From a virus, in the IMG/VR virus record IMGVR_UViG_3300046660_000385, positions 1 to 64,000 of that record: 64,000 nt of DNA. One strand, written 5' to 3'. This document shows, one piece after another, positions 1 through 64,000 of this stretch. The notes under the pieces were generated by a model, which was given only the letters and a program-made list of their open reading frames with translations, ran no database searches and was not told the DNA's origin. Made by a program: the position numbers and the translations under genes. Position 1 is the stretch's first letter, and each line of letters opens with the position of its first letter.

Positions 1-349
1 AGCTTTTCACCCGCACCACCAGGCCGCCCAGCTTGTGCTCGCGCGCCAGGTGCGCCAGCGTGAGAAACACCTTCCAGTCCTGGCCGCGGATCTCCTCGCC
101 GGTCATGGTGACGGCCGCGTCGTCGCCACCGAGCGTGAACAGCCGCTCGTTGTGGTAGTAGCGGCGCGGGGCGCCGCCCGTCTTGGTCGAGATCAGGGCA
201 CAGCGGGTCAGCTCGTTGGCGATCGCCCGCACCTCGTCGTGCCAGTACGGCAGCTGGACCGGGGCGAACCGTTTCAGTTCGGCCTCCATCGTCCGGGCCT
301 TGGTTTTCAGATCGAGCGCGCGCTGCTGCGGAGTGGAATCGTCCGGCAT
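1..349 (-). CDS. trfA: TrfA-family plasmid replication initiator (5' part; runs off window)
   Basis: Not in ORF track; hand translation from ATG 349 (RBS AGGA): MPDDSTPQ...QLPYWHDEVRAIANELTRCALIS...RRYYHNERLFTLGG...TMTGEEIRGQDWKVFLTLAHLARE, matching the TrfA pattern QLPxW..R..PNE..RSALF...YTGEEL...D..V...L.HLAR. Confidence 0.75.
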   Translation of the reverse strand, partial: MPDDSTPQQRALDLKTKARTMEAELKRFAPVQLPYWHDEVRAIANELTRCALISTKTGGAPRRYYHNERLFTLGGDDAAVTMTGEEIRGQDWKVFLTLAHLAREHKLGGLVVRVKS

Positions 350-402
350 GGTCGTCCTATCGTTGTGTTGTCAGGCGGGCCAGGACGTGGCCCGGGTGTG
401 TC

Positions 403-873
403 TCAGCTGGTCTGGCGCGGATCTGGCCAGGCCGCCACCGGCCGCGCCGGGCCGGCGGACGCCATCTGGTGCACCGCGTGGCTGGCGTCCACGGCGGGCG
501 ATGCCGTCGGCGCGTAGCTGGCGGGCGCCGGCTTCTCGATCAGGAAGTCGTCCCAGTCGCGGCCGGCGATCCAGTTCGGGGTGCGGCCAGTGCCGGTCCA
601 GGTGGCGCCGCTCTCGGGGTCCCTGTACTTCGGTGCGCCCTTCGGCGTGCGGTCGCGCTTCTTCTCGGGTTTCCTCTCGCGCTTCGGCAGGCTTGGGGGC
701 GGCGGATAGCCGAGTTCCTCGGCGGTCAGGTCATAGGCGGCGATCAGGGCCTTGATGTCGGTGACGGCGGCGGCGCGGCCCTCCATCATCAGCAACGTGG
801 CTTTCTCCTGCAGCGCGCGGATCTGGCTCTGCAGCTCCTGGTAGGCCTGGTAGTTACGGTGCAGGTCGCTCAT
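403..873 (-). CDS. hns: H-NS family nucleoid-associated protein with C-terminal extension
   Basis: N-terminal coiled coil plus PKYRDPESGATWTGTGRTPNWI DNA-binding motif. Confidence 0.9.
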   Translation of the reverse strand: MSDLHRNYQAYQELQSQIRALQEKATLLMMEGRAAAVTDIKALIAAYDLTAEELGYPPPPSLPKRERKPEKKRDRTPKGAPKYRDPESGATWTGTGRTPNWIAGRDWDDFLIEKPAPASYAPTASPAVDASHAVHQMASAGPARPVAAWPDPRQTS

Positions 874-1220
874 GCTTCACCGCCAATCCGGTACTGTTCC
901 CGGTCTTTGCCCCGAATCCACATCGGAACGGTGCCCATGCCGCTCCACGTCTTGCCGGTTTCCGGGTCGCGGTATTTCGGCACGCCGGCAGTGGGGAAAC
1001 AGCGGCGCGGCTTGCCCACCGCCAGGATCTCCTCGGGCGGCAGGCCGATGCTGGCGGCGATGCGGGCGATTTTCGCGCGGGCCTCGTCGACCAGCTCGAC
1101 CCGCCGCTTGGCGATATGGTCGGCCAGCAGCTGCTGCAGCGATTCAAGGTAGGGAAGTTCGAGCGATTCGATCAAAGGGAGTACATCGGCCAGTGCGGCG
1201 GCGTGTGGAGAGCGGGTCAT
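870..1220 (-). CDS. hns: Second H-NS family protein
   Basis: PKYRDPETGKTWSGMGTVPMWI motif; 4-nt overlap with next gene. Confidence 0.85.
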   Translation of the reverse strand: MTRSPHAAALADVLPLIESLELPYLESLQQLLADHIAKRRVELVDEARAKIARIAASIGLPPEEILAVGKPRRCFPTAGVPKYRDPETGKTWSGMGTVPMWIRGKDREQYRIGGEA

Positions 1221-1239
1221 GGTTCGTGGTCAGGGTTTA

Positions 1240-1494
1240 TCAATTATTAAAATGGTCGGGCGCGCGGCCCAGATGAAAGTACAACGTGGCCGCCATCGCG
1301 GCCTGGCGCCGGGTCAGACCGGGCGGGTCCTCCTCCTCGCCGCCATAGCAGGAGCAGCGGCGTCTCTGGTGGCCGAGCGAGCCGAGCGCGGCGCGCAGGC
1401 CGCACTCGTAGTGGACCGGCTGGCCATAGGATGGGGCGCGGCGGTCGGTGTCGAGCACCTCCTCGTCGCAGCAGGGGCAGATCAGCGCGGTCAT
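1240..1494 (-). CDS. Small Cys/His-rich hypothetical protein
   Basis: MTALICPCC...HYEC...CSC; ATGA overlap with upstream gene. Confidence 0.6.
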   Translation of the reverse strand: MTALICPCCDEEVLDTDRRAPSYGQPVHYECGLRAALGSLGHQRRRCSCYGGEEEDPPGLTRRQAAMAATLYFHLGRAPDHFNN

Positions 1495-1757
1495 GGTGCG
1501 GGCACCACCTTGAAGCCGATGGTGGCGATGGCGACCTTTGGCCTGGCGTCCCATTCGATGAAGTACATCGCGGCGCCGTTCTGGATCTCGGGGTGCGACA
1601 TGCTGCCCAGCACGGTGCCGAGCGCGCCATCCGGGTGGGCATCGCCCTCCTCGGAGTTGGCCTTCATGATGCGGGTGCCGTTGGCCAGCGCGCCGGGGGC
1701 CTGGTCGCGCGTGAACGCGCCGTGGTAGCCGGGGTACTTGCGGAACGGGTCTGTCAT
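1491..1757 (-). CDS. Hypothetical protein
   Basis: MTDPFRKYPG...; RBS GAGGAG, ATGA coupling. Confidence 0.65.
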   Translation of the reverse strand: MTDPFRKYPGYHGAFTRDQAPGALANGTRIMKANSEEGDAHPDGALGTVLGSMSHPEIQNGAAMYFIEWDARPKVAIATIGFKVVPAP

Positions 1758-2443
1758 GATGGCTCCTCGTCGTCGGCGAAGTGCGCGCGCATCCGCTCGA
1801 TCTCGGCCCGCTCGGCGTTGCTCAGCTGCAGCCCGGCCGCGGCGCCCAGCGCGTCCTCGAAGTTTCGCCAGTCGCGCGCCAGCACCATCGTGCTTGCGCC
1901 CGACCCCATGAAGTGCAGGATCGTGGCCTCGTCCGGGATCGGCGCGCCGGCCAGCTCCTCCTGGGCCTCGAACATCGCCCACCATAACGAGATCGGCGAG
2001 GCCGCCTTGCGCAGCGCGGCCAGGGTTCGCTGGGTCAGCAGCAGGTCCGATTCGAGCGGCAGCGGGATCAGGCACTCGCCGACCTGTACAGCCGACGGCA
2101 GCGCGGGCAGGCGGTTGTCCTCGAAGTAGAAGTCGAGGGCCGTGCCCAGCGCGTCAGCGGCCATTGCGATCGCATCGTCCAGCGTCTCGCCCTGCGTGAG
2201 CGCTTCGGGCACGTCGCGGAACTGCACAATCCAGGCGCCGCCCTCGCCCTGCGTGAAGCTGGCCGGGTAGGCGGTGCGCCTTGGTGCGGTCATGTCCTCG
2301 GGCCAGGCGTCCTGCTTCTGGCGCCAGGCCGAGCCTTGGTAGAACGCGTTCATGACGTCGGTCTGGATGCACTCGCGGTCGTCGTCCTCGTAGCTCTTGG
2401 CGTACTCGGTGGCGGCGTCGATCAGTTCATGGGTATCGCTCAT
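1754..2443 (-). CDS. HicB-like antitoxin domain embedded in a larger protein
   Basis: Central YPASFTQGEGGAWIVQFRDVPEALTQGETLDDAIAMAADAL...YFEDNRLPALPS is the HicB N-terminal signature; start ATG 2443. Confidence 0.75.
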   Translation of the reverse strand: MSDTHELIDAATEYAKSYEDDDRECIQTDVMNAFYQGSAWRQKQDAWPEDMTAPRRTAYPASFTQGEGGAWIVQFRDVPEALTQGETLDDAIAMAADALGTALDFYFEDNRLPALPSAVQVGECLIPLPLESDLLLTQRTLAALRKAASPISLWWAMFEAQEELAGAPIPDEATILHFMGSGASTMVLARDWRNFEDALGAAAGLQLSNAERAEIERMRAHFADDEEPS

Positions 2444-2664
2444 ATCCAGGTCTCCATAATGGATGGGAGGTCGCCGGGCTGGCGCACCACACGGTGCAGG
2501 CCACGCGGCAGTTGTTCGCGCACGCCGTCCAGGGTCTCTCCGGTCAGGACGTCGTCGGTCGTGACGAGCCGGCCGCCGGGCTGGACCTCGAAGCGGCGCG
2601 CTACGAAGTGTTTGGGGTAGTCGACTGGCCGGTTGTAGACGGTCCAGAGGGTGAACAGCTTCAA
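2440..2664 (-). CDS. Hypothetical phage protein
   Basis: 74-aa ORF coupled to both neighbours. Confidence 0.65.
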   Translation of the reverse strand: MKLFTLWTVYNRPVDYPKHFVARRFEVQPGGRLVTTDDVLTGETLDGVREQLPRGLHRVVRQPGDLPSIMETWI

Positions 2665-2921
2665 TGCAGGCCTCCATCCGGGGCCGGCTTGACCGTGACG
2701 TCGGACACCTCGCCACCAAATCCGGTGGCGAAGCGGTTCAGGGCCTGCTCGGCCAGCGCCTCGAACTCGCCGTCGCCGCGTGCATGGGAATGTTCCACGA
2801 AGCCGCGCGCGATCTGGCCGAACAGGTGCAAGCCTTCGCTGGGCGAGACTTTCAGCTCCTTCGCCAGGTCGGCCACCCGGCGCACGAACTCGTCGTACTT
2901 CTTGATGTCCTTGTCCGCCAT
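2661..2921 (-). CDS. Hypothetical protein, paralog of 3264-3587
   Basis: Coupled ORF; shared F...VADL...P...LFG...R pattern. Confidence 0.7.
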   Translation of the reverse strand: MADKDIKKYDEFVRRVADLAKELKVSPSEGLHLFGQIARGFVEHSHARGDGEFEALAEQALNRFATGFGGEVSDVTVKPAPDGGLH

Positions 2922-3256
2922 CAGTGCACCGGCCCGGTCGGGGTCAGAGGCGAGCCATCCGGGTTCTTGCCCTGCTCGGCCAGCCAGTCGTTCATTTCCG
3001 CCTCGGTCTTGAAGCGCTTGCCGACCACGTTGGCGGCCAGCGCGTGCTCGATGATCTCGCGCAGGTCCTCGACCACTTCGTCCTCGTTATCGTGCAGCAT
3101 CATGCCGACACCCTTGAGCGCAACGATCGCGGAAAACACCAGGTCCGGGTAGTGCAGGCCGTGCTGCTCCTGCTCTTTCAGGGCCTCCATGTACGCGCCG
3201 GTCAGCTCGCCGGCGAGTTCGGCGATGTTCTGTTTCGTGAATTTTTTCTTGGTCAT
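2921..3256 (-). CDS. Hypothetical protein
   Basis: 111-aa ORF, RBS GAGG, TGATG coupling. Confidence 0.7.
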   Translation of the reverse strand: MTKKKFTKQNIAELAGELTGAYMEALKEQEQHGLHYPDLVFSAIVALKGVGMMLHDNEDEVVEDLREIIEHALAANVVGKRFKTEAEMNDWLAEQGKNPDGSPLTPTGPVH

Positions 3257-3263
3257 GTGGTCC

Positions 3264-3587
3264 TCACTGCAGGGGTTTGTCGTCGTGCTGACGCTCGAAC
3301 TGGGCTTTTACCTGCTCGGCCATCTCGCCCTTCATCTCGACGAAGCCGCCCTTCACGCCCAGGCCGACGGTGAAGCCCTTCATCGCCTCGAGCACGAGGT
3401 CGTTGCGGTCGCCGCCCAGCTCCTCGACCTCGTAGTCGATGATGCTGCGGCCGAAGAAGCCGAACAGGCTAAACGCCATGCCCGGCTGGATCTGGTGCTT
3501 CTGCATCAGGTCGGCCACGCCGTCGAGGAACGCCTTTGCGGCCACGGCCTCGTCGTCGGTGCTGCGTTCTTTCTTCTTATTCGTCAT
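3264..3587 (-). CDS. Hypothetical protein, paralog of 2661-2921
   Basis: 107-aa ORF, RBS AGGAAA. Confidence 0.7.
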   Translation of the reverse strand: MTNKKKERSTDDEAVAAKAFLDGVADLMQKHQIQPGMAFSLFGFFGRSIIDYEVEELGGDRNDLVLEAMKGFTVGLGVKGGFVEMKGEMAEQVKAQFERQHDDKPLQ

Positions 3588-4014
3588 CGTTGTATTTTCC
3601 TTGTTTGATGAGGCGCCACGGCGGCAGGCGCCAGAGCGTGCACACCAGCACGCCGAGCAGGTTGAACGCGGCCAGCCAGTGTTGGCCCCGGTCGAGGGCG
3701 TCGATCATCCACCAGGCGTTGTTGACGCCGACGATCCACTGCAGGATTAGCCAGAACATCGGCCGGCCCGGCAGGACCGGATTGCGGCGCACCGCTGGCG
3801 GCAGCGGCCGGTGCTCCTCGCCGCGCAGGCGCGCGATCTCCCCCAGGATCGCGTCGGCCTGGTACAGCAGGCGCTTGCCCTTCCTGTGTTCGATCATGGT
3901 GAATATCGGGAAGCGGCCGGGCGCGTAGATCCGGTCCAGCTCGCGCATCATCGGGTCGAGCACGCCCATCAGGTAGGCCACGCGGCGCTCGCGTTCGAGG
4001 TCGTGCGGCGTCAT
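3577..4014 (-). CDS. Hypothetical membrane protein
   Basis: MTPHDLERE...; two hydrophobic C-terminal segments. Confidence 0.6.
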   Translation of the reverse strand: MTPHDLERERRVAYLMGVLDPMMRELDRIYAPGRFPIFTMIEHRKGKRLLYQADAILGEIARLRGEEHRPLPPAVRRNPVLPGRPMFWLILQWIVGVNNAWWMIDALDRGQHWLAAFNLLGVLVCTLWRLPPWRLIKQGKYNDDE

Positions 4015-4160
4015 GCCTTCCTCCGCGCCAGGTCCTCGGTCAGCGCCTCGATGACCAGCTGGCCCAGGCTGATGCCGCGGATGCGCGCCACGCAGGCCAG
4101 CTTGCAGATCGTCGGCCACGGCAGCGTGACGGTCCAGTCGATGTCGGGTTCGCGGATCAT
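4011..4160 (-). CDS. Small ribbon-helix-helix-like protein
   Basis: MIREPDIDWTVTLPWPTICKLACVARIRGISLGQLVIEAL: strand-helix-GIS-helix pattern; coupled both sides. Confidence 0.5.
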   Translation of the reverse strand: MIREPDIDWTVTLPWPTICKLACVARIRGISLGQLVIEALTEDLARRKA

Positions 4161-4528
4161 GCCAGGGTTCCCAGCTTGGCGATGCCGACGAAGATGTCCG
4201 GCGGGCGCGGGATCTCGATCTCGAGCGGACGCCACAGGTGCAGGCAGTTCGGGTGGTTGGAAATCCATGACGAGCGCGGGACGTGCAGCTGCATCACGCA
4301 ATCCTCCGGGTCCCAGAACAATTCTTTGACGGCGCACATCTCGTCCCAGAGTGGCGGGCGATCCTGGCGCGAGACGGAGACGTGTTCCCAGCCCAGCTGG
4401 TCCGAGCAGATCACGCGCAGGGTCTGGTTGCGCGCGAGCTTGACCATGAACAGGCCGTTGTTGCCGGCCTCCTTGGTGGTGCCGTAGATGCCGCTGGTGA
4501 CGCGAAAACGTTCGGGGACTTTGAGCAT
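4157..4528 (-). CDS. Conserved phage protein (GWEHVSVS...LHLWRP family)
   Basis: GWEHVSVS..PPLWDEMC.VK.LFW...HPNCLHLWRP motif set, common in phage hypothetical proteins. Confidence 0.75.
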   Translation of the reverse strand: MLKVPERFRVTSGIYGTTKEAGNNGLFMVKLARNQTLRVICSDQLGWEHVSVSRQDRPPLWDEMCAVKELFWDPEDCVMQLHVPRSSWISNHPNCLHLWRPLEIEIPRPPDIFVGIAKLGTLA

Positions 4529-4630
4529 TGGGGTGTCGGTAAGAAAGGGAACACACACTATTATTATTGAGCGGTATCAATGGCCGCAAGGGTTTTTATG
4601 TGTCTTGTGTGGCGTGAGAATGTGTGATTT

Positions 4631-5548
4631 TTACCGTGTTTTCAAGAGCTTAGGCAGGTTCTCCTCGACCAGCCGGTGCAGTGCGTCGTAGTCGATATTG
4701 CCGGACACGCGCGCGCCCTCGGCCGTGTACACCAGGCGCACGCCGCCGCCCAGTTCGATGTCCTTTTTCGGCTTGTCGGCGCGCGGGTTGGCCCGCTCCT
4801 CGATCCACGCCGGTACGCTGGCCTGGGTCAGCTTGCCCTTGGCGAGCAGGTCGAGCGCGTCGAGTACCAGCAGCTCGTGCTGCGGACAGTAGGCCTTGAA
4901 CTTCTTGGCCAGGTTGTAGCCGACGATCGTGGGGTGGTCGTCGAGCAGCTGCTGGGCGGCCAGCGGCAGCACGGCGAAGCCGTCCAGCGCCGGGATCACG
5001 GTGCGGTCAACGTTCAGCAGGCGCCCCAGCTCGGTCGCGCTGGTGGCGGCGCCGATCCGGCGCAGCATCTGCGCGTGCTTGTACAGTTCCCAGTCGCCCA
5101 GGTTCCTGCGGTGGGTATTCTCGGTCGTCAGTGCCCTGGCCGCCTCGGCGTCGGACATGGGGCGCACGAACGCGGGGATCTCGTGCCGGCCCAGGTGGGC
5201 GTACGCCTGCAGCCGATGGTGGCCGGCGATCAGCTCGTAGCGGGGTTGGGGGGGTGTGATACTATCACACCCCTCCTGCGGCAAGGCCGCCAGCGGGCGC
5301 ACGATGATCGGGTCGTGCAGGCCCTCGATACGGATGCTCTCGGCCAGCGCTTCTATATAGGCCTGGTCGGCCCGGCCGCGGCTCTGGTAGGCCGACACCG
5401 CGATGTAGTGCAGCTTGAGCATCTGCGGCGGCGCAGTGTCCTGGCCCATCCTGCCGATGATGGTGGTGGCGACGTCGGCCTGCATCTGTTCGCGTGGCCG
5501 GCGCTCGGCCGCGCCCGCCATCAGTTCGCGTTCCTGCTTACTCGGCAT
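4631..5548 (-). CDS. parB: ParB/RepB/Spo0J partition protein
   Basis: LAESIRIEGLHDPIIVR...YELIAGHHRL...EN..RRNL; directly downstream of parA. Confidence 0.92.
   Translation of the reverse strand: MPSKQERELMAGAAERRPREQMQADVATTIIGRMGQDTAPPQMLKLHYIAVSAYQSRGRADQAYIEALAESIRIEGLHDPIIVRPLAALPQEGCDSITPPQPRYELIAGHHRLQAYAHLGRHEIPAFVRPMSDAEAARALTTENTHRRNLGDWELYKHAQMLRRIGAATSATELGRLLNVDRTVIPALDGFAVLPLAAQQLLDDHPTIVGYNLAKKFKAYCPQHELLVLDALDLLAKGKLTQASVPAWIEERANPRADKPKKDIELGGGVRLVYTAEGARVSGNIDYDALHRLVEENLPKLLKTR
5251..5273. repeat. 23-bp palindrome copy 1, candidate parS, inside parB
   Basis: GGGGTGTGATA-C-TATCACACCCC, perfect inverted repeat, identical to 7254-7276. Confidence 0.75.
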
Positions 5549-6350
5549 GGGCCAGCTCCTCCTCCACGTTCTTGCGGGCCAGCCCCAGCTTGTCCATCAG
5601 CTCGCGCATCAGGCGCACCGTCACGCGCGAGACCGTATGGTCCTTGTCGTACTGCATGATGGTCTTGCCGACCAGCTGGGCCTTCTTGACGTCGGTCGAT
5701 TCCGGCAGCGCGGTCTCGAACACGCTCTCGAACGAGGCCTTCACCTCGTTGGCGACGATCCGGCATACCTGCTTGCGGCCGTCGTGCTTGGTGAGCACGG
5801 CGCCGCCAAAGGTCAGTTTCGGGTTGGCGGTCTTGGCCTGGTGGATGAAGTCGAGCACGTCGTCAGCGCCGATCAGCGACAGCTTGGAGCCGGATTCGAC
5901 CGGCACGATCACCATGTCGGCGGCCGCCAGCGCGTTCGCGCTGAGCAGGCCCAGCGACGGCGGGCAGTCGATCAGGATCACGTCGTAGCCGTCGGCAATC
6001 CGCGACAGCTTCTCGGCCAGCAGGCGCGTGGCGATGAACGGGTTGGCGGCCAGCACCTCGCGTTCCAGGTTCGCCAGTTTCAGGGTCGCGCCGAGCAGGT
6101 GCACGCCGGGGATGCGGGTCTCGGTGATGATCGCCTCGGAGATCGTCGACTGGCCGGCCAGCACGCGCTCGATCGGCCGGGACGGCAGCTCCGCGAAGCT
6201 GTAGATCAGCGCGGTCGCGTGGGCCTGGGGATCGAAGTCGACGACCAGCACACTCAGGCCTTCGCGCGCCAGGGCGTCCGCGCCCGAGGTGCAGAGGAAG
6301 GTTTTGTTGACGCCGCCCTTGTGGTTGACGACCGCTACAATTTTCGCCAT
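5538..6350 (-). CDS. parA: ParA/Soj family ATPase
   Basis: NHKGGVNKT deviant Walker A, VDFDPQAHAT, YDVILIDCPPSLG. Confidence 0.95.
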   Translation of the reverse strand: MAKIVAVVNHKGGVNKTFLCTSGADALAREGLSVLVVDFDPQAHATALIYSFAELPSRPIERVLAGQSTISEAIITETRIPGVHLLGATLKLANLEREVLAANPFIATRLLAEKLSRIADGYDVILIDCPPSLGLLSANALAAADMVIVPVESGSKLSLIGADDVLDFIHQAKTANPKLTFGGAVLTKHDGRKQVCRIVANEVKASFESVFETALPESTDVKKAQLVGKTIMQYDKDHTVSRVTVRLMRELMDKLGLARKNVEEELAHAE

Positions 6351-6422
6351 GTCAGTAGTGCCTGGTTATTAGAAAGAGGAAATTATCTCATGCAGGAGCG
6401 ATAATTACCACTAAGACAGGGC

Positions 6423-6455
6423 AAAAAAAAAGCCCCGCTGAATAAGCAGCGGGGC
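6423..6455 (-). terminator. Intrinsic terminator upstream of parA
   Basis: Minus strand GCCCCGCTG-loop-CAGCGGGGC followed by T9. Confidence 0.85.
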
Positions 6456-6496
6456 AGGGTATGTTGGTCTGTCCACGGACCAGCAACGATTCTACC

Positions 6497-7129
6497 TCAT
6501 GCGGCGCTGGCCAGGTACATCGCGGTCAGCGCATCGCGCAGTGCGTCGACGTCGCCGTTGACCAACAGCGGTTCCTGGCCGATGCCGCGCAGGATCTGCA
6601 CGGTCTTGCCGTTGGCGCGGCGGGTCATGACGATCACCTTGTGGTAGGCGCGCAGCGATTCGAGCGCCTTCATCGAGTCGGCCGCGTCCAGCAGCAGCAG
6701 CTTGAACTCCTTGCCGAACTCGTTCTCGATCATGCGGTGGTGGATCTGCGGCAGCGCGATCACGGCCACGCGGCGGCGGAACGCCAGCGGCTCATTGCCG
6801 GCCGGGGCCGGCGCACGCTGCACCGGCGGCACCAGCTGCACCGCCGGCGCGGGCGCCTCGACCGGCGCCGCCAGCGGCGCGGGCGCCGGTGCGGGTGCTT
6901 CCTCCCCGCGCAGGCCGGCCAGCCAGCCCGGATACCCGCCGAGGCGCCACAGATCCCACTTGCCGATCAGGGCGGCCATCGCGCCGTCGGCGTCGGTGAT
7001 CCCCTGCTGGGTCATGAAGTCCTTGATGTCCTTGCGCAGCGCCAGGCCGTAGTCGGCCCACTCGGCTTCTTCCTGGCTACGGTGCACCTGGCCGTCATCG
7101 GACACGTATGCGGTAATCGCCTTTGCCAA
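6497..7129 (-). CDS. Hypothetical two-domain protein with Ala/Pro linker
   Basis: Likely TTG start after GAGGAG; C-terminal alpha/beta domain; ends LASAA. Confidence 0.65.
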   Translation of the reverse strand: MAKAITAYVSDDGQVHRSQEEAEWADYGLALRKDIKDFMTQQGITDADGAMAALIGKWDLWRLGGYPGWLAGLRGEEAPAPAPAPLAAPVEAPAPAVQLVPPVQRAPAPAGNEPLAFRRRVAVIALPQIHHRMIENEFGKEFKLLLLDAADSMKALESLRAYHKVIVMTRRANGKTVQILRGIGQEPLLVNGDVDALRDALTAMYLASAA

Positions 7130-7253
7130 AACGTCTCTCCTCATGCGGGATGGTCGTCGCGCCAGCCCTGCCCGCTCCCGGCCTGGTGCGTTTTCATTGC
7201 GGCGAAAACATACTCGCAGGACCATAGTATTGCAACTTTGGAACTTTGTGGAG

Positions 7254-7276
7254 GGGGTGTGATACTATCACACCCC
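7254..7276. repeat. 23-bp palindrome copy 2, candidate parS
   Basis: Identical to 5251-5273, intergenic. Confidence 0.75.
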
Positions 7277-7285
7277 TTTTTTAGC

Positions 7286-7831
7286 TCAGCGCGGGTAGGC
7301 GCGCAGCACGCGTTCAAGGCCTGGCCGGCACTCCTTGAACTCCGGGCACAAGCCGCCACGGTAGACGCACTCGGGCACCATGTAGTGCGCCAGGTCCGGG
7401 TCGATCTCGGCCACCGCATTGCGCACGCGGCGCCAGGTGGCGACCGTCTTGCCCGACGCGTTGTAGCACAGGCGCTTGCGGCTCATGGTGATGAGGGCCT
7501 GGGCGTTGACCAGCATGCCGTGGTTGACCGGCGTGTTGCGGGTGACGACGTCGTCGCCGGCGCCGCCGCGGTCGTCGCGCATGCTCTGGACAAAATGCTC
7601 GACGCCGTGTTTGTGGCGCACCAGGTGCACCGACACGAAGGTCGGGATGGCGGCCAGCTCGATCCAGAACATCCTGGCCCGGATCGGGCTGTGCTCGGTA
7701 CGATACCAGGCCTTCAGTGGCGCCTTGACCGGCTGGCCGTGCGTGGTCATCTGGGCCGCGCGTTGCACGAGGCCCAGGTCCGTGACCGGCACGATCTTGA
7801 TGACGCGCCGGGCCGGCGCACCCGTCTCCAT
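7286..7831 (-). CDS. thyX: ThyX-like FAD-dependent thymidylate synthase (short phage type)
   Basis: EHSPIR, VSVHLVRHK...QSMR, NAQALITMSRKRLC, C-terminal PECVYRGGLCPE. Confidence 0.7.
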   Translation of the reverse strand: METGAPARRVIKIVPVTDLGLVQRAAQMTTHGQPVKAPLKAWYRTEHSPIRARMFWIELAAIPTFVSVHLVRHKHGVEHFVQSMRDDRGGAGDDVVTRNTPVNHGMLVNAQALITMSRKRLCYNASGKTVATWRRVRNAVAEIDPDLAHYMVPECVYRGGLCPEFKECRPGLERVLRAYPR

Positions 7832-8082
7832 CAGGCCGGCTGCAGCGGCGTGTACAGCAGCGCGCGCAGGTCGTTGATCGACAGGCCGGTGGCGTCGTGC
7901 GACTTGATGAGGAAGGTGGCCGACACCGGCAGGTGGCCGTGGCGCATCTTGCTGATGACCGGCGGCTGCACGTCCATCACGCGGCACAGGGCGGCGTCGT
8001 TCTTGCAGCCCAGGATCTCGAGCAGCTTGTCGAGCAGTGCCTTCGGGTTCTGGGTCTGCGGGTCGGGTTTCTTGCGTGGCAT
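7831..8082 (-). CDS. XRE-like HTH protein
   Basis: NPKALLD...KNDAALCR.MDV.PPVISKMRH..LPV; resembles a family I recall from Oxalobacteraceae. Confidence 0.75.
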   Translation of the reverse strand: MPRKKPDPQTQNPKALLDKLLEILGCKNDAALCRVMDVQPPVISKMRHGHLPVSATFLIKSHDATGLSINDLRALLYTPLQPA

Positions 8083-8096
8083 GGTGCCTCCTATGG

Positions 8097-8492
8097 TTAG
8101 AGAGTGAAGTGCACGCCGAGCTGCTGTGCGGCGAACGCTTCGACCTGCTGCATGAACACGCTGAATTCCTCGACCGACAGGTCGGTCGAGGACATGGCGC
8201 GTGTGGCGCCGTCGGGCAGGTCGACGGTGCCGATGAACTGGCGTTTGAAATACTCGTGCCAGCTTTCCTTGTCGTACTGGCGCCCGCCGACCCACGCCTG
8301 TTCGGCGATGGCGCCGAGGACGGCCGGGCCGAAGTAGCGGCGGTTCTGTTCGAGCGAGCGCTTGGACTTATAAAACGTGACCGTCACGGCCAGGAACCGG
8401 CCCTCCTGCGCGAACTGTTTCCAGTTCGCGGTCAGGAACGAGACCAGGCTGGCCAGGTGCACCGCCTCGCGCAGGACGAACAGGCGCTGCAT
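8097..8492 (-). CDS. ninB: NinB/Orf family recombination protein
   Basis: KRSLEQNRRY...IAEQAWVGGRQY..ESWHEYFK...SSTDLSVEEFS.FMQQVEAFAA. Confidence 0.85.
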   Translation of the reverse strand: MQRLFVLREAVHLASLVSFLTANWKQFAQEGRFLAVTVTFYKSKRSLEQNRRYFGPAVLGAIAEQAWVGGRQYDKESWHEYFKRQFIGTVDLPDGATRAMSSTDLSVEEFSVFMQQVEAFAAQQLGVHFTL

Positions 8493-9373
8493 CAGTCGAA
8501 CAGCGGCCAGATCAGTTCTTTCGGAGCGCGCACCTGGGTCAGCGTCTTGCGTTCCAGGTGCGCCAGGATCGCGTTCTGGGTGCGGCGCATCACCTCGTCG
8601 CGTTCGGCCATGCCGGTCACGCGCCCGTTGTTCAGCAGCGCGTCGCGGAACTTGATGATGCTCTGGTGGTGGGTCTTGGTCATCACGCCCGTCAGCAGCA
8701 CGTTGGCGAAGGTGTTCAGCTCCGTTTCCGCCACGCCGGCGTGGTGCGCCAGCGCGATCGCGCCCATCACCGGGATGGTGGTCAGGTGCTTGCGGATGGC
8801 GCCGCCGAACACGTCGAGTGCGAACTCGTACGGCTCGCGGTACTGCAGCAGGCGCGCGGCCATGTTGGCGTCGCTGTGCACGGCGTGGTGTGCGCAGGTC
8901 TGCTTGACCAGCGCGATCTGGCTGGAGGTGACGATCCCGCAGGCGCCCGAGATCGTGAGGGCGTCGGCCTGGCTGCGCGTCACGCCGCGGTCGACCGCGT
9001 GCGCCTCCTCGCGCGGGAAGCCGTAGGTGACGAATACCGGCACCGCCACGCCGGCGCGCTTGATCGCTTCGAGCCGGTGCTGGCCGTCGCAGATGTCGCC
9101 GGTCGTGTAGAAACAGATGCCCTGGTGCGTCACCGTCCACAGCCCGGCGCGGATGTCGTCGCACAGCTTGCGCACGCCGGCGTCCTTGAGCCTGCGGTTG
9201 ATGGTGTTGATGCGCAGCGCCTCGGCGGCCCATTCGGGCGTGACCATGACCAGCTGCGGCGCGGTCAGGTGCGGCACCTGCAGGCCCGGCTGCAGCTGCG
9301 CGAACCGGCCCAGCGGCGCCGGCGTCACGTTGTTCTGCGGGGGCAAGGCAAAGCGTTCGAGGATGCTGGTCAT
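8492..9373 (-). CDS. ParB/Srx-fold protein with DGQHR motif
   Basis: VTPEWA...NT.NRRL...G.W..T.QGI.F...G...DGQHRLEAI; ATG 9373 has RBS AAGGA (alternative start 9436). Confidence 0.75.
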   Translation of the reverse strand: MTSILERFALPPQNNVTPAPLGRFAQLQPGLQVPHLTAPQLVMVTPEWAAEALRINTINRRLKDAGVRKLCDDIRAGLWTVTHQGICFYTTGDICDGQHRLEAIKRAGVAVPVFVTYGFPREEAHAVDRGVTRSQADALTISGACGIVTSSQIALVKQTCAHHAVHSDANMAARLLQYREPYEFALDVFGGAIRKHLTTIPVMGAIALAHHAGVAETELNTFANVLLTGVMTKTHHQSIIKFRDALLNNGRVTGMAERDEVMRRTQNAILAHLERKTLTQVRAPKELIWPLFD

Positions 9374-9435
9374 GGTGGTCGGTTCCTTGTGGTGGGGGCC
9401 GGTCGCGGCCGGCGTGAATGTCAGGGGCATCTGCA

Positions 9436-9846
9436 TCAGCGAACCAGCGGCTCTACGCCTTCCGCCTCCATGTCGTCGACCGCGATCTTCAAGGCCTTGT
9501 GCAGCCGGTCGACCAGCAGCGGCACGGTCTGCTCCGGGACCGACAGGCCGCGCGCCAGCACCCAGGCGATGGCGTCGGCCAGGTAGGCGAACGTGGCGCC
9601 GATGCGCACCGCGAGCGGCCCGATGTCATCTTCCAGCCCGCTGATGTCGATCTTGGCCAGCGCCTTGTACTGGTCGATCGGCAGCGACTCGAACATGGCC
9701 TCGAAGAAGCAGGCGAAGCACGGCATGCCGTTGGCGTCGCGCTCGATGACGGTCAAGCCCTCGGGCGGGGCCGTCTCGTCGTGGTCGTGCTTGACGAAGA
9801 AGCCGCTGTGAAAGCTCGGCAGCTCCGGGATCGGGTCAGTGGGCAT
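9436..9846 (-). CDS. Acidic CxxC hypothetical protein, paralog of 9836-10180
   Basis: NGMPCFACFFEAMFESL. Confidence 0.7.
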   Translation of the reverse strand: MPTDPIPELPSFHSGFFVKHDHDETAPPEGLTVIERDANGMPCFACFFEAMFESLPIDQYKALAKIDISGLEDDIGPLAVRIGATFAYLADAIAWVLARGLSVPEQTVPLLVDRLHKALKIAVDDMEAEGVEPLVR

Positions 9847-10180
9847 GGTTTCCTTTCGGCGCCAGGATCAGCGCGATCATGTGGTCGATGCGTTCGTGGA
9901 ACGGCTCCATCAGTTCGGGCGCGTTCTCGCCAGCGATCTGGATCGCCAGGTGCGCGACCGAGTCGGCCACCGTGGCCCAGGCGGCGCCGACGCGGCGCAT
10001 GTACTCGACCGCTTCCGGGTCCTCGCCGTCGAGGTCGTCGGCGTCAAGCGGGATGGTGCCCAGCTCGTCGTCGGTCAGGGAATCGAACACCGCGCCGAAG
10101 TAGCAGCCGAAGCACGGCTTGCCGTTGTCCTCCGGGTGGTACACGATCTCGTCGCCCGGGTCGTGCTCTTGGTCGTTCAT
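9836..10180 (-). CDS. Acidic CxxC hypothetical protein, paralog of 9436-9846
   Basis: NGKPCFGCYFGAVFDSL. Confidence 0.7.
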   Translation of the reverse strand: MNDQEHDPGDEIVYHPEDNGKPCFGCYFGAVFDSLTDDELGTIPLDADDLDGEDPEAVEYMRRVGAAWATVADSVAHLAIQIAGENAPELMEPFHERIDHMIALILAPKGNHAH

Positions 10181-10824
10181 GGCGTTCCTTTGTTGTTGGG
10201 GTAATCGCGCAGGGCGCGCTCGGCCTTGGTCAGGCGCCGGACCTTGCCCTTGTGGGGCACCATGCGTTCAGCCGGGAAGCCGGTCGGCGGCAGCTTGTAG
10301 AACTGGCGCAGCAGGACGAACTGCTCGCGGGTCGGGACCAGCTCGCCGAACTCGAAGCGGCTGATGTCCCATTGCTTCACGCCCAGCGCGCGCGCGACGT
10401 CGGCCTGGCGCAGGACGCGGTCCGCGCTCCATCGCGCCGCCTCGAGCTGGGCCGGGGTCAGGCCGACGTCGTCCAGCGCTTCGAGTTCCAGCTCGACCTG
10501 CGCCGGCTGCACGTTGGCCGCGATCCAGGCCTCGTGCTCCTCGGGGTCCGGGAACCGTGGCGGTGGCGGCGCCGGCGGCGTCAGGCGCACCTCCTGCGGC
10601 TGGCCGGCCTGCACCGCCTTGAGCTTGGCGTAGAACAGGTTCTCCCAGCGCATCACGACGCTGGGTCCGGCGGATTCGCCCAGCACCTGGGCGGCCGCCA
10701 GTGCCAGCTGGTCCATGAAATAACCGGCGGCGGCGCCGTAGTCGAACGGGTCCGGGTTCCTGGCCGACAGCTTGGCCAGGTGCTGCTGCAGGAAGCGTTC
10801 GGGGTCATTCAGATCGCGGCTCAT
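10177..10824 (-). CDS. Protein with C-terminal XRE HTH
   Basis: LRQADVARALGVKQWDISRFEFGELVP; start ATG 10824. Confidence 0.7.
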   Translation of the reverse strand: MSRDLNDPERFLQQHLAKLSARNPDPFDYGAAAGYFMDQLALAAAQVLGESAGPSVVMRWENLFYAKLKAVQAGQPQEVRLTPPAPPPPRFPDPEEHEAWIAANVQPAQVELELEALDDVGLTPAQLEAARWSADRVLRQADVARALGVKQWDISRFEFGELVPTREQFVLLRQFYKLPPTGFPAERMVPHKGKVRRLTKAERALRDYPNNKGTP

Positions 10825-10840
10825 GGCGTCCCCTTTGTTA

Positions 10841-11272
10841 TCAAAAAGGCACATCCGAGTCTTGATAGGCCGGCTGGGCTGCCGGGCGCGGGGCCTGCGC
10901 CGGACGGGCCGGGGCGCCGCTGCCGGCACCGGCGCCACCGCCGCCGCCGAGCATCTGCATGTTCTCGGCCACGATGTCGGTCGCGTACTTCTCGACGCCA
11001 TCCTTGTCGGTGTACTTGCGGGTCTGCAGGCGGCCCTCGACGTACACGCTCGAACCCTTCTTGAGGTACTGGCCGACGATCTCGGCCAGCTTGCCGAAGA
11101 AGGAAATGCGGTGCCATTCGGTCAGTTCCTTGGCTTCGCCGGTGTTCTTGTCCTTGGACTTGAAGGAGGTGGCGACGGCGATGTTGGCGATCGGGTCGCC
11201 GCTGGGCATGTAGCGCATTTCGGGGTCGCGGCCCAGGTTGCCGACGATGATGACCTTGTTGACAGATGCCAT
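10841..11272 (-). CDS. ssb: Single-stranded DNA-binding protein
   Basis: [18 protein letters not shown]...TEWHRI...[11 protein letters not shown]; acidic tip DSDVPF. Confidence 0.97.
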
Positions 11273-11298
11273 GTTGATTCCTTTGCGGTTGAGGGTGG

Positions 11299-12054
11299 TC
11301 AGTGCAGGAGGCCGTGCTCGGCCCGGATGCGCGCGACGATCGCGTCGAGGTAGGCGCGCGCCGCCGTGACGCGGCGCGCGATCCTGTCCTCGATCGCGCG
11401 GTCGCGCAGGTAGGTGATGGTGGTGATGCGCAGCTCGATCGGCAGCGGTTCCTCGCGCAGCTCGGAGACGTCGAACTGGTGCAGGTGCGGGTTCTCGTAG
11501 CCGATCAGTTCCTCGGGCGTGTCGACCAGGCAGTACGCGACCTCGGCCTGCTCGCAATCCCACAGCCACATGTAGCCGCGCATCTGCCACTCGTACTCGG
11601 TCTTGTGCGCCTGGGCCGACAGGGCCGGGAAAGTGGCCAGCGACCACGACGACTTGATGTCGATGATCTTCTCGCCCGTAAAGATGTCGCACTCGCCGGT
11701 GATGTACTCGTTGGTGCGGCGCTCCTTGTTCTTGCGGTAGGACGTGAAGAAGCGCTCGTTGTACAGCGCGATCGACTCGTCCTCGACGATGATTCCCTTC
11801 TGCGTGTACTTCGAGTGCACGATGTTGGTGTAGCCGTACACGTACTCCTGGGCCAGGTCCTCGAGGTAGGACCTGGCGCCGGCCGACAGGGTGCTGTCGA
11901 ACAGCGGCGCCAGGATCGCGCGGTCCTCGTCGGTTTTCGCCTTCTTGGCCGCGAGCGCGGCCAGCTCGGGGGTGGTGAGGAGCAGCGGGTCGATCGCCTT
12001 CGGGTCGGCCATCAGGGTATGCAGCGACGAGCAGCGGAAGTGAAAGCCGTTCAC
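11299..12054 (-). CDS. YqaJ/lambda-exonuclease-like PD-(D/E)xK nuclease
   Basis: FRCSSL...KG...E...GECD...IIDIKSSW...[11 protein letters not shown]. Confidence 0.8.
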
Positions 12055-12590
12055 GCGTTCTCCTGCGGCGCGTCAGCTGCCGGGGCGGCCTGGTCGCCGG
12101 CCAGTTCGGCCTCGACGGCGGCCAGGCGGCTTGCCTGTTCGGGCGTCAGGGCGTACTTCACGCGCAGCGTCTCGGCGGCGAACTCGCCTTTCTTGACGGC
12201 GGCCAGGGCCTTGTCCATGCGCGCCTCGGGCAGCGCCGGCTTCACCTCGGCCGGGATCTTGGTGCGGATGCGCAGGCACTCGACCATTTCGCTGCCCAGC
12301 TTGGTCGTGCTGGCGTACAGCGTGATGCGCTTGCCGGACCAGTCCTCGATGTACGGGCCGTACAGCTTCTCGATCGTCTTGCTGTTGGTCGAGTTCAGGA
12401 TCAGCGGCTTCGTCTCGACCATGTAGGCCAGCGAATGGTCCTCTTTCTTGCCGCCCATCATCGTGACCGTCTCTTTCTGGACGTAGTTGATGGTGACGGT
12501 CATGTCCTCGCCGTTGGGCAGGGCGTAGACGCCGAGGAAGCGCGGGTCGATCAGCTGCTTCCAATGGGTTTTCGTGACGGGCGCGTTCAT
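12051..12590 (-). CDS. Conserved phage protein in recombinase position
   Basis: THWK...FLG...[27 protein letters not shown]...CLRIR; coupled to exonuclease and ssb. Confidence 0.7.
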
Positions 12591-13000
12591 TGCAGCGCCT
12601 CCAGGTCGACCATGCTGGCGATGACGGCCGCGTCGACCAGGGCGCCGATGCGGCTGCCGCGGCGGCGCTCGATCAGGTCGGCCTCGATCATGTCCAGCCT
12701 GGCCTGCGGCAGGCGCTCGTAGATGTCGGCGCCGCTGCTGACGATCACGCGCAGGGTGCGGTCGCGCGTTTCCAGCACGATCGGGTGCGTGGCCAGCACG
12801 CGCTTGAAGTCGAATTCCTCGGGCAGGCCGGGGTCGCCCGGGTCGCCCAGGCCGGCCGGACGCGCCGGGTAGCCCGGTTCATAGGTGAATTCGACGTCGA
12901 GCACGACCGAGCCGCCGAAGTGCGCCGGTTCGCTTTCGTGCTCGTGCGGGCCGACGGCCAGCGTCAGTCCATGCAGCGTGTAGGGTGCGGAATAGTCCAA
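12587..13000 (-). CDS. Hypothetical protein, first gene of leftward operon
   Basis: TTG start with RBS AGGAG. Confidence 0.65.
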   Translation of the reverse strand: MDYSAPYTLHGLTLAVGPHEHESEPAHFGGSVVLDVEFTYEPGYPARPAGLGDPGDPGLPEEFDFKRVLATHPIVLETRDRTLRVIVSSGADIYERLPQARLDMIEADLIERRRGSRIGALVDAAVIASMVDLEALQ

Positions 13001-13036
13001 CTGACGGCTCCTGTTTGCGGTGGGAAACAGGAACCA

Positions 13037-13095
13037 GTCTATTAAAGTCTGACTTTAATTTACAAGGGAAACTTTGATCTTTTCAGCAAAACTTT
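13037..13095 (-). promoter_or_regulatory. PL/OL-like promoter-operator
   Basis: TTGTAA-18-TAGACT on minus strand; palindrome ATTAAAGTC-T-GACTTTAAT (13041-13059) and further AAG-N5-CTT boxes. Confidence 0.7.
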
Positions 13096-13194
13096 AGATT
13101 ACAGTTCAGTACACTTGTTGTGCAAACGCAAAGCTCCGAGCCTGTGTTGGCGAGAGGTGCGAGCTGACGAGCTTGTCTGAGACGCGTTGAGGCG

Positions 13195-13220
13195 AAAAAA
13201 AAGCCGGCTTGTGGCCGGCT
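13195..13220 (-). terminator. Intrinsic terminator downstream of cI
   Basis: AGCCGGC-loop-GCCGGCT followed by T run on minus strand. Confidence 0.75.
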
Positions 13221-13247
13221 CCTCCTGGTGGCGTGAGGGGATCGGCG

Positions 13248-13877
13248 CTAGAGCGCTCCCTGTTGCGCCACGACTCTGCCGATGGTCTTGACGGCGGTGG
13301 CCGGCACCAGCTGCTCGGGCATGTTGGCGCGGTCGGCGCAGACCCGCACCATGCCGTCGAGCTGGATGAACAGACGGCGCACCTTGAGGCCGGCCGGGGT
13401 GTCGAGCAGGAACACCTTGTCGTCCTTCAGCTCGGTCTGCTTCAGGTCGATGAGCAGCTGGCTGCCCATGTTCATGCTGTCGTCCTCGTTGATGAATACG
13501 CGGCAGTGTTCGGGCGCGACCCCGAGCGTATGCAGGAAATCCCTGCGATAGGCAAAGCTGTTGTGGTCGTCGGCCAGACCGCCAACTTCGTGGTGATGTT
13601 GCACTGCTATGCCCCCTTCCTTATCGGTCCCTAGCAACCTTACCAAGGTATATTTTTCCGCTAATGGAACATTAACATCAATTCCCGCTGACAAGTATTC
13701 CGTTGTTGTTTTTAATACTTCTGCAATTGTTTTCAACCGATGATACGACGGCATCGCTTTAAGTTCCTCCCACCCATAGACGGCCTGCTGCGTCACTCCA
13801 CACAGATCTCCTAGTTGCACACGACTCAGTTCTAGTTCCTCACGGCGACGCTTTATGCGGTCATGGATCGTTGGCAT
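13248..13877 (-). CDS. cI: CI-like repressor (XRE HTH + degenerate S24 domain)
   Basis: RIKRRREELELSRVQLGDLCGVTQQAVYGWE HTH; C-terminal DDSM...LLID...KVRRL; divergent from cro-like gene. Confidence 0.88.
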   Translation of the reverse strand: MPTIHDRIKRRREELELSRVQLGDLCGVTQQAVYGWEELKAMPSYHRLKTIAEVLKTTTEYLSAGIDVNVPLAEKYTLVRLLGTDKEGGIAVQHHHEVGGLADDHNSFAYRRDFLHTLGVAPEHCRVFINEDDSMNMGSQLLIDLKQTELKDDKVFLLDTPAGLKVRRLFIQLDGMVRVCADRANMPEQLVPATAVKTIGRVVAQQGAL

Positions 13878-13940
13878 GGTGTTTCCCTTCGTTCTAGTAG
13901 TGGTGACTTCCTAACGCGCAACATAACACAGGCGGTTCTA

Positions 13941-13998
13941 TAAGCGGCGCTTGATTCCTTAAAGTTTCACTTGTAATTTAAAGTGTTGCTTGTAGAAT
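13941..13998 (+). promoter_or_regulatory. OR/PR-like region with three operators
   Basis: AAG-N5-CTTG at 13942, 13962, 13981; TTGTAA-16-TAGAAT ending 7 nt before ATG 14006 (probably leaderless). Confidence 0.72.
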
Positions 13999-14005
13999 CT
14001 ATCCC

Positions 14006-14578
14006 ATGAAAAAACTTTCCGCACGGATGCGCGCCGCCCGCCGGCACCGCGAACAGGAGTTTCTGGGTGTCGCCGCCAACAAGGTCGGCTCGTACAGCGC
14101 GCTGGCCCGCGAACTGGGCGTGTCGGCCCAGGCCGTGCATCAGTGGTCCCGGAAAGGCACCCCGCTCCGCCGCTGCAGCGGGATCGAGCGCGCCAGCGAG
14201 GGCGTGGTCCAGTGCGAACAGCTCAACGAGGACTACAACCTGATCGAGGTCCGGCCCTACCGCCACACCCCGCCGACCAACGCGATCTATATCTCCGGTC
14301 CGATGACCGGCAAGGTCGACCTGAACCGTCCCGCCTTCAACGCCGAAGCGGCGCGCCTGCGCAACCTGGGCTACCGCGTCGTCAACCCGGCCGAGTTCGA
14401 GCTGGCGCCGGACACCACCTGGGCCGGCTACATGCGCCACGACATCATCGCCATGCTGACCCACTGCGACACGCTGGTTGTCCTGCCGGGCTGGAACCGC
14501 TCGAAGGGCGCCCAGCTCGAGGTGTACCTGGCGCGCCAGCTGGAACTGCGCGTCGTGAAAGCCGGTGCGCTCAAATGA
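14006..14578 (+). CDS. Cro/YdaS-like HTH fused to DUF4406 (nucleoside deoxyribosyltransferase-like) domain
   Basis: GSYSALARELGVSAQAVHQW...IERASEGVV..EQL then IYISGPMTG..DLNRPAF...VVNPAE...YMR.DI...CD....LPGW..SKGA.LE. Confidence 0.82.
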   Translation: MKKLSARMRAARRHREQEFLGVAANKVGSYSALARELGVSAQAVHQWSRKGTPLRRCSGIERASEGVVQCEQLNEDYNLIEVRPYRHTPPTNAIYISGPMTGKVDLNRPAFNAEAARLRNLGYRVVNPAEFELAPDTTWAGYMRHDIIAMLTHCDTLVVLPGWNRSKGAQLEVYLARQLELRVVKAGALK

Positions 14579-14979
14579 AGCGCACCTCGATTCTCAAGCG
14601 CACCGGGTTCGTCACCCGGGCGCGTGAAAAACAGCCCAAGTCGCGCGCCAGGACCGGCCTGAAAAGCCGCCAGCGCGCCGTCAGCGCGGTCGAGGCCGCG
14701 TACTGGGACCGCCTGGCCCGCGAGATCGGCTGCATCGCCTGCCGCGTGGCCGGCCTGGCGACGTCCGACTACGTGTCGATCCACCACATCGACGGCAGGA
14801 CCAAGCCGGGCTGCCACATGAACGTCCTGCCCCTTTGCGCCGGCCACCATCAACAGGGCACCGGCAACGACCAGAGCCTGGTGGCCGTGCATCCGAACAA
14901 GGCCAGGTTCGAGGCCCTGTACGGCACGCAGGAGGAGCTGCGCGCGCTGTGCAACGAGAAGCTGGGGGTCAACCCATGA
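14575..14979 (+). CDS. ref: Ref-family (recombination enhancement) HNH-like nuclease
   Basis: Basic N-terminus, GCIAC...IHHIDGRTKP..H..VLPLC.GHHQ...H..KARFE..YGT. Confidence 0.8.
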   Translation: MKRTSILKRTGFVTRAREKQPKSRARTGLKSRQRAVSAVEAAYWDRLAREIGCIACRVAGLATSDYVSIHHIDGRTKPGCHMNVLPLCAGHHQQGTGNDQSLVAVHPNKARFEALYGTQEELRALCNEKLGVNP

Positions 14980-15407
14980 TGAGCCGCGAGAAAGCCGCGC
15001 AGTATTTCATCGTCGCCTGGGTCAAGGAATGGACCCTGCGCACCTACCTGGAGGTCGTGACCGATGGCGGCCCCGAGATCCGGTTCGAGCATGCGCAGGC
15101 GCTGTACCCCTGGCTTCCCGATTCCTGGCCATTTGCGGCCAACCACCGCGTCCGCACCTTCCTGGCCGAGGCGAACCGCCCACTGTCCGACGCGCTCTGG
15201 GATGCCGCCGACAACCGCGCCCGCCTGGCGCTCGCGCCGCAGGTCGAGGCGTTCGTGTGCACCAGCTACTCGCGGGCCTATGTCGAGGAGGCCCGTTCGG
15301 CGGCATCCAAGGCGCAAAGCCGGATGAACGTCAAACGGCTCCTGATTAAGGCCGACATCGAGGACAAGCGCCGCAAGAACGGCTACCACTGGCAGGTGTG
15401 CAAATGA
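14976..15407 (+). CDS. Hypothetical protein
   Basis: ATGA-coupled ORF, typical codon bias. Confidence 0.65.
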   Translation: MMSREKAAQYFIVAWVKEWTLRTYLEVVTDGGPEIRFEHAQALYPWLPDSWPFAANHRVRTFLAEANRPLSDALWDAADNRARLALAPQVEAFVCTSYSRAYVEEARSAASKAQSRMNVKRLLIKADIEDKRRKNGYHWQVCK

Positions 15408-15733
15408 GCGCCGACGACCTGGACGTGCCGAGCGCCGAGGAAATGATCGACCTGCTGAAAGAGGAGGTCGAGATCCTGACCGCCCAGCTCGACGCCCTGC
15501 AGGCCGGCCACCGCGGCGACCTGCTGGCGGCCGAGATCCGCGCCCGCTTCGGCATCAAGCGCCGTCTCGACCAGGAGATCGCGCGCGGCAACGAGCTGGC
15601 GCGCGAGCGCGACAACCATAAACGCCAGCTGCAGCACCACCGCCGGCTGGTCGGCGACCTGATGGCCCTGACCGAGGCGCCCAGCGAGCACGACCTGCTG
15701 GAACGCGTGCGCAGACTGGTGCGGGGCATCTAA
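15404..15733 (+). CDS. Hypothetical coiled-coil protein
   Basis: ATGA-coupled ORF. Confidence 0.65.
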   Translation: MSADDLDVPSAEEMIDLLKEEVEILTAQLDALQAGHRGDLLAAEIRARFGIKRRLDQEIARGNELARERDNHKRQLQHHRRLVGDLMALTEAPSEHDLLERVRRLVRGI

Positions 15734-17226
15734 TGGACGACTACCGCGACCTGCGCGACTACCAGATCGACGCGATCGAAAGCATCCGCGCCGCGATCCG
15801 GGCCGGCCACCGCCGCATCTGCCTGGTGGCCCCGACCGGCTCCGGCAAGACCAAGATCGGCGCGTTCATGGTGCGCCAGACCCTGAAAAAGATGCACCGC
15901 GCCGCGTTTGTCTGCGACCGCATCAACCTGATCGACCAGACCTCGATGGTGTTCGACGCCGAGGGCATCCCGCACGGCGTGGTGCAGGGCAACCACCCGC
16001 GCGTGGCCCCCTGGGAGCGCGTGCAGGTGTGCTCGATCCAGACCGTGGCGCGCCGCGCCTGGCCCTCGGCCATCGTGATCCTGATCGACGAGTGCCACAC
16101 GATCAGCCGCGCCGTGAAGCAGCGCATGCTGGATGACGACGGCTCGACGGTGTTCATCGGCCTGACCGCCACGCCCTTCACGCGCGGCATGGACAAGATG
16201 TACGACGTCCTCATCAACGTGGCCACCACCAACGACCTGATCCGCCGTGGTTTCCTGTCGCCGTTCCGCATTTTCGCGGCGCGCGAGCCGGACATGACCG
16301 GCGTGGCGATCGTCAACGGCGAGTTCGACGTCGGCGAGACCAGCCGCCGCGCCAGCAAGGTCGTGGGCGACTGCGTGGCCGAGTACCTGCGCCTGGGCGA
16401 CGGCCGCAAGTTCATCTGCTCGGCGGTCGACACCGCCCACGTCCAGGAGCTGGAACGCCAGTTCATGGCGGCCGGCATCATGACCCGCGCCTACACCTAC
16501 CGCGAGGACGACGTCGAGCGCGCCGACGTGGTCGAGGAGTTCCGCCGCCCGGACTCGTCGATCCGGGGACTGATTACCGTGACGGCCGCGAGTAAAGGTT
16601 TTGATGTGCCCGACATTGGCGTGGTCATCATGGCGCGCCCGCTGGCGAACTCGCTCGCCGAGTACATCCAGCTGTTCGGCCGGGGCCTGCGGATCTCCGA
16701 CGGCAAGGACCACCTGATCGTGCTGGACCACTCGGGCAACTCCGAGCGCTTCTGGGACGAGTGGACCGCCTTCTTCGCCGAGGGTGCGCTGGGTTTTACG
16801 CGCGGGCGCAAGAACGGCGCCGGCAAGAACCGCGACAAGGCCGAGGCCAAGCCGATGAAGTGCCCGGCCTGCAAGAGCCTGCACCACCCGATGCCGTACT
16901 GCCCGACCTGCGGCCACGTCTACCCGCCGAAGGAGGCCGTGCGCCACGAGCCGGGCAGCCTGGTCGAGCTGCTGGCCGCGCGCGACCCCGCCGAACTGGC
17001 GGCCGACCTGTACCCGCAGCTGGTGCACGAGGCGATCCGCCGCAAGAAAGAGAACCCCGAGGCCTGGGCGAAGAACCGCTACGCCCGCCTGACCAACCAG
17101 CCGGCGCCGAAGATCGCGTTCGCCGACGTCGTGCCGGTCGAGGCCAAGCAGTACGTGCGCAACAAGCTGACCTCGCTCGACATCGCCTACGGCAAGAAGA
17201 TGGGTTTCAGGAAGGAGCGAGCCTGA
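15733..17226 (+). CDS. SF2 DExH helicase with C-terminal Zn ribbon
   Basis: LRDYQ, APTGSGKT, DECH, GLTATP, GFDVPD, Q..GRGLR, CPAC...CPTC. Confidence 0.95.
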   Translation: MDDYRDLRDYQIDAIESIRAAIRAGHRRICLVAPTGSGKTKIGAFMVRQTLKKMHRAAFVCDRINLIDQTSMVFDAEGIPHGVVQGNHPRVAPWERVQVCSIQTVARRAWPSAIVILIDECHTISRAVKQRMLDDDGSTVFIGLTATPFTRGMDKMYDVLINVATTNDLIRRGFLSPFRIFAAREPDMTGVAIVNGEFDVGETSRRASKVVGDCVAEYLRLGDGRKFICSAVDTAHVQELERQFMAAGIMTRAYTYREDDVERADVVEEFRRPDSSIRGLITVTAASKGFDVPDIGVVIMARPLANSLAEYIQLFGRGLRISDGKDHLIVLDHSGNSERFWDEWTAFFAEGALGFTRGRKNGAGKNRDKAEAKPMKCPACKSLHHPMPYCPTCGHVYPPKEAVRHEPGSLVELLAARDPAELAADLYPQLVHEAIRRKKENPEAWAKNRYARLTNQPAPKIAFADVVPVEAKQYVRNKLTSLDIAYGKKMGFRKERA

Positions 17227-18116
17227 TGGACTTCTACAACACCCTGCTGGCCGCCGGTTTCCTGCCGCGCGAAGTGGTCCCGAACGGCAAGTGGTATCGC
17301 TGCGCCACGGTCGACAAGCCGAAGAAGAAGAACGGCGCCTACATGCTGCGCGTGGACGGCCGCCGCGGCTACTTCAAGGACTATGCGGTCGACGAGGAGT
17401 GGGTCGAGTGGCGCGACGAGACCCCGGTCTCGCCGATCGAGAGAAAACGCATCCAGAAGGACCTGGCCGCGCTGCGCCGCCGCGAGTGGGAGAAGGCCGC
17501 GCGCGCCTACCAGTCGATGGCCCGCTACTACCAGTCGCTGCCGCGCCTGGTCGACGGCCACCCCTATCTCACCCGCAAGGGCCTGTCGATGCTCGGCGCC
17601 GACAAGCTGCGCCTGGACGGCGAAGCGCTGGTCTGGCCGCTGTTCAAGGACGGCCGCCTGGCGACCGTGCAGCGGATCTGGCCCGACGGCACCAAGAAGA
17701 ACTATACGGGCTGCTCCACGCGTGAGGTCTCGCTGCTGCTGATGCGCCCCGGCGCCGTGCTGCACGCCTACACCGAGGGCTTTGCGACCGGCCTGGCGAT
17801 CTTCCAGAACGTGCCGAACGCGCAGGTCGAGATCTGCCTGGACGCCGGCAACCTGGTGGCGGTGGCGAAACGCGCCAAGGTCGAAGGGCTGGCCGTGGTG
17901 TGCGGCGACAACGACTGGGAAACCTGCGCGCGCCGTGGTTTTAATCCGGGCGTCGAGAAAGCCACCGAGGCGGCCGAACTGCTCGGCTGCGGCATGGCGT
18001 ACCCGGAAAACATCATCGGCACCGACTGGGCCGACGCGCTGATGGAGTGGGGTGACGACGGTCCCCGACGCCTGCGCATGGCATTGACAAGGGCGGCGCG
18101 CCCGGTATTCCGGTAG
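17226..18116 (+). CDS. Toprim-domain primase
   Basis: HPYLTRKG, QRI.PDG.KK, TEGFATG, DAGNL, CGDND, DWAD. Confidence 0.88.
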   Translation: MDFYNTLLAAGFLPREVVPNGKWYRCATVDKPKKKNGAYMLRVDGRRGYFKDYAVDEEWVEWRDETPVSPIERKRIQKDLAALRRREWEKAARAYQSMARYYQSLPRLVDGHPYLTRKGLSMLGADKLRLDGEALVWPLFKDGRLATVQRIWPDGTKKNYTGCSTREVSLLLMRPGAVLHAYTEGFATGLAIFQNVPNAQVEICLDAGNLVAVAKRAKVEGLAVVCGDNDWETCARRGFNPGVEKATEAAELLGCGMAYPENIIGTDWADALMEWGDDGPRRLRMALTRAARPVFR

Positions 18117-18156
18117 CGCGTGCCGGGTGGAGCGGACGACACCCTTATCAAATGTG

Positions 18157-18400
18157 CATGGGCCTGCATCGGCCCCCACCGCAAAAAGACCGGCCCCTGC
18201 CCAACCTTGCAGGCGCGCCGACGCGGCGTTGCTGAAGCGACCGCAGCAAGACCTGGTGCCAAGGGGGTGAGAACAACGCCAGGTCGAGGAAATTCAGACC
18301 CCAGCGGGTGGCGTGGTGACGGGCGAAACAGCCCTTCATGGCGCGGATGAGAGCCAAGCGGCGGCGCAGCTGCCCCCTCTCACCTTTGGATGCTGCTGGG
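18157..18400 (+). ncRNA. Candidate structured non-coding element (RNA or origin)
   Basis: ~320-nt gap in an otherwise tightly coupled operon; several nested pairings and a possible pseudoknot. Confidence 0.45.
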
Positions 18401-18435
18401 CGCACGGTTTTTTCAACGACGACAAAAGGACGGGC

Positions 18436-19050
18436 ATGAGCATCATCGACGGCATCCTCAAAACCCCGAGCGGCAACAAGCTCGAGATCATCACCATCCT
18501 CGACCGCAGCGGGTCGATGAACGACATCCGCCAGGACACCATCGGCGGCTACAACGGTTTCCTGATGGGCCAGAAAGCGCTGCCGGGCTACGCGCGCGCC
18601 ACCCTGGTCACGTTCAGCCACGACGTCGAGACCCTGTACGAGGGCGTCAACGTCCAGCACCTGGGCAACCTGACCCAGGCCAACTACGCCACGGTCGGCT
18701 CGACGTCGCTGCTGGACGCGATCGGCACCACGCTCACGCGCCAGCTCACGCGCATCGAGCGCGAGGGCTGGGCCGACAAGGTGCTGGTCAACATCGTCAC
18801 CGACGGCGAGGAGAACACCAGCCGCGAGTTCACCCTCGACCAGGTCAAGGCGCTGGTCAAGGCGTGCCAGAACGAGAAGGGCTGGAAGTTCGTGTTCGAG
18901 GGCGCGGACATTGACTCGTTCAAGGTCGGCGCGGGCCTGGGCATCAGCGGCGCGACCACGCGCAACTTCACCAAGACCGCCGCCGGCGTGGCCGAGTCCT
19001 ACGGCAACCTGACCGCCTACGCCACCAGCATGCGCACCGAGGCCCGATGA
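18436..19050 (+). CDS. von Willebrand factor A domain protein
   Basis: MIDAS LDRSGSM, T.LLDAIG, VTDGEENTS, W.F.F.GA. Confidence 0.9.
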   Translation: MSIIDGILKTPSGNKLEIITILDRSGSMNDIRQDTIGGYNGFLMGQKALPGYARATLVTFSHDVETLYEGVNVQHLGNLTQANYATVGSTSLLDAIGTTLTRQLTRIEREGWADKVLVNIVTDGEENTSREFTLDQVKALVKACQNEKGWKFVFEGADIDSFKVGAGLGISGATTRNFTKTAAGVAESYGNLTAYATSMRTEAR

Positions 19051-19472
19051 TCCGCATGCCCCGTCCTCCGCGCCCGGTGGCGCCGGCGACCCGCAAGATC
19101 GCGGTCTCGCGCGACTTCGTGATCGACTTCAACGTGCTGGCCTGGTTCTACGACTGGGAGCTGGCCGACATCGAACTCGAGAAGGTGCGCATCCGCATCA
19201 ACCAGGCGGCGATGGACGACGTCCCGCGCCTGGCCCGCGTGATCCGGGCGCTGGAGGACGTGGCCGAGCACTACGGCTGGACCGTGGAGGACATGGCGCA
19301 GTGGCGAATCCCGCTGCGCCATCCCGGCCCGGACCGCGACTTCGTCCTGACGCTGGCCAAGGCGATCGAGCACGGCTACCGCCAGACCCCTGAGAACAAC
19401 CACCAGCGCCTGGGCGCCTGGATGGCCGAGCACGGCCTGGACCCGGTGTATGCCGATGGAGACCCCGCATGA
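19047..19472 (+). CDS. Hypothetical protein
   Basis: Coupled ORF. Confidence 0.7.
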   Translation: MIRMPRPPRPVAPATRKIAVSRDFVIDFNVLAWFYDWELADIELEKVRIRINQAAMDDVPRLARVIRALEDVAEHYGWTVEDMAQWRIPLRHPGPDRDFVLTLAKAIEHGYRQTPENNHQRLGAWMAEHGLDPVYADGDPA

Positions 19473-19873
19473 AGATGCCGAACACGAACAGCAAGCCGTA
19501 CAAGATCATCAAGCTGCTGCTGGCCGGCGCGCAGATTACCCCCGAGGAGGGCGTGCTGCAGCACGGCACCCTGCGCCTGACCCTCGCCGAGATCTCCGAG
19601 CTGTACCGCGACCTCGTTGCGCGTGGCTGCGCCGAGACGGTGAGCGATGCCGGCCCGCGCATCCGCGCCAGTGACGCGCTGCTGCAGAAGTACGGCCTGA
19701 TCGAAGCGCCGCCCGACCCCAGCCAGCTGCCGAAGGTGCCGCCGCGCCAGATGCCGCCCTTCAAACCCCTGTCGCGCCAGAACATCCCGTCCTCGCGCGG
19801 CCGCCGCGACGGCAGCAACGACCTGCGCGCCGTGCCCAGCCACTACGGCAAGTTCACCGGGGAGAAAGCATGA
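19469..19873 (+). CDS. Hypothetical protein, possible winged helix
   Basis: Coupled ORF. Confidence 0.65.
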   Translation: MKMPNTNSKPYKIIKLLLAGAQITPEEGVLQHGTLRLTLAEISELYRDLVARGCAETVSDAGPRIRASDALLQKYGLIEAPPDPSQLPKVPPRQMPPFKPLSRQNIPSSRGRRDGSNDLRAVPSHYGKFTGEKA

Positions 19874-20097
19874 GCGTGGTCCTCATCACCAACTGGATCG
19901 CCGCGCGCGCGGCGCGCTACATGGCCGAGTCGATGTCCTCTGACCCGGCAATCCGCGCCGCCGCCCGCGCCCGCGCGATCGCCGCCGTCAACCGCCGCGA
20001 GCAGCGCGCCAAGCGTCCGTACCTCGCCGAGGTGGTCCAGCTCGACACCCGCCGCACGGCGCCGCGCCGCCCGGTGCGCACCGTGAAGGATTACTGA
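19870..20097 (+). CDS. Hypothetical protein
   Basis: Coupled ORF with RBS GGAG. Confidence 0.6.
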   Translation: MSVVLITNWIAARAARYMAESMSSDPAIRAAARARAIAAVNRREQRAKRPYLAEVVQLDTRRTAPRRPVRTVKDY

Positions 20098-20432
20098 TGG
20101 GCCGCAAGTTCTTCAACCGCAAGACCGTGGTCGACGGCCTGGCGTTCGACTCGCAGGCCGAGGCGCGCCGCTGGAAGGTCCTGCAGCAGCTGGCCGCCGA
20201 GGGCCGGATCTCGAAGCTGCGCCGCCAGGTGGCGTTCGAGCTGGTGCGCGGCGTGCGCCTGGTGGGTTCGCGCCGCTCCACCCCGGCCATCCGCTACATC
20301 GCCGACTTCGTGTACGAGCAGGACGGCCGCGAAGTCGTCGAGGACGTCAAGGGCGTGCTGACTGCTGTGTACAAGCTGAAACGGCACCTGATGAAAGCCG
20401 TCTACAACATCGACATCCTGGAGACCCAATGA
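20097..20432 (+). CDS. DUF1064-family endonuclease
   Basis: KTVVDG..FDS..EARR...L.RQV.FEL...YIADFVY...VVEDVKG. Confidence 0.88.
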   Translation: MGRKFFNRKTVVDGLAFDSQAEARRWKVLQQLAAEGRISKLRRQVAFELVRGVRLVGSRRSTPAIRYIADFVYEQDGREVVEDVKGVLTAVYKLKRHLMKAVYNIDILETQ

Positions 20433-20620
20433 AAACCCAGTACCAAGTCAACGAGCAGGATGCGCGCCGCTACCGCATGGTGCGCCTGATGCTGTGCGCG
20501 AGCGACGCCACGCAGGACGAGATCGCGGCCCTGATGGACCCGATCATCCAGGGCAACCCGACCCCGCAGCTGCTCGACCGCGCCATCGACCACGTCCTGG
20601 CCACCCTGAAACTCGTCTGA
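20429..20620 (+). CDS. Hypothetical protein
   Basis: Coupled ORF. Confidence 0.6.
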   Translation: MKTQYQVNEQDARRYRMVRLMLCASDATQDEIAALMDPIIQGNPTPQLLDRAIDHVLATLKLV

Positions 20621-20627
20621 GGTCCCC

Positions 20628-21161
20628 ATGCTCCTGGCCGAACGCTATGCCCGCGCCACCCAGTCCGGCAACCTGCGCAACGACGCGCTGCACGTCACCA
20701 CCGACGTCCTGATGGCGATGGCCCTGTCGTCGAACTTCGGCGGCCTGCTGGTGCGCGTCAAGTATGGCAATGACGCCAGCTGCTACCGGCGCCTGCTGGA
20801 CAAGTGGACCTGGATCGTCTCGACCAAGGCGCTGCGCCGCAACTGGCCCGAGCACATCCCGATCGACAAGATCGCCTACCTGTCGCTGCGCCGCTGGCTC
20901 AACTCCGTGTGCCCGGCCTGCACCGGCCACGGCAAGGTGAAAGTGCTGGGCGCGCCGGTGCTGTCGGAGAAGGATTGCCCGCTGTGCCTCGGCAAGGGCG
21001 AGACCGAGCTGCGCTGCAACCCGGCGATCCGCGACTATGTGCTGGACATGGTCGAGGAGCTGGAAATGGACCTGATCCGGGGCGTGACCCGCGCGAACAA
21101 GCGCCTGCGCAGCGACAGCGAGGACGCGAACGCGAAATTGGGCTTGAATCCGGCTCTTTAA
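20628..21161 (+). CDS. Q-like late antiterminator
   Basis: CPACTGHG...CPLCLGKG zinc finger; last gene of early-right operon, followed by sigma70 promoter. Confidence 0.72.
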   Translation: MLLAERYARATQSGNLRNDALHVTTDVLMAMALSSNFGGLLVRVKYGNDASCYRRLLDKWTWIVSTKALRRNWPEHIPIDKIAYLSLRRWLNSVCPACTGHGKVKVLGAPVLSEKDCPLCLGKGETELRCNPAIRDYVLDMVEELEMDLIRGVTRANKRLRSDSEDANAKLGLNPAL

Positions 21162-21172
21162 ATCCGTATCCT
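21144..21172 (+). promoter_or_regulatory. Late promoter (pR'-like)
   Basis: TTGAAT-17-TATCCT straddling the Q stop codon. Confidence 0.65.
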
Positions 21173-21395
21173 GACGGCACTGCTGAGCGTATCGGTGCTG
21201 TTGTGGATGGTTTCTGGCCCTTTCGACTCGGCATAACTCGGGCGAACCACCCGGTTTACGGGTGCCAGCGACACACCGTGCAGTAGCGGACGGCGACCCT
21301 CGCGGCCTTCGTTCGTCCAGAGTTTCCGACATTCCCCAGGGGCGCAAGACTGCAAGACCAACCCCTCTATCCTGTTATCTATATAGAGGAACATC

Positions 21396-21659
21396 ATGAG
21401 CGACGTCATGGTCTGCAAGCTGCAACTCCATCATGTGAACCCTTCCCGATCCAGCAGCGGCGACCCGGCCGGCGGCTACGTCAAGTTCGGCGCGGTCTGG
21501 GAGGGCAGCACCGAAAAACAGGCGCTGAGCGAGAACGCGATCTTCGGGCACTACACCCCCTGCGCCGAGTTCAACGCCTCGATCCAGAACCAGGCCGTCG
21601 TCGACAAGCTCGTCGTCGGCAAGAAATACTACGTGACGTTCACCGAAGCGCCCGACTGA
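21396..21659 (+). CDS. Hypothetical protein
   Basis: RBS GAGGA; 87 aa. Confidence 0.75.
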   Translation: MSDVMVCKLQLHHVNPSRSSSGDPAGGYVKFGAVWEGSTEKQALSENAIFGHYTPCAEFNASIQNQAVVDKLVVGKKYYVTFTEAPD

Positions 21660-21724
21660 TTTCTGCGGAGGTACGGGGCCGCCCTGGCGCTTGCCGCCTG
21701 CCCGTCATCCGCAACCCCTATTAG

Positions 21725-21749
21725 ACCCGCCACCCGGCGGGTTTTTTTT
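21725..21749 (+). terminator. Intrinsic terminator before structural genes
   Basis: ACCCGCC-accc-GGCGGGT plus T run. Confidence 0.8.
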
Positions 21750-21789
21750 CGTCCTGGCCCCGCACAGCGGCCGGGTATGGAGATCCATC

Positions 21790-22209
21790 ATGGCAATGAA
21801 CACCCAAATTTCCGACACCGTCGTCAACGCCCAGGCCGACGCGCTGAGCGCCCTGCTGAACAACGGCTACCTGCGCATCTACAGCGGCACCCAGCCCGCC
21901 ACCGCCAACACCGCGCTGTCCGGCAACACGTTGCTGGCCGAGCTGCGCTTCTCGGCCACCGCGGCCCCGGCGGCCGTCGGCGGCCTCATCACCTTCAACG
22001 CGATGACCGCGGATTCGAGCGCCGACGCCACCGGCACCGCGACCTTCTTCCGCGCGGTCAAATCCGACGGCACCACCGTCGTGATGGACGGCTCGGTCGG
22101 CACCAGCGCCGCGAACATGATTATTGCCACGACCTCGATCTCGGCCGGCCAGACCGTGTCCTGCTCGTCGTTTACTCACGACGTGTTGAATTCGAGCAGC
22201 GGTCTTTAA
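21790..22209 (+). CDS. Small virion structural protein (paralog of 56271-57041)
   Basis: LRIYSGTQPA.A...LLAEL...GTATFFR...MDGSVGTS. Confidence 0.75.
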   Translation: MAMNTQISDTVVNAQADALSALLNNGYLRIYSGTQPATANTALSGNTLLAELRFSATAAPAAVGGLITFNAMTADSSADATGTATFFRAVKSDGTTVVMDGSVGTSAANMIIATTSISAGQTVSCSSFTHDVLNSSSGL

Positions 22210-22230
22210 CGTTTAGATAACTAGTCCACC

Positions 22231-22698
22231 ATGTACGCCTACCAGCGCACGGCGAGCGTCGAGGAAAGTTTCGGCCACTGGATGGTGCTCGTCGTGCTGT
22301 CCGACGACGGCGTCGAATCGGGCATGCAGTTCGAGTTCGACCATCTGCCGGACGAGGCTGAGATCGTGGCGGTCGCCACCGCCCGCGCCGACATGCTCAA
22401 CGCGATTGCCGCCGACGCCGAGCTGCGCGACATGCTTGCCGGCGGCGCGTTCTCGCTCAAGTACCAGGACGCCGCCGGTGTGGCCATGCGTTTTCGCGCC
22501 GCCTACCGGCCGACGTCCGGCAGCGACACCGTGCGCCTGGCGTACTGGGTCGTCCAGCGCCTGGCCAATGGCGAGCTGCTCGACGCCGACGTGAGCGCGG
22601 CGTTCGAGCTGGCCGGCGAGGACTACGACGCGCTGCTGGGCCGCCTGCAAACCCTGCACGACATGTGGCTGGCGATCCAGTATGCGGCTGGTGAGTAA
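22231..22698 (+). CDS. Hypothetical protein in fibre module
   Basis: 155-aa ORF coupled to next gene. Confidence 0.65.
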   Translation: MYAYQRTASVEESFGHWMVLVVLSDDGVESGMQFEFDHLPDEAEIVAVATARADMLNAIAADAELRDMLAGGAFSLKYQDAAGVAMRFRAAYRPTSGSDTVRLAYWVVQRLANGELLDADVSAAFELAGEDYDALLGRLQTLHDMWLAIQYAAGE

Positions 22699-25556
22699 TG
22701 ACCACGTTCTACCTGGACCCCGAGGGCGGCGATGATCTAGGCTCGGACTTCTCGATCTACGGGCGCGTCCCGACCCACAACGCCATCTCCAGCGTGGCGG
22801 TCGGCAAGTACGGCGGCCGTTCGATCTCGACGGCGGCCGGCACCAGCTCGTACATGAGCTTCCCGAACCAGACCGCCAACGGCATGCAGGTCGGCGCGTT
22901 CAAGTTCACCGCCGAGGCGTGGGTCTACTTCACCAGCCACTCGGCGACCACGGTCGAGCCGATCATGGGGCAGTGGAACACCGTCAGCGCCAACAACCGC
23001 GTGTGGCAGGTCGGCATGAACGCCTCGGGCCAGCTCCAGTACCAGTGGTCGACCAGTGGCACCGCTGCCGCCGGCACGCTGACCTTCAACTGGACCCCGA
23101 CTCTGAACCAGTGGTATCACATCGCGTTCGACCGCGATGGGACCACGGCCCGCCTGTACATCGACGGCGCCGTGGTGGCCTCGGTCGCCGATGCGCTGCC
23201 GTCGCTGTTCTCGACGACGACCAACATGTACATCGGTGGCGACAGCTCGGGCGCGAGGAACTTCCCCGGCTACATCCAGGACGCCCGCCTGACCAAGGGC
23301 GTGGCACGCTACGCCGGCGCGTTCACGCCGCCGGCCGAGCCGCTGCCGATTGGCTACCCGGCCGACCCGTACTGGCACTACGTGTTCGTGCTGGTGCCCG
23401 GCCGCATGGACGGCACCGGCACCACGTTCGCGCAACGCTGGCGCTCCGTCGAGAATGGCGCGACCGCCGCGCGCACCGCCGCCGGCGACACCATCCGCCT
23501 GCGCGCCACGCCGGACCCGACGCTGGTCGGCAACGCGACGTGGACACAGAATAGCTCTACCGTCACGCTGGCCTCGGCGGTGAACGCCACCATCGACACC
23601 TGTGACGCTGTCTGGACCGGCGCGACCAACGTCACGGCCACGCTCCAGACCGGCGCCAGCCGCCGGCAAGGCACCGGCTATGCGCAGATCGCCGTTGCCG
23701 CCGCCTTCACCACCGGCAAGATGGCGTACAAGGCGACCGGCCTGCTGGACCTGTCAAACTACAAGCAGGTCAGCTTCTGGTTCCAGTGCAACACCGGCTT
23801 CAACAGCGGCCAGTTTCGCCTGTGCCTGTGCAGCGACACGACCGGCGACACCGTCATCCAGTCGTTCGTCCTGCCGGACTTCTACTCGTGGAATGGCCGC
23901 TGGCTGCCGCTGGTGGTCGATACCGGCGCGGCGCTGCCGTCGAACGTGCAATCGGTCGCGCTCTATGCGGACGTGGACCCCGGCACCGCCACCTTCCAGC
24001 TCGACAACATCGTCGCCTGCAAGGCCAGCTCCGACCCGGCCTCGATTACGCACCGCTCGCTGATCGGCAAGGTCCACAACCTGTCGTGGGCGGCGACCAC
24101 CGCGTACAGCCTGAACGAGCGCCGCCGCCCGACCCAGGTGAACCGCACTGGCTTCGCCTACCAAGTCACCACGGCGGGCACCTCGGGCGCCACGGAGCCG
24201 GCCTGGCCGGCGGTATGGGGCAAGACCGTCACCGACGGCAGCGTGGTCTGGACCTGCATCGCCAACGAGCTGGAGGACAGCTGGTTCGCCATTGCCAGCA
24301 TCAACGGCGCCACGCTCACGCTCGACAATTATCAAACCGACTCGTTCACCTTGCTGCGCGGCTACCACGGCGCGACCGAGACCGTGGCGACCTACAAGCG
24401 CGAGCCGGTCAATCCGTGGCCCTTGGGGAATAACTTCTCGTCCTCCAACAACGTCAGGAAAGCGGGCAGCGCAGGCTTGCCGATCACGTACAGCGGCGGC
24501 TGGGATCGCAACGACATGAGCGCGCTCAATGCCGAGACCTGGTGGGACGGCGTCAACGGCAACTGCAACGGGATGAACATCGGCTCGTTCAAGTTCATCA
24601 ATCTCGACCATTTCAACGCGGTGCGCTATGACTCGGGCATCGCTGGCAGCTCCGGTTCCGGCACCATCAGCCACTGCCACGCCAACAACAACAGCTACGG
24701 CTTCTCGTTCGCCAGCACGCAGGGCCAGTGGGTGGTGAACGGCATCCACGCCTTCAACAATTCCAACTCGGGCGTGACCTTCGCCAACGCAGCGGCCCTG
24801 TTTGGCAAGGGCATCCAATCGTCGGGCGGCGGGGTCAACTCGCAAGGCGTCGGCGTGCAGCTCGCCAGGTACAAGACCCGCGTCAGCTTCGTGGTGGCGC
24901 GCAACAACAGCCAGACCGGCATCGGCTCGTACTCGTCGAATGTCTACGACGCCATCGTCTACAACTACGCCACCTCCAGCAACGCCCAGTCGGTGTCAAC
25001 CGGCCAGGGGGACAGCAATCCGATCTGTTTCGTCAACGGCAGCACCACCGAGGCGAACTTCGTCAACACGGCGTCGATGAACGGCGGTTATTCGGACTCG
25101 ATGGTGTACTCGCACAAGCACGGCGGCGACGCTTTCGACCACCGCGTCTACTTCGCCGAGGGCACCGTGCGCACCGACCTGACCCAGCGCCACACGGCCT
25201 CGGGCCTGGCGTGGAAGTGCAACCTGTTCTCCAACGCGCGCCACAGCGGCTACCCGGTGCGCTTCTCGCTGGGGCGCTACCTGCTTGCCGCGAACGTGGC
25301 CAAGACCTTCAAGATCTGGAGCCGGCGCGACGTGACCACCATGAAGGGCGCGCTGCTGATCTACGGCGGCTCGCTGGCCGGCATCGACGCCGACGTGCAG
25401 GTCTCGACCGACCCATCGGCCCTCAACACCTGGGAACAATCCGCAGGGCTGACCGTGACCCCGCTTGAGACCGGCGTGGTCGAACTCTGGATGCTCTGGT
25501 GGGATGGCGTCGGAACCGCCAGCAACTACTGGATTGATGACCTGACGGTGACGTAA
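22698..25556 (+). CDS. Large receptor-binding/spike protein: LamG-like domain, short aromatic module, beta-helix
   Basis: FTAEAWVY...NQWYHIA..RDG..ARLYIDG...GYIQD.RLTKGVARY; YQVTTAGTSG.TEP.WP...VTDGSVVWTC; Asn/Gly-rich parallel beta-helix-like region. Confidence 0.8.
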   Translation: MTTFYLDPEGGDDLGSDFSIYGRVPTHNAISSVAVGKYGGRSISTAAGTSSYMSFPNQTANGMQVGAFKFTAEAWVYFTSHSATTVEPIMGQWNTVSANNRVWQVGMNASGQLQYQWSTSGTAAAGTLTFNWTPTLNQWYHIAFDRDGTTARLYIDGAVVASVADALPSLFSTTTNMYIGGDSSGARNFPGYIQDARLTKGVARYAGAFTPPAEPLPIGYPADPYWHYVFVLVPGRMDGTGTTFAQRWRSVENGATAARTAAGDTIRLRATPDPTLVGNATWTQNSSTVTLASAVNATIDTCDAVWTGATNVTATLQTGASRRQGTGYAQIAVAAAFTTGKMAYKATGLLDLSNYKQVSFWFQCNTGFNSGQFRLCLCSDTTGDTVIQSFVLPDFYSWNGRWLPLVVDTGAALPSNVQSVALYADVDPGTATFQLDNIVACKASSDPASITHRSLIGKVHNLSWAATTAYSLNERRRPTQVNRTGFAYQVTTAGTSGATEPAWPAVWGKTVTDGSVVWTCIANELEDSWFAIASINGATLTLDNYQTDSFTLLRGYHGATETVATYKREPVNPWPLGNNFSSSNNVRKAGSAGLPITYSGGWDRNDMSALNAETWWDGVNGNCNGMNIGSFKFINLDHFNAVRYDSGIAGSSGSGTISHCHANNNSYGFSFASTQGQWVVNGIHAFNNSNSGVTFANAAALFGKGIQSSGGGVNSQGVGVQLARYKTRVSFVVARNNSQTGIGSYSSNVYDAIVYNYATSSNAQSVSTGQGDSNPICFVNGSTTEANFVNTASMNGGYSDSMVYSHKHGGDAFDHRVYFAEGTVRTDLTQRHTASGLAWKCNLFSNARHSGYPVRFSLGRYLLAANVAKTFKIWSRRDVTTMKGALLIYGGSLAGIDADVQVSTDPSALNTWEQSAGLTVTPLETGVVELWMLWWDGVGTASNYWIDDLTVT

Positions 25557-28258
25557 TGGCCGCGCACCGCTACTGGCGGCTGTACATCACGGCCGTCACC
25601 GGCTACCCGCACCTCGACCTGACCGAACTGATTTTGCGGACCACCGCAGGCGGCGCGCAGGCGGCCACCGGCGGGGTGCCGCTCTACTCGAACCAGTCGT
25701 CCAGCTTCGAGGCCACCAAGGCGTTCGACGGTCTCGACAACACAAGCTGGTACGTCAACCAGTCGAGCTTCCCGGTGCCGCAGTGGCTGGGCTACGACTT
25801 CGGCAGCAACGCGAGCATCGTCCAGTACGCGCTCAAGTGCTGGAACGTCAACGAGACCCCGCAGGACTTCCAGTTCCAGTGGTCGGACGATGGCGTCAAC
25901 TGGACGACCGCCGATACCCGCTCCGACCAGATCAGCTGGACCGTGAACGAGGTGCGTTCGTTCGATGTCCCGCCGGAAGCAGGAACCCTGACCACCCGCC
26001 AGGCGCAGAGTGCATCGGCCAGCGCGAGCGTCAGCGGCGCCGTCGCGCCGCCCGACCCGCTGGGGCTGGACGTGATCTACCTCGGCCAGATTTTCAACGA
26101 CCTCGACCCGTCGTCCAGCATCGTCCTCAACACCACGCTCGACGTGGTCTACCTGGCCGAGCCGATTGGACCGCGCGGCACCGGGCCGATCACCACCGAC
26201 AGCACCGGCACCAGCCGGCAGGGGCAGACCGCCAGCAGCAGCGCCGCCGTCGGCGTCGATCTGGTCGTCGCCACCTCGCAGGGCCAGACCGCGAGCGGCA
26301 GCGGCACCGTGCTCACGCCCGGCGACACGGCCGCGACCACCGGCCAGGCCCAGAGCGCGCAAGCGAGCGGCACCACCAGCAGCAGCGCAAGCAGCGCCAC
26401 CAGCCAGGCCCAGGGCGCCAGCCTCGCGGCCGGCGTGCGCTCGATCGCCACCGCCAGCACCAGCCAGGGCCAGACCAGCAACGCGCAGGCCGGGGCGTTC
26501 ACGCCGTGGCAGCTCGTCAGCAGCGCGCACATCGACAGCCGCGACGGCAGCGACTCGTTCCCGCCGTTCAATCTGGCCGCCGGCAACCACGTCGTCGTCA
26601 GCGTATGGCTCACCGGCTACACCAACCCGGTCGACGGCAGCCCCGACACCAGCACCTCGCGCGCCTGGACCCTGTCGGTGTCGGACACGGCGGGCAACAG
26701 CTATGTGGGCCTGACGCCGGTACGCGACCAGGTCGTCATCGGCTATCCGCAGTTCCCGGTCAAGTGGCAGTACCAGTTCTATTGCGTCAACGCGCTCGGC
26801 AACGCCAGCAACGTGCTGACGGTGGCGCCGGTCTCGCCGCCGCCCAACCCGTACGATGCCAGCCATCCGACGATGTTCAGCACCGTGACGGTCCTGAACA
26901 GCGGCGGCCCGGCGGCCGAGTTCGGTTCGACGGCCTCGGCGGCCTCGACCAACAACGGCGCGGGCAGCCTGTCGCTGCCGGCAATGACGGTGCAGCCCGG
27001 CGCTTCGGTGTTGCTGGACTCGGCCAGCAACGGCAGCACCACCGAAAGCGCGCCCGGCTGGACCCTGACCGACCAGTTCTTCACCTCGGTGTACGCCTAC
27101 TGGCGCGCGAACAACAGCGCCGCCACCCAGAACACCACCGTCACCGGCGACGGCGGCATCCGCCTGCTGTCGGCCATCGCGCTGCGCAATGCGCAGGGCA
27201 TCGCCAGCACCACCCGGCAGGGCCAGACCAGCAGCGCCTCGGTCGAGATCAGCCTGGACTTCGTCACCAGCTCGGCCTCGACCAGTCAGGCGCAGAGCGG
27301 TTCCGCCGTCGCCGCGACCGCTGCCGACACGACCACCGGCACGGCGCAGGCACAGCGCACGGCAGCCAGTGCGAGCGCCACCCTGCTGGTGTCAAGCAGC
27401 ACCAGCCAGGCCCAGGCCAGCAGCGCCACCGGCGACGTGTTCCAGCCCGGGGCGTCCGGCAGCGCGCAGGCGCAGACCACCGCAGCACAGGCGATTGTTG
27501 CCAGCACGGCCAGCAGCACCAGCAGCCAGGCGCAGCACCAGTCCGGCGTGGCCGAAGTCACGCTCGATGCTAACGGGGCAGGGCAGCAGGCCCAGCATGC
27601 GGCCGGCCACCTCGCAGGGGAGATCGGCAGCAGCGCCACGACCGCGAGCGCCCAGCGCGCCGCCGGCCAGCTGGCGAACGCGTTCATCGCCGACGCCGCC
27701 ACCGCGCAGGCCCAGCAGGTTGACGCCCAGGCCGGTGTGGCCAGCCCGGCAGTGGGCGCGACCAGCCAAGGCCAGCGCGCCGCCGCGGAGTCCGCCGTCG
27801 GCACCGACACCAGCGCGACCACCGAGCAGCGCCAGCGCGTGCGCGCCGCGATGCGCGGCGAAGCCGTCAACACGGTCGAGAGCGGGCAGGTGCAGCGCGC
27901 CAGCGGCGGGCTTGCCCTGTCGTCGGATGCGCCAGCGGCGACCCGTCAGGGCCAGTCCAGCAGCACTCAGGTGGGCGTGGCGGCGGACACGCAGATCGAA
28001 GCAGGACAGGCCCAGCACATCGGCGACGGCAACGTCCTGGTCGTGGCGACCGATGCCGTCGTGACCACGGCGCAGGCCGCGCAGCACGCGGCAGGGGTGC
28101 TGGAACAGTACCAGCCCCGGCCCGGCATGCTGTCGCTGGACACGAAGCGCCTGCACCCGGCACTGGCCGGCACGCCGCACCCCTGGACCTCGCTGGACGG
28201 GGCGAACCGCGTGCGCCCGGCCTTGAGCGGGCGCGTAGACTTGAGGCCTGAACGATGA
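25556..28258 (+). CDS. Virion fibre protein: discoidin (F5/8 type C)-like domain plus 20-aa QxQ repeats
   Basis: HRYWRL...KAFDG...W...QWLGYDFG...P.DF.FQWSDDG.NWT; about 20 TxQ(A/G)Q repeats. Confidence 0.78.
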   Translation: MAAHRYWRLYITAVTGYPHLDLTELILRTTAGGAQAATGGVPLYSNQSSSFEATKAFDGLDNTSWYVNQSSFPVPQWLGYDFGSNASIVQYALKCWNVNETPQDFQFQWSDDGVNWTTADTRSDQISWTVNEVRSFDVPPEAGTLTTRQAQSASASASVSGAVAPPDPLGLDVIYLGQIFNDLDPSSSIVLNTTLDVVYLAEPIGPRGTGPITTDSTGTSRQGQTASSSAAVGVDLVVATSQGQTASGSGTVLTPGDTAATTGQAQSAQASGTTSSSASSATSQAQGASLAAGVRSIATASTSQGQTSNAQAGAFTPWQLVSSAHIDSRDGSDSFPPFNLAAGNHVVVSVWLTGYTNPVDGSPDTSTSRAWTLSVSDTAGNSYVGLTPVRDQVVIGYPQFPVKWQYQFYCVNALGNASNVLTVAPVSPPPNPYDASHPTMFSTVTVLNSGGPAAEFGSTASAASTNNGAGSLSLPAMTVQPGASVLLDSASNGSTTESAPGWTLTDQFFTSVYAYWRANNSAATQNTTVTGDGGIRLLSAIALRNAQGIASTTRQGQTSSASVEISLDFVTSSASTSQAQSGSAVAATAADTTTGTAQAQRTAASASATLLVSSSTSQAQASSATGDVFQPGASGSAQAQTTAAQAIVASTASSTSSQAQHQSGVAEVTLDANGAGQQAQHAAGHLAGEIGSSATTASAQRAAGQLANAFIADAATAQAQQVDAQAGVASPAVGATSQGQRAAAESAVGTDTSATTEQRQRVRAAMRGEAVNTVESGQVQRASGGLALSSDAPAATRQGQSSSTQVGVAADTQIEAGQAQHIGDGNVLVVATDAVVTTAQAAQHAAGVLEQYQPRPGMLSLDTKRLHPALAGTPHPWTSLDGANRVRPALSGRVDLRPER

Positions 28259-28578
28259 GCACTATCCATATCCTTTATCTCGGCAACAACAGCATCGTGG
28301 ACGTGACAGGTCTGCGCGACGAAGCAACCGGCGCCTATGTGACCGACGCCAACGTGGTCATGACGCTGCTGACCCAGACCGGGGCAGAGGTGGGCGGCGT
28401 GCAGTGGCCGATCCAGCTGGTGTACGTCCCCGAGACCAGCGGCACCTACCGCGCCACGCTGCCGTACACGCTGGACTTGACCGAGGGCGGGCGCTACGTG
28501 GCCCGGATCATCGCCAACGCCGGGGCCGGACTGCGCGCCGAGTGGGACATGCCCTGCGTCGGCAGGCTGCGCACGTAA
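28255..28578 (+). CDS. Small Ig-like virion protein
   Basis: Beta-rich, GTYRATL...GRY; ends fibre module. Confidence 0.65.
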   Translation: MSTIHILYLGNNSIVDVTGLRDEATGAYVTDANVVMTLLTQTGAEVGGVQWPIQLVYVPETSGTYRATLPYTLDLTEGGRYVARIIANAGAGLRAEWDMPCVGRLRT

Positions 28579-28600
28579 AAAAGCCGCCCGAGGGCGGCTT
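28577..28600 (-). terminator. Terminator at convergence of fibre module and accessory operon
   Basis: AAGCCGCCC-GA-GGGCGGCTT with A6 on plus strand. Confidence 0.75.
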
Positions 28601-28618
28601 CACAGGGGCAGGGCCGGT

Positions 28619-28936
28619 TCAGGCGGGGCCGTTCTGATCGCGCCAGATTTGGACCGCATGCTCGGCTGATTCGGCTTCACCGTTGTCGATCACCATGCTG
28701 TCGCCGGTGCCGCTGCCCTTCTGGTTGACGTAGGCGTAGCCGAAGGTCGGCGAGTACAGCACGTCCAGCCCGTCGATCTGGTGCAGTTCCAGCACGGCCT
28801 CGTCGCCCTGCTCGGCGATCACGGCGGCGGCGTCGTCGCGGCGCTCAATGGCGTGCTGGCGCATGTCGGTGTAGGGGATGGCGTCCTCGACCTGCTGCGT
28901 GCTGGTCGAACCCTTGATGGTCAGAATTGAAGTCAT
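28619..28936 (-). CDS. Acidic hypothetical protein
   Basis: RBS AGGAG; 105 aa. Confidence 0.7.
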   Translation of the reverse strand: MTSILTIKGSTSTQQVEDAIPYTDMRQHAIERRDDAAAVIAEQGDEAVLELHQIDGLDVLYSPTFGYAYVNQKGSGTGDSMVIDNGEAESAEHAVQIWRDQNGPA

Positions 28937-28948
28937 GTTGATCTCCTG

Positions 28949-29164
28949 TTAGCGTGGTGAATAGCCCTGCTTGGCCAGGGCACCCTGCACGGCCTCGATC
29001 CCGCGAATCATGCGGTAGGCCAGGGCGGTGCGCTGGTCGTGCGGCAGGTGCGCTTCGGTCTTGTCGAAGAAGTCATGGAACGTCGAGCGCTTGCAGAACT
29101 GCGCCAGCTCCCACGCACAGTCATCGTCCATTGTGGCGGTGATGGTGACGGGATCGTGGCTCAT
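28949..29164 (-). CDS. Small conserved mobile-element protein
   Basis: AWELAQFCKR...AYRM..GIE.VQ.ALA..GYSPR. Confidence 0.7.
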   Translation of the reverse strand: MSHDPVTITATMDDDCAWELAQFCKRSTFHDFFDKTEAHLPHDQRTALAYRMIRGIEAVQGALAKQGYSPR

Positions 29165-29511
29165 GACGGCTCCTTCTGGACGGTGTAGACGTCGCACCAG
29201 AGCAGCATGCTTTTCGCGTAGGCCCACGGCCAGCGCAGATACCGCTCCACCGCGATCCGCTCCTTGTGATCCTTCATCGCCGCCCGGTAGGCTTCGACGT
29301 CGTTCTGAAACCATGCGTATTCGCCTTCGAGGTCGAAGCAGGGGTCCCTCTCCCAGCTTGCGATCATCTTGCGGTCCTCCTCCGGGATGCCGGCGGGAAG
29401 GGTGGGGTAGGCCGGGCCGTTGTACTCCGGTTCTTCGGGCTTGAACCAGTCGGGAATCGCCGTCGGCGCATGGGCGGCGAAGTAGTCGAGCCGCGTGATC
29501 GAGTCGTTCAT
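29161..29511 (-). CDS. Hypothetical phage protein
   Basis: RLDYFAAHAP...W.WAYA..ML motif; RBS AAGGAG. Confidence 0.75.
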   Translation of the reverse strand: MNDSITRLDYFAAHAPTAIPDWFKPEEPEYNGPAYPTLPAGIPEEDRKMIASWERDPCFDLEGEYAWFQNDVEAYRAAMKDHKERIAVERYLRWPWAYAKSMLLWCDVYTVQKEPS

Positions 29512-29523
29512 GGCTTGCTCCTT

Positions 29524-29982
29524 TCAGTTGAGGGTGCTGCGCAGGATGGGCTGGCGAGACACCAGCGCCGGGTCGAAACCGTTATCCCAGGGATAGCGGC
29601 TGTTCTCGTCGGTCCAGACCAGCTGGACCGCCGTGTAAGCGGGGTAGCGGTGCTTTGCGGCGAACAGGTACTGGTCGGCGGCGACACGCGGGACCGGCAC
29701 CAGGCGCGCCGGGTAGCCCTGAGCCACGTCGAGCAGATCCACGTCGAGCGGGGGTACGCCCTCGGTCGTGAAGCGGCGGCCCAGCTCGTTCAGGAACTGG
29801 GCCGCAACCTGCGGCGGCAGGCCGAACACGATCACCTCGGGCAGGCCTTTCGCGGCCAGCCCGACGGTGTAGGAAAACGAGGGTGAGGTCGGGCTGCCGA
29901 ACACGCCCTGCACGGCCCAGCCATGCTTGGCGATCATGTCGTCCATGCCGGCCTCGTAGATCTTGAAGTCCTTCTTCTTCAT
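29524..29982 (-). CDS. DUF4262-like protein
   Basis: HGWAVQGV...FSYTVGL...LPEVIVFGL...QLVW.D...YPWD. Confidence 0.82.
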   Translation of the reverse strand: MKKKDFKIYEAGMDDMIAKHGWAVQGVFGSPTSPSFSYTVGLAAKGLPEVIVFGLPPQVAAQFLNELGRRFTTEGVPPLDVDLLDVAQGYPARLVPVPRVAADQYLFAAKHRYPAYTAVQLVWTDENSRYPWDNGFDPALVSRQPILRSTLN

Positions 29983-30167
29983 GATTCCTCCTTGCGGGTT
30001 GGGGTTGTTTCCTGCTCGGCTTTGTACGCCTTGTACAGCGGCGAGCGGTAGATGGTGGACAGTGCGATGCCGACGGCCCTGGCGGCGGCGTAGGCCGTCA
30101 CCTTGCCTCCGCTCTCGCGCATCAAGGCCACGGCCTTGACGACTTCTGCGGACGGACGCCCGCTCAT
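29979..30167 (-). CDS. Small HTH protein, candidate operon autorepressor
   Basis: TAYAAARAVGIALSTIYR helix-turn-helix. Confidence 0.7.
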   Translation of the reverse strand: MSGRPSAEVVKAVALMRESGGKVTAYAAARAVGIALSTIYRSPLYKAYKAEQETTPTRKEES

Positions 30168-30505
30168 GGCTTCATCCCCACGTCGCGCGGGTCGGTCAGG
30201 TCGTACTTGTTCGCCCACATGTCGACGAACTCCTCGGGCGTGCCGCTCATGGCGTAGGTGTCGAACAGCTCCTCCAGCATGGCGCGGTCATCCCAGCACC
30301 AGCGCGCCTTGGCGTAGGCCAGGATCGCAGTCAGCGTCTTGGGGCGCTGCGCGGCGCAGGCAGGGCAGCGGTACATGGTCAGGCCCGGCGTGCACTGCAC
30401 GAGGGTCATGCTGGCCTCGGGCAGCGCGGCCATGCAGTCCATGCACGCCTTGTCGGGGCCGCAGGCGAACGGGCTGATGTTGCTGCCCTTGTAGCGGTCG
30501 GTCAT
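30164..30505 (-). CDS. Hypothetical Zn-binding protein
   Basis: CMDC...CPAC plus acidic C-terminus. Confidence 0.65.
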   Translation of the reverse strand: MTDRYKGSNISPFACGPDKACMDCMAALPEASMTLVQCTPGLTMYRCPACAAQRPKTLTAILAYAKARWCWDDRAMLEELFDTYAMSGTPEEFVDMWANKYDLTDPRDVGMKP

Positions 30506-30519
30506 GGTTGAGACTCCTT

Positions 30520-30834
30520 TCATTTGTGCAGCAGCCCGTTGCGGTCGCCTGGATCAATCGGCGAGACGGGCTGGTAGTGGAAAATCCTGGCCCACGGAAT
30601 GTCGGCCAGCGCCCCGCGCACCATCGGGTAGACGTCGAGGGTGCATGCGGCCAGCAGCAGGACCACAGCGGCCAGCAGCAGCGGCCATGTGCCTTGCTCG
30701 GCCCGCACCACGGTGGCGGTGGGCCGGTCGCGCAGCCACTGGCGCTCGGCAGCGGTCATCACCCACGGATCGCGGGTGACGAACCGCTCGTCAGGTTTCG
30801 TCACGATGTGACGAACTTCGTCAGAGCGGTTCAT
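30520..30834 (-). CDS. Hypothetical membrane protein
   Basis: Hydrophobic WPLLLAAVVLLLAAC segment. Confidence 0.55.
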   Translation of the reverse strand: MNRSDEVRHIVTKPDERFVTRDPWVMTAAERQWLRDRPTATVVRAEQGTWPLLLAAVVLLLAACTLDVYPMVRGALADIPWARIFHYQPVSPIDPGDRNGLLHK

Positions 30835-30837
30835 GGG

Positions 30838-31260
30838 TCAGGTCTCGTCGTCGGTGGCTTGCGTTGCCATGAGAAGGTCGGCGGCGGCGTCCAGGCTGGC
30901 ACGCAGGCGGCGGCTCAGGTTGCGGTCGTCCTTCACACGGAAGAACGACTCCACCGAGTCGATCAGGATGGTCATCGCGTGCGCGCGGTCGGGCAGATCG
31001 CCTTCGTCAATGATGTTCCCGCCCAGCCATTTGCCGAACTCGCTGGACACCTCGTACTCGAACACGCCGGGATAGTCGAGGCGCAGCCGGTCGGCAGCGG
31101 CACGCAGTGTCGTGATGGCCGGGACCCAGTACATGACGTCGTCGACCACTTCGAGCAGGCCACCGTCGCCGATGTAGTGGGACATGACCTCTTTCAGGTC
31201 GGCCTGGTGCAGCCCATCCATCACGAACGCCGCCGTGATTGCGGTTTGGTGCAGGTTCAT
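30838..31260 (-). CDS. Acidic hypothetical protein (cassette gene)
   Basis: ATG 31260 after AAGGAG, directly downstream of repeat R5. Confidence 0.75.
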   Translation of the reverse strand: MNLHQTAITAAFVMDGLHQADLKEVMSHYIGDGGLLEVVDDVMYWVPAITTLRAAADRLRLDYPGVFEYEVSSEFGKWLGGNIIDEGDLPDRAHAMTILIDSVESFFRVKDDRNLSRRLRASLDAAADLLMATQATDDET

Positions 31261-31272
31261 TGCTCTCTCCTT

Positions 31273-31333
31273 GGTTGCCGGGACAATTCCCGCACCAGCC
31301 TCCGCAGTGCAGAGGCTGGCACTGGCGCTGTCA
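31273..31333 (-). repeat. Intergenic stem-loop element R5
   Basis: TGA-cagcg-CCAGT-GCCAGCCTCTGC/GCGGAGGCTGGT-GCGGGAATTGTCCCGGCAACC-RBS. Confidence 0.88.
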
Positions 31334-31579
31334 GTCGGCGCGGGTTTCCTCGAAGTAGGTGGTCGCCGCATCGGCGATCTTGGCGTCGAAGCTGACCCCG
31401 TTGCGGTCGCACCAGTGCATCAGGTCGCACAGCAGGTCGTGCAGGATCGTCTCCGGTTCCTCGTTGGCGGCGACCATGCCGGTAGCGGTGGCGAACGCGC
31501 TGAGCGCAGTGCCTGCGTAACCGGCGCGGTCGTCGTTCTTGCCCTCCGGGTCGGGCGGCAGGTTGTCGAGGTGGCTCAT
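31331..31579 (-). CDS. Small acidic helical protein (cassette gene)
   Basis: NDDRA..A..AL..F...DLLCDLMHWCD. Confidence 0.72.
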   Translation of the reverse strand: MSHLDNLPPDPEGKNDDRAGYAGTALSAFATATGMVAANEEPETILHDLLCDLMHWCDRNGVSFDAKIADAATTYFEETRAD

Positions 31580-31581
31580 GG

Positions 31582-32049
31582 TCAGGCTCCTTTGGTGGTG
31601 GTGGGGGAAGGGCTGTCGGCAGGCGCGGCCACGCTCCAGCCACGCGCGCGCATGATGTTGCCAACGATACGCAGGGTGTAGTGCGGGACGTCGCGGTCGT
31701 CGACCCCGATCACGGCGTTGCACTCCGGGCAGCAGCCAGCCGGGACCAACTCGCCCGGTTCCAGGTATTCGCTGATGCGCTGGATGTGGTGGATACCGTT
31801 GATGGTGTCCAGCGTGCCGGTCCAGTCGCACTCGTCGCAGGCGTAGACGGTGGGCGTGCGCGGCTCCTGCTTCGGCGCGGTGATCGGCAGCGGCGCGGTC
31901 ATGCGCTCGATGTAGCTCGTGACTACCATGTACAGGTTGTTGTAGTCCGTGCCGGTCGGGGCGCTCTCGGGCTGGTTGATCTCCTCGTCGTCGTACTGCT
32001 TTACCAAGCGCAGCAGCTCGGCCAGCGGGTCTTGCGGTGTCGTTGTCAT
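31582..32049 (-). CDS. Zn-ribbon protein (cassette gene)
   Basis: CDECDWTG...PGELVPAGCCPEC. Confidence 0.72.
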   Translation of the reverse strand: MTTTPQDPLAELLRLVKQYDDEEINQPESAPTGTDYNNLYMVVTSYIERMTAPLPITAPKQEPRTPTVYACDECDWTGTLDTINGIHHIQRISEYLEPGELVPAGCCPECNAVIGVDDRDVPHYTLRIVGNIMRARGWSVAAPADSPSPTTTKGA

Positions 32050-32060
32050 GGCATCCTCCT

Positions 32061-32121
32061 GTAGTCGGGACCATTCCCGCCTGAGCGCCCCCTTGCGGAG
32101 ACGCTGAGACTGGCATGGTCA
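32061..32121 (-). repeat. Intergenic stem-loop element R4
   Basis: TGA-ccatg-CCAGT-CTCAGCGTCTCC-GCAA-GGGGGCGCTCAG-GCGGGAATGGTCCCGACTAC-RBS. Confidence 0.88.
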
Positions 32122-32565
32122 GGGTTGCGGCACCGGCAGCACGACCACTTCGGCCCAGTAGCCGGTGGCGCGCGCCTTGGCCTCCTCCTTCATGGCCAGA
32201 TCCGGCCTGCCGCACCATGTCAGCGCCCCCAGGGTGTCGAACACGCCCTTGGCGCGGCGCTCCTCGACCCTGGCCCTGGCCTGCTCGCCCTGTTCATCCG
32301 CGAACTGCTCGCGGGTGAGGCTGGCGGCGTGCTCGTAAAGCGCCAGGGTTTCGGGCGTGATGTCCTTGTAGACGCGGGTTTGCGGGTTGGCCTCGCGCAC
32401 GAAGAACGGGTGATCGTCCCAGGCCCGCTCGCGCGCCATAAGGATCTGCGATTTCAGTTCGGCCTCGTAGTCGCGGCGCACCAGCACGAGGTGGGTGTAG
32501 ATACGTTCGGTCCTGCGGGTGTACTCGACCCCGTTGTGGACCACGCGGTAGGTTTTCATCGGCAT
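32119..32565 (-). CDS. Hypothetical protein (cassette gene)
   Basis: MPMKTY...TRRTERIYTH...WCGRPDLA. Confidence 0.72.
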   Translation of the reverse strand: MPMKTYRVVHNGVEYTRRTERIYTHLVLVRRDYEAELKSQILMARERAWDDHPFFVREANPQTRVYKDITPETLALYEHAASLTREQFADEQGEQARARVEERRAKGVFDTLGALTWCGRPDLAMKEEAKARATGYWAEVVVLPVPQP

Positions 32566-32581
32566 GCTCGGCTCTCCTGCA

Positions 32582-32640
32582 GGTAATCGGGGACGGCCCC
32601 CGCCTGAGCGCCCTGCGTACAAGGCGCTCAGACTGGTTCA
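32582..32640 (-). repeat. Intergenic stem-loop element R3
   Basis: TGA-a-CCAGT-CTGAGCGCCTTG-TACG-CAGGGCGCTCAG-GCGGGGGCCGTCCCCGATTACC-RBS. Confidence 0.88.
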
Positions 32641-33048
32641 GTCGTCGGCACGGTCCTTGTCGTGATCGAGCTGCTCCATGATCTCGTCGGCCTCGTCCGT
32701 GACCACCTGTGCCATGTCCTCGAACGCCTGGACGGCAGCTTCCGGCGATTCGGGTTCGATCAAGTCAAGGGTCCTAGTGGGTGCGGCGCAACTGTCGGGG
32801 ATGCTCATCGTGAGCATGATCGCCCGGACGTTGCCGGTCTCGACGCCCTTCAGCTCATCGCTGTGACGCCACGTTCCGTCGTGCAGCAGGACGGAGACAG
32901 CCGCGCCGCAGCCGTACTTGTCCACGGCGCGCCCGAACTCGGCCACGGTCTCGCACCCGGTGTGGGCAAGGATTGACTTCAAGTTCTCGTAAATCGCGGT
33001 GCCGGTAGCGGCGTCCTCCTCCATCTTGAAATACTCTTTCTCGTTCAT
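32638..33048 (-). CDS. Acidic hypothetical protein (cassette gene)
   Basis: ATG 33048 after AGGAG; D/E-rich. Confidence 0.72.
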   Translation of the reverse strand: MNEKEYFKMEEDAATGTAIYENLKSILAHTGCETVAEFGRAVDKYGCGAAVSVLLHDGTWRHSDELKGVETGNVRAIMLTMSIPDSCAAPTRTLDLIEPESPEAAVQAFEDMAQVVTDEADEIMEQLDHDKDRADD

Positions 33049-33063
33049 GCCGTGCTCCTGTGT

Positions 33064-33122
33064 GGTTGCCGGGAATAGCCCCGCGTCAGCACCCGGTATG
33101 CCCAGGCGCTGACACTGGTTCA
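33064..33122 (-). repeat. Intergenic stem-loop element R2
   Basis: TGA-a-CCAGT-GTCAGCGCCTGG-GCATA-CCGGGTGCTGAC-GCGGGGCTATTCCCGGCAACC-RBS. Confidence 0.88.
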
Positions 33123-34100
33123 GTCGCGGTCCTGTTCGATCTGGTGCTCGACCCATTGCCAGTAGCCCAGGAGCGTGTTGTCCTCGGCCACATCGTGCCG
33201 CCAGTCACGGCGCAGGTACTGCGGATGCTCGCCGTTGTCGCGCTTGGTGGCGTACTTCTGGAACAACTGGTCGGCGGTCAGTTGGTGGTCGGCAATCGCC
33301 AGCTCGGGCGGGTAGGAGTCGGGCAGATCGGCCCTGGACAGGTCGGCCGCGATCTCGAACACGTTGGTGTCGCGCTCGATCACGAAGCCCACGCCGTTGT
33401 GCTCGACCATGCCCTGCTCGCGCATGTACTCGTAGACGCGGGTGGCCAGCTCGTACGATCCCTCATGGCCCAGCCAGCCCTCGACGGCGCGGATCACTTC
33501 CTCGCGCGTGGTGTAGACCGGCTCGTCCGGGTCGATCTCGTACTGGTCCTCGTCGATCAGTTCCTCCAAGTTCAGCACGACAGAGACCTCCGACGGCTCG
33601 AAGGCCAGGGTGATGCAGTTCTCGACGTCGTAGTCGATGGCGGTGATGGTGCCGATGGCGTTCTCGCCGGTATGGCGCTCGCCGTGGTCGGTGTCGGACG
33701 TTTCGCCGTTGATCGACAGCACGCGGGTGCCGACTTGGATGCGCCCGCGGATCTCCTCGTACTTCGGGTGCTCGTTGATGAAGGAGCGGGTGCCCAGCTT
33801 CGCCAGCTTGTCGTAGATGCCGCTGATGAAGTCCACGCAGTCGCCGCCGTTGACAGGCGTATCGTCGTCGCCGAACCCAAGCTGGGTCAGGCCCAGGATG
33901 ACCGCGTCGATGGTGTCGCGGGCGGCGCGAAGCCCCGTGTCATCCTCCGCGATCAGGTGATTGTGGGAGACGGTGACGGTGGCCGGGATCATGCCCGACT
34001 CGGCGGCGTCTCCCGCGCGCAGGACGATCTCGTCGCGCGCTGCAGCCGCCTTTCCGAAGGTCGGCGCGGTGATGAAGGTGGTGAAGCGGTATTCAGTCAT
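33120..34100 (-). CDS. Highly acidic multidomain hypothetical protein (cassette gene)
   Basis: 326 aa, D/E-rich; C-terminal GEHP.Y.R.DW...V....T.LGYW.WV motif. Confidence 0.8.
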   Translation of the reverse strand: MTEYRFTTFITAPTFGKAAAARDEIVLRAGDAAESGMIPATVTVSHNHLIAEDDTGLRAARDTIDAVILGLTQLGFGDDDTPVNGGDCVDFISGIYDKLAKLGTRSFINEHPKYEEIRGRIQVGTRVLSINGETSDTDHGERHTGENAIGTITAIDYDVENCITLAFEPSEVSVVLNLEELIDEDQYEIDPDEPVYTTREEVIRAVEGWLGHEGSYELATRVYEYMREQGMVEHNGVGFVIERDTNVFEIAADLSRADLPDSYPPELAIADHQLTADQLFQKYATKRDNGEHPQYLRRDWRHDVAEDNTLLGYWQWVEHQIEQDRD

Positions 34101-34117
34101 GATCTGCTCCTTTCAGT

Positions 34118-34178
34118 GGTGGCCGGGACGATCCCCGCGTCAGCGCCCCGGACAGAGGCGCTGACACTGGTGCCGTCA
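34118..34178 (-). repeat. Intergenic stem-loop element R1
   Basis: TGA-cggca-CCAGT-GTCAGCGCCTC-TGTCC-GGGGCGCTGAC-GCGGGGATCGTCCCGGCCACC-RBS. Confidence 0.88.
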
Positions 34179-34379
34179 GGCCGGGTTGCCCTTGAGCTTC
34201 ACATGGGCCAGCAGGTAGCCGGTGGGCGAGCCTTCAAGGATCGCCAGGGTGCCAAAGCGCGTCGTGACGCTGCGCTCGAAGATGCCCTCGGTGCGGAACT
34301 TGCCGGTATCGACGACAACCGCCTTGCCGCAGAAGGGGTGGCGGTACTGGTCAGGATAGGTTTCGCGGTGCGATTTCAT
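34176..34379 (-). CDS. Small hypothetical protein
   Basis: RBS GAGGAG; 67 aa. Confidence 0.65.
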   Translation of the reverse strand: MKSHRETYPDQYRHPFCGKAVVVDTGKFRTEGIFERSVTTRFGTLAILEGSPTGYLLAHVKLKGNPA

Positions 34380-34396
34380 GGTGGATCTCCTCTCAG

Positions 34397-34891
34397 TCAG
34401 ATAAGACCGTGTTCGGCCATCGAATACGACGCGGAAGCGGTGGCGATGATGTGGTCCAGCACGCGGACGTCGATCAGCGCCAGGGTCTGTGACAGCGTGC
34501 GGGTCAGCAGCTTGTCGGCCTCGCTCGGCTCGATGTGCCCCGACGGGTGGTTATGCGCCAGCAGGACCGCAGCCGCGTTGTAGTGCAGCGTGGCCTTGAC
34601 CACCTCACGCGGGTGGATGCTGGTCTGCGTCAGGGTGCCCCGGAACATTTCCTCCCGCGCGATCAGGCGGTGCTGCGGGTCGAGGAACAGCACCAGAAAG
34701 ACCTCATGCTCCAGCTCCCCCACGTAGAGGCGCACATAGTTGCGCGCCGTGGCCGGGCTGGTCATCAGCTCGCCGGGTGCGCGCATGCGGTTCGACAGGA
34801 TCGACAGGGCGCGGCGGATGGTCGCATCCTCGCGCTGCCGGCGTGTATCAACGCGCGGCTCTGGTTTCAGCTGCACTACCTGGGCGTTCAT
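34397..34891 (-). CDS. radC: RadC-like JAB/MPN domain protein
   Basis: EHEVF.VLFLD...EMFRGTL.QTS.HPREVVK...[13 protein letters not shown]...VLDHII. Confidence 0.95.
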
Positions 34892-34946
34892 AAGTTGGCT
34901 CCGTTCAAGTGGAAGGGGAAACGAGGGCGCACAGACCCACATGGAT

Positions 34947-34975
34947 AGTATATAGCATGATGCTATATATGTGCA
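34947..34975 (-). promoter_or_regulatory. Promoter of radC operon with overlapping palindromic operator
   Basis: TGCACA-17-TATACT on minus strand; TATATAGCAT-G-ATGCTATATA at 34949-34969. Confidence 0.7.
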
Positions 34976-35013
34976 CACAATAGGCGCTCCCTCGCGCACA
35001 AAGGACAGCTCGA

Positions 35014-35559
35014 ATGACCACTCAATATGATTTCGCCGCTGCGGAGGTCGACTACGCGGCAGGCGGGTACAGCATCAACGCCCTGGCCACGAAGCACAGC
35101 ATCCCCGAACCCACCTTGCGGCGCTACGCCAAGAAGCAGGGCTGGATCAAAGGGACCAGTGATGTTAAGCGGGAACTTGTACGGGAAGCAATGGCTGGCG
35201 TACCTGTTGACGAACAGGTGACGAACGGAATGACGAGCGACGAACAGATTCGTCAAGTGCAGATCGACGAGGCCACCCAGGACGTGCGGGACATGACGAC
35301 CGGCTTGGCCGTGGCACGCAAGGCGATGGACAAGCTGCTGACGATGGTGGACAGCGTCGATCAGCCCAAAGATGTCAAAACGATTGTCGAGGCGAACAAA
35401 CTGGCCGTCGAGACGATCCGCAAGATCCGCGAGCTGGACGACCCGGAGGACAGCAGCACCAACGTGACCGTGGCGGTGTCGGATGGATTCGACGAGCTGC
35501 GTGCCGCGTTCAAGAAGCGCCTGCAACAGGCCGTAGGGACCAATGCTGACCCTGCCTGA
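35014..35559 (+). CDS. terS: Terminase small subunit
   Basis: N-terminal HTH (DYAAG..SINALA.KH.I...[10 protein letters not shown]); overlaps terL start. Confidence 0.75.
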
Positions 35560-37159
35560 CGAGATCCGCGCCGCCCTGCACGCGGCCCCGTTCGACACGG
35601 TGGCCGACCTGTGGGAGGTGATCGAGAGCCAGTACGGCATGGACGGCAAGGCGTGGCTGGGCAGGAACGACCGCTTCTATTTGCTGACGCGCCTGCTGCA
35701 CCGGCTCGACGCCATCCACCCCTGGATCTACGCACGCTGCCGCGAGGTCGAAACTGAACCGGACGGTGTTCTTGATCTTTGGGCAAGGGAACATTATAAG
35801 AGTACGGTTATTACATTTGCGGGCATTATTCAGGAAATTATTGTCAATCCAGAGATCACGATAGGCATTTTTTCCCACACTAAGCCGGTGGCGAGAAAGT
35901 TCCTATTGCAGATCAAGCAGGAGCTTGAGGCCAACCGGGAATTGCAGGCCACCTACCCCGACGTGCTGTACCCCGACCCACGCGGCCAGTCGCCAAAGTG
36001 GAGCGAAGAAAAAGGCATCGTGGTGAAAAGGCGCTCGAATCCCAAGGAAGCGACTGTCGAAAGCCACGGTCTTGTCGATGGGCAACCCACCGGCGCACAC
36101 TTTTTACTGCGCGTGTATGACGACGTGGTGACGAGGGAGTCCGTCAGCACCCCGGATCAGGTCAACAAAACGACCACGGCCTGGGAACTCTCGGACAACC
36201 TGGGCGCCAGGGGCGAGGACGGCAAGATCCGCGCGTGGCACGTCGGGACGCGCTACTCGTTCATGGACACCTATCAGGAGATCATCGACAGGCGCATCCT
36301 CAAGGTGCGGCTGTACCCGGCCACCGCTGACGGCACGCCCGACGGCAAGCCGGTGTTCCTGACCCAGGAAGCGTGGGAAGCGAAGAAACTGGCCCAGGGG
36401 CCGGCGACGATCGCGTGCCAACAACTGATGAATCCTGCCGCAGGGAATGAAAGCATGTTCAAGAAGGAGTGGCTATCCTTCCTCGACATTCGACCCGCCA
36501 CCTTGAACGTGTACATCATGGTGGACCCGGCCAATTCCAAAAAGAAGGGGTCGGACAACACCGCAATGGCCGTGGTCGGCGTCGATAGCGGCAACAACCG
36601 CTATTTATTGGACGGCTACAGACACAAAATGGGCCTGCGCGAGCGTTGGGAAGCGTTGAAGGGCCTGCGCCGGTACTGGATGTCCCAGCCTGGGGTCCAG
36701 GCCGTGCACGTCGGCTATGAGCGGTACGGTCTCCAGTCGGATCTCGAATACTTCGAGGAGCAGATGACCCGTGAGAAGGAGGCGTTCGAGATCGTCGAGC
36801 TGGCCTGGACTTCCGACGGAGCGCAATCGAAAGACGACCGCGTCCAGAGGTTGCAGCCCGACTTCATCAGCCGCCGTTTCTATTTGGCCGCCGTGGTCCA
36901 GGGCGAGACCGCGAACCAAAAGAGAATCCGCGAGCAGGGACAACCCTTCCGAATCTTCAAGCCTGTGACCAGGCGCGACCACGAAGGGAACATGTACAGT
37001 CTCAACAAAGGCTTTTTGGAAGAATATCTGACCTATCCTTTCAGTGCGAAGAAGGATCTGATCGACGCGACCTCCCGCCTGTACGACATGTCGCCGGTCC
37101 CGCCGATCATCATCGACGAGCGTGCGCTCGAACCCGAAACCTTCGCGGACGGGGTGTGA
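35543..37159 (+). CDS. terL: Terminase large subunit
   Basis: AREHYKST Walker A variant, G.HF...YDDVV, VGTRY, nuclease VDPA...SD.TA, D..DA. Confidence 0.9.
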   Translation: MLTLPDEIRAALHAAPFDTVADLWEVIESQYGMDGKAWLGRNDRFYLLTRLLHRLDAIHPWIYARCREVETEPDGVLDLWAREHYKSTVITFAGIIQEIIVNPEITIGIFSHTKPVARKFLLQIKQELEANRELQATYPDVLYPDPRGQSPKWSEEKGIVVKRRSNPKEATVESHGLVDGQPTGAHFLLRVYDDVVTRESVSTPDQVNKTTTAWELSDNLGARGEDGKIRAWHVGTRYSFMDTYQEIIDRRILKVRLYPATADGTPDGKPVFLTQEAWEAKKLAQGPATIACQQLMNPAAGNESMFKKEWLSFLDIRPATLNVYIMVDPANSKKKGSDNTAMAVVGVDSGNNRYLLDGYRHKMGLRERWEALKGLRRYWMSQPGVQAVHVGYERYGLQSDLEYFEEQMTREKEAFEIVELAWTSDGAQSKDDRVQRLQPDFISRRFYLAAVVQGETANQKRIREQGQPFRIFKPVTRRDHEGNMYSLNKGFLEEYLTYPFSAKKDLIDATSRLYDMSPVPPIIIDERALEPETFADGV

Positions 37160-37347
37160 CGATGCGGATCACGACGCGCAAGTTCCATGAGTTCGGTGGC
37201 CTGACCTTCTACCAGATGCGCCTGGGCGACTTCGGGATCGAGCTGATGGTGACTGCCAAGCAGATGGAGTTCGGTCGCCACGTCGTCGCACGGCTGCTGT
37301 GGAAAGCCAGGGCGGATCTGCGCCGGGTGGCTGCACCACAAGGGTAG
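37156..37347 (+). CDS. Small hypothetical protein
   Basis: GTGA-coupled to terL. Confidence 0.5.
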   Translation: MTMRITTRKFHEFGGLTFYQMRLGDFGIELMVTAKQMEFGRHVVARLLWKARADLRRVAAPQG

Positions 37348-37352
37348 AACCA

Positions 37353-37453
37353 TGTGTTACGGGGCGCAGGCCTGACCTCGACCAGTAACAATAGGATGGT
37401 GTCCCGCCTAGCTTGACACTATGCGTCTGTGGTCTACACTCTAGTGGTACACA
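37353..37453. promoter_or_regulatory. Candidate res site and resolvase promoter
   Basis: Three TGT...ACA-bounded subsites (TGTTAC..GTAACA; TGTCC..TGACA; TGTGG..TACACA) and TTGACA-16-TACACT. Confidence 0.55.
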
Positions 37454-37473
37454 ACCACCACGGAGGGCAGGCC

Positions 37474-38046
37474 ATGAGCAAGGGACCAGGGAAGCGGATC
37501 GGGTATGTGCGGGTATCGACGACCGACCAGAACACGGAGAGGCAGCTTGACGGGATCGAGCTGGACAAGACGTTCGAGGACAAGTGCAGCGGCAGCACGA
37601 CCAACAGGCCGGCATTGAAGGCGATGCTCGACTACGTGAGGGACGGCGACACGCTCTACGTCCACTCGCTGGACCGCCTGGGCCGCAACCTGCACGACCT
37701 GCTGCTGATGGTGGCCCGCCTGACCGATGACGGCGTGACGGTCATCTTCGTCAAGCAGAACCTGACCTTCTCGGGCGAACCCAACCCGATGAACGACCTG
37801 ATGCTCGGCCTGCTCGGTGCCGTGGCGCAGTTCGAGAGGGCCATGATCCGCGAGCGCCAGGCCGAAGGGATCGCCATCGCCAAGAGGAAGGGCGTGTACA
37901 AGGGCAGGAAGCCCACGCTCGACGACGCCACGGTGCAGGAGCTGCGCCTGCGCGCTGCCGACCCCGCGATCTCCAAGGCCGCGCTGGCCAGGGAGTACGG
38001 CATCAGCCGCATGACCATGTACCGCTACCTCGACGGCCACGCCTAA
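37474..38046 (+). CDS. Small serine recombinase (resolvase/invertase family)
   Basis: GYVRVSTTDQ..ERQ, SG...RP.L, SLDRLGR, AQFER..IRERQ.EGI..AK..G.Y.GRK, C-terminal HTH. Confidence 0.96.
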   Translation: MSKGPGKRIGYVRVSTTDQNTERQLDGIELDKTFEDKCSGSTTNRPALKAMLDYVRDGDTLYVHSLDRLGRNLHDLLLMVARLTDDGVTVIFVKQNLTFSGEPNPMNDLMLGLLGAVAQFERAMIRERQAEGIAIAKRKGVYKGRKPTLDDATVQELRLRAADPAISKAALAREYGISRMTMYRYLDGHA

Positions 38047-38085
38047 CGGGCGCTATACTGGACTGGCCAACTGTGGAGGGGGGCC

Positions 38086-38120
38086 AACGCCTCCGGTGCC
38101 GAAAGGTGCCGGGGGCGTTT
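38086..38120. terminator. Hairpin between convergent genes
   Basis: AACGCCTCCGG...GAAA...CCGGGGGCGTTT. Confidence 0.55.
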
Positions 38121-38273
38121 CTACGTCCGCTCGTCCCGGCCCGGCTTGACCATTGCCACGTAGGGCCTGAGCGCAGCGGTGTACTCGCCCGGCCTGCGGT
38201 AGTACCGGCTGCGCCAGTGGGCACCGTACAGCTTGCCGGCGTAGTAGCCCTCACGCTGGCGGCGGCTAGTCAT
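38121..38273 (-). CDS. 50-aa basic protein (not in ORF track)
   Basis: MTSRRQREGYYAGKLYGAHWRSR..., shares N-terminus with upstream gene. Confidence 0.55.
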   Translation of the reverse strand: MTSRRQREGYYAGKLYGAHWRSRYYRRPGEYTAALRPYVAMVKPGRDERT

Positions 38274-38526
38274 CGGCATCGGCCCGGTCGATCACCACCT
38301 CGGCGGTCATGCCCTTGCTGCGGTAGCGGATGCGCAGCGGCAGGATCGGCGGCACCGGACTGCGGGCGTTCATGGTCATCCAGGCGATCCCGTTGTCGGG
38401 GAACGGCAGGAAGGGCGGGAACAGCTCCTCACCGCCGACCATCAGGGCAGGCACCAGAGCACGACGACGGACATGCTTGCCGGCCCAGGTGCCGGCGTAC
38501 CGGCCCTCTCTCTGGTTGCGGCTCAT
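38266..38526 (-). CDS. Small basic protein
   Basis: MSRNQREGRYAGTWAGKHVRRR; ATGA coupling. Confidence 0.6.
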   Translation of the reverse strand: MSRNQREGRYAGTWAGKHVRRRALVPALMVGGEELFPPFLPFPDNGIAWMTMNARSPVPPILPLRIRYRSKGMTAEVVIDRADADD

Positions 38527-38780
38527 GGCCATAGCCTCTTGAAGTGGTCGGTGCGGCGGTAGGTCCGTGCCGTCAGGTCGTACGCTGCATTGCCCGGCGC
38601 GTAGTCGAGGTACAGGTTCAGGTCGAGGCTGGCCTGGGGCATCGACAGGCCGAAGAAGTCGACCAGCACGCCACGGTTGATGTTGCCGTAGGTCGCCAGC
38701 ATGCACTCGACGAACTGTAGCCGCATCAGCAGGGCAGGGCGCAGGGTCGACAGCTCCGCCAACGGTGTGGTCCTGCTCAT
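38523..38780 (-). CDS. Stand-alone CapW/BrxR-type winged HTH domain
   Basis: RLQFVE..L..YG.INR..L.DFFG.S.PQAS.DL..Y...AP.N..YD...R.Y.....F. Confidence 0.75.
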   Translation of the reverse strand: MSRTTPLAELSTLRPALLMRLQFVECMLATYGNINRGVLVDFFGLSMPQASLDLNLYLDYAPGNAAYDLTARTYRRTDHFKRLWP

Positions 38781-38965
38781 TCCGGTGTCCTCGGTTCGGC
38801 GTGGAACGTGTGCTTGCAGTGCGGGCAGGTGTAGACCACCAGGTTAAAGAACGGCATGACCTCGGCAGCATCGGGATGGCTCCACTGGTAGTGGTCCCGT
38901 TCCTCGTGCTGCATCGGCTGCTCCGGCGTGCAGAAGCGGCGTGGCAGGGCGCTGTAGTACATCAT
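38777..38965 (-). CDS. Small Zn-ribbon protein
   Basis: YTCPHCKHTF; coupled. Confidence 0.6.
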   Translation of the reverse strand: MMYYSALPRRFCTPEQPMQHEERDHYQWSHPDAAEVMPFFNLVVYTCPHCKHTFHAEPRTPE

Positions 38966-39219
38966 CCCTCGTCCTCGTCGCCGCCCCGCTTGACCACCCA
39001 CTCGGCCCGGCCAACGTACTCCATGTCGTCCCAGGTGGCGCGGTAGTAGGCCTGTCCTCCCAGCTGGCCGTTCTCGCCGGTCATCTGGACGTAGCCCTGC
39101 GCTCCCCACGGCTTCGGCTCGGTGACGGTCATCATGCAGCAGGCGAACATCGGGTTGCCGACGTCGGGCGAGAGTTGGACCACATCGCCCTCCTTGAGCT
39201 GGCGTTCGTCCGGCGTCAT
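38962..39219 (-). CDS. Small SH3-like hypothetical protein
   Basis: LKEGDVVQL...VTEPK.WG.QGYV. Confidence 0.7.
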   Translation of the reverse strand: MTPDERQLKEGDVVQLSPDVGNPMFACCMMTVTEPKPWGAQGYVQMTGENGQLGGQAYYRATWDDMEYVGRAEWVVKRGGDEDEG

Positions 39220-39455
39220 GCGGTGCGCTCCTTGAGCGCGACGATCACATCTGACAGCACGCTGTGCAGCCACTTGATCTCCAGCCGCGGGTCGATGTCG
39301 AACAGGTCGACCAACCCCGACTTCGCACCGCGCTCGTCCAGCGTGGCTTGCAGGTGGCGGATGATGTCGGCGTCGGTCCTCAGATACATCTTGGCCGTCC
39401 ATTCCCGCAGTGCGGCGATCCTCTCGGGGGTGATCTCGATGTCAAGGTCGGTCAT
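39216..39455 (-). CDS. Hypothetical protein
   Basis: Coupled 79-aa ORF. Confidence 0.6.
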   Translation of the reverse strand: MTDLDIEITPERIAALREWTAKMYLRTDADIIRHLQATLDERGAKSGLVDLFDIDPRLEIKWLHSVLSDVIVALKERTA

Positions 39456-39458
39456 GGT

Positions 39459-39596
39459 CTAACTCCAGATAGTGTAGAGGCCGCCGATCATGCCGATGAT
39501 GCACAGCACACCATAGACAGGTTCGGCGAAGGCAATCGCGCAGCAGGCTGCGCAGCAGGCCACGCTGGCGATGGCGCGGGCGGTCGGGTTGCTCAT
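39459..39596 (-). CDS. 45-aa two-TM membrane peptide
   Basis: MSNPTARAIASVACCAACCAIAFAEPVYGVLCIIGMIGGLYTIWS; fills gap, ATGA coupling. Confidence 0.5.
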   Translation of the reverse strand: MSNPTARAIASVACCAACCAIAFAEPVYGVLCIIGMIGGLYTIWS

Positions 39597-39880
39597 GGCC
39601 GGATACCTCGCACTGGCTGGTCGTCGAACGGGATCGGCTTGCCCACCTCGGCCTCGTCGAGACGGCGGATCGGCACGAACACGTCGAAGTGCTGCTCGTC
39701 CTCGGGGTGCCTGATCGCTTCGAGGAACACGTTGGCGAACTTGGTGCGCCAGTGGATGAACACGCCGCGCTCATCGTTCCAGCGTGCGACGGTGGCATTG
39801 CGGCAGCGCCCCTCATAGTAGGCGCCGTCGACCAGATCGGCCCTGGCGATGATGGTGCGGGTAGCGTGGGGGTGAATCAT
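39593..39880 (-). CDS. Conserved phage hypothetical protein
   Basis: DL.DGAYY.G.CRNA.VARW...F...R.KF...I.HPED. Confidence 0.7.
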   Translation of the reverse strand: MIHPHATRTIIARADLVDGAYYEGRCRNATVARWNDERGVFIHWRTKFANVFLEAIRHPEDEQHFDVFVPIRRLDEAEVGKPIPFDDQPVRGIRP

Positions 39881-40341
39881 TCGCGGCACTCCGGGTCGAG
39901 CAGGTGGCGCAGCTGGCGGTAGTCGCTCAGGCTGACGCCCCGCTGGGGGTTGGTCTGGACGAAGCGCGCCGCGAGTTCGGGATGGCCGTCGCAGATCGCC
40001 ACGTCGTCGACGATGGCGAACGTCGTCACCTCGGGATGCTCGGCGAGCCAGGCCGCGATCTCGCTGCCCCGCGTGTCGTAGCTGCCGTGGTCCGGCGTCT
40101 CGTCGATCACCGGCAAGTCCAGCGCCTCGGCAACGACGCCCGGACGGTGGTAGATGCGCCAGGTCGAGGACAGGACGATCACCGTCTCGGTCACACGGCA
40201 CAACCTGCGGATCAGCCCCAGGGCAACGTGGTCGAACTTGGGCATGTCGGCCTCTGAGAAGTCGTGCGGGTAGCCGCCCAGCGCCATGCTGCTGCGGTCG
40301 CTATTGACCACGCCGTCGATGTCGAAGAACAGGACCTTCAT
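39877..40341 (-). CDS. HAD-superfamily phosphatase (Swiss-Army-knife RNA-repair-like)
   Basis: FFDIDGVVN, IVLSSTWR, RG.EI..WL, FAIVDD. Confidence 0.88.
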   Translation of the reverse strand: MKVLFFDIDGVVNSDRSSMALGGYPHDFSEADMPKFDHVALGLIRRLCRVTETVIVLSSTWRIYHRPGVVAEALDLPVIDETPDHGSYDTRGSEIAAWLAEHPEVTTFAIVDDVAICDGHPELAARFVQTNPQRGVSLSDYRQLRHLLDPECRE

Positions 40342-41246
40342 CGCTGACTCCCGACCAACTGCATGCGCTCGACGAAGTCAGGTCTGGCACGGCAGTACAG
40401 CTGGCCGGTCTGCGCGTCGCGGTACACGACCAGATCGGCATGGTCACGCATGGTGCCCGCGCCCTTGGCCTGGCCGATCAGTTCGTACTCGCCGCCCTTG
40501 CCGATGCAGGTATAGACCAGAGTCGGGTAGGCGTTCAGCCGGCGCGCGATCTCCTGGGCGTGGGCGATCTCGCGCTCGTCCGAGTCGAAGTGGCCGTAGA
40601 CCTCCAGCGCCACAGTGAAGGTGGAATCGCCGGATTGGATCACGATCCGGCCCTGGCCCCAGTGGTCGACCGTCCACGGACCCTTTTCCGTGACAGTCAC
40701 GGATTCAGCGGAAGCGGTGTCGAACCACCAGTCGAACGCCGACAGCAGGTCGTGGGCAGTGAGCTGGAAGCGCACCCGGTCGGGCTGCTCGTGATACTCG
40801 ATCACCTCGCACTGGTTGCCGATGAAGGCGATCGCCTGTTCCGGCGTGCTCGGGATCGCCGGCCTCGCCGCCATGCGCTCGCGCAGCTCCATGCACTCCT
40901 TCGACTTCGACGCGGCGCGGGTCTCGGCCAGGTCGGCACGCAGCTTCTCGGCAGCGAGCTGGCGGTGCAGGGCGGTGATCTCGTCGTCGGCGCTCAGCGC
41001 GGTTCCCCAGCAGGTCCTGTCGATCTCGGCTGCGATCTCGGCGTGGGTCTTGGCAGGGTAGGCCCGCACCATGTTGACGTGAAAGGCAGCGCGCAACTGG
41101 CGCAGCTTCGTCAGCAGCGCCTCGGACACGAACATCGGCGGCACCCTCTCGTCGATCACGCCGGCCTCGACCAGCTCCTGGCGAACCATGTCCATGCAGT
41201 CGGCCATGCCCTGCAGTGTGAGTTCAGTTTCTTTATCGCTATTCAT
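40338..41246 (-). CDS. Mosaic hypothetical protein with C-terminal DUF1653-like domain
   Basis: Real start ATG 41246; KGGEYELIG.A...LVVYR...G.LY.R...DF.ER. Confidence 0.7.
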   Translation of the reverse strand: MNSDKETELTLQGMADCMDMVRQELVEAGVIDERVPPMFVSEALLTKLRQLRAAFHVNMVRAYPAKTHAEIAAEIDRTCWGTALSADDEITALHRQLAAEKLRADLAETRAASKSKECMELRERMAARPAIPSTPEQAIAFIGNQCEVIEYHEQPDRVRFQLTAHDLLSAFDWWFDTASAESVTVTEKGPWTVDHWGQGRIVIQSGDSTFTVALEVYGHFDSDEREIAHAQEIARRLNAYPTLVYTCIGKGGEYELIGQAKGAGTMRDHADLVVYRDAQTGQLYCRARPDFVERMQLVGSQR

Positions 41247-41252
41247 CACGCC

Positions 41253-41282
41253 AGTTTGTCGCGTGGTGTTACCACCTGTCAA
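41253..41282 (-). promoter_or_regulatory. Promoter of second accessory operon with inverted repeat
   Basis: TTGACA-18-CAAACT ending 6 nt before ATG; GTGGT-GTT-ACCAC in spacer. Confidence 0.55.
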
Positions 41283-41300
41283 GACTTTCGGAGACCTCCC

Positions 41301-41573
41301 ATGAAGAAGTTCGTCAAGCCCGTGGCCAAGCCAGAACAGGTGCCGTCGATGAACCCGCCGCCGATGCCGGTCAAGGCTGCGCGTCCGCCGGCGGTGCCGC
41401 CCGTCTCGCCGAAGATCCCGGCCGGTCCGTCGCCGATGGCGCGCCCGCCGGTGCCCAAGACCAGCCGCCAGGTGCCCAGCGTGCCGACCGCCCGCGGCGT
41501 GGTGCGCACCGACACCCACAACCAGGTCAACCAGGTCCCGGCCCACGCCAAGCACAAGGGCCGGGGTGTGTGA
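41301..41573 (+). CDS. Pro/Lys-rich small protein
   Basis: RBS GGAG; MKKFVKPVAKP... Confidence 0.6.
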   Translation: MKKFVKPVAKPEQVPSMNPPPMPVKAARPPAVPPVSPKIPAGPSPMARPPVPKTSRQVPSVPTARGVVRTDTHNQVNQVPAHAKHKGRGV

Positions 41574-41698
41574 TGGCCAGCCCGTTCCCCGACAGGCCGT
41601 TCGAGCCGTCCCCGGAATTCCGGGAATGGCTGGACCGCCTGGTGGGGAACGGGCCGCCACCGAAGCCCACGCCGATCCCAGAGGACCCCGATGAGTGA
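41573..41698 (+). CDS. 41-aa hypothetical protein
   Basis: TGATG coupling; overlaps next start. Confidence 0.4.
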   Translation: MASPFPDRPFEPSPEFREWLDRLVGNGPPPKPTPIPEDPDE

Positions 41699-44249
41699 CG
41701 ACCGCACGATCCCGAGCTTCTCGACCCGCCTGTGGTCGGAGGAGGTCGGCATGGCCGACCCGAGCGCGAACTTCAACGCGCCGCCGGTGCTCGGCTATAC
41801 GTTCGGCGGCCGCACCCTGACCACCGACGTCAACTCGACCCTGTACAACCAGGTGCCGCAGATCCCGGCCCTGCTGGACGTGCACTTCACCGCCCGCCAG
41901 GCCCAGCGCGTTGCCGCCCTCGCCGAGGTCAGCGAACATATCGCCATCGACGGCGTCGCCGCTACTGGCCAGCGCGGTCAGATCGCCGCCGTGTGGGTGC
42001 CGGTCGACGGCCTCGAGCCGCAGAACGTCGCCGAGGTCGCAACCGGCCAGCGCCAGCTCGCCGCCCTGCTGGGTGGGATCACCAGCGAGAACATCACGAC
42101 CGGCAGCACCGTCACCACCAGCCAGGGCCAGCGCGGCGTCGCCCAGATCGCCATCAATGGCGCCAACCCGCCGGCCGTCGGCACTGCGTCGTCCGGCCAG
42201 CGCCAGTACGCGGCCGCCGTGGTCGCGGTCAACGGCATCCAGCCGGGAAGCGATGCGCCGATCGCCATCGGGGGCGAGATCACCAACTTCAAGCTGGAAA
42301 ACACGTCGACTACGCCGCTCACCAACACGCCGTTCTCGTTCGGCCAGGTATTCGTGGCGGGCCACCTGCCGGCCGCCGGCGCCAACGTCAGCCTGGCGCT
42401 GGCCGACAACACGCCGCTGTCGTGCCAGATCGACGTGAAAGCAACCCACGGCGACGGCTCGGTGCGCCACGCCATCATCAGCGGCATCATCCCGCAGCTG
42501 GCCGCAAGCGCCACCCAGACCGTCACGATCCGCCGCGCAGCACCGGCGCCAGGCCTGCCGGCGGTGTCCCTCCCGCCGTCGCTGCCGTCGGCCACGCTCG
42601 TCATCGCGGGCGCGACCTACACCGCGACCTGCGCGGGAGTCGCCCCCGACACCTGGCTCGCCGGCCCCTGCGCCAGCGACTACGTGTTCAACGTGCCGTT
42701 CACCGGCGCCGGCGGTCCGCACGCGACCCTCATGGCCCAGTTCTCGGTGCGCCGGTTCAGCACCGGCCAGGTGCGGGTCGACGCCGTGCTCGAGCACTGC
42801 AAAGCGTATCTCTCGACCGCCGATATCACCTACGACGTGACGATCGTCGCCAACGGCGCCACCGTCTACAGCAAGACCGGCCTGGTGCACACCCCGGCGG
42901 CGCGCTGGAAGCGCACGTTCTGGTACGGCACGGCCCCGGCCCTGCACATCCGCCACAACACGCCTTACCTGATCGCCAGCCGCCAGATCCCGAACTACGA
43001 CCAGAGCATCACGATCCCCGAGTCGGTGCTGGCCGGCTACGCGACCGACCTGGCCAGCACCAGGTTCGACCCGATGGGCTTCGGCCGCTTTGCCGCCTAC
43101 ATGCCGACCACCGGCGGGCGCGCCGACATCGGCCTGATGCCGGACTCGTATGTCGCCACCGTCCTGTCGATGGACAAGCGCGCCAAGGCGATGATGCTGG
43201 CCAGCGCCGACATCGGCGGCAGCTGGCCGGTCTGCCGGCGCGACGACAGCAGCGGGCCAGGGCGCGGCCTGCCGCTGTCGGTGGTGAACTTCCCGTATTC
43301 CTCGGTGGTCGGCAACCCCGGCGACTGCATCAACCCGGCCACCGGCAAGAACGAGAAACTGCCGATCCTGAGCAGCGCCAGCCAGGGCGTGCCGGACAGC
43401 TCGCACCAGCCGGCCATCTATTACCTGCCGTACCTGCTGACCGGCGACTTCTTCTATCTGGAGGGCCTGCACTTCTACGGCACCTTCAACCACTACCAGG
43501 ACAACCCCTACTACCGCGACTTCGCCAAGGCGCATGTGCGCGCCGACCAGGTGCGCGGACAGGGCTGGAGCATGCGCACGCTGGCCGAGTGTGCGGCGAT
43601 CACCCCGGAAGGGCACCCGCTCAAGTCGCACTTCCAGACCTGGTACACCAATAACATCAGCTGGTTCGTCGCCCGCTACCCGGACGGCAACGACAACACG
43701 CTGGGCATCATCACCAACGGCTACGCGCTGGGCTACACGGTCAACGGCCAGGCCAACACCGGCATGGCGCCGTGGATGGACGACTTCTTCACCCAGGCGA
43801 TCGGCCACGGCATCGAGCTGCTGGGGAATTCGGAAGCGCGCCGCCTGCTGCTGTGGAAGGCGAAATTCCAGCTCGGCCGCCTGCTCGACCCGGCGGTGTG
43901 CATCCAGGATTGCTCCACCTACGCGCTGGGCGTGCGCACCACCTCGACCGCGCCGTTCTTCGCCACGCTGGCCGAGTGCTTCGCGTGGACCGTGCCGGCC
44001 GCCCAGCAGCAATACCCCTGCAACTCGCCGCAGCGCCTGGCCCTGACCCCCGGCCTGCTGCCGGGCGACATCGGCGGCTATCCCGGCTCCACCGAGGGCT
44101 ACGCGGCCGACTACCAGCCGGCCCTGGCCGTCGCCGTCGACAGCGGCTATCCGGGCGGCGCGACCGCCTGGGCCAAGTTCATGGCGCGCCCGACCAAGCC
44201 CGACTACGGCTACGAGCCGCAGTTCGCCATCGTGCCGCGCACCGTCTGA
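41691..44249 (+). CDS. Virion-associated protein: QxQ repeats plus polysaccharide-lyase-like (PcRGLX/YetA-like) body
   Basis: PFSFGQVF..G...Q.DVKATH.DGSVRHAI; YMPTTGGRADIG; HQP...YLPYLLTGD.FYLE; QVRGQGW..R.L. Confidence 0.68.
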   Translation: MSDDRTIPSFSTRLWSEEVGMADPSANFNAPPVLGYTFGGRTLTTDVNSTLYNQVPQIPALLDVHFTARQAQRVAALAEVSEHIAIDGVAATGQRGQIAAVWVPVDGLEPQNVAEVATGQRQLAALLGGITSENITTGSTVTTSQGQRGVAQIAINGANPPAVGTASSGQRQYAAAVVAVNGIQPGSDAPIAIGGEITNFKLENTSTTPLTNTPFSFGQVFVAGHLPAAGANVSLALADNTPLSCQIDVKATHGDGSVRHAIISGIIPQLAASATQTVTIRRAAPAPGLPAVSLPPSLPSATLVIAGATYTATCAGVAPDTWLAGPCASDYVFNVPFTGAGGPHATLMAQFSVRRFSTGQVRVDAVLEHCKAYLSTADITYDVTIVANGATVYSKTGLVHTPAARWKRTFWYGTAPALHIRHNTPYLIASRQIPNYDQSITIPESVLAGYATDLASTRFDPMGFGRFAAYMPTTGGRADIGLMPDSYVATVLSMDKRAKAMMLASADIGGSWPVCRRDDSSGPGRGLPLSVVNFPYSSVVGNPGDCINPATGKNEKLPILSSASQGVPDSSHQPAIYYLPYLLTGDFFYLEGLHFYGTFNHYQDNPYYRDFAKAHVRADQVRGQGWSMRTLAECAAITPEGHPLKSHFQTWYTNNISWFVARYPDGNDNTLGIITNGYALGYTVNGQANTGMAPWMDDFFTQAIGHGIELLGNSEARRLLLWKAKFQLGRLLDPAVCIQDCSTYALGVRTTSTAPFFATLAECFAWTVPAAQQQYPCNSPQRLALTPGLLPGDIGGYPGSTEGYAADYQPALAVAVDSGYPGGATAWAKFMARPTKPDYGYEPQFAIVPRTV

Positions 44250-44257
44250 GGCCGTCC

Positions 44258-44416
44258 ATGCAGAACGACCGCGAGAACCTGGTGTACCGCGAGTACCAGG
44301 CGCTGCCCGAGGCGCTGCGCGCCATGTATTCGTTCGACCAGTACCTCTGGCTCTCCGACATCGAGAAGGTCCGCCTGATCCAGAGCGAGACCGAGCCGGA
44401 CAGCTACGACTATTAA
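44258..44416 (+). CDS. Small conserved phage protein
   Basis: YQALPE.LR..YS..QYLWLSD.EK. Confidence 0.6.
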   Translation: MQNDRENLVYREYQALPEALRAMYSFDQYLWLSDIEKVRLIQSETEPDSYDY

Positions 44417-44428
44417 ATAGGACACCCC

Positions 44429-44779
44429 ATGAGCAAACTTCTCGTCGGCCTGGACGACAGCGCCATGACGACCTGCGCCAGCGACATGATCCTGGCCAAG
44501 GAGATCGCGGACACCCTGAACACCCACTACCCGGGCCACCTGTGGGCGATCAACGTCGACGGCGGCGTAGCCAACATCCACGACCTGATGCTGTCCGGCC
44601 AGTGGGGCTACCGCCTGCTGCTGACGAACATGTACTCCGCATCGGAACTCAAGAAGGACACGATCCGCGCCGGCGGCGAGATCCTCGAACGGTTCCGCCT
44701 GAGCCGCGGCCAGTTCAACGAGGCCCAGTACACCCAGCTCAAAACCAATTTCGCCGGCGACTTCGTGTTCGACCGCTAA
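44429..44779 (+). CDS. Conserved phage protein upstream of portal
   Basis: AK.IA..L..HYPGHLWA...RAGGEILERF.L.R. Confidence 0.75.
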   Translation: MSKLLVGLDDSAMTTCASDMILAKEIADTLNTHYPGHLWAINVDGGVANIHDLMLSGQWGYRLLLTNMYSASELKKDTIRAGGEILERFRLSRGQFNEAQYTQLKTNFAGDFVFDR

Positions 44780-44789
44780 CCGAGGCCCT

Positions 44790-47700
44790 ATGGACGACCA
44801 GACCAAACCCGCTGCCCCAACCGAGGCCCCGCCAGACTGGGTCGCGCTGGCCCGAGACGCATACTCTGCCTCGACCAACTGGTTCGATTCGTCCGTGCGC
44901 GCCCAGATCGAGGGAGACCTGCGCCAGTTCCAGGGCCAGCACCCCAGCGGCAGCAAGTACCTGGCCGACGCCAACAAGGGCCGCTCGAAACTGTTCCGGC
45001 CCAAGACCCGCACCACGATCAGGAAGAACGAGGCCGCCGCGGCCCAGGCCTTCTTCGCCTCCAACGACGTCGTGAAAGTCACGGCCCAGGACGAGGACGA
45101 TCCCGCGCAGATGGCCAGCGCGGCGGTGATGGGCGAGCTGCTGCAGCACCGGCTGACGAAATCCATCCCCTGGTTCCTCACCTTGGTCGGCGCCTACCAG
45201 GACGCCCAGACCGTGGGCGTGGTGGCGTCGTATCAATACTGGCAGTACAACGAGAAGAAGGGCATCGACCGCCCGCAGATCCGCCTGATCCCGATCGAGA
45301 ACCTGCGCTTCGACCCGGGCGCGGACTGGACCGACCCGGTCGGCACCTCGCCGTACGTGATCGAGCTGATCCCGATGTACGTCAAGGACGTCAAGGCGCG
45401 CATGCGCAATGTCGACCCCAAGACCGGCGAGGCGAAGTGGAAAACCCTGCCGGAAGCGACCATCATGGGCGCGACCAAGACCTACGGCGACACCATCCGC
45501 CTGCAGCGCGAGGCCCCGCGCCCCGATTCCAAGTACCAGACCCAGGCCAACAATAATTTCAACGTGGTGTGGGTCCACAAGAACATCGTCGAGGTCGACG
45601 AGGTCGACTACTGCTACTACACGCTCGGCTGCGAACACCTGCTGTCGGACCCGGTGCCGCTGGGCGAGGTCTATTTCCACGGCCGCCGCCCGTATGTCGT
45701 CGGGTCCGCCGTGATCGAGACCCACAAGCTGTACCCGTCGTCGGTGCCGCGCCTGACGAAAGACGTGCAGGCCGAGATCAACGAGGTCGCCAACCAGCGC
45801 ATCGACAACGTCAAGCTGGCGATGAACAAGCGCTATTTCGCGCGCCGCAACAAGCAGGTCGACCTGCGCAGCGTGACGAGGAACGTGCCCGGCTCGGTGA
45901 CGCTGGTGCAGGACATCGACGACGTCAAGGTCGTGGAGTTCAACGACGTCACCGGCTCCTCATATAAAGAGCAGGAAGTCCTGAACCTGGACTTCGACGA
46001 CGTCGCCGGCACCTTCAGCGGCTCCTCGGTGCAGTCGAACAGGAAGCTCAACGAGACCGTCGGCGGCATGCAGATGCTCGACGCCGGCGCCAACCAGGTG
46101 TCCGGCTACCAGCTGCGCACCTTCTGCGAGACCTGGGTCGAGCCGGTCCTGCGCCAGCTGGTGATGCTGGAACAGTATTACGAGACCGACGACGCGCTGC
46201 TGGCCCTGTGCAGCAAGAGCGCGCAGCTGTCCCAGCGCTTCGGCGTCGACCAGATCACGGACGACATGCTGATGAACGAGTTCACTTTGAATGTGAACGT
46301 CGGCATGGGCGCCGTCAACCCGACCGAGCAGGTGCAGCAGTTCATCCAGGGCATGACGGCGCTGGGCAACATGCTGGCCAACGAGGGCCTGGTGAACCTC
46401 GGCATGAACACCGAGGAAGTCGTCAAGGAACTGTTCGGCAAGCTGGGGTACAAGGACGGCGCGCGCTTCTTCAACTTCGACGGCAGCGACCCGCGCATCA
46501 AGCAGCTGCAGGACCAGGTGTCGCAGCTGCAGCAGCAGCTGGCGCAGAAGGTCGACCCGGCCCTCATCGCCGCGCAGATCCGCAAGATCGACGCCGAGGT
46601 GGCCAGCCTGAACGTGAAGGACCGCGTCAGCGCGGCCGACGCCGTCAAGAAGGGCAGCGAGGCGCAGTTCAGCGCGATGCAGACCGCCGAGGTCATCGCC
46701 GCCGTGCCGGGCGTGGCCCCGATCGCCGACGAGCTGATGAAGGCCGCCGGCTACCGCCCGCCGCAGCCGAGCGGGATCGACCCGAACTTCCCGCAGCCGG
46801 GCATGCCCGCCGCTGGCCTGGGGATCGAAGCCGTGAAAAACCGCCGCACCGGCATCGCCTTCCTGCCGGGCCAGGACCCGTCGACCACCGGCCAGCCGAT
46901 GCCGCCGATGCCACCCACCGCCGGGACCGGCGCCCGCGCCGGCATCGAGACCACCCGCCCGGATTCGGCGGGTCCGAGCCTGATCGCGCAGGCGGCCTAC
47001 GCCAACGGCGGCCTGGTCGGCGCGATCCCGGAGGGCCTGGACTACTACGGCCAGCAGCGCGCAGCGGCCAACCTGCTGCGCCGCGGCGGCCAGTTCATCA
47101 ACCCGGACACGATGGAGCGGGACAACCTGGCCAACTACACCGGCTGGCTTGACGACAAGGGCCTGGGCAAGAACGCGCTCAATTCCAGCCTGGTCGGCGA
47201 CCAGATGAAGGGCCTCATCACCGACGACCTGGAGACGAACAGCCTGACCCATAGCCTGATGAGCAACCTGTCGACCACCAACTTCGCCGACGGCGGCCTG
47301 GTCGACCCGAACAACCCGCTGCAGCCGCTGCAGCAGATCTGGAACGGCGCCGCCAACACGATCAACAACGGCGTGCAGCAGGCGGCGAGCCTGCCGGGCC
47401 GTGCGCTGGCCGGCTACGAGCGCCTGTCGAACGAGAACCCGAAGATCAAGCTGGCGCTCGACATGATGCCCTACACCGGCACCGTGACCTCGGCGCTGGA
47501 CGTGGCCAACGACCTGCGCAAGGGCGAGTACGGCGCCGCCGCGGGTGACGCGATCGGCCTGATCCCCGGCTACAAACTGGCCAAGGCGCCGATCCACAGC
47601 GCCGCCCAGCAGGCCATGAAATTCGTCGGCGACAACCGCGGCAAGCTCGACGCCGCGATCAACTCGATCCCCGAGTACGTCGAGAAGATCCAGCGCCAGC

Positions 47701-48035
47701 AGCAAACGCCCCCCGGCTACGCCGACGGCGGCCTGCTGCAGGGTCCGGGCACCGGCACCTCGGACACCATCCCGGCCCTGATCGACGGCGCGCAGCCGGC
47801 CCAGGTGTCGAGCGGCGAGTACGTGATCCCGGCGGCCGTCGTGCAGGTGCTGGGCCAGGACTACCTCGAGGAGCTGGTGATGCAGTTCCACACCCCGGCC
47901 GAGGGCACACCGGGCGCGCCGGCCGACATGGAGCCGATCGGCCTGCAGGGCGGCGACTTCGTCATCCCGGCCGACGTTGTTGACCAGCTGGGCCGCGACT
48001 TCTTCGACAAACTTGTGGAGCACTACAGCGAATGA
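44790..48035 (+). CDS. Portal protein with long C-terminal extension
   Basis: SKLFRPKTR, Q.EIN...NQRIDNVKL, ET.GGM..L, F.ETWVEP.L, Q-rich barrel; position before scaffold/capsid. Confidence 0.82.
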   Translation: MDDQTKPAAPTEAPPDWVALARDAYSASTNWFDSSVRAQIEGDLRQFQGQHPSGSKYLADANKGRSKLFRPKTRTTIRKNEAAAAQAFFASNDVVKVTAQDEDDPAQMASAAVMGELLQHRLTKSIPWFLTLVGAYQDAQTVGVVASYQYWQYNEKKGIDRPQIRLIPIENLRFDPGADWTDPVGTSPYVIELIPMYVKDVKARMRNVDPKTGEAKWKTLPEATIMGATKTYGDTIRLQREAPRPDSKYQTQANNNFNVVWVHKNIVEVDEVDYCYYTLGCEHLLSDPVPLGEVYFHGRRPYVVGSAVIETHKLYPSSVPRLTKDVQAEINEVANQRIDNVKLAMNKRYFARRNKQVDLRSVTRNVPGSVTLVQDIDDVKVVEFNDVTGSSYKEQEVLNLDFDDVAGTFSGSSVQSNRKLNETVGGMQMLDAGANQVSGYQLRTFCETWVEPVLRQLVMLEQYYETDDALLALCSKSAQLSQRFGVDQITDDMLMNEFTLNVNVGMGAVNPTEQVQQFIQGMTALGNMLANEGLVNLGMNTEEVVKELFGKLGYKDGARFFNFDGSDPRIKQLQDQVSQLQQQLAQKVDPALIAAQIRKIDAEVASLNVKDRVSAADAVKKGSEAQFSAMQTAEVIAAVPGVAPIADELMKAAGYRPPQPSGIDPNFPQPGMPAAGLGIEAVKNRRTGIAFLPGQDPSTTGQPMPPMPPTAGTGARAGIETTRPDSAGPSLIAQAAYANGGLVGAIPEGLDYYGQQRAAANLLRRGGQFINPDTMERDNLANYTGWLDDKGLGKNALNSSLVGDQMKGLITDDLETNSLTHSLMSNLSTTNFADGGLVDPNNPLQPLQQIWNGAANTINNGVQQAASLPGRALAGYERLSNENPKIKLALDMMPYTGTVTSALDVANDLRKGEYGAAAGDAIGLIPGYKLAKAPIHSAAQQAMKFVGDNRGKLDAAINSIPEYVEKIQRQQQTPPGYADGGLLQGPGTGTSDTIPALIDGAQPAQVSSGEYVIPAAVVQVLGQDYLEELVMQFHTPAEGTPGAPADMEPIGLQGGDFVIPADVVDQLGRDFFDKLVEHYSE

Positions 48036-48343
48036 GCATGATCGAGATCGACTTCTCGCAGTTCCCCCCGGAGGTGCGCCAGCTGCTGCACACCGTGCAG
48101 TTCGGCCTGGACGTGAAAGCGTTCATGGACGGCGCCGTCGGCCAGTACCTGATCGGCCGCGCCGAGCAGGAGCGACACGCCGCGCTCGAAATGCTGGCCG
48201 ACGCCGAGGCCAGCGACGTCAACTACGTGCGCGAACTGCAGATGATCGTGCGCCGCGCCGCCAGCTTCACCGAGTGGCTGGAAGAAGCGCGCCTTGCCGG
48301 CCAGGCCGCCGAGGCCGAGCTGGCCAGCCAGGAGGGCGAATGA
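48032..48343 (+). CDS. Small protein downstream of portal
   Basis: ATGA coupling; helical. Confidence 0.7.
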   Translation: MSMIEIDFSQFPPEVRQLLHTVQFGLDVKAFMDGAVGQYLIGRAEQERHAALEMLADAEASDVNYVRELQMIVRRAASFTEWLEEARLAGQAAEAELASQEGE

Positions 48344-48615
48344 TGCTGAGCGAGGATCTTGACCGCATCCTGGATGGCGACGACGCCATGCTGCTGGAAC
48401 CGCGCGACCTGTTCGACGCCTGCGTGATCGGCATCGCCGAGCGCATCAACCTGCGCGTGGCCGCGTACGACGTGGCCAAGGTGCTGCAGGTCCTGATGGA
48501 CCACCACGGCATGGACGAGGAGGAAGCCGAGGAATACTTCGACTTCAACATCGCCGGCAGCTGGGTCGGCGAGGGTTCGCCGGTGTTCGTCCACCAGTTC
48601 GGCGAGGACGACTGA
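48340..48615 (+). CDS. Conserved acidic phage protein
   Basis: FD...IG...YD...L....M..EEA.EYF.FNI.G.WVG...P.F. Confidence 0.72.
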   Translation: MMLSEDLDRILDGDDAMLLEPRDLFDACVIGIAERINLRVAAYDVAKVLQVLMDHHGMDEEEAEEYFDFNIAGSWVGEGSPVFVHQFGEDD

Positions 48616-48890
48616 TGGAAGGCCGCAAGGACGACGGCGGCAAGCTGCGCTACGAGCTGCTGCCAATGGCCCCCATCGACGAGGTCGTGCGCGTATTGAC
48701 GTTCGGCGCGCAGAAGTACGCCGACGACAACTGGCGGCATGTACCGGACGGCGAGGACCGCTACTACGCCGCCGCCATGCGCCACCTGTCGGCCTGGCGC
48801 CAGGGCGAGAACATCGACCCGGAAACCGGCCGCTCGCACCTGGCCCACGCGGCCTGCTGCCTCGTGTTCCTGATGGAGCTGCACGAGTGA
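48615..48890 (+). CDS. dATP/dGTP diphosphohydrolase-domain protein (DUF5664-like)
   Basis: GRKDD.GK.RY.LLP...VL.FGA.KY..DNW...AA.RH...GE..DPE.G..HLAHA.C. Confidence 0.85.
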   Translation: MEGRKDDGGKLRYELLPMAPIDEVVRVLTFGAQKYADDNWRHVPDGEDRYYAAAMRHLSAWRQGENIDPETGRSHLAHAACCLVFLMELHE

Positions 48891-49114
48891 AAACCATCAT
48901 CCACGTCCACCAGCAGAAGATCCGCGCCAACATCGGCAAGCCGGCCGCCGAGCAGGAACCGCCGCTGACCGTGAAAACCTACAAATCGAACGACTACGCG
49001 TTCGAGGTCGAGATCCTCGGCCCGTCGCGCGTCGTGTACTCCCCGGACAAGCCGTTGTCCTGCGGCGCGCGCGTGTGGATAGAAGCGCAGGGCGAGGTCA
49101 GGATCGTTCGCTAA
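48887..49114 (+). CDS. Conserved phage hypothetical protein
   Basis: IHV.Q..IR.N...P.TVK...GPS.VVYSPDKPLSCGARVWIE. Confidence 0.75.
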   Translation: MKTIIHVHQQKIRANIGKPAAEQEPPLTVKTYKSNDYAFEVEILGPSRVVYSPDKPLSCGARVWIEAQGEVRIVR

Positions 49115-49118
49115 AGCG

Positions 49119-49415
49119 TCAGCGTGCGAGGACGTCGCGCGGGTCGATGCCCTGGTCGCTCAGGCGCTTGTACCGGCTGGCGACGGCGCGCGCGTCCGCG
49201 ATGCTCCATGACCGCACGTCGCCAATGGTGATGCGCAGCTGGATTCTCGGCGTGACGCGCCGCACCTTCGTCTCGAAGATGAACGACTTGGCGCCGCCGC
49301 GCGTCACCCGGACGCCCAGGCCCGGACAGGCGCCGTCCCAGTAGAGCGTCTGGTCCTTGCCCTCGGCGCACTCGAACGACGCGATCAGATCAACTGTGAG
49401 TTCGGGCCACTGCAT
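49119..49415 (-). CDS. Stand-alone integrase Arm DNA-binding domain (no catalytic domain)
   Basis: LYWD...PGLGVRVT.GG.KSFIF...RITIG...W.I.DAR..A.......QGIDP then stop. Confidence 0.75.
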   Translation of the reverse strand: MQWPELTVDLIASFECAEGKDQTLYWDGACPGLGVRVTRGGAKSFIFETKVRRVTPRIQLRITIGDVRSWSIADARAVASRYKRLSDQGIDPRDVLAR

Positions 49416-49471
49416 GACGATTTCCAAAAAGCGGCAAGCCTAGCACAGTCCGCCCGCCATCCCCGTATCAG

Positions 49472-49494
49472 ACCCGCGCCCGCGGGTTTTTTTT
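49472..49494 (+). terminator. Intrinsic terminator before scaffold gene
   Basis: ACCCGCG-cc-CGCGGGT plus T run. Confidence 0.7.
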
Positions 49495-49531
49495 CGCCCG
49501 CACCCCGCGGGTTTCACCCAGGAGTCAATCA

Positions 49532-50557
49532 ATGAGCGCTATCCAACCGGACGTGCAAAACGATGCAGCACCGGCAGCACCGGCAGTAGAACCGATCCCG
49601 CAGATCGCCGCGCGCGAAGCCGCGCTCGAGGCGCTTGAAGCGCGCCACCAGGCCGAAATGGCCGCCCAGAACGGCTGGCAACTGCCGGCAGATCCGCCGG
49701 CCGAGCCGGCCCCGGACCAGCTGTCGCAGCAGCTGAGCGACCCGGCCCCCGAGCCGGCGCCAAGCGCGCAGGCCGCGCCGGCCAAGGTCAAGGTCAAGAT
49801 CGACGGCGAGGAAACCGAAGTCGCGCTCGACGAGTTGACCCGCCAGTACCAGAAGAATTCCGCCGCCGACAAGCGCCTGGCCGAAGCCACCCGCTTGCTG
49901 CGCGAGGCCCAGGAGGCCGAGGCTGCGCGCCTGCTGCGCGAACAGCAGCTGCAGCAGTACCAGGAACAGCTGCAGCAGCAGCCGCAGCACCAGGAACCGA
50001 ACCCCGCGGACGTCGACGCCGTCGCCGCCCGCAAAGATTTCCTCAAGGCCCTCTTTGAGGGTGATGAAGAAAGTGCGCTCACCAAGCTGGACGAAATGTT
50101 GGCTGGACGGCAGCAGGCCCAAGCGGCCGCGCCCATCCTCGACGTCGACCAGATCGCCCAGGCGGTGACGCACAACGTGCAGCAAAAGCTCGTCGTAGAG
50201 AGTGTATTGACGCAGAACCGACACGACTATCCCGAGATGTATAGCGATCCCGATATGGAATCCCTGGCCCTGGCCAAGATCCAGCGCAAGCAGGCCGAAG
50301 AAGGCATCGACTTCTTCAGCGCGCTGGACACGGTCTCGAAGGAGCTGGCGACGAAGTTCAACTGGGGCGCCGTACAGGAACCGGGCCGCCGTGACGATCC
50401 TGCACCGACCACGTCCTCCCGAGCGCAAAAGCTGGAAGCAAAGAAGTCGATCGACAACGTCACGTCGATCAACACCAAAACCGCGCCCAACGAGCCACAG
50501 CCCGAGGATGCGTCCTCGATCATCGCCGCCATGAAGGCGGCCCGCGCTGGCGGCTAA
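49532..50557 (+). CDS. Capsid scaffolding protein
   Basis: VKVKIDGEE.EV.L.EL...YQK..AADKRL.EA, coiled coil, directly before capsid gene. Confidence 0.8.
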   Translation: MSAIQPDVQNDAAPAAPAVEPIPQIAAREAALEALEARHQAEMAAQNGWQLPADPPAEPAPDQLSQQLSDPAPEPAPSAQAAPAKVKVKIDGEETEVALDELTRQYQKNSAADKRLAEATRLLREAQEAEAARLLREQQLQQYQEQLQQQPQHQEPNPADVDAVAARKDFLKALFEGDEESALTKLDEMLAGRQQAQAAAPILDVDQIAQAVTHNVQQKLVVESVLTQNRHDYPEMYSDPDMESLALAKIQRKQAEEGIDFFSALDTVSKELATKFNWGAVQEPGRRDDPAPTTSSRAQKLEAKKSIDNVTSINTKTAPNEPQPEDASSIIAAMKAARAGG

Positions 50558-50595
50558 GCGCAATCCATCATTTTTGCAATCTAAGGAGAAATATT

Positions 50596-51540
50596 ATGGC
50601 TGGTCAAGTATGGCTGACTAATTCGCTCGGCGGTTACATGTGGTCGCCGAACCTGTCGAAAGTTCTGCGCATGAGCGTGCAGCCCCTCACGAAATTCCGT
50701 CAATTCGCGGATATCAAGGACGCTGCAGTGCAAGGCAAGGGAATCGGCGAATCTTTCCACTGGAATATTTATTCCGATGTGGCAACTCAGGGCACGACCC
50801 TGACCGAGGGCACCGCGATGCCGACCACCAACTTCATCATCCAGCAAGGGACGATGACGGTGACGGAATTCGGAAATAGTGTCCCGTACACAAGCAAGCT
50901 GGATGACCTCTCTGAACAGCCGGTGAAGGAGATCATCGCCAAGGTCCTGAAGAACGACGCCAAGAAGGCGTTCGACATCGCGGCCGAGGCGCAGTTCAAC
51001 CTGACCCCGCTGCGCGTGGTCCCGACCGGCGGCACCTCGACCTCGTCGGTCACGCTGTCGACCAACGGCACCGCGGCCGCCGCCAACGGCGTTGCACTCG
51101 GCAAGAATCACGTCAAGGCAATCGTCGACGTGATGAAAGAACGCAACGTGCCGCCGTATACGGGCGATGACTACATCAGCCTGGCCCACCCGACCACGTT
51201 CCGCCAGCTCAAGAACGACCTGGAAGCCGTGCACCAGTACGTGGACGCGGGTTTCCAAATGATCTTGAACGGCGAAATCGGCAGATATGAATCGGTTCGC
51301 TTCGTCGAACAGACCAATATCGCCAAGGCGAACTGGGCCTCGGGCCTGTCCAACTGGGCGTATTTCTTCGGCAACGACACTGTCGCAGAAGGAATCGTTA
51401 TCCCGGAGGAAATGCGCGGAGCTATTCCCTCGGATTATGGCCGCTCGCGCGGAATCGCGTGGTACTACCTCGGCGGTTTCGGTATTATTCACAATCAACC
51501 GAAAAATGCGCGCATCTTCAAGTGGGATTCGGCATCCTGA
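50596..51540 (+). CDS. Major capsid protein (N4 gp56-like)
   Basis: 314 aa after scaffold; L.EG......T.T..EFGN, Y..L.HP....L..D, GEIG.Y..VRFVE. Confidence 0.88.
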   Translation: MAGQVWLTNSLGGYMWSPNLSKVLRMSVQPLTKFRQFADIKDAAVQGKGIGESFHWNIYSDVATQGTTLTEGTAMPTTNFIIQQGTMTVTEFGNSVPYTSKLDDLSEQPVKEIIAKVLKNDAKKAFDIAAEAQFNLTPLRVVPTGGTSTSSVTLSTNGTAAAANGVALGKNHVKAIVDVMKERNVPPYTGDDYISLAHPTTFRQLKNDLEAVHQYVDAGFQMILNGEIGRYESVRFVEQTNIAKANWASGLSNWAYFFGNDTVAEGIVIPEEMRGAIPSDYGRSRGIAWYYLGGFGIIHNQPKNARIFKWDSAS

Positions 51541-51611
51541 CGCAATAATCTGCTAAACATGCCCATGACTTGTAGTTATGGACATGTAGTAGAAAACTTG
51601 CGCCAGAGCAG

Positions 51612-51657
51612 CGAAAAGGCCTTGCCCCTACCTTCCGGCGGGGCAACGGCTTTTTCG
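51612..51657 (+). terminator. Terminator after capsid gene
   Basis: AAAAGGCCTTGCCCC...GGGGCAACGGCTTTTT. Confidence 0.65.
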
Positions 51658-51684
51658 TGACAGCCATTTCTTACGGAGGTCGCC

Positions 51685-51936
51685 ATGACCATCGAAAACA
51701 GCGAACTGAACAAGAGCGGCCCGCTCAAATCGTCAAATTCCTCATTTGACGGCGCCAGCGGCACCGGCAACGATCCGCCGCAGGCCGACCTGGCCCAGGG
51801 CTTCAGCCACCTGCCCGACCCCGAAAAGGTCCCGCACTGGCTACCGCAGAACGCCGACGACGGCGAGAACTATGTCGGCGAGATCTTCGGCGAACGCGGC
51901 GGCTTCGCCGGCCGCCCACGCGGCAACGAACGTTAA
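51685..51936 (+). CDS. Small putative virion protein
   Basis: RBS GGAGG. Confidence 0.65.
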   Translation: MTIENSELNKSGPLKSSNSSFDGASGTGNDPPQADLAQGFSHLPDPEKVPHWLPQNADDGENYVGEIFGERGGFAGRPRGNER

Positions 51937-51952
51937 TCCCAAGGAGAACAGC

Positions 51953-52195
51953 ATGTCCGAATCGAACTACAAGCCGGACGGCACCGGCGTCGTCATGGGC
52001 GACAAGAAGCCGGTCCCGGATCGCGGCACCAGCACCGGCATGACCGGCATCAAGACCGACCTCGGCGGCATGAGCATCGACGTCGACGCCACCAACAGCA
52101 TGGGCGCCGTCGGCGACACCGGCAGCGACCCGATGGACCAGTGCTACGCACCGGACCCGACCTTCGGCAAGACCAGCCACAGCTTCAAGGAGTAA
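51953..52195 (+). CDS. Small putative virion protein
   Basis: RBS AAGGAG; MSESNYKPDG... Confidence 0.65.
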   Translation: MSESNYKPDGTGVVMGDKKPVPDRGTSTGMTGIKTDLGGMSIDVDATNSMGAVGDTGSDPMDQCYAPDPTFGKTSHSFKE

Positions 52196-52199
52196 GCAC

Positions 52200-52400
52200 A
52201 TGGCCGACTTCGACCGCAACAAGCCGTACGCGCAGATCGTGAACGACGACGAGGGCCGCTGCTTCGAGCAGAACGGGGCCTACTTCACCGCCGACGGCAA
52301 GGCCTGGACCGCGCCCGGCGCCGAGGCCCCGGCCCCGGCCCCCAAGGCCAAGAAGGGCGCCGCCACCCAGCTCGACGCCCAGCTGCAGGAGCCAGCTTGA
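52200..52400 (+). CDS. Small hypothetical protein
   Basis: RBS AAGGAG. Confidence 0.65.
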   Translation: MADFDRNKPYAQIVNDDEGRCFEQNGAYFTADGKAWTAPGAEAPAPAPKAKKGAATQLDAQLQEPA

Positions 52401-53998
52401 CCTGGCGCCCGGATGACCCGACGGGCGACGAAGCCCGCAAGGTGGTCTGGGACGTCGTGCAGTACCTGCGCGGCACCGTGCTCGATCTCGGGTGCGGTCC
52501 GCGCAAGGTGCTGCCGCATGTCGTCGGCGTCGATTCCTGCGCCGACACGGCCCTGTTCGGCATCCCGATCCGCCCCGACGTCAAGGTCGACGACTGCGCC
52601 GACCTGGCCGACTTCGAGTCCGCGGCCGTGGACGCCGTGTTCTCCTCGCACCTGCTGGAACACATCGCCGACACCGGCAAAGCCCTCGCCGAATGGTGGC
52701 GCGTCCTGAAACCGGGCGGCCACCTGGTGCTGTACCTGCCGCACCGCGACCTGTACCCGAACATCGGCACCGAGGGCGCCAACCCCGACCACAAGCACGA
52801 TTTTTCTCCCGACGACGTGCTCGGCCACATCGCCAGCGTGGCCGCCGGCAGCCAGACCGGCATGGACGTGCTGGTCAACGAGACGCGCGACCAGGGCATG
52901 GAATACAGTTTCCTCCTCGTCGTCCAGAAGCTGGCCGAGGTCGACTGCCGCTCAAGCTACAAGAAGCCGCGCCCCGAGAAAACGGCGGCCGTGTTCCGCT
53001 GCGGCGGCTTCGGCGACATGATCCAGATGGCCAACATCCTGCCGCAGCTGCGCCGCGAGGGATACCACGTCACCGTCATCACCACGCCGTCCGGCCAGGA
53101 CATCGTCAAGCACGACCCGCACATCGACGACTTCGTGATCCTCGACCCGGACCTGGTGCCAAACCACGAGCTGCCGCTGTACTGGGAAGCCGTCAGCCGC
53201 CGCTACGACAAGTTCATCCAGCTGTCGGAGTCCGTCGAAGGGACCTTGCTCGCCATGCCGGGCCGCGCCAACCACATGTGGCCGCAGAGCGTGCGCCAGG
53301 TGGTGCTGAACAAGAACTACCTTGAGTGGACCAGCTTCATGTGCGAGCTGCCGTACTACTCCGAGGCCCGGTTCTACCCGGCCCCCGAAGAAGCCGGCAA
53401 GGCGCGCGGCTTCCTGACCGCGATCCAGCTGTTGCGCGCGCCGAAGGACCTGATGATCGGCGTGCCGACCCCGAAGGTGTTCACCATCATGTGGGCGCTG
53501 GCCGGCTCATCCGTCCACAAGTGGTCGCCCCACATGGATAGCGTCATCAGCCGCGTGCTGCTCGACATGCCCGAGGCGGTCGTGATCCTGACCGGCGACG
53601 AGGCCTGCCAGGTGCTCGAGTGCGGCTGGGAACTGGAACCGCGCGTGTACCGCGAATCCGGCAAGCAGACGATCCGCGAGACCCTCGCGCTGGCCCAGAA
53701 GGTGGATCTGGTGATCGGCCCGGAGACGGGCGTGCTGAACGCCGTCGCGTTCGAGGCCGACGTCGCCAAGCTCATCATGCTCTCGCACAGCTCGCGCGAG
53801 AACCTGACCAAGCACTGGGACAACACCATCACGCTCGAACCGAAAGGCACAGCTTGTTTCCCGTGCCACCGCCTGCATTATGGATCAGCATACTGCACCA
53901 CTGACGCGGCCACCGGCGCGGCCCAGTGCCAGGTCGACATCAGCGCGGCCGCGATCTTCGAGGCGATCAAGACCGTCTACGACGACTGGAAGGAGTGA
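52397..53998 (+). CDS. Class I SAM methyltransferase fused to GT9-like glycosyltransferase
   Basis: VLDLGCG, D.VFSSHLLEH, EWWRVLKPGG; R.GGFGDMI, DLVIGPETG..N, C.PC...C...C. Confidence 0.85.
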   Translation: MTWRPDDPTGDEARKVVWDVVQYLRGTVLDLGCGPRKVLPHVVGVDSCADTALFGIPIRPDVKVDDCADLADFESAAVDAVFSSHLLEHIADTGKALAEWWRVLKPGGHLVLYLPHRDLYPNIGTEGANPDHKHDFSPDDVLGHIASVAAGSQTGMDVLVNETRDQGMEYSFLLVVQKLAEVDCRSSYKKPRPEKTAAVFRCGGFGDMIQMANILPQLRREGYHVTVITTPSGQDIVKHDPHIDDFVILDPDLVPNHELPLYWEAVSRRYDKFIQLSESVEGTLLAMPGRANHMWPQSVRQVVLNKNYLEWTSFMCELPYYSEARFYPAPEEAGKARGFLTAIQLLRAPKDLMIGVPTPKVFTIMWALAGSSVHKWSPHMDSVISRVLLDMPEAVVILTGDEACQVLECGWELEPRVYRESGKQTIRETLALAQKVDLVIGPETGVLNAVAFEADVAKLIMLSHSSRENLTKHWDNTITLEPKGTACFPCHRLHYGSAYCTTDAATGAAQCQVDISAAAIFEAIKTVYDDWKE

Positions 53999-54002
53999 AC
54001 CC

Positions 54003-54659
54003 ATGACCCTGCAGGACCTCATCACCCTGTTTCGCAACGAGGCCGACGACGCCACCGAACCGTACCTGTGGAGCGACGACGAAGTCACCGAGTTCGCCAA
54101 CGACGCCGAGAACGAGGCCTGCCGGCGTGCGCGCCTGATCGTCGATTCCGGCTCTGCCGTGACCCAGCTGCTGGTCGACCCGATCCAGGGCGGCCTGGTG
54201 CGGCTCGACCCGGCCGTGATCTTCGTGCGCCGCGCCAAGATCGACGGCGGCCGTCCGCTGCACCGCATGGCGCTGCGCGACATGGATGCGCACAACCCGT
54301 ACTGGCAGAACGCGCAGCCCGGCCGGCCGCTGGCCTTCATCCCCGACCTCGATACCGGCGCGCTGCAGCTGCACCCGGCGCCCGCCGAGGAGGGCCTGCT
54401 GCGCCTGACCGTGATACGCACGCCGCTGGTCGAGATGAAGGGCATGGAGGACAGCCCGGAGATCGCCCCGCGCTTCCACCGCGCGCTGCGCTACTGGATG
54501 CTGTACCGCGCGTACAGCAAGCAGGACGCCCAGGCCAACGACCCGAAAAAGGCCGCCGATTCGCTGGCCCTGTTCGAGCAGGAGTTCGGCAAGAAGTCCT
54601 CGGCGATCGACGAGACCTGGATCGCGCGCGAGCAGCTCGACCACGACGGCACCTATTAA
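54003..54659 (+). CDS. Head-tail adaptor-like protein
   Basis: MTL.DLI..FR..ADD...PYLWSD.E...F.N.A..EACRR...L.P.P...H.AL..W...RAY.K.D. Confidence 0.72.
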   Translation: MTLQDLITLFRNEADDATEPYLWSDDEVTEFANDAENEACRRARLIVDSGSAVTQLLVDPIQGGLVRLDPAVIFVRRAKIDGGRPLHRMALRDMDAHNPYWQNAQPGRPLAFIPDLDTGALQLHPAPAEEGLLRLTVIRTPLVEMKGMEDSPEIAPRFHRALRYWMLYRAYSKQDAQANDPKKAADSLALFEQEFGKKSSAIDETWIAREQLDHDGTY

Positions 54660-54676
54660 CCCACCCGGAGGCAATC

Positions 54677-54778
54677 ATGCAGGCAAGACTGAGACCGAAC
54701 AAGAAATGCGGCTGCACCCTGGAACAGGCCGTGTTCCTCATCCTGCTGTGGAACGCCTGTGTACGCGCGGCTCGCTAA
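54677..54778 (+). CDS. 33-aa hydrophobic peptide
   Basis: RBS GGAGG then MQARLRPNKKCGCTLEQAVFLILLWNAC. Confidence 0.35.
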   Translation: MQARLRPNKKCGCTLEQAVFLILLWNACVRAAR

Positions 54779-54926
54779 GGCCTGGGCCGCGGCCGTCGAC
54801 CGCACCCTCGACCTGCTCTGGGACGTGACGCTGCCGGTGTCGACCCGCTGCCCGGTGTGCGCGTTCTGGCGCGGCGTCGCCCTCGGCGGCGTGTCGATGC
54901 TCGTGATCGAAGGGATCGCCCGGTGA
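54759..54926 (+). CDS. 55-aa membrane peptide
   Basis: GTG start; ...CPVCAFWRGVALGGVSMLVI; GTGA coupling to next gene. Confidence 0.45.
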   Translation: MYARLAKAWAAAVDRTLDLLWDVTLPVSTRCPVCAFWRGVALGGVSMLVIEGIAR

Positions 54927-56128
54927 AACCGATCCAGATCAAGGGTTTCCGCGGGATCAACAACCTGCAGGGACCCGAGTCGATCCAGGCGGTCCCGGGC
55001 CGCGACGATCCGCTGGTCGAGCTGGCCGACGCCGTCAACGTCGACATCGACGACCGCGGCGGCCTGCGCCGGCGCCTCGGCCAGTCGCTCCTGATCCCGG
55101 GCGAAGCCCATTCGCTGTACGCGGACGGCGAGCACTGCGTGTATATCCAGGGCGACATGATGTATTCGCTCGACCGCTCGATGGTGCCGACCGCCGTGGC
55201 GATGGGCCTCGACCCACTGCCGATGGCGTACGTCACGGTCGGCAACCGGGTCTACCACACCAACGGCAGCGACTCGGCCGTGTTCGAGGACGGCTACGTG
55301 CGCAGCTGGGGCATCCCGCTCGCCGCGACCGCCGTCGCCGCGTCCGCCACCCTCGGGCACCTGCCGGCCGGCGCCTACCTGTTCGCCATGACCCTGCTGC
55401 GCGAGGATGGCCAGGAGTCCGGCACCGGCATGGCCGGCCGCATCGACCTGCCCGACAACAGCGGCCTGGTGTTTTCGTGGGACGTCCCGCGCGACCCCGG
55501 GATCATGCGCGCCGTGCTGTACCTGTCGCAGGCCGACGCCGAGACCCTGTTCCTGGCGGCCGAGGCTGATGCCGGCGCCGGCCAGTATACGTATACAGGC
55601 GGGCCGCGCTCGATCCCGCTGGCCACCCAGTGGCTGGACCAGCCACCCGCCGGCCGCGCGCTGGCGTTCTACAAGGGCCGGATCTACATCGCCCGCGGCG
55701 AATTCCTCTACGCCACCACGGCCCTGTCCTATGAGCACTGCGACCTGCGCGACTACCGCGCGATCGACGGCAGCGCGATCCTGCTGCTGGCCGCCGTGGA
55801 GTCCGGCCTGTTCGTCTCGACCTCCCACGCCGTGTACTTCCTGTCCGGCAGCAGCTTCGGCGAGGGCGCGCTGGTCAAGAAGCTCGACGTGCCGGCCGTG
55901 GCCGGCTCGATGGTCCACGGCGACGCCGGCGAGATCCTCGGCAACCCGCAGCTGGCCGGCCAGGTGGCCGCCATGTTCGCCACCAGCCTCGGGATCGTGC
56001 TCGGCCTGCCCGACGGCACCATCCTGAACCTGACCGGCGAGCGCTACCAGCTGCCGCCCGTGCGCAGCGGCGCCGCCCTGCTGCGCCCCGGCCCCGACCA
56101 CCACTACCTGCTCGCGCTCGACGCCTAG
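54923..56128 (+). CDS. Short-tail nozzle-like (beta-propeller) protein
   Basis: F.GINN...L.DAVNVDID..G.L.RR.G; follows adaptor. Confidence 0.65.
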   Translation: MKPIQIKGFRGINNLQGPESIQAVPGRDDPLVELADAVNVDIDDRGGLRRRLGQSLLIPGEAHSLYADGEHCVYIQGDMMYSLDRSMVPTAVAMGLDPLPMAYVTVGNRVYHTNGSDSAVFEDGYVRSWGIPLAATAVAASATLGHLPAGAYLFAMTLLREDGQESGTGMAGRIDLPDNSGLVFSWDVPRDPGIMRAVLYLSQADAETLFLAAEADAGAGQYTYTGGPRSIPLATQWLDQPPAGRALAFYKGRIYIARGEFLYATTALSYEHCDLRDYRAIDGSAILLLAAVESGLFVSTSHAVYFLSGSSFGEGALVKKLDVPAVAGSMVHGDAGEILGNPQLAGQVAAMFATSLGIVLGLPDGTILNLTGERYQLPPVRSGAALLRPGPDHHYLLALDA

Positions 56129-56206
56129 CACAGCGTTCAACGCTGTCAAGTCCTGAATTCGGTACTGAACTGGCTTCGTACCGAATTCAGTTCGCTTTCC
56201 CCAAGC

Positions 56207-56235
56207 AGCCCCGCATCCAGCGGGGCTTTTTTTTT
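56207..56235 (+). terminator. Intrinsic terminator
   Basis: AGCCCCGC-atcca-GCGGGGCT plus T run. Confidence 0.82.
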
Positions 56236-56270
56236 GCCCCGCTGACGGGGTTGACCCAAGGAGATTCACC

Positions 56271-57041
56271 ATGACGCTGCGCCTCTCGACCGCCGCCCGC
56301 GACTACATCAATAGCGCCGGTTCCCTGAAAGCCGCCTTCCAGGACGGCCAGATCCAGATCTATTCCGGCTCGCAGCCGCCCAGCGCGGACGCCGCGCCCA
56401 CCGGCACCCTGCTGTGCACCGTCACCGCCAGCTCGGCCGCCCGCACCGCCGAGGTGCTGGCCACCGGCACCGTAACCCTGTCCGGCAGCGCCGGCTCGGT
56501 CAACAGCGTCACCGTCGACGGCGTCTCGGTCATGGACGTGGCCGTGCCGTTCACCACCGACCTGACCACCACCGCCGCGCTGGTGGCCGCCGCGATCAAT
56601 GCCGCGCGCTCGGTGCCGGACTACACGGCGACGTCGGCCGGCGCGGTTGTCACGATTTCCGCCCCGCGTGGCATGGGCCTGGCCGCCAACGGCCTGGTCG
56701 TGGCCGCCGACGCCACCACCATGACCGCCACCGTGGCACCGATGTCCGGCGGCGTCACCGCCGCCAACGGCCTGAAATTCAGCGCGTCCAGCGGCGGCGT
56801 AGTCTCGAAACTGGACAGCCAGGCCTGGTCCGGCGTGGCGGTGGCAAGCGGCACTGCCGGCTGGTTCCGCTTCACCGGCTCGGTGGCCGACTCGGGCGCG
56901 GTCGACTCCACCGCCAGCCAGGTCCGCATGGACGGCGCGATCTCGACCTCGGGCGCGCAGCTGAACATGTCGAGCACCCTGCTCACCTCGGGCGCCACGC
57001 AGACCATCGCCAGCTTCCCGATCACCCTGCCGAGCGCATAA
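56271..57041 (+). CDS. Virion structural protein, paralog of 21790-22209 with inserted domain
   Basis: IQIYSGSQP.SAD...GTLL...[insert]...GTAGWFRF...MDG.I.TS. Confidence 0.75.
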   Translation: MTLRLSTAARDYINSAGSLKAAFQDGQIQIYSGSQPPSADAAPTGTLLCTVTASSAARTAEVLATGTVTLSGSAGSVNSVTVDGVSVMDVAVPFTTDLTTTAALVAAAINAARSVPDYTATSAGAVVTISAPRGMGLAANGLVVAADATTMTATVAPMSGGVTAANGLKFSASSGGVVSKLDSQAWSGVAVASGTAGWFRFTGSVADSGAVDSTASQVRMDGAISTSGAQLNMSSTLLTSGATQTIASFPITLPSA

Positions 57042-57053
57042 GGGGAGGCGCGC

Positions 57054-58328
57054 ATGGCGACCGACGGCAACATCAACCTGGGCGACCTGAGCGGGAAGGT
57101 CACGCCGTTCCTGCTGGCAGGGTCGCTTGAGTCGGCGCTGCCGTTGCCGCCGTTCGCGCTCGACGCCACCGGCGAGACCGGCCAGGCGTTCGAGGGGTTC
57201 GCGCCGGCCCTGCAGCTGGCGGCGTTCAGCGGCGACGGCGGCATGGCCGACGGCATGGTGCTGCGCGCGCCGCGCCTGCAGGCGCTGGCGGTCGCCGGTG
57301 CCAGCATCAACGCGATCCTCGCCCTGCCGGCCTTTGGCGCGGCCGGCTCGCTCGACGGGCCACTGGCCCTGCCGCCCCTGGCCCTCTCGGCCAGCGGCGC
57401 CGCCGGCGCCACCGCCCAGGGCGCGCTGGCGCTGTCCGCGTTCCAGCTGGCGGCGCAGGCGATCGACCACGCCGCCCTCGCGCTGCCGCCGTTCGATCTG
57501 GCCGGCGCGATGCTGGCGGGACAGCTGGCGCGCGGGCAAAGCCAGCTGGCCGGCTGGATTCTGGACGCCGAGGCCTGGCGTGACACCCTTGCCAGCGGCC
57601 AGGCCCAGCTGCCGCTGCTGCAGTTGCAGGCGGTCGGGCGCGCCGACAGCGCGATCGACGCCGTCATCACCCTGAGCGCCCCGGAACTGGCCGCCGCCGC
57701 CGTCAGCGGCAGCGTGGCCACCGCTTCCCTGACCGTGCCGCTGTATGCCAGCGCGGCGGACGGCGAGGGCGGCCCCGGCGCCATCGCCGAGATCATCGGC
57801 AGCGCGACCGTGCTGCTGCCGGCGTTCGGCGCCAGCGCCGTCACCGTGCACCTGGCCCGCCCGGCCGCCGCCGCCGTGCTGCTCAACACGCGCATCAAGG
57901 GCGTCACCCGCTACGAGGGCCTGGCCGCCAACAGTTTCGCCACCTTCGCCGGGGTCCAGCTGGCCGCCACCCCCGACGGGATCGTCGCGCTGATGGGCGA
58001 GACCGATCTCGGATTCCCGATAACGGCCAGCATCACGGCCGGCACCAGCGACTTCGGCGCTGCCGAGAGGAAGCGGATCGAGGCCGGCTACGTCGGCTAC
58101 CGGGCCGGCGGCGACATGGAACTGACGCTTATCACCGACGAACACCACGAATACACCTACCGGCTCGCCGCGCGCCAGATGGCCGATGCGATTCACGGCA
58201 ATCGCGTGAAATTCGGCCGTGGCGTGGACGGCCGCTACTGGCAGTGGAAGCTGGCCAACACGGGCGGCGGCGCGTTCGAGCTGGCCAGCGTGCAGCTGGA
58301 CGTGGTTCCCCTGTCGCGCAGCGTATGA
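57054..58328 (+). CDS. Virion protein with LPxF/L repeats
   Basis: Repeated (A)LP.F.L.A units; C-terminal N....VT.Y...TSDFG...R.KFGRG..GRYWQ. Confidence 0.72.
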   Translation: MATDGNINLGDLSGKVTPFLLAGSLESALPLPPFALDATGETGQAFEGFAPALQLAAFSGDGGMADGMVLRAPRLQALAVAGASINAILALPAFGAAGSLDGPLALPPLALSASGAAGATAQGALALSAFQLAAQAIDHAALALPPFDLAGAMLAGQLARGQSQLAGWILDAEAWRDTLASGQAQLPLLQLQAVGRADSAIDAVITLSAPELAAAAVSGSVATASLTVPLYASAADGEGGPGAIAEIIGSATVLLPAFGASAVTVHLARPAAAAVLLNTRIKGVTRYEGLAANSFATFAGVQLAATPDGIVALMGETDLGFPITASITAGTSDFGAAERKRIEAGYVGYRAGGDMELTLITDEHHEYTYRLAARQMADAIHGNRVKFGRGVDGRYWQWKLANTGGGAFELASVQLDVVPLSRSV

Positions 58329-60388
58329 GCGGCAACGACGGCAAGATCGACGATGTCCGGCCGTATGGCGGCCTGGTGCAGGTGCAGACGGCCGGCGACC
58401 CCGAGCTGGCCATGTCGTACCGCCTGGACGGCCTGCGCCTGCTGGGCAAGCTGCTGAACACGACCGCGCTGACCTCGCGCCAGGACGACGGTCCGGGCGG
58501 CTTCCACCAGCTGGTGCGCATGCAGCCGGACGGCACCCGCCTGAGCGCGATCACCAACAACGGCCATCACATCGTGCGCATCGAAACCCCCGAGGCGCTG
58601 CGCGAAAGCGAGGCCGGCACCCACAGCGCCCACGTCTCGACGCCGCCCCAGTCCGAGCACCAGCGCCACAACGTCGAGGGCGGCTTCAAGGACCCGCCGC
58701 TGCCGTGGCCGCCGATGCCGCAGCACAAGCACGAGGACGAGGAAGAAGAAGAAAAGAAGGACGGCTACGAGTACATGTGGGTCGGCGCCCGCTACACGAG
58801 CCAGAACGTGCCGTTCGACGTGCTGGCCGCCATGATGATCGAGCCGGACAGCGCCCCCTTGTTCCGCGACAGCGAGCTGCCCAAGCGCGGCATCGTCGAC
58901 AACATCAACTGGTGGGGGATCAATGCGCTGGCCGTCAAGCAGGGCGACGACGGCGAATGGAGCCTGGACACCGAGCCTTATGGCGTGTTCCCGGACGTCG
59001 ACAGCGCGATCCAGGACCTGTACGACAGCTGGTACGGCAACTTCGGCGGCCCCGGCGGCGAGTTCGACCGCGCCGAGAACCACATCGTGCTCGGCACCCA
59101 CGCGATCGAGGTCGAGGTCAACAACGACGACGACGGCAGGTTCCTCATTTCGGCCAACGGCCTGCGCTGCGAGTCGATCTACCAGTGGCAGCCCGGGATG
59201 AACGACCAGTGGGTCGGCTACGACCCCTACGCCACCGACCAGACCGGCGCCGCGGTGCGCAACGTCGGCGACCGCCAGCTGGGCGATTATTTCAGGGACG
59301 CCCCGAACGTGCTGTGGGACGTGGTGTTCACGCTCGACCCCTACGAGGACCTGCAGGACACGCCCTGCGACGACCGCCCGGCCATGCTGGGCGCGCGCCG
59401 CGCGCTGGAACGCGAGGCCGGCATGGTCACGCAGATCCTGCCGGGCGACTACATCCTGGCCCTGCATGCGATGGACACCATGCCGCAGCTGCGCTCAAAC
59501 CGCGCCGGCCAGCAGATCCCGCTGTACCAGAGCGACCAGAGCGGCCTGGCGTACCGCAGCACGTTCTCCGACTACGACGAGTACATGAAGCCGGTCGACA
59601 CCACGACCAACCTGGGCGTCGAGATCGAGGTCCGGCTGGGCAAGGGCAACCGCGAGACCGTCTACAACTTCTCGACCACGATCCCCGAGTCGAGCTACGA
59701 CAACTGGGTCAACTATCCGTACGGCATGGACTGGTGGGAGCCGTGCGACCCGGACGGCGGCCCGAACCCGGCCGGCCTGAACTTCGCGCCGCAGTATCTC
59801 GCCATCAACCCGCTGGCCGGCACCGCGGAGTGGGTCAACCACGACAAGGTCGACCTGTACCCGATCCTCGGCGGCGGCCACTACAGCCACCCCGGCGACA
59901 CCCGCGTGCCCCTGTTCATCTACATCCACGTCGTGCCGTGGTCCCAGCCGTCCGACGAGCACTGGGCCGAGAACGCCGGCCGCGCGCTGTTCAAGGTGCT
60001 GGAAGCGGCCACCGCCGGCGTGTACGGCGCCTCGATGATGAGCGACCCCGGCGGCGAAGGCGGCTGCGTCGCCATCTTCGAGGGCACCAGCAAGTCGATG
60101 CTGTGGAAGTACAACGCGATGTCCCAGGCGCTGGAAGCGGTGCCGGTGGTGAGCGAAGTCGACGACTATCCGTACGGCTGGCAGGAGGACCCGAACAGCC
60201 CCAACGGCGGCTTCCAGAGTCCCTACGAAATGACGATGTACTGGTACTACCCGTACAAGTACATCGAGCGCAACAACTGCAACAACAGCATCGGCATCGC
60301 CATCACGGCCGTCTACGACTCGTTCAGCTTCGACCACGGCCAGCACCGCTATTTCGCCGACCCGCCCGACACCGGCGACTGCTGCTGA
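58325..60388 (+). CDS. Large acidic putative tail protein
   Basis: ATG 58325 coupled; aromatic/Asp-rich. Confidence 0.72.
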   Translation: MSGNDGKIDDVRPYGGLVQVQTAGDPELAMSYRLDGLRLLGKLLNTTALTSRQDDGPGGFHQLVRMQPDGTRLSAITNNGHHIVRIETPEALRESEAGTHSAHVSTPPQSEHQRHNVEGGFKDPPLPWPPMPQHKHEDEEEEEKKDGYEYMWVGARYTSQNVPFDVLAAMMIEPDSAPLFRDSELPKRGIVDNINWWGINALAVKQGDDGEWSLDTEPYGVFPDVDSAIQDLYDSWYGNFGGPGGEFDRAENHIVLGTHAIEVEVNNDDDGRFLISANGLRCESIYQWQPGMNDQWVGYDPYATDQTGAAVRNVGDRQLGDYFRDAPNVLWDVVFTLDPYEDLQDTPCDDRPAMLGARRALEREAGMVTQILPGDYILALHAMDTMPQLRSNRAGQQIPLYQSDQSGLAYRSTFSDYDEYMKPVDTTTNLGVEIEVRLGKGNRETVYNFSTTIPESSYDNWVNYPYGMDWWEPCDPDGGPNPAGLNFAPQYLAINPLAGTAEWVNHDKVDLYPILGGGHYSHPGDTRVPLFIYIHVVPWSQPSDEHWAENAGRALFKVLEAATAGVYGASMMSDPGGEGGCVAIFEGTSKSMLWKYNAMSQALEAVPVVSEVDDYPYGWQEDPNSPNGGFQSPYEMTMYWYYPYKYIERNNCNNSIGIAITAVYDSFSFDHGQHRYFADPPDTGDCC

Positions 60389-60409
60389 TCCCCTTTCCCG
60401 GAGCGCCCC

Positions 60410-62761
60410 ATGAGCCTGAAAGACTTCGACCCGAGCGACCTCGACCCGGACAACCCGCCCGATCCGCCACTGCCGATCCCGCTGCCGGCGCCGATGCCGC
60501 TGGCGCCGCTGCCCACCCTGCCGCCGCCGCCGCTGCTGTCGAGCATGCCGATGTTCCCGCCACCGGCGGAAACCGGCTCGTTGGGTGGCGGCGGCCCGGC
60601 CGTGGTCGACCCGGTCGGCGTCGATCCGCACGACCCGGCGACATGGAACATCCTGGACGACGGCAACGACGTCGCCCGCATCGTCCAGAGCTTCCTCACC
60701 GCCTCCGACGACGCCCAGAGCGCCGCGTTCGAGGCGCTGTCGAACCTGTACTCGGTGATGACGGGCTTTACCCCGCTGAACCAGCCGAGCCTGGCGTCCG
60801 GCCAGCTGGCCCAGCCGACACTGGCGCCGCCCCCGCCTGACCCCGGCCCCGGCGACAACCAGTTCCCGTCGCTGCCGCCGATGCCGCCGATCGGCCGGGT
60901 CGACACCTTCGAGCCGCCGCCGCCGCCGCTGTTCGACGTCGCCGCCCCCGCCATTGCCGACCTCGAACTGCCCGACCCGATCGACGTCACGATGCCGGAC
61001 GAGCCGGTGCTGCTGGACGTGGTCGCGCCGCCGCCGCCCGACTTCGTGCTGCCGCCAAGCCCGACCCTGATCGAACTGGCGATCCCCGAGCCGCCGGCGA
61101 TCGAGCTGCCGCTGTTCGACGCCAGCCTCGGCGCCCGCCCCGAGCTGCCCGCGACCGCGCTGGTCTACCACGAGGTCGAATACAACTCGGCGCTGCTGAA
61201 CGCCGCCAACGCGCGCCTGGGCCAGCTGCTGCTGGACGAGCGTGCCACCGGCATCCTGCCGGAACACGAGCAGGCACTGTGGGAGCGGGCCGCCGCGCGC
61301 GAAGCGCAGCTGACCCGCCGCGCCGTGGGCGAGGCCCAGCGCATGCTGCGCGCCCGCGGCTTCGCCATGCCGGACGACACGCTCGCGCGCGTGGTGCAGC
61401 AGGCCCTGCACGCCGGCATGGCGCGCTCGAACGCGCTGGCGCGCGCGGTCGCGGTCGAACGCGCCAACCTGGCCCAGCAGAACCTGCGCTTTGCGATCGA
61501 GGGCACGATCTCGGCCGAGGCGCGCATGCTCGACAAGCACAACGCCGTGCAGCAGCGCGCCCTCGAAGCGGCCAAGGCCGTCATCGCCACCGAGATCCAG
61601 CTGTTCAACGCCCAGGTCAACCTGATGCGCGCCGACGTCGCCGCCTTTTCGATGAAGGCCGAGGTGTTCAAGGCCAGGCTGCAGCAGGCGCTGGCTTCTG
61701 TTGCCGTCTACCGCGCCCAGATCGAGGCCGCGATCGTGCGCGGCGAGGTCAACGGCCAGATGCTGGCGATCTACCAGGCGCAGATCAACGGCGTGCGCGT
61801 GGTCGCCGACACCTATAAAACCCAGGTCGAGGCGGCCCAGCAGATGGCCGACGCCAACAAGGCGCGCGCCGACCAGTACAAGGCCCGGATCGAGGCCTAC
61901 CAGGCGCAGGTGTCGGCCATGCAGAGCGACTACGAGCGCTACGCCGCCGCCGTGCGCGGCCAGACCGAGCGCGCATCCCTGTTCGAGAAGCAGGTCGGCG
62001 CGTTCCGCGCCCGCGTCGGCGGCTTCGAGGCGCTGGTCAAGGCCAAGACCGGCCTGATCGACCTGGCCGTCAAGGCCGAGGTCGAATTCCCGCTCGAAGA
62101 ATACCGTGCCCGCACCGACGCCTACCGCGCCAGTTCCGAGGTGGCGGTCGAGCAGGTGAGGGCGCTGGCCAGCCAGTACGGCGCGCGCGTGCGCGCGTTC
62201 GCTACCGCCGAGGGCGTGGCGATGGAGAACGCCGAGGTCGGCGTGAAGGTGGCCCAGGTCGTGGCCGAGGCCGCGATCAGCGCAGCCAGCCTCGGCGTCG
62301 AGACCGCCCGCGAGAACCTGGCCGCGACCCAGATCCGCACCCAGATGACGGAGCAGGCCGCACGCTCGGCCGCGCAGATCGCCGGCCAGATCGGCGCCGC
62401 CGCCGCCTCGATGACGACCACCCACACCATGACCAGCAATGCCAGCTCGTCCTCGACCAGCAACAGCGACACCACGTCGAGCAGCTTTGTCAACAGCACG
62501 ACCGCGGTCAACTCGACCAGCAACAACGTGAGCATGAACCACAGCGACAGCACCATTTCCGGCAACACCACGAACAAGACCGTCAGCAACGTGACCGGGC
62601 GCCACAACAACCGCGGCACCAGCAACACCTACAGCAATGCGACCAGCGTCAACTACAGCGACTCGCATTCGGTCGCAATGAGCAACACGAACAGCATGAC
62701 CAACAACTTCACGTTCGCTTCGTCGTTCGAGCGCGTCGACCGTACCGTGCACAAGGATTGA
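60410..62761 (+). CDS. Putative internal/ejection protein
   Basis: Pro-rich N-terminus, ARGFAMP motif, long coiled coil, Ser/Thr/Asn C-terminal tract. Confidence 0.7.
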   Translation: MSLKDFDPSDLDPDNPPDPPLPIPLPAPMPLAPLPTLPPPPLLSSMPMFPPPAETGSLGGGGPAVVDPVGVDPHDPATWNILDDGNDVARIVQSFLTASDDAQSAAFEALSNLYSVMTGFTPLNQPSLASGQLAQPTLAPPPPDPGPGDNQFPSLPPMPPIGRVDTFEPPPPPLFDVAAPAIADLELPDPIDVTMPDEPVLLDVVAPPPPDFVLPPSPTLIELAIPEPPAIELPLFDASLGARPELPATALVYHEVEYNSALLNAANARLGQLLLDERATGILPEHEQALWERAAAREAQLTRRAVGEAQRMLRARGFAMPDDTLARVVQQALHAGMARSNALARAVAVERANLAQQNLRFAIEGTISAEARMLDKHNAVQQRALEAAKAVIATEIQLFNAQVNLMRADVAAFSMKAEVFKARLQQALASVAVYRAQIEAAIVRGEVNGQMLAIYQAQINGVRVVADTYKTQVEAAQQMADANKARADQYKARIEAYQAQVSAMQSDYERYAAAVRGQTERASLFEKQVGAFRARVGGFEALVKAKTGLIDLAVKAEVEFPLEEYRARTDAYRASSEVAVEQVRALASQYGARVRAFATAEGVAMENAEVGVKVAQVVAEAAISAASLGVETARENLAATQIRTQMTEQAARSAAQIAGQIGAAAASMTTTHTMTSNASSSSTSNSDTTSSSFVNSTTAVNSTSNNVSMNHSDSTISGNTTNKTVSNVTGRHNNRGTSNTYSNATSVNYSDSHSVAMSNTNSMTNNFTFASSFERVDRTVHKD

Positions 62762-62771
62762 GGAGGACCCG

Positions 62772-64000
62772 ATGGCTGACCCGACCACCCCGCTTGACGC
62801 GACCGACGTGACCGAAGCGGCGCCGACCATCCCGACGGTGCCCTCGCCGGTCAGCCAGCTGCCGCCGCCGCCGGCGTTCGATCCACCGCCGCCGCCGGCG
62901 CAGAAAGCCACCGTCGACGCCCTCAGCGCCGCCCTGACCTACATTTCCGGCAACCTGTCGGGTAACGCGATGGCGCTCGGCCAGGCCGCGATCGAGGCGC
63001 TGGCGTCGATCGACCTGCAGCTGCCCGAGATCGTGTCGCCCTCGCTCGACATCCCGACCGTCACCCTCGCCGGCACGCCCGGCCCGGACGCCCCGAGCGA
63101 CCTGTCGGTCGTGCTGCCCGAGGCGCCCGTCGCACCAAGCCTGCCCGAGCCGCGTTCACTGGGCGACCTGGACGTCCCGCAATACGACCTGAGCGCGCCG
63201 CTGCTCATCGACGTGCCGCTGCCGGACCCGTTCGACCTCCTGGTGCCCGGCCCGCCCGAACTGGGCGACGTCAGCGCCCCGGTCGAGCCGGATTTCACGC
63301 TGCCGGCCGTGCCGGACCTGGTCGCGCTGGCGCTGCCGGACGCCCCCAGCTTCGACGTGCCCACCTTTACCGACGAGGCCCCGGCGCCGATCCTGCCGCC
63401 CGAGCTGGAATTCACCTGGGCCGAGGTCGAGTACCAGTCGGACCTGCTGGCCGACGTCAACAGCCGCCTGCTCGCGCTGGTACAGGGCGCCTGGTCGGCG
63501 CTGCCGGTCGAGGTCGAGCAGCGGATCTGGGATAAAAGCGTGGACGAGGCGGCCCCCGCGACCGCCCGCAGCGTCGACGAGGCCGCGCAGCAGGTCGCCG
63601 CGCGCGGGTTTGCCCTGCCCGGCGGCGAGATGGTGCGGCTGGTGCAGGGCGCGGTCAACGCCGGCATCGACCACGACCGCGACGCCAGCCGCGAGCTGAT
63701 GACCGCGCAGGCCCGCATGCAGGTGGCGAACTTCGCGTTCGCGTTCTCCAACGCCATGCAGCTTGAGGGCCAGCTGATCGCCCTGTACAACCAGGTCCAG
63801 CAGCGCGCGCTGGATGGCGCCCGCTACCGGGTCGAGGCCGCCATGCAGCTGTTCGACGCGCGCGTGAACCTGTACCAGGCCGAGGTGCAGGCGTTCGGCG
63901 CCAAGGCCGAGGTGTTCAAGGCGCGCCTCACGGCTGTCCTCAGCCGCCTGGATCTCTACAAGGCCGAGCTGGAAGCGGTCAAGGCGAAAGGCCAGCTGAA
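62772..64000 (+). CDS. Paralog of preceding protein (partial, runs off window)
   Basis: Not in ORF track; RBS GAGGAGG, MADPTTP..., EVEY.S.LL...N.RL, EQ.IW, ARGFALP, KAEVFKARL. Confidence 0.75.
   Translation, partial: MADPTTPLDATDVTEAAPTIPTVPSPVSQLPPPPAFDPPPPPAQKATVDALSAALTYISGNLSGNAMALGQAAIEALASIDLQLPEIVSPSLDIPTVTLAGTPGPDAPSDLSVVLPEAPVAPSLPEPRSLGDLDVPQYDLSAPLLIDVPLPDPFDLLVPGPPELGDVSAPVEPDFTLPAVPDLVALALPDAPSFDVPTFTDEAPAPILPPELEFTWAEVEYQSDLLADVNSRLLALVQGAWSALPVEVEQRIWDKSVDEAAPATARSVDEAAQQVAARGFALPGGEMVRLVQGAVNAGIDHDRDASRELMTAQARMQVANFAFAFSNAMQLEGQLIALYNQVQQRALDGARYRVEAAMQLFDARVNLYQAEVQAFGAKAEVFKARLTAVLSRLDLYKAELEAVKAKGQL

Follow-up and report, generated by a model that had tools for sequence, protein, structure and literature searches.

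An uncultured soil phage carries five copies (R1–R5) of a ~64-nt folded element between the cistrons of a single operon of small genes. The element is structured, strand-specific and covarying on the sense strand, and therefore most likely acts on that strand, as RNA. Our favored reading, a tentative one, is that the five repeats form an mRNA punctuation signal for processing or stability, built like the early RNase III signals of phage T7; the element most likely marks a site where the message is cut or protected. We infer its action as RNA rather than single-stranded DNA, its cleavage or binding, and the identity of the enzyme involved. The family itself is uncatalogued, while hairpins between phage cistrons are an already known kind.

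The repeat-bearing operon

The window analyzed here is a stretch of 64,000 nt from a phage genome of 117,858 bp. A regular expression and a covariance model agree on five copies for the whole genome, all of them on the minus (coding) strand at the positions that a sequence-only reading of the window had given. The covariance model finds these as sense matches of 64–76 bits, and five other rows (19–26 bits) are antisense echoes. Within the window, the pattern CCAGT-N24-36-GCGGG-N3-7-TCCC has five matches against 0.17 expected, and 0 of 100 shuffles reached five. The operon, its elements and the divergent packaging genes are as follows.

35543-37159, plus strand: large terminase (phrog_38, E 1.9e-45), divergent from the R operon; packaging block 35014..37159
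35014-35559, plus strand: small terminase (phrog_1206, E 1.3e-15), divergent from the R operon
34947..34975, minus strand: sigma-70-like match TGCACA-17-TATACT (9/12) upstream of the RadC-like gene; a consensus match only
34397..34891, minus strand: RadC-like JAB domain protein, 164 aa from an ATG with Shine–Dalgarno sequence (SD), first operon gene (PF04002, E 2.2e-42; phrog_10276)
34176..34379, minus strand: 67-aa gene, upstream neighbor of R5; ORF with SD, homologs in loci L014 and L017
34119..34182, minus strand: R5 hairpin, between the 67-aa and 326-aa genes; covariance model 76.4 bits
33120..34100, minus strand: 326-aa gene between R5 and R4; ORF with SD, C-terminus matches phrog_11556 (no annotated function)
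33065..33130, minus strand: R4 hairpin, between the 326-aa and 136-aa genes; covariance model 64.3 bits
32638..33048, minus strand: 136-aa gene between R4 and R3; no family in domain and PHROG searches
32584..32648, minus strand: R3 hairpin, between the 136-aa and 148-aa genes; covariance model 64.4 bits
32119..32565, minus strand: 148-aa gene between R3 and R2; weak phrog_32956 match, homologs in L008, L011, L012, L014 and L019
32061..32125, minus strand: R2 hairpin, between the 148-aa and 155-aa genes; covariance model 72.4 bits
31582..32049, minus strand: 155-aa gene after R2; CxxC...CxxC, zinc-ribbon-like
31331..31579, minus strand: 82-aa gene, upstream neighbor of R1 (phrog_3963, E 5.8e-13, no annotated function)
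31274..31337, minus strand: R1 hairpin, between the 82-aa and 140-aa genes; covariance model 73.8 bits
30838..31260, minus strand: 140-aa gene after R1
28619..30834, minus strand: remaining operon without R copies, with 104-aa, 113-aa, DUF4262, 116-aa and 105-aa genes
29524-29982, minus strand: DUF4262 gene (PF14081, E 4.5e-33)

An anti-defence role of the cassettes, suggested by the sequence-only reading, stays conjectural: a family could be assigned to just two of the genes, RadC and DUF4262. Domain and PHROG profile searches gave none for the 67-aa gene, and no Pfam or NCBIfam family was found for the 326-aa gene; homologs of the latter turned up at 13 of the 23 related IMG/VR loci that were searched. 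The 136-aa gene had no tblastn match in L001–L024 and, within the set of loci compared, occurs in this genome alone. A Lar-like identity for the 155-aa protein was considered and set aside, as the atlas lead scores 0.83, below the usable threshold. The repeats do separate whole genes, as the sequence-only reading had it; one unit consists of two, the 155-aa gene and the 82-aa gene coupled to it, with stop and start 2 nt apart.

The element keeps a fixed register with the genes around it. The upstream stop codon falls within model positions 1–11 in 51 of 51 copies, and a scan for SD plus ATG or GTG places the start codon 11–26 nt past the model end in 50 of them (none was placed for L004:4993). 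At R5, the upstream TGA occupies model positions 5–7 and the start codon lies 18 nt past the model end; at R4, the stop in GAC-TGA occupies positions 9–11. This GAC-TGA ending, reported earlier for three upstream genes, is indeed found at R1, R3 and R4. A scan of 28500-35700 showed neither a sigma-70-like promoter nor a U-tract terminator-like site at any R copy, the match at 34947..34975 being the sole promoter-like one on the operon strand. An intrinsic terminator is ruled out, since the hairpin is followed by no U-tract; its 3′ flank reads GCGGG...

Fold, covariation and strand

Each copy forms one long interrupted hairpin. Its base is a 5-bp helix, GACNN/NNGTC, that has the upstream stop codon inside it; above this come a 2×2 purine-rich loop, an invariant CCAGU/GCGGG box that contains an A-G mismatch and a conserved U-G wobble, and a top of 11–13 bp that covaries between copies. 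The mismatch (A15 with G53), already noted as fixed in the window, shows no variation in 39 of 39 copies, and the pairs beside the internal loop are likewise invariant (C-G, C-G, the A-G and G-C). Predicted minimum free energies (MFE) are −45.4 kcal/mol for R5 (z −3.91), −37.8 for R4 (z −3.63), −37.9 for R3 and −35.5 for R1. Several details claimed from the letters alone reappear in the folds: the stems GTCAGC/GCTGAC, CTGAGC/GCTCAG and GCCAGC/GCTGGT, the GCAA and UACG loops, and base pairing across the stop codon (GACAG/TTGTC, GACCAT/ATGGTC, GACGG/TCGTC), which the MFE structures of R1, R2 and R5 also show. The upper stem of R2 (CTCAGC/GCTCAG) has one C-C mismatch.

Pairing is maintained while the sequence changes. 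When 39 distinct copies are aligned with MAFFT, the share of paired cells is 94.9%, compared with 84.4% in shuffles and 35–45% in slid controls; both sides change in 11 of 21 pairs, and the covariation of 0.340 (against 0.160) was reached by 0 of 500 shuffles. For 74 distinct copies the values are 93.4% and 77.0% paired, two-sided change in 13 of 21 pairs (210 cells) and a covariation of 0.409 against 0.144, in an alignment that was fitted to the model and is hence biased toward structure. The lower stem covaries as well: pair 9–81 is AU in 45 copies, UA in nine, CG in four, UG in three, GC in two and GU in one.

The wobbles reveal the strand. Among 818 cells, 117 are G-U and four are A-C, and this excess assigns the fold to the sense strand, although the same asymmetry, as G-T, would look alike in single-stranded DNA of that strand. 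In all five window copies, the sense strand folds 4.6–10.4 kcal/mol better than its complement. The earlier proposal of a structured, covarying element with a strand-specific fold on the coding strand is therefore supported by covariation and wobble bias alike.

Distribution and gene content in relatives

Rfam 15 has no match at gathering score in the 64 kb, so the element is no described Rfam motif; at E<=1, the region 31200-34250 yields only a chance snoRNA match inside a gene. A blastn search found no credible match among GenBank phages or PLSDB plasmids, and none of the sequencing runs listed as RNA holds the stretch. The family is present in ~70 other uncultured viral or metagenome records, spanning at least two unrelated phage backbones, and its base sequence is kept across phages of 42–67% G+C. 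Its usual site is an operon divergent from terS, a layout that recurs in 28 of the 50 loci from other lineages and also in L355 and L328. Copies form a single cluster of 2–3.6 kb, both in this genome and in all five relatives searched whole. Around ~100 copies, the flanking genes fall into 30 downstream and 43 upstream BLASTP clusters; no protein family is common to all carriers, and the sole protein shared by this genome and other lineages is an SF2 helicase (17 of 44 loci).

Between positional orthologs (45 and 36 pairs), the median pairwise identity of the element is 0.72–0.78, whereas the opening 300 nt of the gene that follows reach 0.58–0.66 and the 200 nt upstream 0.37–0.38, a pattern that we take as a sign of selection on the element. 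The 65-nt sequence of R2 is identical in L011, L014 and L019, and the R3 core is the same letter for letter in L011 and L019, where the proteins of the flanking genes are only ~60% identical. Relatives keep the pairing while gene content changes, as had been anticipated. In close relatives the content around the R copies varies and gene order is largely conserved; across the wider family, flanking genes are very diverse. Six indels separate the window from L011, of which two carry a repeat, one abuts a repeat and three are at ordinary gene junctions. The extra units in the window are [67-aa gene + R5] and [R4 + 136-aa gene], with one junction inside a repeat.

Possible roles of the element

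In the punctuation reading, the five repeats would be cis-acting RNA elements of one putative polycistronic message, whose probable start is the one promoter-like site, ahead of the RadC-like gene. In the sense transcript, each element is predicted to form a single long, interrupted hairpin that comprises about two helical turns and spans from the stop codon of the preceding gene to 8–25 nt before the ribosome-binding site (RBS) of the next. A nuclease or RNA-binding factor would read the invariant base (CCAGU/GCGGG box including the A-G mismatch and the U-G wobble, plus the purine-rich 2×2 loop) and cut or hold the RNA there. The upstream cistron would thereby be left with a hairpin that protects its 3′ end, and the downstream cistron would acquire a defined 5′ end of its own, so that unrelated small genes could be expressed and decay independently.

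This proposal is modeled on T7, where the RNase III sites are named R0.3, R0.5, R1, R1.1 and R1.3. When we folded the T7 intergenic regions 0.4/0.5, 0.7/1 and 1.2/1.3, the lower stem contained or adjoined the stop codon; an internal loop came next, and then an upper stem that was conserved at its base (AAGGUC/GGCCUU) and variable at its top. The phage element shares this plan: hairpins arrayed in, and filling, the gaps that separate small genes (early and transcribed by the host polymerase in T7), a stop codon at or in the lower stem, an internal loop, a conserved upper-stem base under a variable, compensating top, and about two helical turns overall. It also has the interrupted sense hairpin of at least ~20 bp between cistrons (of a predicted transcript) that characterizes the T7 signals. 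According to PMC3867540, the T7 early precursor of ~7000 nt has five RNase III processing signals, in which loops or mismatches limit cutting to one strand and 3′ stability hairpins remain. Sequence kinship, in contrast, is absent (covariance model R1 of the family scores no more than 7.5 bits, E 1.5, over T7 nt 400–8000 with filters off), the copies are confined to one operon and their cleavage is putative.

Host RNase III would be the first candidate enzyme, and no RNase III was found in the phage genome itself. The conserved box is G-C rich, possibly at places where the E. coli enzyme has antideterminants: G-C at proximal-box positions 2 and 4 blocks its binding or cleavage, as described in PMC3867540. 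With invariant G-C pairs beside the loop, an E. coli-type RNase III might bind without cutting, or not act at all. Confinement to a single 2–3.6-kb cluster also counts against a general host-nuclease signal, which would be expected in several operons, and a base sequence kept across such different G+C contents and unrelated backbones is easier to reconcile with a dedicated sequence-specific partner, or with the element itself spreading, than with a loosely specific RNase III. If the element is a processing or insulating signal, it would explain how unrelated small phage genes are expressed independently from one promoter. It would also give the builders of synthetic operons a compact and portable part to keep cistrons apart, of which nature has sampled versions over 42–67% G+C. 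In uncultured phages it would be a searchable flag for the variable island of accessory genes next to terS, a likely hunting ground for counter-defence genes.

The element could instead be a translational operator or coupling device that controls initiation at the next gene, which we consider unlikely. Either a dedicated RNA-binding protein would sit on the invariant box, whose asymmetry (A-G mismatch, conserved U-G) does resemble a protein site, or a terminating ribosome would open the hairpin base, upon which the 3′ strand would refold as a CGGGN-N4-NCCCG hairpin near the RBS. Such a device would suit the stop codon, which 51 of 51 copies have within the 5′ arm of the base, with an SD close behind, and 94% of cells are compatible with the small hairpin. 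Furthermore, a copy lies directly in front of the homologs of the 155-aa gene in 12 of 12 loci with a visible upstream side, and of the 140-aa gene in 12 of 12, a link between the element and the gene that follows it. The SD, however, is unpaired in both the long and the short fold. The short GGG..CCC hairpin, proposed earlier as a competitor, has no pair with two-sided change, appears in none of the five MFE folds and, in 69 of the 74 distinct members, has a predicted stability below that of the long form (median 4.8 kcal/mol). The scatter of flanking genes over many clusters, with the SF2 helicase alone recurring, argues against one common protein reader. Of the switch suggested by the sequence-only reading, the structured sense-strand element stands, while its alternative fold lacks covariation and is usually the less stable. 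The element also resembles the start-associated sequences (SAS) and extended SAS (ESAS) of Cluster K mycobacteriophages, which are described in PMC3203893 as imperfect inverted repeats with a variable spacer, lying just before the start codons of some non-structural genes, in a single orientation and retained alongside the same gene families across relatives. The 13-nt SAS, a ribosome-binding-site motif given there, has no match in the window with up to two mismatches, ESAS arms are sequence-conserved 17-mers whereas the stems here covary, and ESAS occurs in 11–19 copies across half a genome rather than in one operon.

Less probable again are the readings in which DNA is the working form. As recombination linkers, a doubtful role, the ~64-nt elements would act or persist mainly as homology patches for the exchange, gain and loss of cassettes between related phages. 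Such patches would account for the same element between unrelated genes in unrelated backbones, for R2 and R3 copies identical between genomes with more divergent flanking proteins, for the often unrelated sequence upstream of a repeat, and for the two extra units and the junction within a repeat relative to L011. They have a precedent in the PeSLs (promoter-early stem-loops) of T4-type phages, which, like our element, are composite intergenic motifs from upstream stop codon to downstream SD, with G-T pairs in their stems, in regions of small non-essential genes; PeSLs are themselves linked to insertions, deletions and replacements between related phages (PMC2839356, PMC4122927). PeSLs are defined there by a strong sigma-70-like promoter with a terminating stem-loop; the five R copies have no promoter-like hexamers or U-tract, and the descriptions of PeSLs include no invariant asymmetric box or covarying stem. 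Homology patches, moreover, require neither a covarying stem nor a strand-specific fold or invariant mismatch. The recombination joints proposed earlier are thus only partly supported: content does vary around the elements, but order is largely kept in close relatives and three of the six L011 indels lie away from repeats.

We see little chance that the sense strand folds as single-stranded DNA for a recombinase, HUH enzyme or primase, as an attC-like or ssi-like site. Integron attC sites are strand-specific imperfect hairpins whose base is conserved and whose top varies, with an unpaired spacer and a fixed irregularity; they follow each small promoterless gene of a one-orientation array. The element has the same build (paired base, unpaired central spacer, second box with fixed mismatch, variable top) and the same place in a single array per genome, G-T pairs are possible in DNA too, and a serine invertase/resolvase is encoded 3.3 kb away. 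Yet serine recombinases use duplex sites, and the complete genome has no tyrosine recombinase such as IntI (PF00589, E<=0.1, with a control that came out positive in all 14 genomes). The alignment shows no attC core motifs, its conserved letters being different, the fold is on the coding strand in a lock with stop codon and SD that a single-stranded-DNA site would not need, and gene order is mostly conserved. The sequence-only reading had placed the element near attC, PeSLs and T7 sites while matching none, and the IntI, sigma-70 promoter and T7 homology tests agree. A selfish REP/MITE-like palindrome that spreads through intergenic gaps with no role for the phage is slightly less probable even than this. 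It would fit the several unrelated lineages and G+C contexts and the multiplication inside one operon. The constant orientation and register with stop codon and SD, the stable position before the same gene families and an element better conserved than the adjacent coding sequence speak against it; no transposase partner was found, and among at least 120 pattern matches listed from bacterial genome contigs none is a credible copy (best 23 bits).

A further proposal, improbable but ahead of the last two, would make the element the cis-site of a system both dedicated and portable. A candidate phage-borne or specific host factor would read the box, and units of element plus gene would move between unrelated phages, making up a gene-capture and expression platform beside terS that serves accessory or counter-defence genes, either integron-like without IntI or a punctuation system with its own nuclease. 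If true, phages would have a new route to capture and trade genes. With 74 distinct sequences and strong covariation, the element merits an Rfam entry.

Structure and covariation of the repeated element

Five copies of a ~64-nt hairpin element are found on the minus strand of the studied phage (R1, 31274-31337; R2, 32061-32125; R3, 32584-32648; R4, 33065-33130; R5, 34119-34182). These repeats are real: the plan proposed in an earlier, sequence-only reading, when used as a pattern, gave five matches against 0.17 expected, and no further match was found elsewhere in the 117,858-bp genome. The element details in that reading hold throughout except for a C-C mismatch in R2, and the units between repeats are indeed whole genes, although one of them contains two.

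An exact-pattern search of IMG/VR yielded 24 loci, two of them chance, and 39 distinct sequences were aligned with MAFFT without use of structure. This alignment fits one predicted long hairpin on the sense strand, consisting of the following parts:

Columns 6-10 with 58-62: lower stem, GACNN/NNGTC
Columns 11-12 and 56-57: 2x2 loop with a purine-rich 3′ side
Columns 13-14 with 54-55: CC/GG pairs
Column 15 against 53: invariant A versus G mismatch
Columns 16-17 with 51-52: G-C pair and conserved U-G pair
Columns 18-29 with 39-50: upper stem, with a loop variable in length and sequence

Across the 39 sequences, paired cells make up 94.9% versus 84.4% in shuffles, double-sided changes are seen in 11 of 21 pairs, and covariation is 0.340 versus 0.160 when shuffled, a value reached by 0 of 500 shuffles; slid controls are 35-45% paired. 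With 74 distinct sequences, double-sided changes occur in 13 of 21 pairs (210 cells), in an alignment that is model-fitted and biased toward structure. Many alignment rows are positional orthologues, so these cells are not independent events. The fold was claimed to be strand-specific, which is borne out by the wobble cells (117 G-U versus 4 A-C) and by the sense strand folding 4.6-10.4 kcal/mol better than its complement in all five window copies; the fold thus belongs to the sense strand.

At one upper-stem pair (columns 20/48), 9 of the 39 copies in alignment A2 are unpaired. This cell is the C-C mismatch of R2 and of the GTCAGC...GCTCAC types, and may either be tolerated or be a trace of hybrid arms.

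Distribution and gene context

A covariance model, the check suggested by the sequence-only reading, was built from the 39 aligned sequences (copies elsewhere being reached through exact patterns first) and led to further copies in related and other-lineage loci. It detects 51 sense copies of at least 51.6 bits in the window and 22 related loci, and none on the two chance loci. Five relatives searched whole contain 3-4 copies each, in a single 2-3.6-kb cluster per genome. Two looser IMG/VR pattern scans added 50 sense matches in 43 of 73 new loci and nine more in 7 of 26 further loci, and these new contigs have 47-66% G+C. Metagenome contigs gave one credible copy among the matches listed (at least 120). 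In bacterial genomes a loose pattern gave at least 120 matches; those listed were all judged chance by the model, the best scoring 23 bits. Searching phages and plasmids with single elements by blastn returned only short, partial in-gene matches (E of at least 0.4), a weak test given the 62-77-nt queries.

The metagenome copy (L173:5-67, minus strand, 52.7 bits) is located on a 1.4-kb contig of 42% G+C that has no protein similarity to the studied phage. It follows a 79-aa gene, and its stem is richer in A/U, with a covarying lower stem (AGUA/UACU). Separately, the 15-mer GCGGGAATTGTCCCG is present in 18 AT-rich viral contigs (L351, L353, L356, L357, L359, L360, L362, L363, L365-L375; 35-39% G+C), as the centre of a different, longer hairpin with an 11-bp stem directly upstream of a gene start. 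We set these contigs aside as possibly coincidental, with 2-3 chance families expected by rough estimate; the 15-mer may be a chance match there, or the small hairpin formed by the 3′ part of the element may be a unit of its own.

In close relatives, the gene order is RadC, 326-aa family, variable slot, 155-aa family, optional genes, 140-aa family and, further on, DUF4262, with the element directly preceding the 155-aa family (12 of 12) and the 140-aa family (12 of 12). The 136-aa gene occurs only in the studied genome among the loci compared. The elements are more conserved than their flanks. Clustering the flanking genes of the wider family gives 30 groups downstream of the element and 43 upstream. 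A P22-type portal and an Sf6-type small terminase characterize the lineage to which many carriers belong; there, too, the element resides in an operon divergent from terS, in 28 of 50 loci and at a distance of 450-1700 nt. Two other loci (L355 and L328) share this setting and two (L334 and L287) do not. The terS-side operon is not always the setting, since at L287:3634-3694 and L347:2247-2306 the gene downstream of the element is a long one that matches RusA-like resolvase and processivity factors.

The only protein common to the studied genome and the other lineages is an SF2 helicase (17 of 44 loci; tblastn, all ORFs). The phage encodes two paralogues of it (ResIII, Helicase_C), at 15733-17226 in the window and at 113625-115109 of the whole record (G000:C1), near opposite record ends. 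Besides these, matches in other lineages were only opposite-strand frames overlapping the two genes.

Comparison with known systems and possible functions

The element matched no Rfam family at gathering score, and none credibly at E<=1. The sequence-only reading had judged it analogous to, though not a match for, integron attC, PeSLs or T7 RNase III sites, which agrees with our results: the genome lacks an IntI-type recombinase, so the element is not an integron; a consensus scan revealed no promoter or U-tract terminator at the element copies, so by definition it is not a PeSL; and there is no sequence relation to the T7 signals. No SAS motif was found. Several other identities were tried and rejected. 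A sigma-54 promoter fits R1 only; a kink-turn or loop-E motif, a CRISPR-repeat mimic and an RNase E consensus in AAUUG would each depend on letters that R3-R5 do not conserve; the stop-to-stem spacing varies, unlike in a readthrough or frameshift stimulator; and the strand-specific fold and the differing terS families of the lineages spoke against TerS binding sites. In the literature, no phage paper turned up for the motif letters, and a search on conserved stem-loops and mosaicism gave nothing relevant among the 20 matches listed of 732. Judged on Rfam and the literature matches listed, the sequence family appears undescribed, while its kind, intercistronic phage hairpins, is already known.

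We favour, with a little less than even confidence, a role as an mRNA processing and stability signal, because folds of the T7 early intergenic regions made here share the element's plan and RNase III cuts such signals in T7. In both, the stop codon is in or next to the lower stem; above this stem come an internal loop and then an upper stem whose base is conserved and whose top varies. PMC3867540 describes five such signals cut by RNase III in the T7 early precursor, with irregularities that limit cutting to one strand and thereby leave 3′ stability hairpins. Caution is called for: the G-C-rich box of the element is at odds with the E. coli RNase III antideterminant rules given in the same paper (PMC3867540), copies are confined to a single operon, and the box is retained across very different phages, which may point to a specific partner or to spread of the element itself. 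Among sequencing runs, none listed as RNA was found to contain the stretch. The phage itself has no RNase III gene.

Rather than being processed, the element might serve as a translational operator or coupling device, which we consider unlikely. The upstream stop codon lies within the first 11 model positions in all 51 copies, and the scan placed the next start codon for 50 of them, 11-26 nt past the element. The proposed competing small hairpin beside the RBS (CGGGN-N4-NCCCG, columns 52-56 paired to 61-65) is able to form in 94% of cells, but double-sided changes are absent from all of its pairs, and its predicted stability is below that of the long hairpin in 69 of 74 sequences. Somewhat less likely still is a recombination linker, as in the earlier suggestion of recombination joints: gene content between copies does vary among close relatives, but their gene order is largely conserved. 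Between the window and the related locus L011, indels comprise two extra units with a repeat, one insertion abutting a repeat and three at plain junctions. The sense-strand fold would act as RNA, with single-stranded DNA less likely. A single-stranded-DNA site is rated improbable, and no tyrosine recombinase was found in the genome. A selfish palindrome seems slightly more improbable again.

The phage genome and the element-bearing operon

The record is a single 117,858-bp contig, rated complete and with a G+C content of 67%; its first 64 kb make up the window. Besides SU10-type portal and tail-fibre-like genes, it contains a small and a large terminase gene (35014-37159). Among GenBank phages, the closest portal is 41.5% identical over half of the portal length, and the 3.6-kb element region gave no blastn match; by sequence comparison, the phage has no close GenBank relative. 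Just past the large terminase gene is a serine invertase/resolvase gene (37429-38046; PF00239, 130.7 bits; phrog_125), which was set aside as a partner of the element because its substrate is duplex DNA. One ORF of 7229 aa, located outside the window (G000:C1:68360-90049; L153:4360-19998 plus L154:3999-10046), has InPase, DUF6884, LPD1, methyltransferase-like, Strawberry-notch helicase (AAA_34, Helicase_C_4) and LPD39 domains. Its domain content identifies it as a predicted polyvalent virion-type protein, in which no polymerase domain was found. A search for T7-type RNA polymerase (PF00940) gave no match and is uninformative, as control genomes were silent too. The cassette proteins yielded no usable function from Pfam, NCBIfam, PHROGs and ESM Atlas (for those searched with each).

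The element-bearing operon is located on the minus strand, from the RadC-like gene (34397-34891) down to ~28619, divergent from terS. This operon would be packaged last and enter the cell first. The sole sigma-70-like site on the operon strand, by consensus scan, is at 34975-34947. Separating terS from the RadC-like gene is a gap of 120 bp, in which an AT-rich stretch (34935-34980) contains a near-perfect palindrome, TATATAGCAT/ATGCTATATA. As promoter-like hexamers flank it in both directions, this palindrome is a candidate operator for both divergent operons.

Follow-up and report, generated by a model that had tools for sequence, protein, structure and literature searches.

The window, that is, the whole 64,000-nucleotide stretch of DNA analyzed here, covers the initial 64 kb of an IMG/VR virus record that is 117,858 bp long and has a completeness rating of 100%. 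Its plus strand carries a packaging and morphogenesis block, inside which lies an accessory cassette of small overlapping genes on the minus strand (Table 1). The third gene from the end of this cassette, an open reading frame with an ATG start, encodes the 85-aa protein that is the subject of this study. Because its GC3 is 0.88 in a window with 66.7% GC, the ORF fits a real gene. An earlier note, made from the sequence alone, had placed this gene at 38523-38780 and described it as coupled to both neighbors. The position and the coupling are correct: each junction, as read from the sequence, is a 4-nt ATGA overlap. At the start of the 85-aa ORF, its ATG is shared with the TGA of the 62-aa Cys-rich ORF upstream; at its end, its TGA runs into the second ATG of the 88-aa ORF downstream. 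The sequence GAGG is found 8 nt before the start codon.

Table 1. Coordinates of the 85-aa gene, its cassette and the surrounding features in the window.
Feature	Coordinates	Strand	Description
Terminase subunits	35014-37159	+	plus-strand block
Serine recombinase (resolvase/invertase)	37429-38046	+	plus-strand block; convergent, ~480 bp from the 85-aa gene
GC-rich hairpin	38086-38119	.	11-nt arms (91% complementary) and 12-nt loop; separates the cassette from the convergent serine recombinase gene
Accessory cassette	38121-41246	-	small overlapping genes, inside the plus-strand packaging/morphogenesis block
52-aa ORF	38121-38279	-	last cassette gene; paralogous to the N-terminal portion of the 88-aa ORF
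88-aa ORF	38266-38532	-	downstream, coupled by ATGA; small family, N-terminal S-R-x-x-R-E-G-x-Y-x-G motif
85-aa stand-alone CapW/BrxR-type wHTH (PF26109, WHD_BrxR)	38523-38780	-	by homology and predicted fold
62-aa Cys-rich (CxxC) ORF	38777-38965	-	upstream, coupled by ATGA
HAD_SAK_2 RNA-repair-type phosphatase	39877-40341	-	within the cassette; 1e-25
27-bp imperfect palindrome TTGTCGCGTGGT-GTT-ACCACCTGTCAA	41256-41282	.	9/12 arm positions paired; candidate operator only
Portal and head genes	from 44790	+	plus-strand block

A PADLOC search of 17 proteins from the cassette and the region around it found no defense family at E ≤ 0.001, and the single weaker match was LmuB on the 62-aa ORF (E 0.055). 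Of 6 related viral loci, 4 also have the 62-aa ORF, with variable adjacency. The hairpin beyond the last cassette gene is likely a transcription stop; a terminator scan missed it because it has no T run.

To place the 85-aa protein, we compared it with all PDB chains using phmmer. All five matches were CapW or BrxR, and they covered the N-terminal winged helix-turn-helix (wHTH) only. The best was CapW of Pseudomonas aeruginosa (7tb5_A, E 2e-14), where residues 19-85 of the query aligned without gaps on residues 26-92 of the chain, followed by CapW of Stenotrophomonas maltophilia (7tb6_A, E 6.9e-10) and a third CapW (9c5g_A, E 5e-7). The two BrxR chains were matched more weakly than CapW (7qfz_A, E 0.014; 7t8k_A, E 0.17). 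Over ~70 residues the protein is 41-47% identical to the wHTH of the CapW proteins of S. maltophilia (7TB6), P. aeruginosa PA17 (7TB5) and R. leguminosarum (9C5G). The AlphaFold2 model, built from an alignment of 150 sequences, has a pLDDT of 93.8 and a pTM of 0.84. It consists of three helices (predicted at residues 15-31, 36-43 and 47-60) and a two-strand wing (a beta-hairpin at residues 65-76). In a Foldseek search of the PDB with this model, ranks 1-13 were all CapW/BrxR chains (TMq 0.74-0.85, rmsd 0.6-1.2 A), and the first fold outside this group was IclR, with a TMq of 0.55. The rmsd to the CapW wHTH is 0.6-0.8 A, and the BrxR proteins of E. fergusonii (7QFZ) and Acinetobacter (7T8K/7T8L) share the same wHTH fold with TMq 0.80-0.85.

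Our copies of Pfam, PHROGs, NCBIfam and PADLOC gave no match to the 85-aa protein, because the relevant domain model, PF26109, was missing from the Pfam copy used. In a protein database, the precomputed label of an identical protein (P0177) is PF26109.1, and the same label is carried by all 120 relatives listed. The ESM Atlas names this domain WHD_BrxR, after BrxR, and a Luteimonas homologue is described in UniRef as a "CapW winged helix-turn-helix domain-containing" protein. The match to the N-terminal wHTH of CapW/BrxR proposed in the earlier note is thus confirmed by sequence and by fold. We consider this structural assignment solid.

The residues that read DNA in CapW are also present. According to the available text of the S. 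maltophilia CapW study (PMC9122588), the R32A mutation and the S42/Q45/S47-AAA mutation each abolish binding to the CBASS promoter palindrome, and the contact Arg (R32) is typical of CapW and not of BrxR. In the ungapped phmmer alignment, R32, S42, Q45 and S47 correspond to R36, S46, Q49 and S51 of the 85-aa protein, and the recognition helix (S46-M-P-Q49-A-S51-L-D53) shares with CapW the pattern S-x-P-Q-A-S-x-D. It is thus of the CapW type (S-M-P-Q-A-S), whereas Acinetobacter BrxR reads DNA through an S-R-Q-Q motif, as far as the available source describes it. The four contact residues are conserved in both the short and the full-length members of the family. R36 is invariant in 21 of 21 short homologues; in the set of 48 short proteins described below, R36 is kept in 47, S46 in 40, Q49 in 39 and S51 in 33, with T at this last position in 12 more. 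Taken together, the 85-aa protein very probably has a CapW/BrxR-type fold and binds DNA in a sequence-specific manner.

CapW and BrxR are described in the available sources as binding palindromes of ~20-27 bp as two-fold dimers, with their wHTH domains side by side. By analogy with CapW, a two-fold dimer on a palindrome would be expected for the 85-aa protein. A complex prediction with two copies gave a score of 0.54, versus 0.00 for the best of three controls, with 100% contact agreement between runs and a partner pLDDT of at least 88. Among solved structures, 20 of 30 homo-pairs and 1 of 23 single chains reach this mark; these counts hold only roughly here because our own alignment was used in the complex prediction. 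The predicted symmetric interface comprises residues 22-23, 26, 29-31, 37-38 and 41-42. The model thus suggests that the protein forms a homodimer, with the caveat that the prediction may reflect memory because CapW/BrxR dimers have already been solved.

We then assessed whether the protein is complete. The WYL model PF13280 had no match in the whole 118-kb record, in a search whose control was positive in 7 of 14 genomes. Nothing resembling a WCX domain follows residue 85, and a full-length CapW query matched only the wHTH and a dissimilar read-through stretch. As the two domains that define the wHTH-WYL-WCX repressors were both tested and both absent, the 85-aa protein stands outside that family.

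The short length raises the possibility that the gene is the 5' remnant of a full-length capW/brxR gene in decay, with no function of its own. Two alignments point in this direction. The alignment of the full-length CapW query continues across two in-frame TGA codons as far as residue 126, and the BLASTP comparison of the downstream 88-aa ORF with CapW (E 0.98-1.4) includes a local match to the start of the WYL domain that is collinear, but has an E-value of 1.4. However, the read-through frame past the stop contains no CapW-like sequence. The 88-aa ORF was itself tried as a frameshifted CapW linker and WYL start, prompted by the resemblance of its "LRIRYRS" to "IEVQYQS", and this was rejected. 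It is homologous to neither the CapW linker nor the WYL domain: it had no CapW match in the PDB, its BLASTP E-values are those given above, and when its family was set against 32 full-length proteins in hhalign, the probability was 0.18%. The 85-aa gene is intact in six related viral contigs (55-98% identity). It is under purifying selection, with a dN/dS of 0.12-0.20 among close orthologues (pairs with dS < 0.7 and at least 83% identity); distant pairs gave values of 0.4-0.65, where dS is probably saturated. In all 26 viral loci that we collected, the ORF stops 0-9 aa past the domain. These results bear out two further claims of the earlier note, namely that the protein ends cleanly with no WYL or dimerization domain and that the gene does not look like debris.

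In order to see how common this form is, we performed an exhaustive search of 1.84 billion cluster representatives, which returned 568 matches at E ≤ 1e-3. The best 22 matches are all 65-170 aa long and aligned to their last residues. Among the best 149, 51 have 0-8 residues after the domain, 36 have at least 170 and are full-length proteins of about 290-345 aa, and the remaining 62 are intermediate, mostly fragments cut by contig ends. In the maximum-likelihood tree, the full-length proteins (36 of 36) fall into a single clade together with 56 of the 62 intermediates and with 4 short fragments; this key branch has an SH-aLRT of 89, below the 95 mark, in a tree built from 73 domain columns. 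Outside this clade of 96 rows are 48 short proteins, including the 85-aa protein, and 6 intermediates. The "short" label changes 7 times on the tree, compared to a mean of 43.4 when shuffled. The 85-aa protein groups with P0001 among the short proteins.

The two classes also differ at specific positions. Position 30 is W in 36 of 36 full-length proteins, whereas W is not among the residues tallied for the short proteins (n = 48). At position 31, the full-length proteins mostly have E or D (27 of 36) and the short ones Y or F (38 of 48). In the same order, position 27 has R (31 of 36) versus L, M, I or V (44 of 48), position 38 has D (32 of 36) versus A or V (29 of 48), and position 82 has P (28 of 36) versus R (37 of 48). 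The 85-aa protein carries M27, T30, Y31, V38 and R82. It therefore has the traits of the stand-alone clade (no residue after the domain, no W30, a Y31 and a hydrophobic residue 27) and departs from full-length CapW-type proteins in lacking W30 and in its residues 27, 31 and 38. These class-specific substitutions lie on or beside the predicted dimer surface. One may suggest that the short proteins have exchanged contacts with the linker or WYL body for a direct hydrophobic contact between wHTH domains. Because they form their own group with class-specific residues, the short proteins appear to be an old separate lineage and not recent captures of host genes.

Most occurrences of the stand-alone form are viral. 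In IMG/VR, one pattern scan recovered 6 loci and a second one 20, all 26 on viral contigs, and a tblastn search of GenBank phages found five records, which correspond to four phages: Stenotrophomonas phage Sonora, Pantoea phages LIET2 and Nafs113, and Yersinia jumbo phage fHe-Yen9-02. The survey of stand-alone phage homologues that the earlier note had proposed thus comes to 26 viral loci and four isolates. In Sonora, LIET2 and fHe-Yen9-02 the gene is annotated as "hypothetical protein" and sits within runs of small overlapping genes; the run of LIET2 is near a DNA cytosine methyltransferase. The ESM Atlas gave 30 matches, of which 18 are clusters of 85-96 aa carrying the PF26109 label; the few labelled members of these clusters are 57-69% viral. 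Species-representative genomes contributed 12 loci, nine with a WYL-type body and three stand-alone (Luteimonas, a Geobacter MAG and Paraburkholderia), and two of these three coincide with IMG/VR proviruses. Within one order, 27 of 401 genomes matched, and only one of them had the stand-alone form. A scan of genome contigs with the 85-aa protein alone gave no match, and neither did the TerL of the record in a phage collection (1e-20) or a plasmid collection (1e-10). The sequencing runs listed (n = 8) are rhizosphere and soil metagenomes, with no RNA set among them.

No neighbor gene is conserved beyond six close relatives. An apparent neighbor cluster at 17 loci was discarded because it was produced by overlapping alternative frames. 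Variation within the family includes a tandem duplicate of the stand-alone gene at one locus (L029) and Cys-rich N-terminal extensions in some members. Other members (P0014 and P0264) are fused to an XRE/Cro-type HTH, which is consistent with a role in phage regulatory circuits.

By analogy, the 85-aa protein would work like the DNA-binding half of CapW or BrxR. Unlike CapW, it has no linker helices and no WYL or WCX domain, and BrxR likewise differs from it in having the latter two. Without these parts there can be no ssDNA sensing, no allosteric release and no domain-swapped dimer scaffold. The setting differs as well: the gene is phage-encoded, within a packaging and morphogenesis region, with no defense operon alongside. 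Cro-type phage HTH regulators are small, dimeric, sensor-less DNA-binding proteins found among small phage genes. The 85-aa protein resembles them in being small, predicted to be dimeric, sensor-less and located amid small phage genes, and some of its relatives are fused to the XRE/Cro type; unlike them, it is a winged helix of the WHD_BrxR family.

One candidate binding site lies next to the cassette. The earlier note had pointed to an inverted repeat at 41263-41275 and suggested autoregulation there. The repeat (GTGGT GTT ACCAC) is present and forms the core of the 27-bp imperfect palindrome in Table 1, which lies in a divergent spacer of 54 bp on the upstream side of the cassette. By a rough estimate, about 0.1 such palindromes would be expected by chance in a spacer of this size. 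As described in the available part of PMC9122601, the BrxR site consists of 11-bp inverted repeats with a 5-bp spacer and likewise spans 27 bp. The 54-bp spacer is highly conserved in two relatives. However, the left arm of the palindrome is altered in two related loci (L002 and L004) with no compensating changes, and the half-site and core occur only once in the 117,858 bp, even when up to 2-4 mismatches were allowed. A promoter scan of the spacer detected no sigma-70-like site. The repeat therefore stands as described, and its role as an operator is that of a candidate only, being unique in the genome and variable in its left arm.

From these data we infer DNA binding, repression and a target for the 85-aa protein as follows. 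Dimerization would involve helices 1 and 2 of both copies (residues 22-31 and 37-42). The dimer would then bind DNA as CapW/BrxR dimers do, one protomer per half-site, with each recognition helix (S46, Q49 and S51, together with R36) entering the major groove of one half of a palindrome of roughly 20-27 bp. Release by ssDNA is the mechanism demonstrated for CapW in the available text of PMC11662680. Since the 85-aa protein has no WYL-WCX sensor, neither ssDNA nor another ligand can release it in this way; its occupancy would be set only by the amount of the protein, with no ligand-triggered release. It may thus be a constitutive repressor or regulator that the phage lineage uses on its own DNA, and its likeliest targets would be the promoter of its own accessory cassette or a phage timing switch. 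The palindrome at 41256-41282 is the sole candidate site so far. That the protein is a ligand-blind DNA-binding regulator is well founded. That it is a sensor-less CapW/BrxR-type regulator acting on the phage's own DNA is our leading reading, to which we give a probability of roughly 0.45, and we favor phage promoters as its target over the operators of host defense systems.

The main alternative, which we consider unlikely, is that the protein is a counter-defense super-repressor. It would bind CapW/BrxR-type operators of the host upstream of CBASS, BREX, restriction-modification and similar operons and, having no WYL sensor, would stay bound when ssDNA derived from the infection frees the host repressor, so that the induced rise in defense is blocked. 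The protein belongs to the same wHTH subtype as CapW, with all four validated DNA-contact residues, including the CapW-typical Arg, and with the shared recognition helix pattern. The family is largely phage-borne and found in early or accessory gene runs, one of which (LIET2) adjoins a DNA methyltransferase. Derepression of CapW is described, in the parts of the literature available, as raising defense expression upon infection, and, according to the available part of a preprint, BREX outnumbers a phage inhibitor once it is derepressed; blocking derepression would therefore be to a phage's advantage. The kinship with defense regulators, the early or accessory setting and the RNA-repair-type HAD gene of the cassette fit counter-defense equally well.

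Four lines of evidence argue against action on host operators. First, repeated capture would be expected to interleave phage and host proteins, whereas the short proteins form a separate old group with its own signature, not interleaved with host regulators. Second, a full-length relative is found in only one of the three genomes that have a stand-alone prophage copy, and the recognition helices in that genome differ (SMPQATND in the prophage versus SEPAATKD in the host). Third, the protein of Sonora, a Stenotrophomonas phage whose host species' CapW is that of S. maltophilia, is no closer to this CapW (3.7e-13) than to that of P. aeruginosa (4.9e-15). Fourth, a 2026 preprint describes, in its available part, parallel WYL repressors that act without crosstalk. 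The broader version, in which a widespread phage family with a rebuilt dimer interface occupies host WYL-repressor operators, so that the ssDNA alarm cannot induce CBASS, BREX or other defenses, is somewhat more doubtful still. The interpretation in the earlier note, a phage mimic of a defense repressor with no sensor, holds as far as a ligand-blind DNA-binding regulator is concerned; for a tailored mimic the evidence leans the other way, given the separate lineage and the differing recognition helices.

Interference at the protein level is improbable. Here the free wHTH would dock on a protomer of the host CapW or BrxR, at the wHTH-wHTH or wHTH-WYL contact of the domain-swapped dimer, and alter its response without binding DNA. 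Such contacts exist: in the available descriptions of CapW, each WYL domain touches the wHTH of the partner protomer and the wHTH domains are next to each other. The predicted self-association through helices 1 and 2 is compatible with docking. However, the interface residues differ between the two classes, which points to self-pairing and not to mixed pairing, and the DNA-contact residues kept across the short family would be superfluous for a pure protein binder. A derepressed defense also offers the phage no obvious gain.

We regard as slightly less probable again that the protein is an accessory DNA-binding factor, providing directionality or site selection for the serine recombinase or serving plasmid-prophage maintenance. 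Small winged-helix proteins often act as recombination directionality factors, a convergent resolvase/invertase gene is close by (Table 1), and the record contains ParA and ParB genes. Against this, the recombinase is found in only 3 of 6 related loci (L002, L003 and L006) while the wHTH gene is found in all six, and the wider family has no conserved neighbor. Finally, a decaying gene fragment is hardly credible, given that the record has no WYL domain, the coding sequence is under purifying selection, the C-terminal end is the same in all 26 viral loci, and 51 of the best 149 matches stop 0-8 aa past the domain.

The domain family PF26109 is already catalogued, and the stand-alone proteins are automatically labelled with it. 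Our full-text literature searches found no paper on the stand-alone or phage-encoded form; supplements and figures may list homologues or operator sequences. The biological role of the 85-aa protein is testable.

Among the switches that increase bacterial immune gene expression upon infection or DNA damage, CapW and BrxR are the best understood. The clade described here is phage-borne and has the DNA-reading head of these switches, with no sensor and with putatively compensating changes at the predicted pairing surface. On one reading, its members would represent an unrecognized class of counter-defense that locks defense promoters shut, working at the level of transcription and targeting the regulators and not the effectors. 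On the other, they may represent the phage stock that supplied the DNA-binding domain of the defense regulators.

Variants of the stand-alone winged-helix (wHTH) family were noted at locus L029 and in the related proteins P0014, P0264, P0015 and P0024. The gene is duplicated in tandem at L029 (3001-3440), two 145-aa members carry a fused XRE-type HTH, and other members have Cys-rich N-terminal extensions. These extensions are reminiscent of the separate 62-aa Cys-rich ORF upstream of the wHTH gene in the window.

The 88-aa and 52-aa ORFs downstream of the wHTH gene share an N-terminal motif, S-R-x-x-R-E-G-x-Y-x-G-x-x-x-G-x-H-x-R, and returned no match in family, PDB or PADLOC searches. In related phages, such paralogues stand in tandem sets of two or three, and some of them are extended at the N-terminus. 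The cassette that includes the wHTH gene also encodes a 154-aa HAD protein, kept in three of the six related loci, which may have a role in RNA repair or counter-defence.

Features of the window and of related loci
Feature	Location	Strand	Matches or context
ParB-like and ParA-like partition genes	window 4631-6350	-	
190-aa fusion	window 14006-14578	+	Cro/YdaS-type HTH (PF15943, PF14549) and DUF4406
Serine recombinase	window 37429-38046	+	Resolvase and HTH_7; between terminase and cassette
88-aa and 52-aa ORFs	window 38121-38532	-	common N-terminal motif
154-aa protein	window 39877-40341	-	PF18143 (1e-25), the HAD domain found in 'Swiss Army Knife' RNA repair proteins
302-aa protein	window 40338-41246	-	phrog_12584; weak DUF1653 match
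1081-aa protein	window 44790-48035	+	portal and head-tail adaptor PHROGs
Tandem 88-aa/52-aa paralogues	L007 4222-5143; L003 877-1823		related phages
Locus with full-length CapW/BrxR-like gene	L043 1-2328		Paraburkholderia genome; divergent from E1/E2-like-looking ORF

In the Paraburkholderia locus, the AT-rich spacer separating the full-length CapW/BrxR-like gene from the divergent ORF, which by eye looks E1/E2-like, contains CACAT-ATTAA-ATGTG. This is a likely operator of the full-length host regulator.

A 1224-aa minus-strand ORF (40338-44012) is mostly a high-GC antisense artefact opposite an 852-aa plus-strand gene; the true gene within it appears to be that of the 302-aa protein. The 1081-aa protein, whose C-terminal stretch is like a tape-measure protein, is an unusually large portal-region fusion. 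The DUF4406 part of the 190-aa fusion resembles nucleoside 2-deoxyribosyltransferase. Because only three of the six related loci have the serine recombinase, it looks like a variable insertion.

The 118-kb phage record combines the ParA/ParB-like genes with a terminase that had no match in the phage or plasmid collections, which points to an undescribed lineage with a plasmid-prophage lifestyle.
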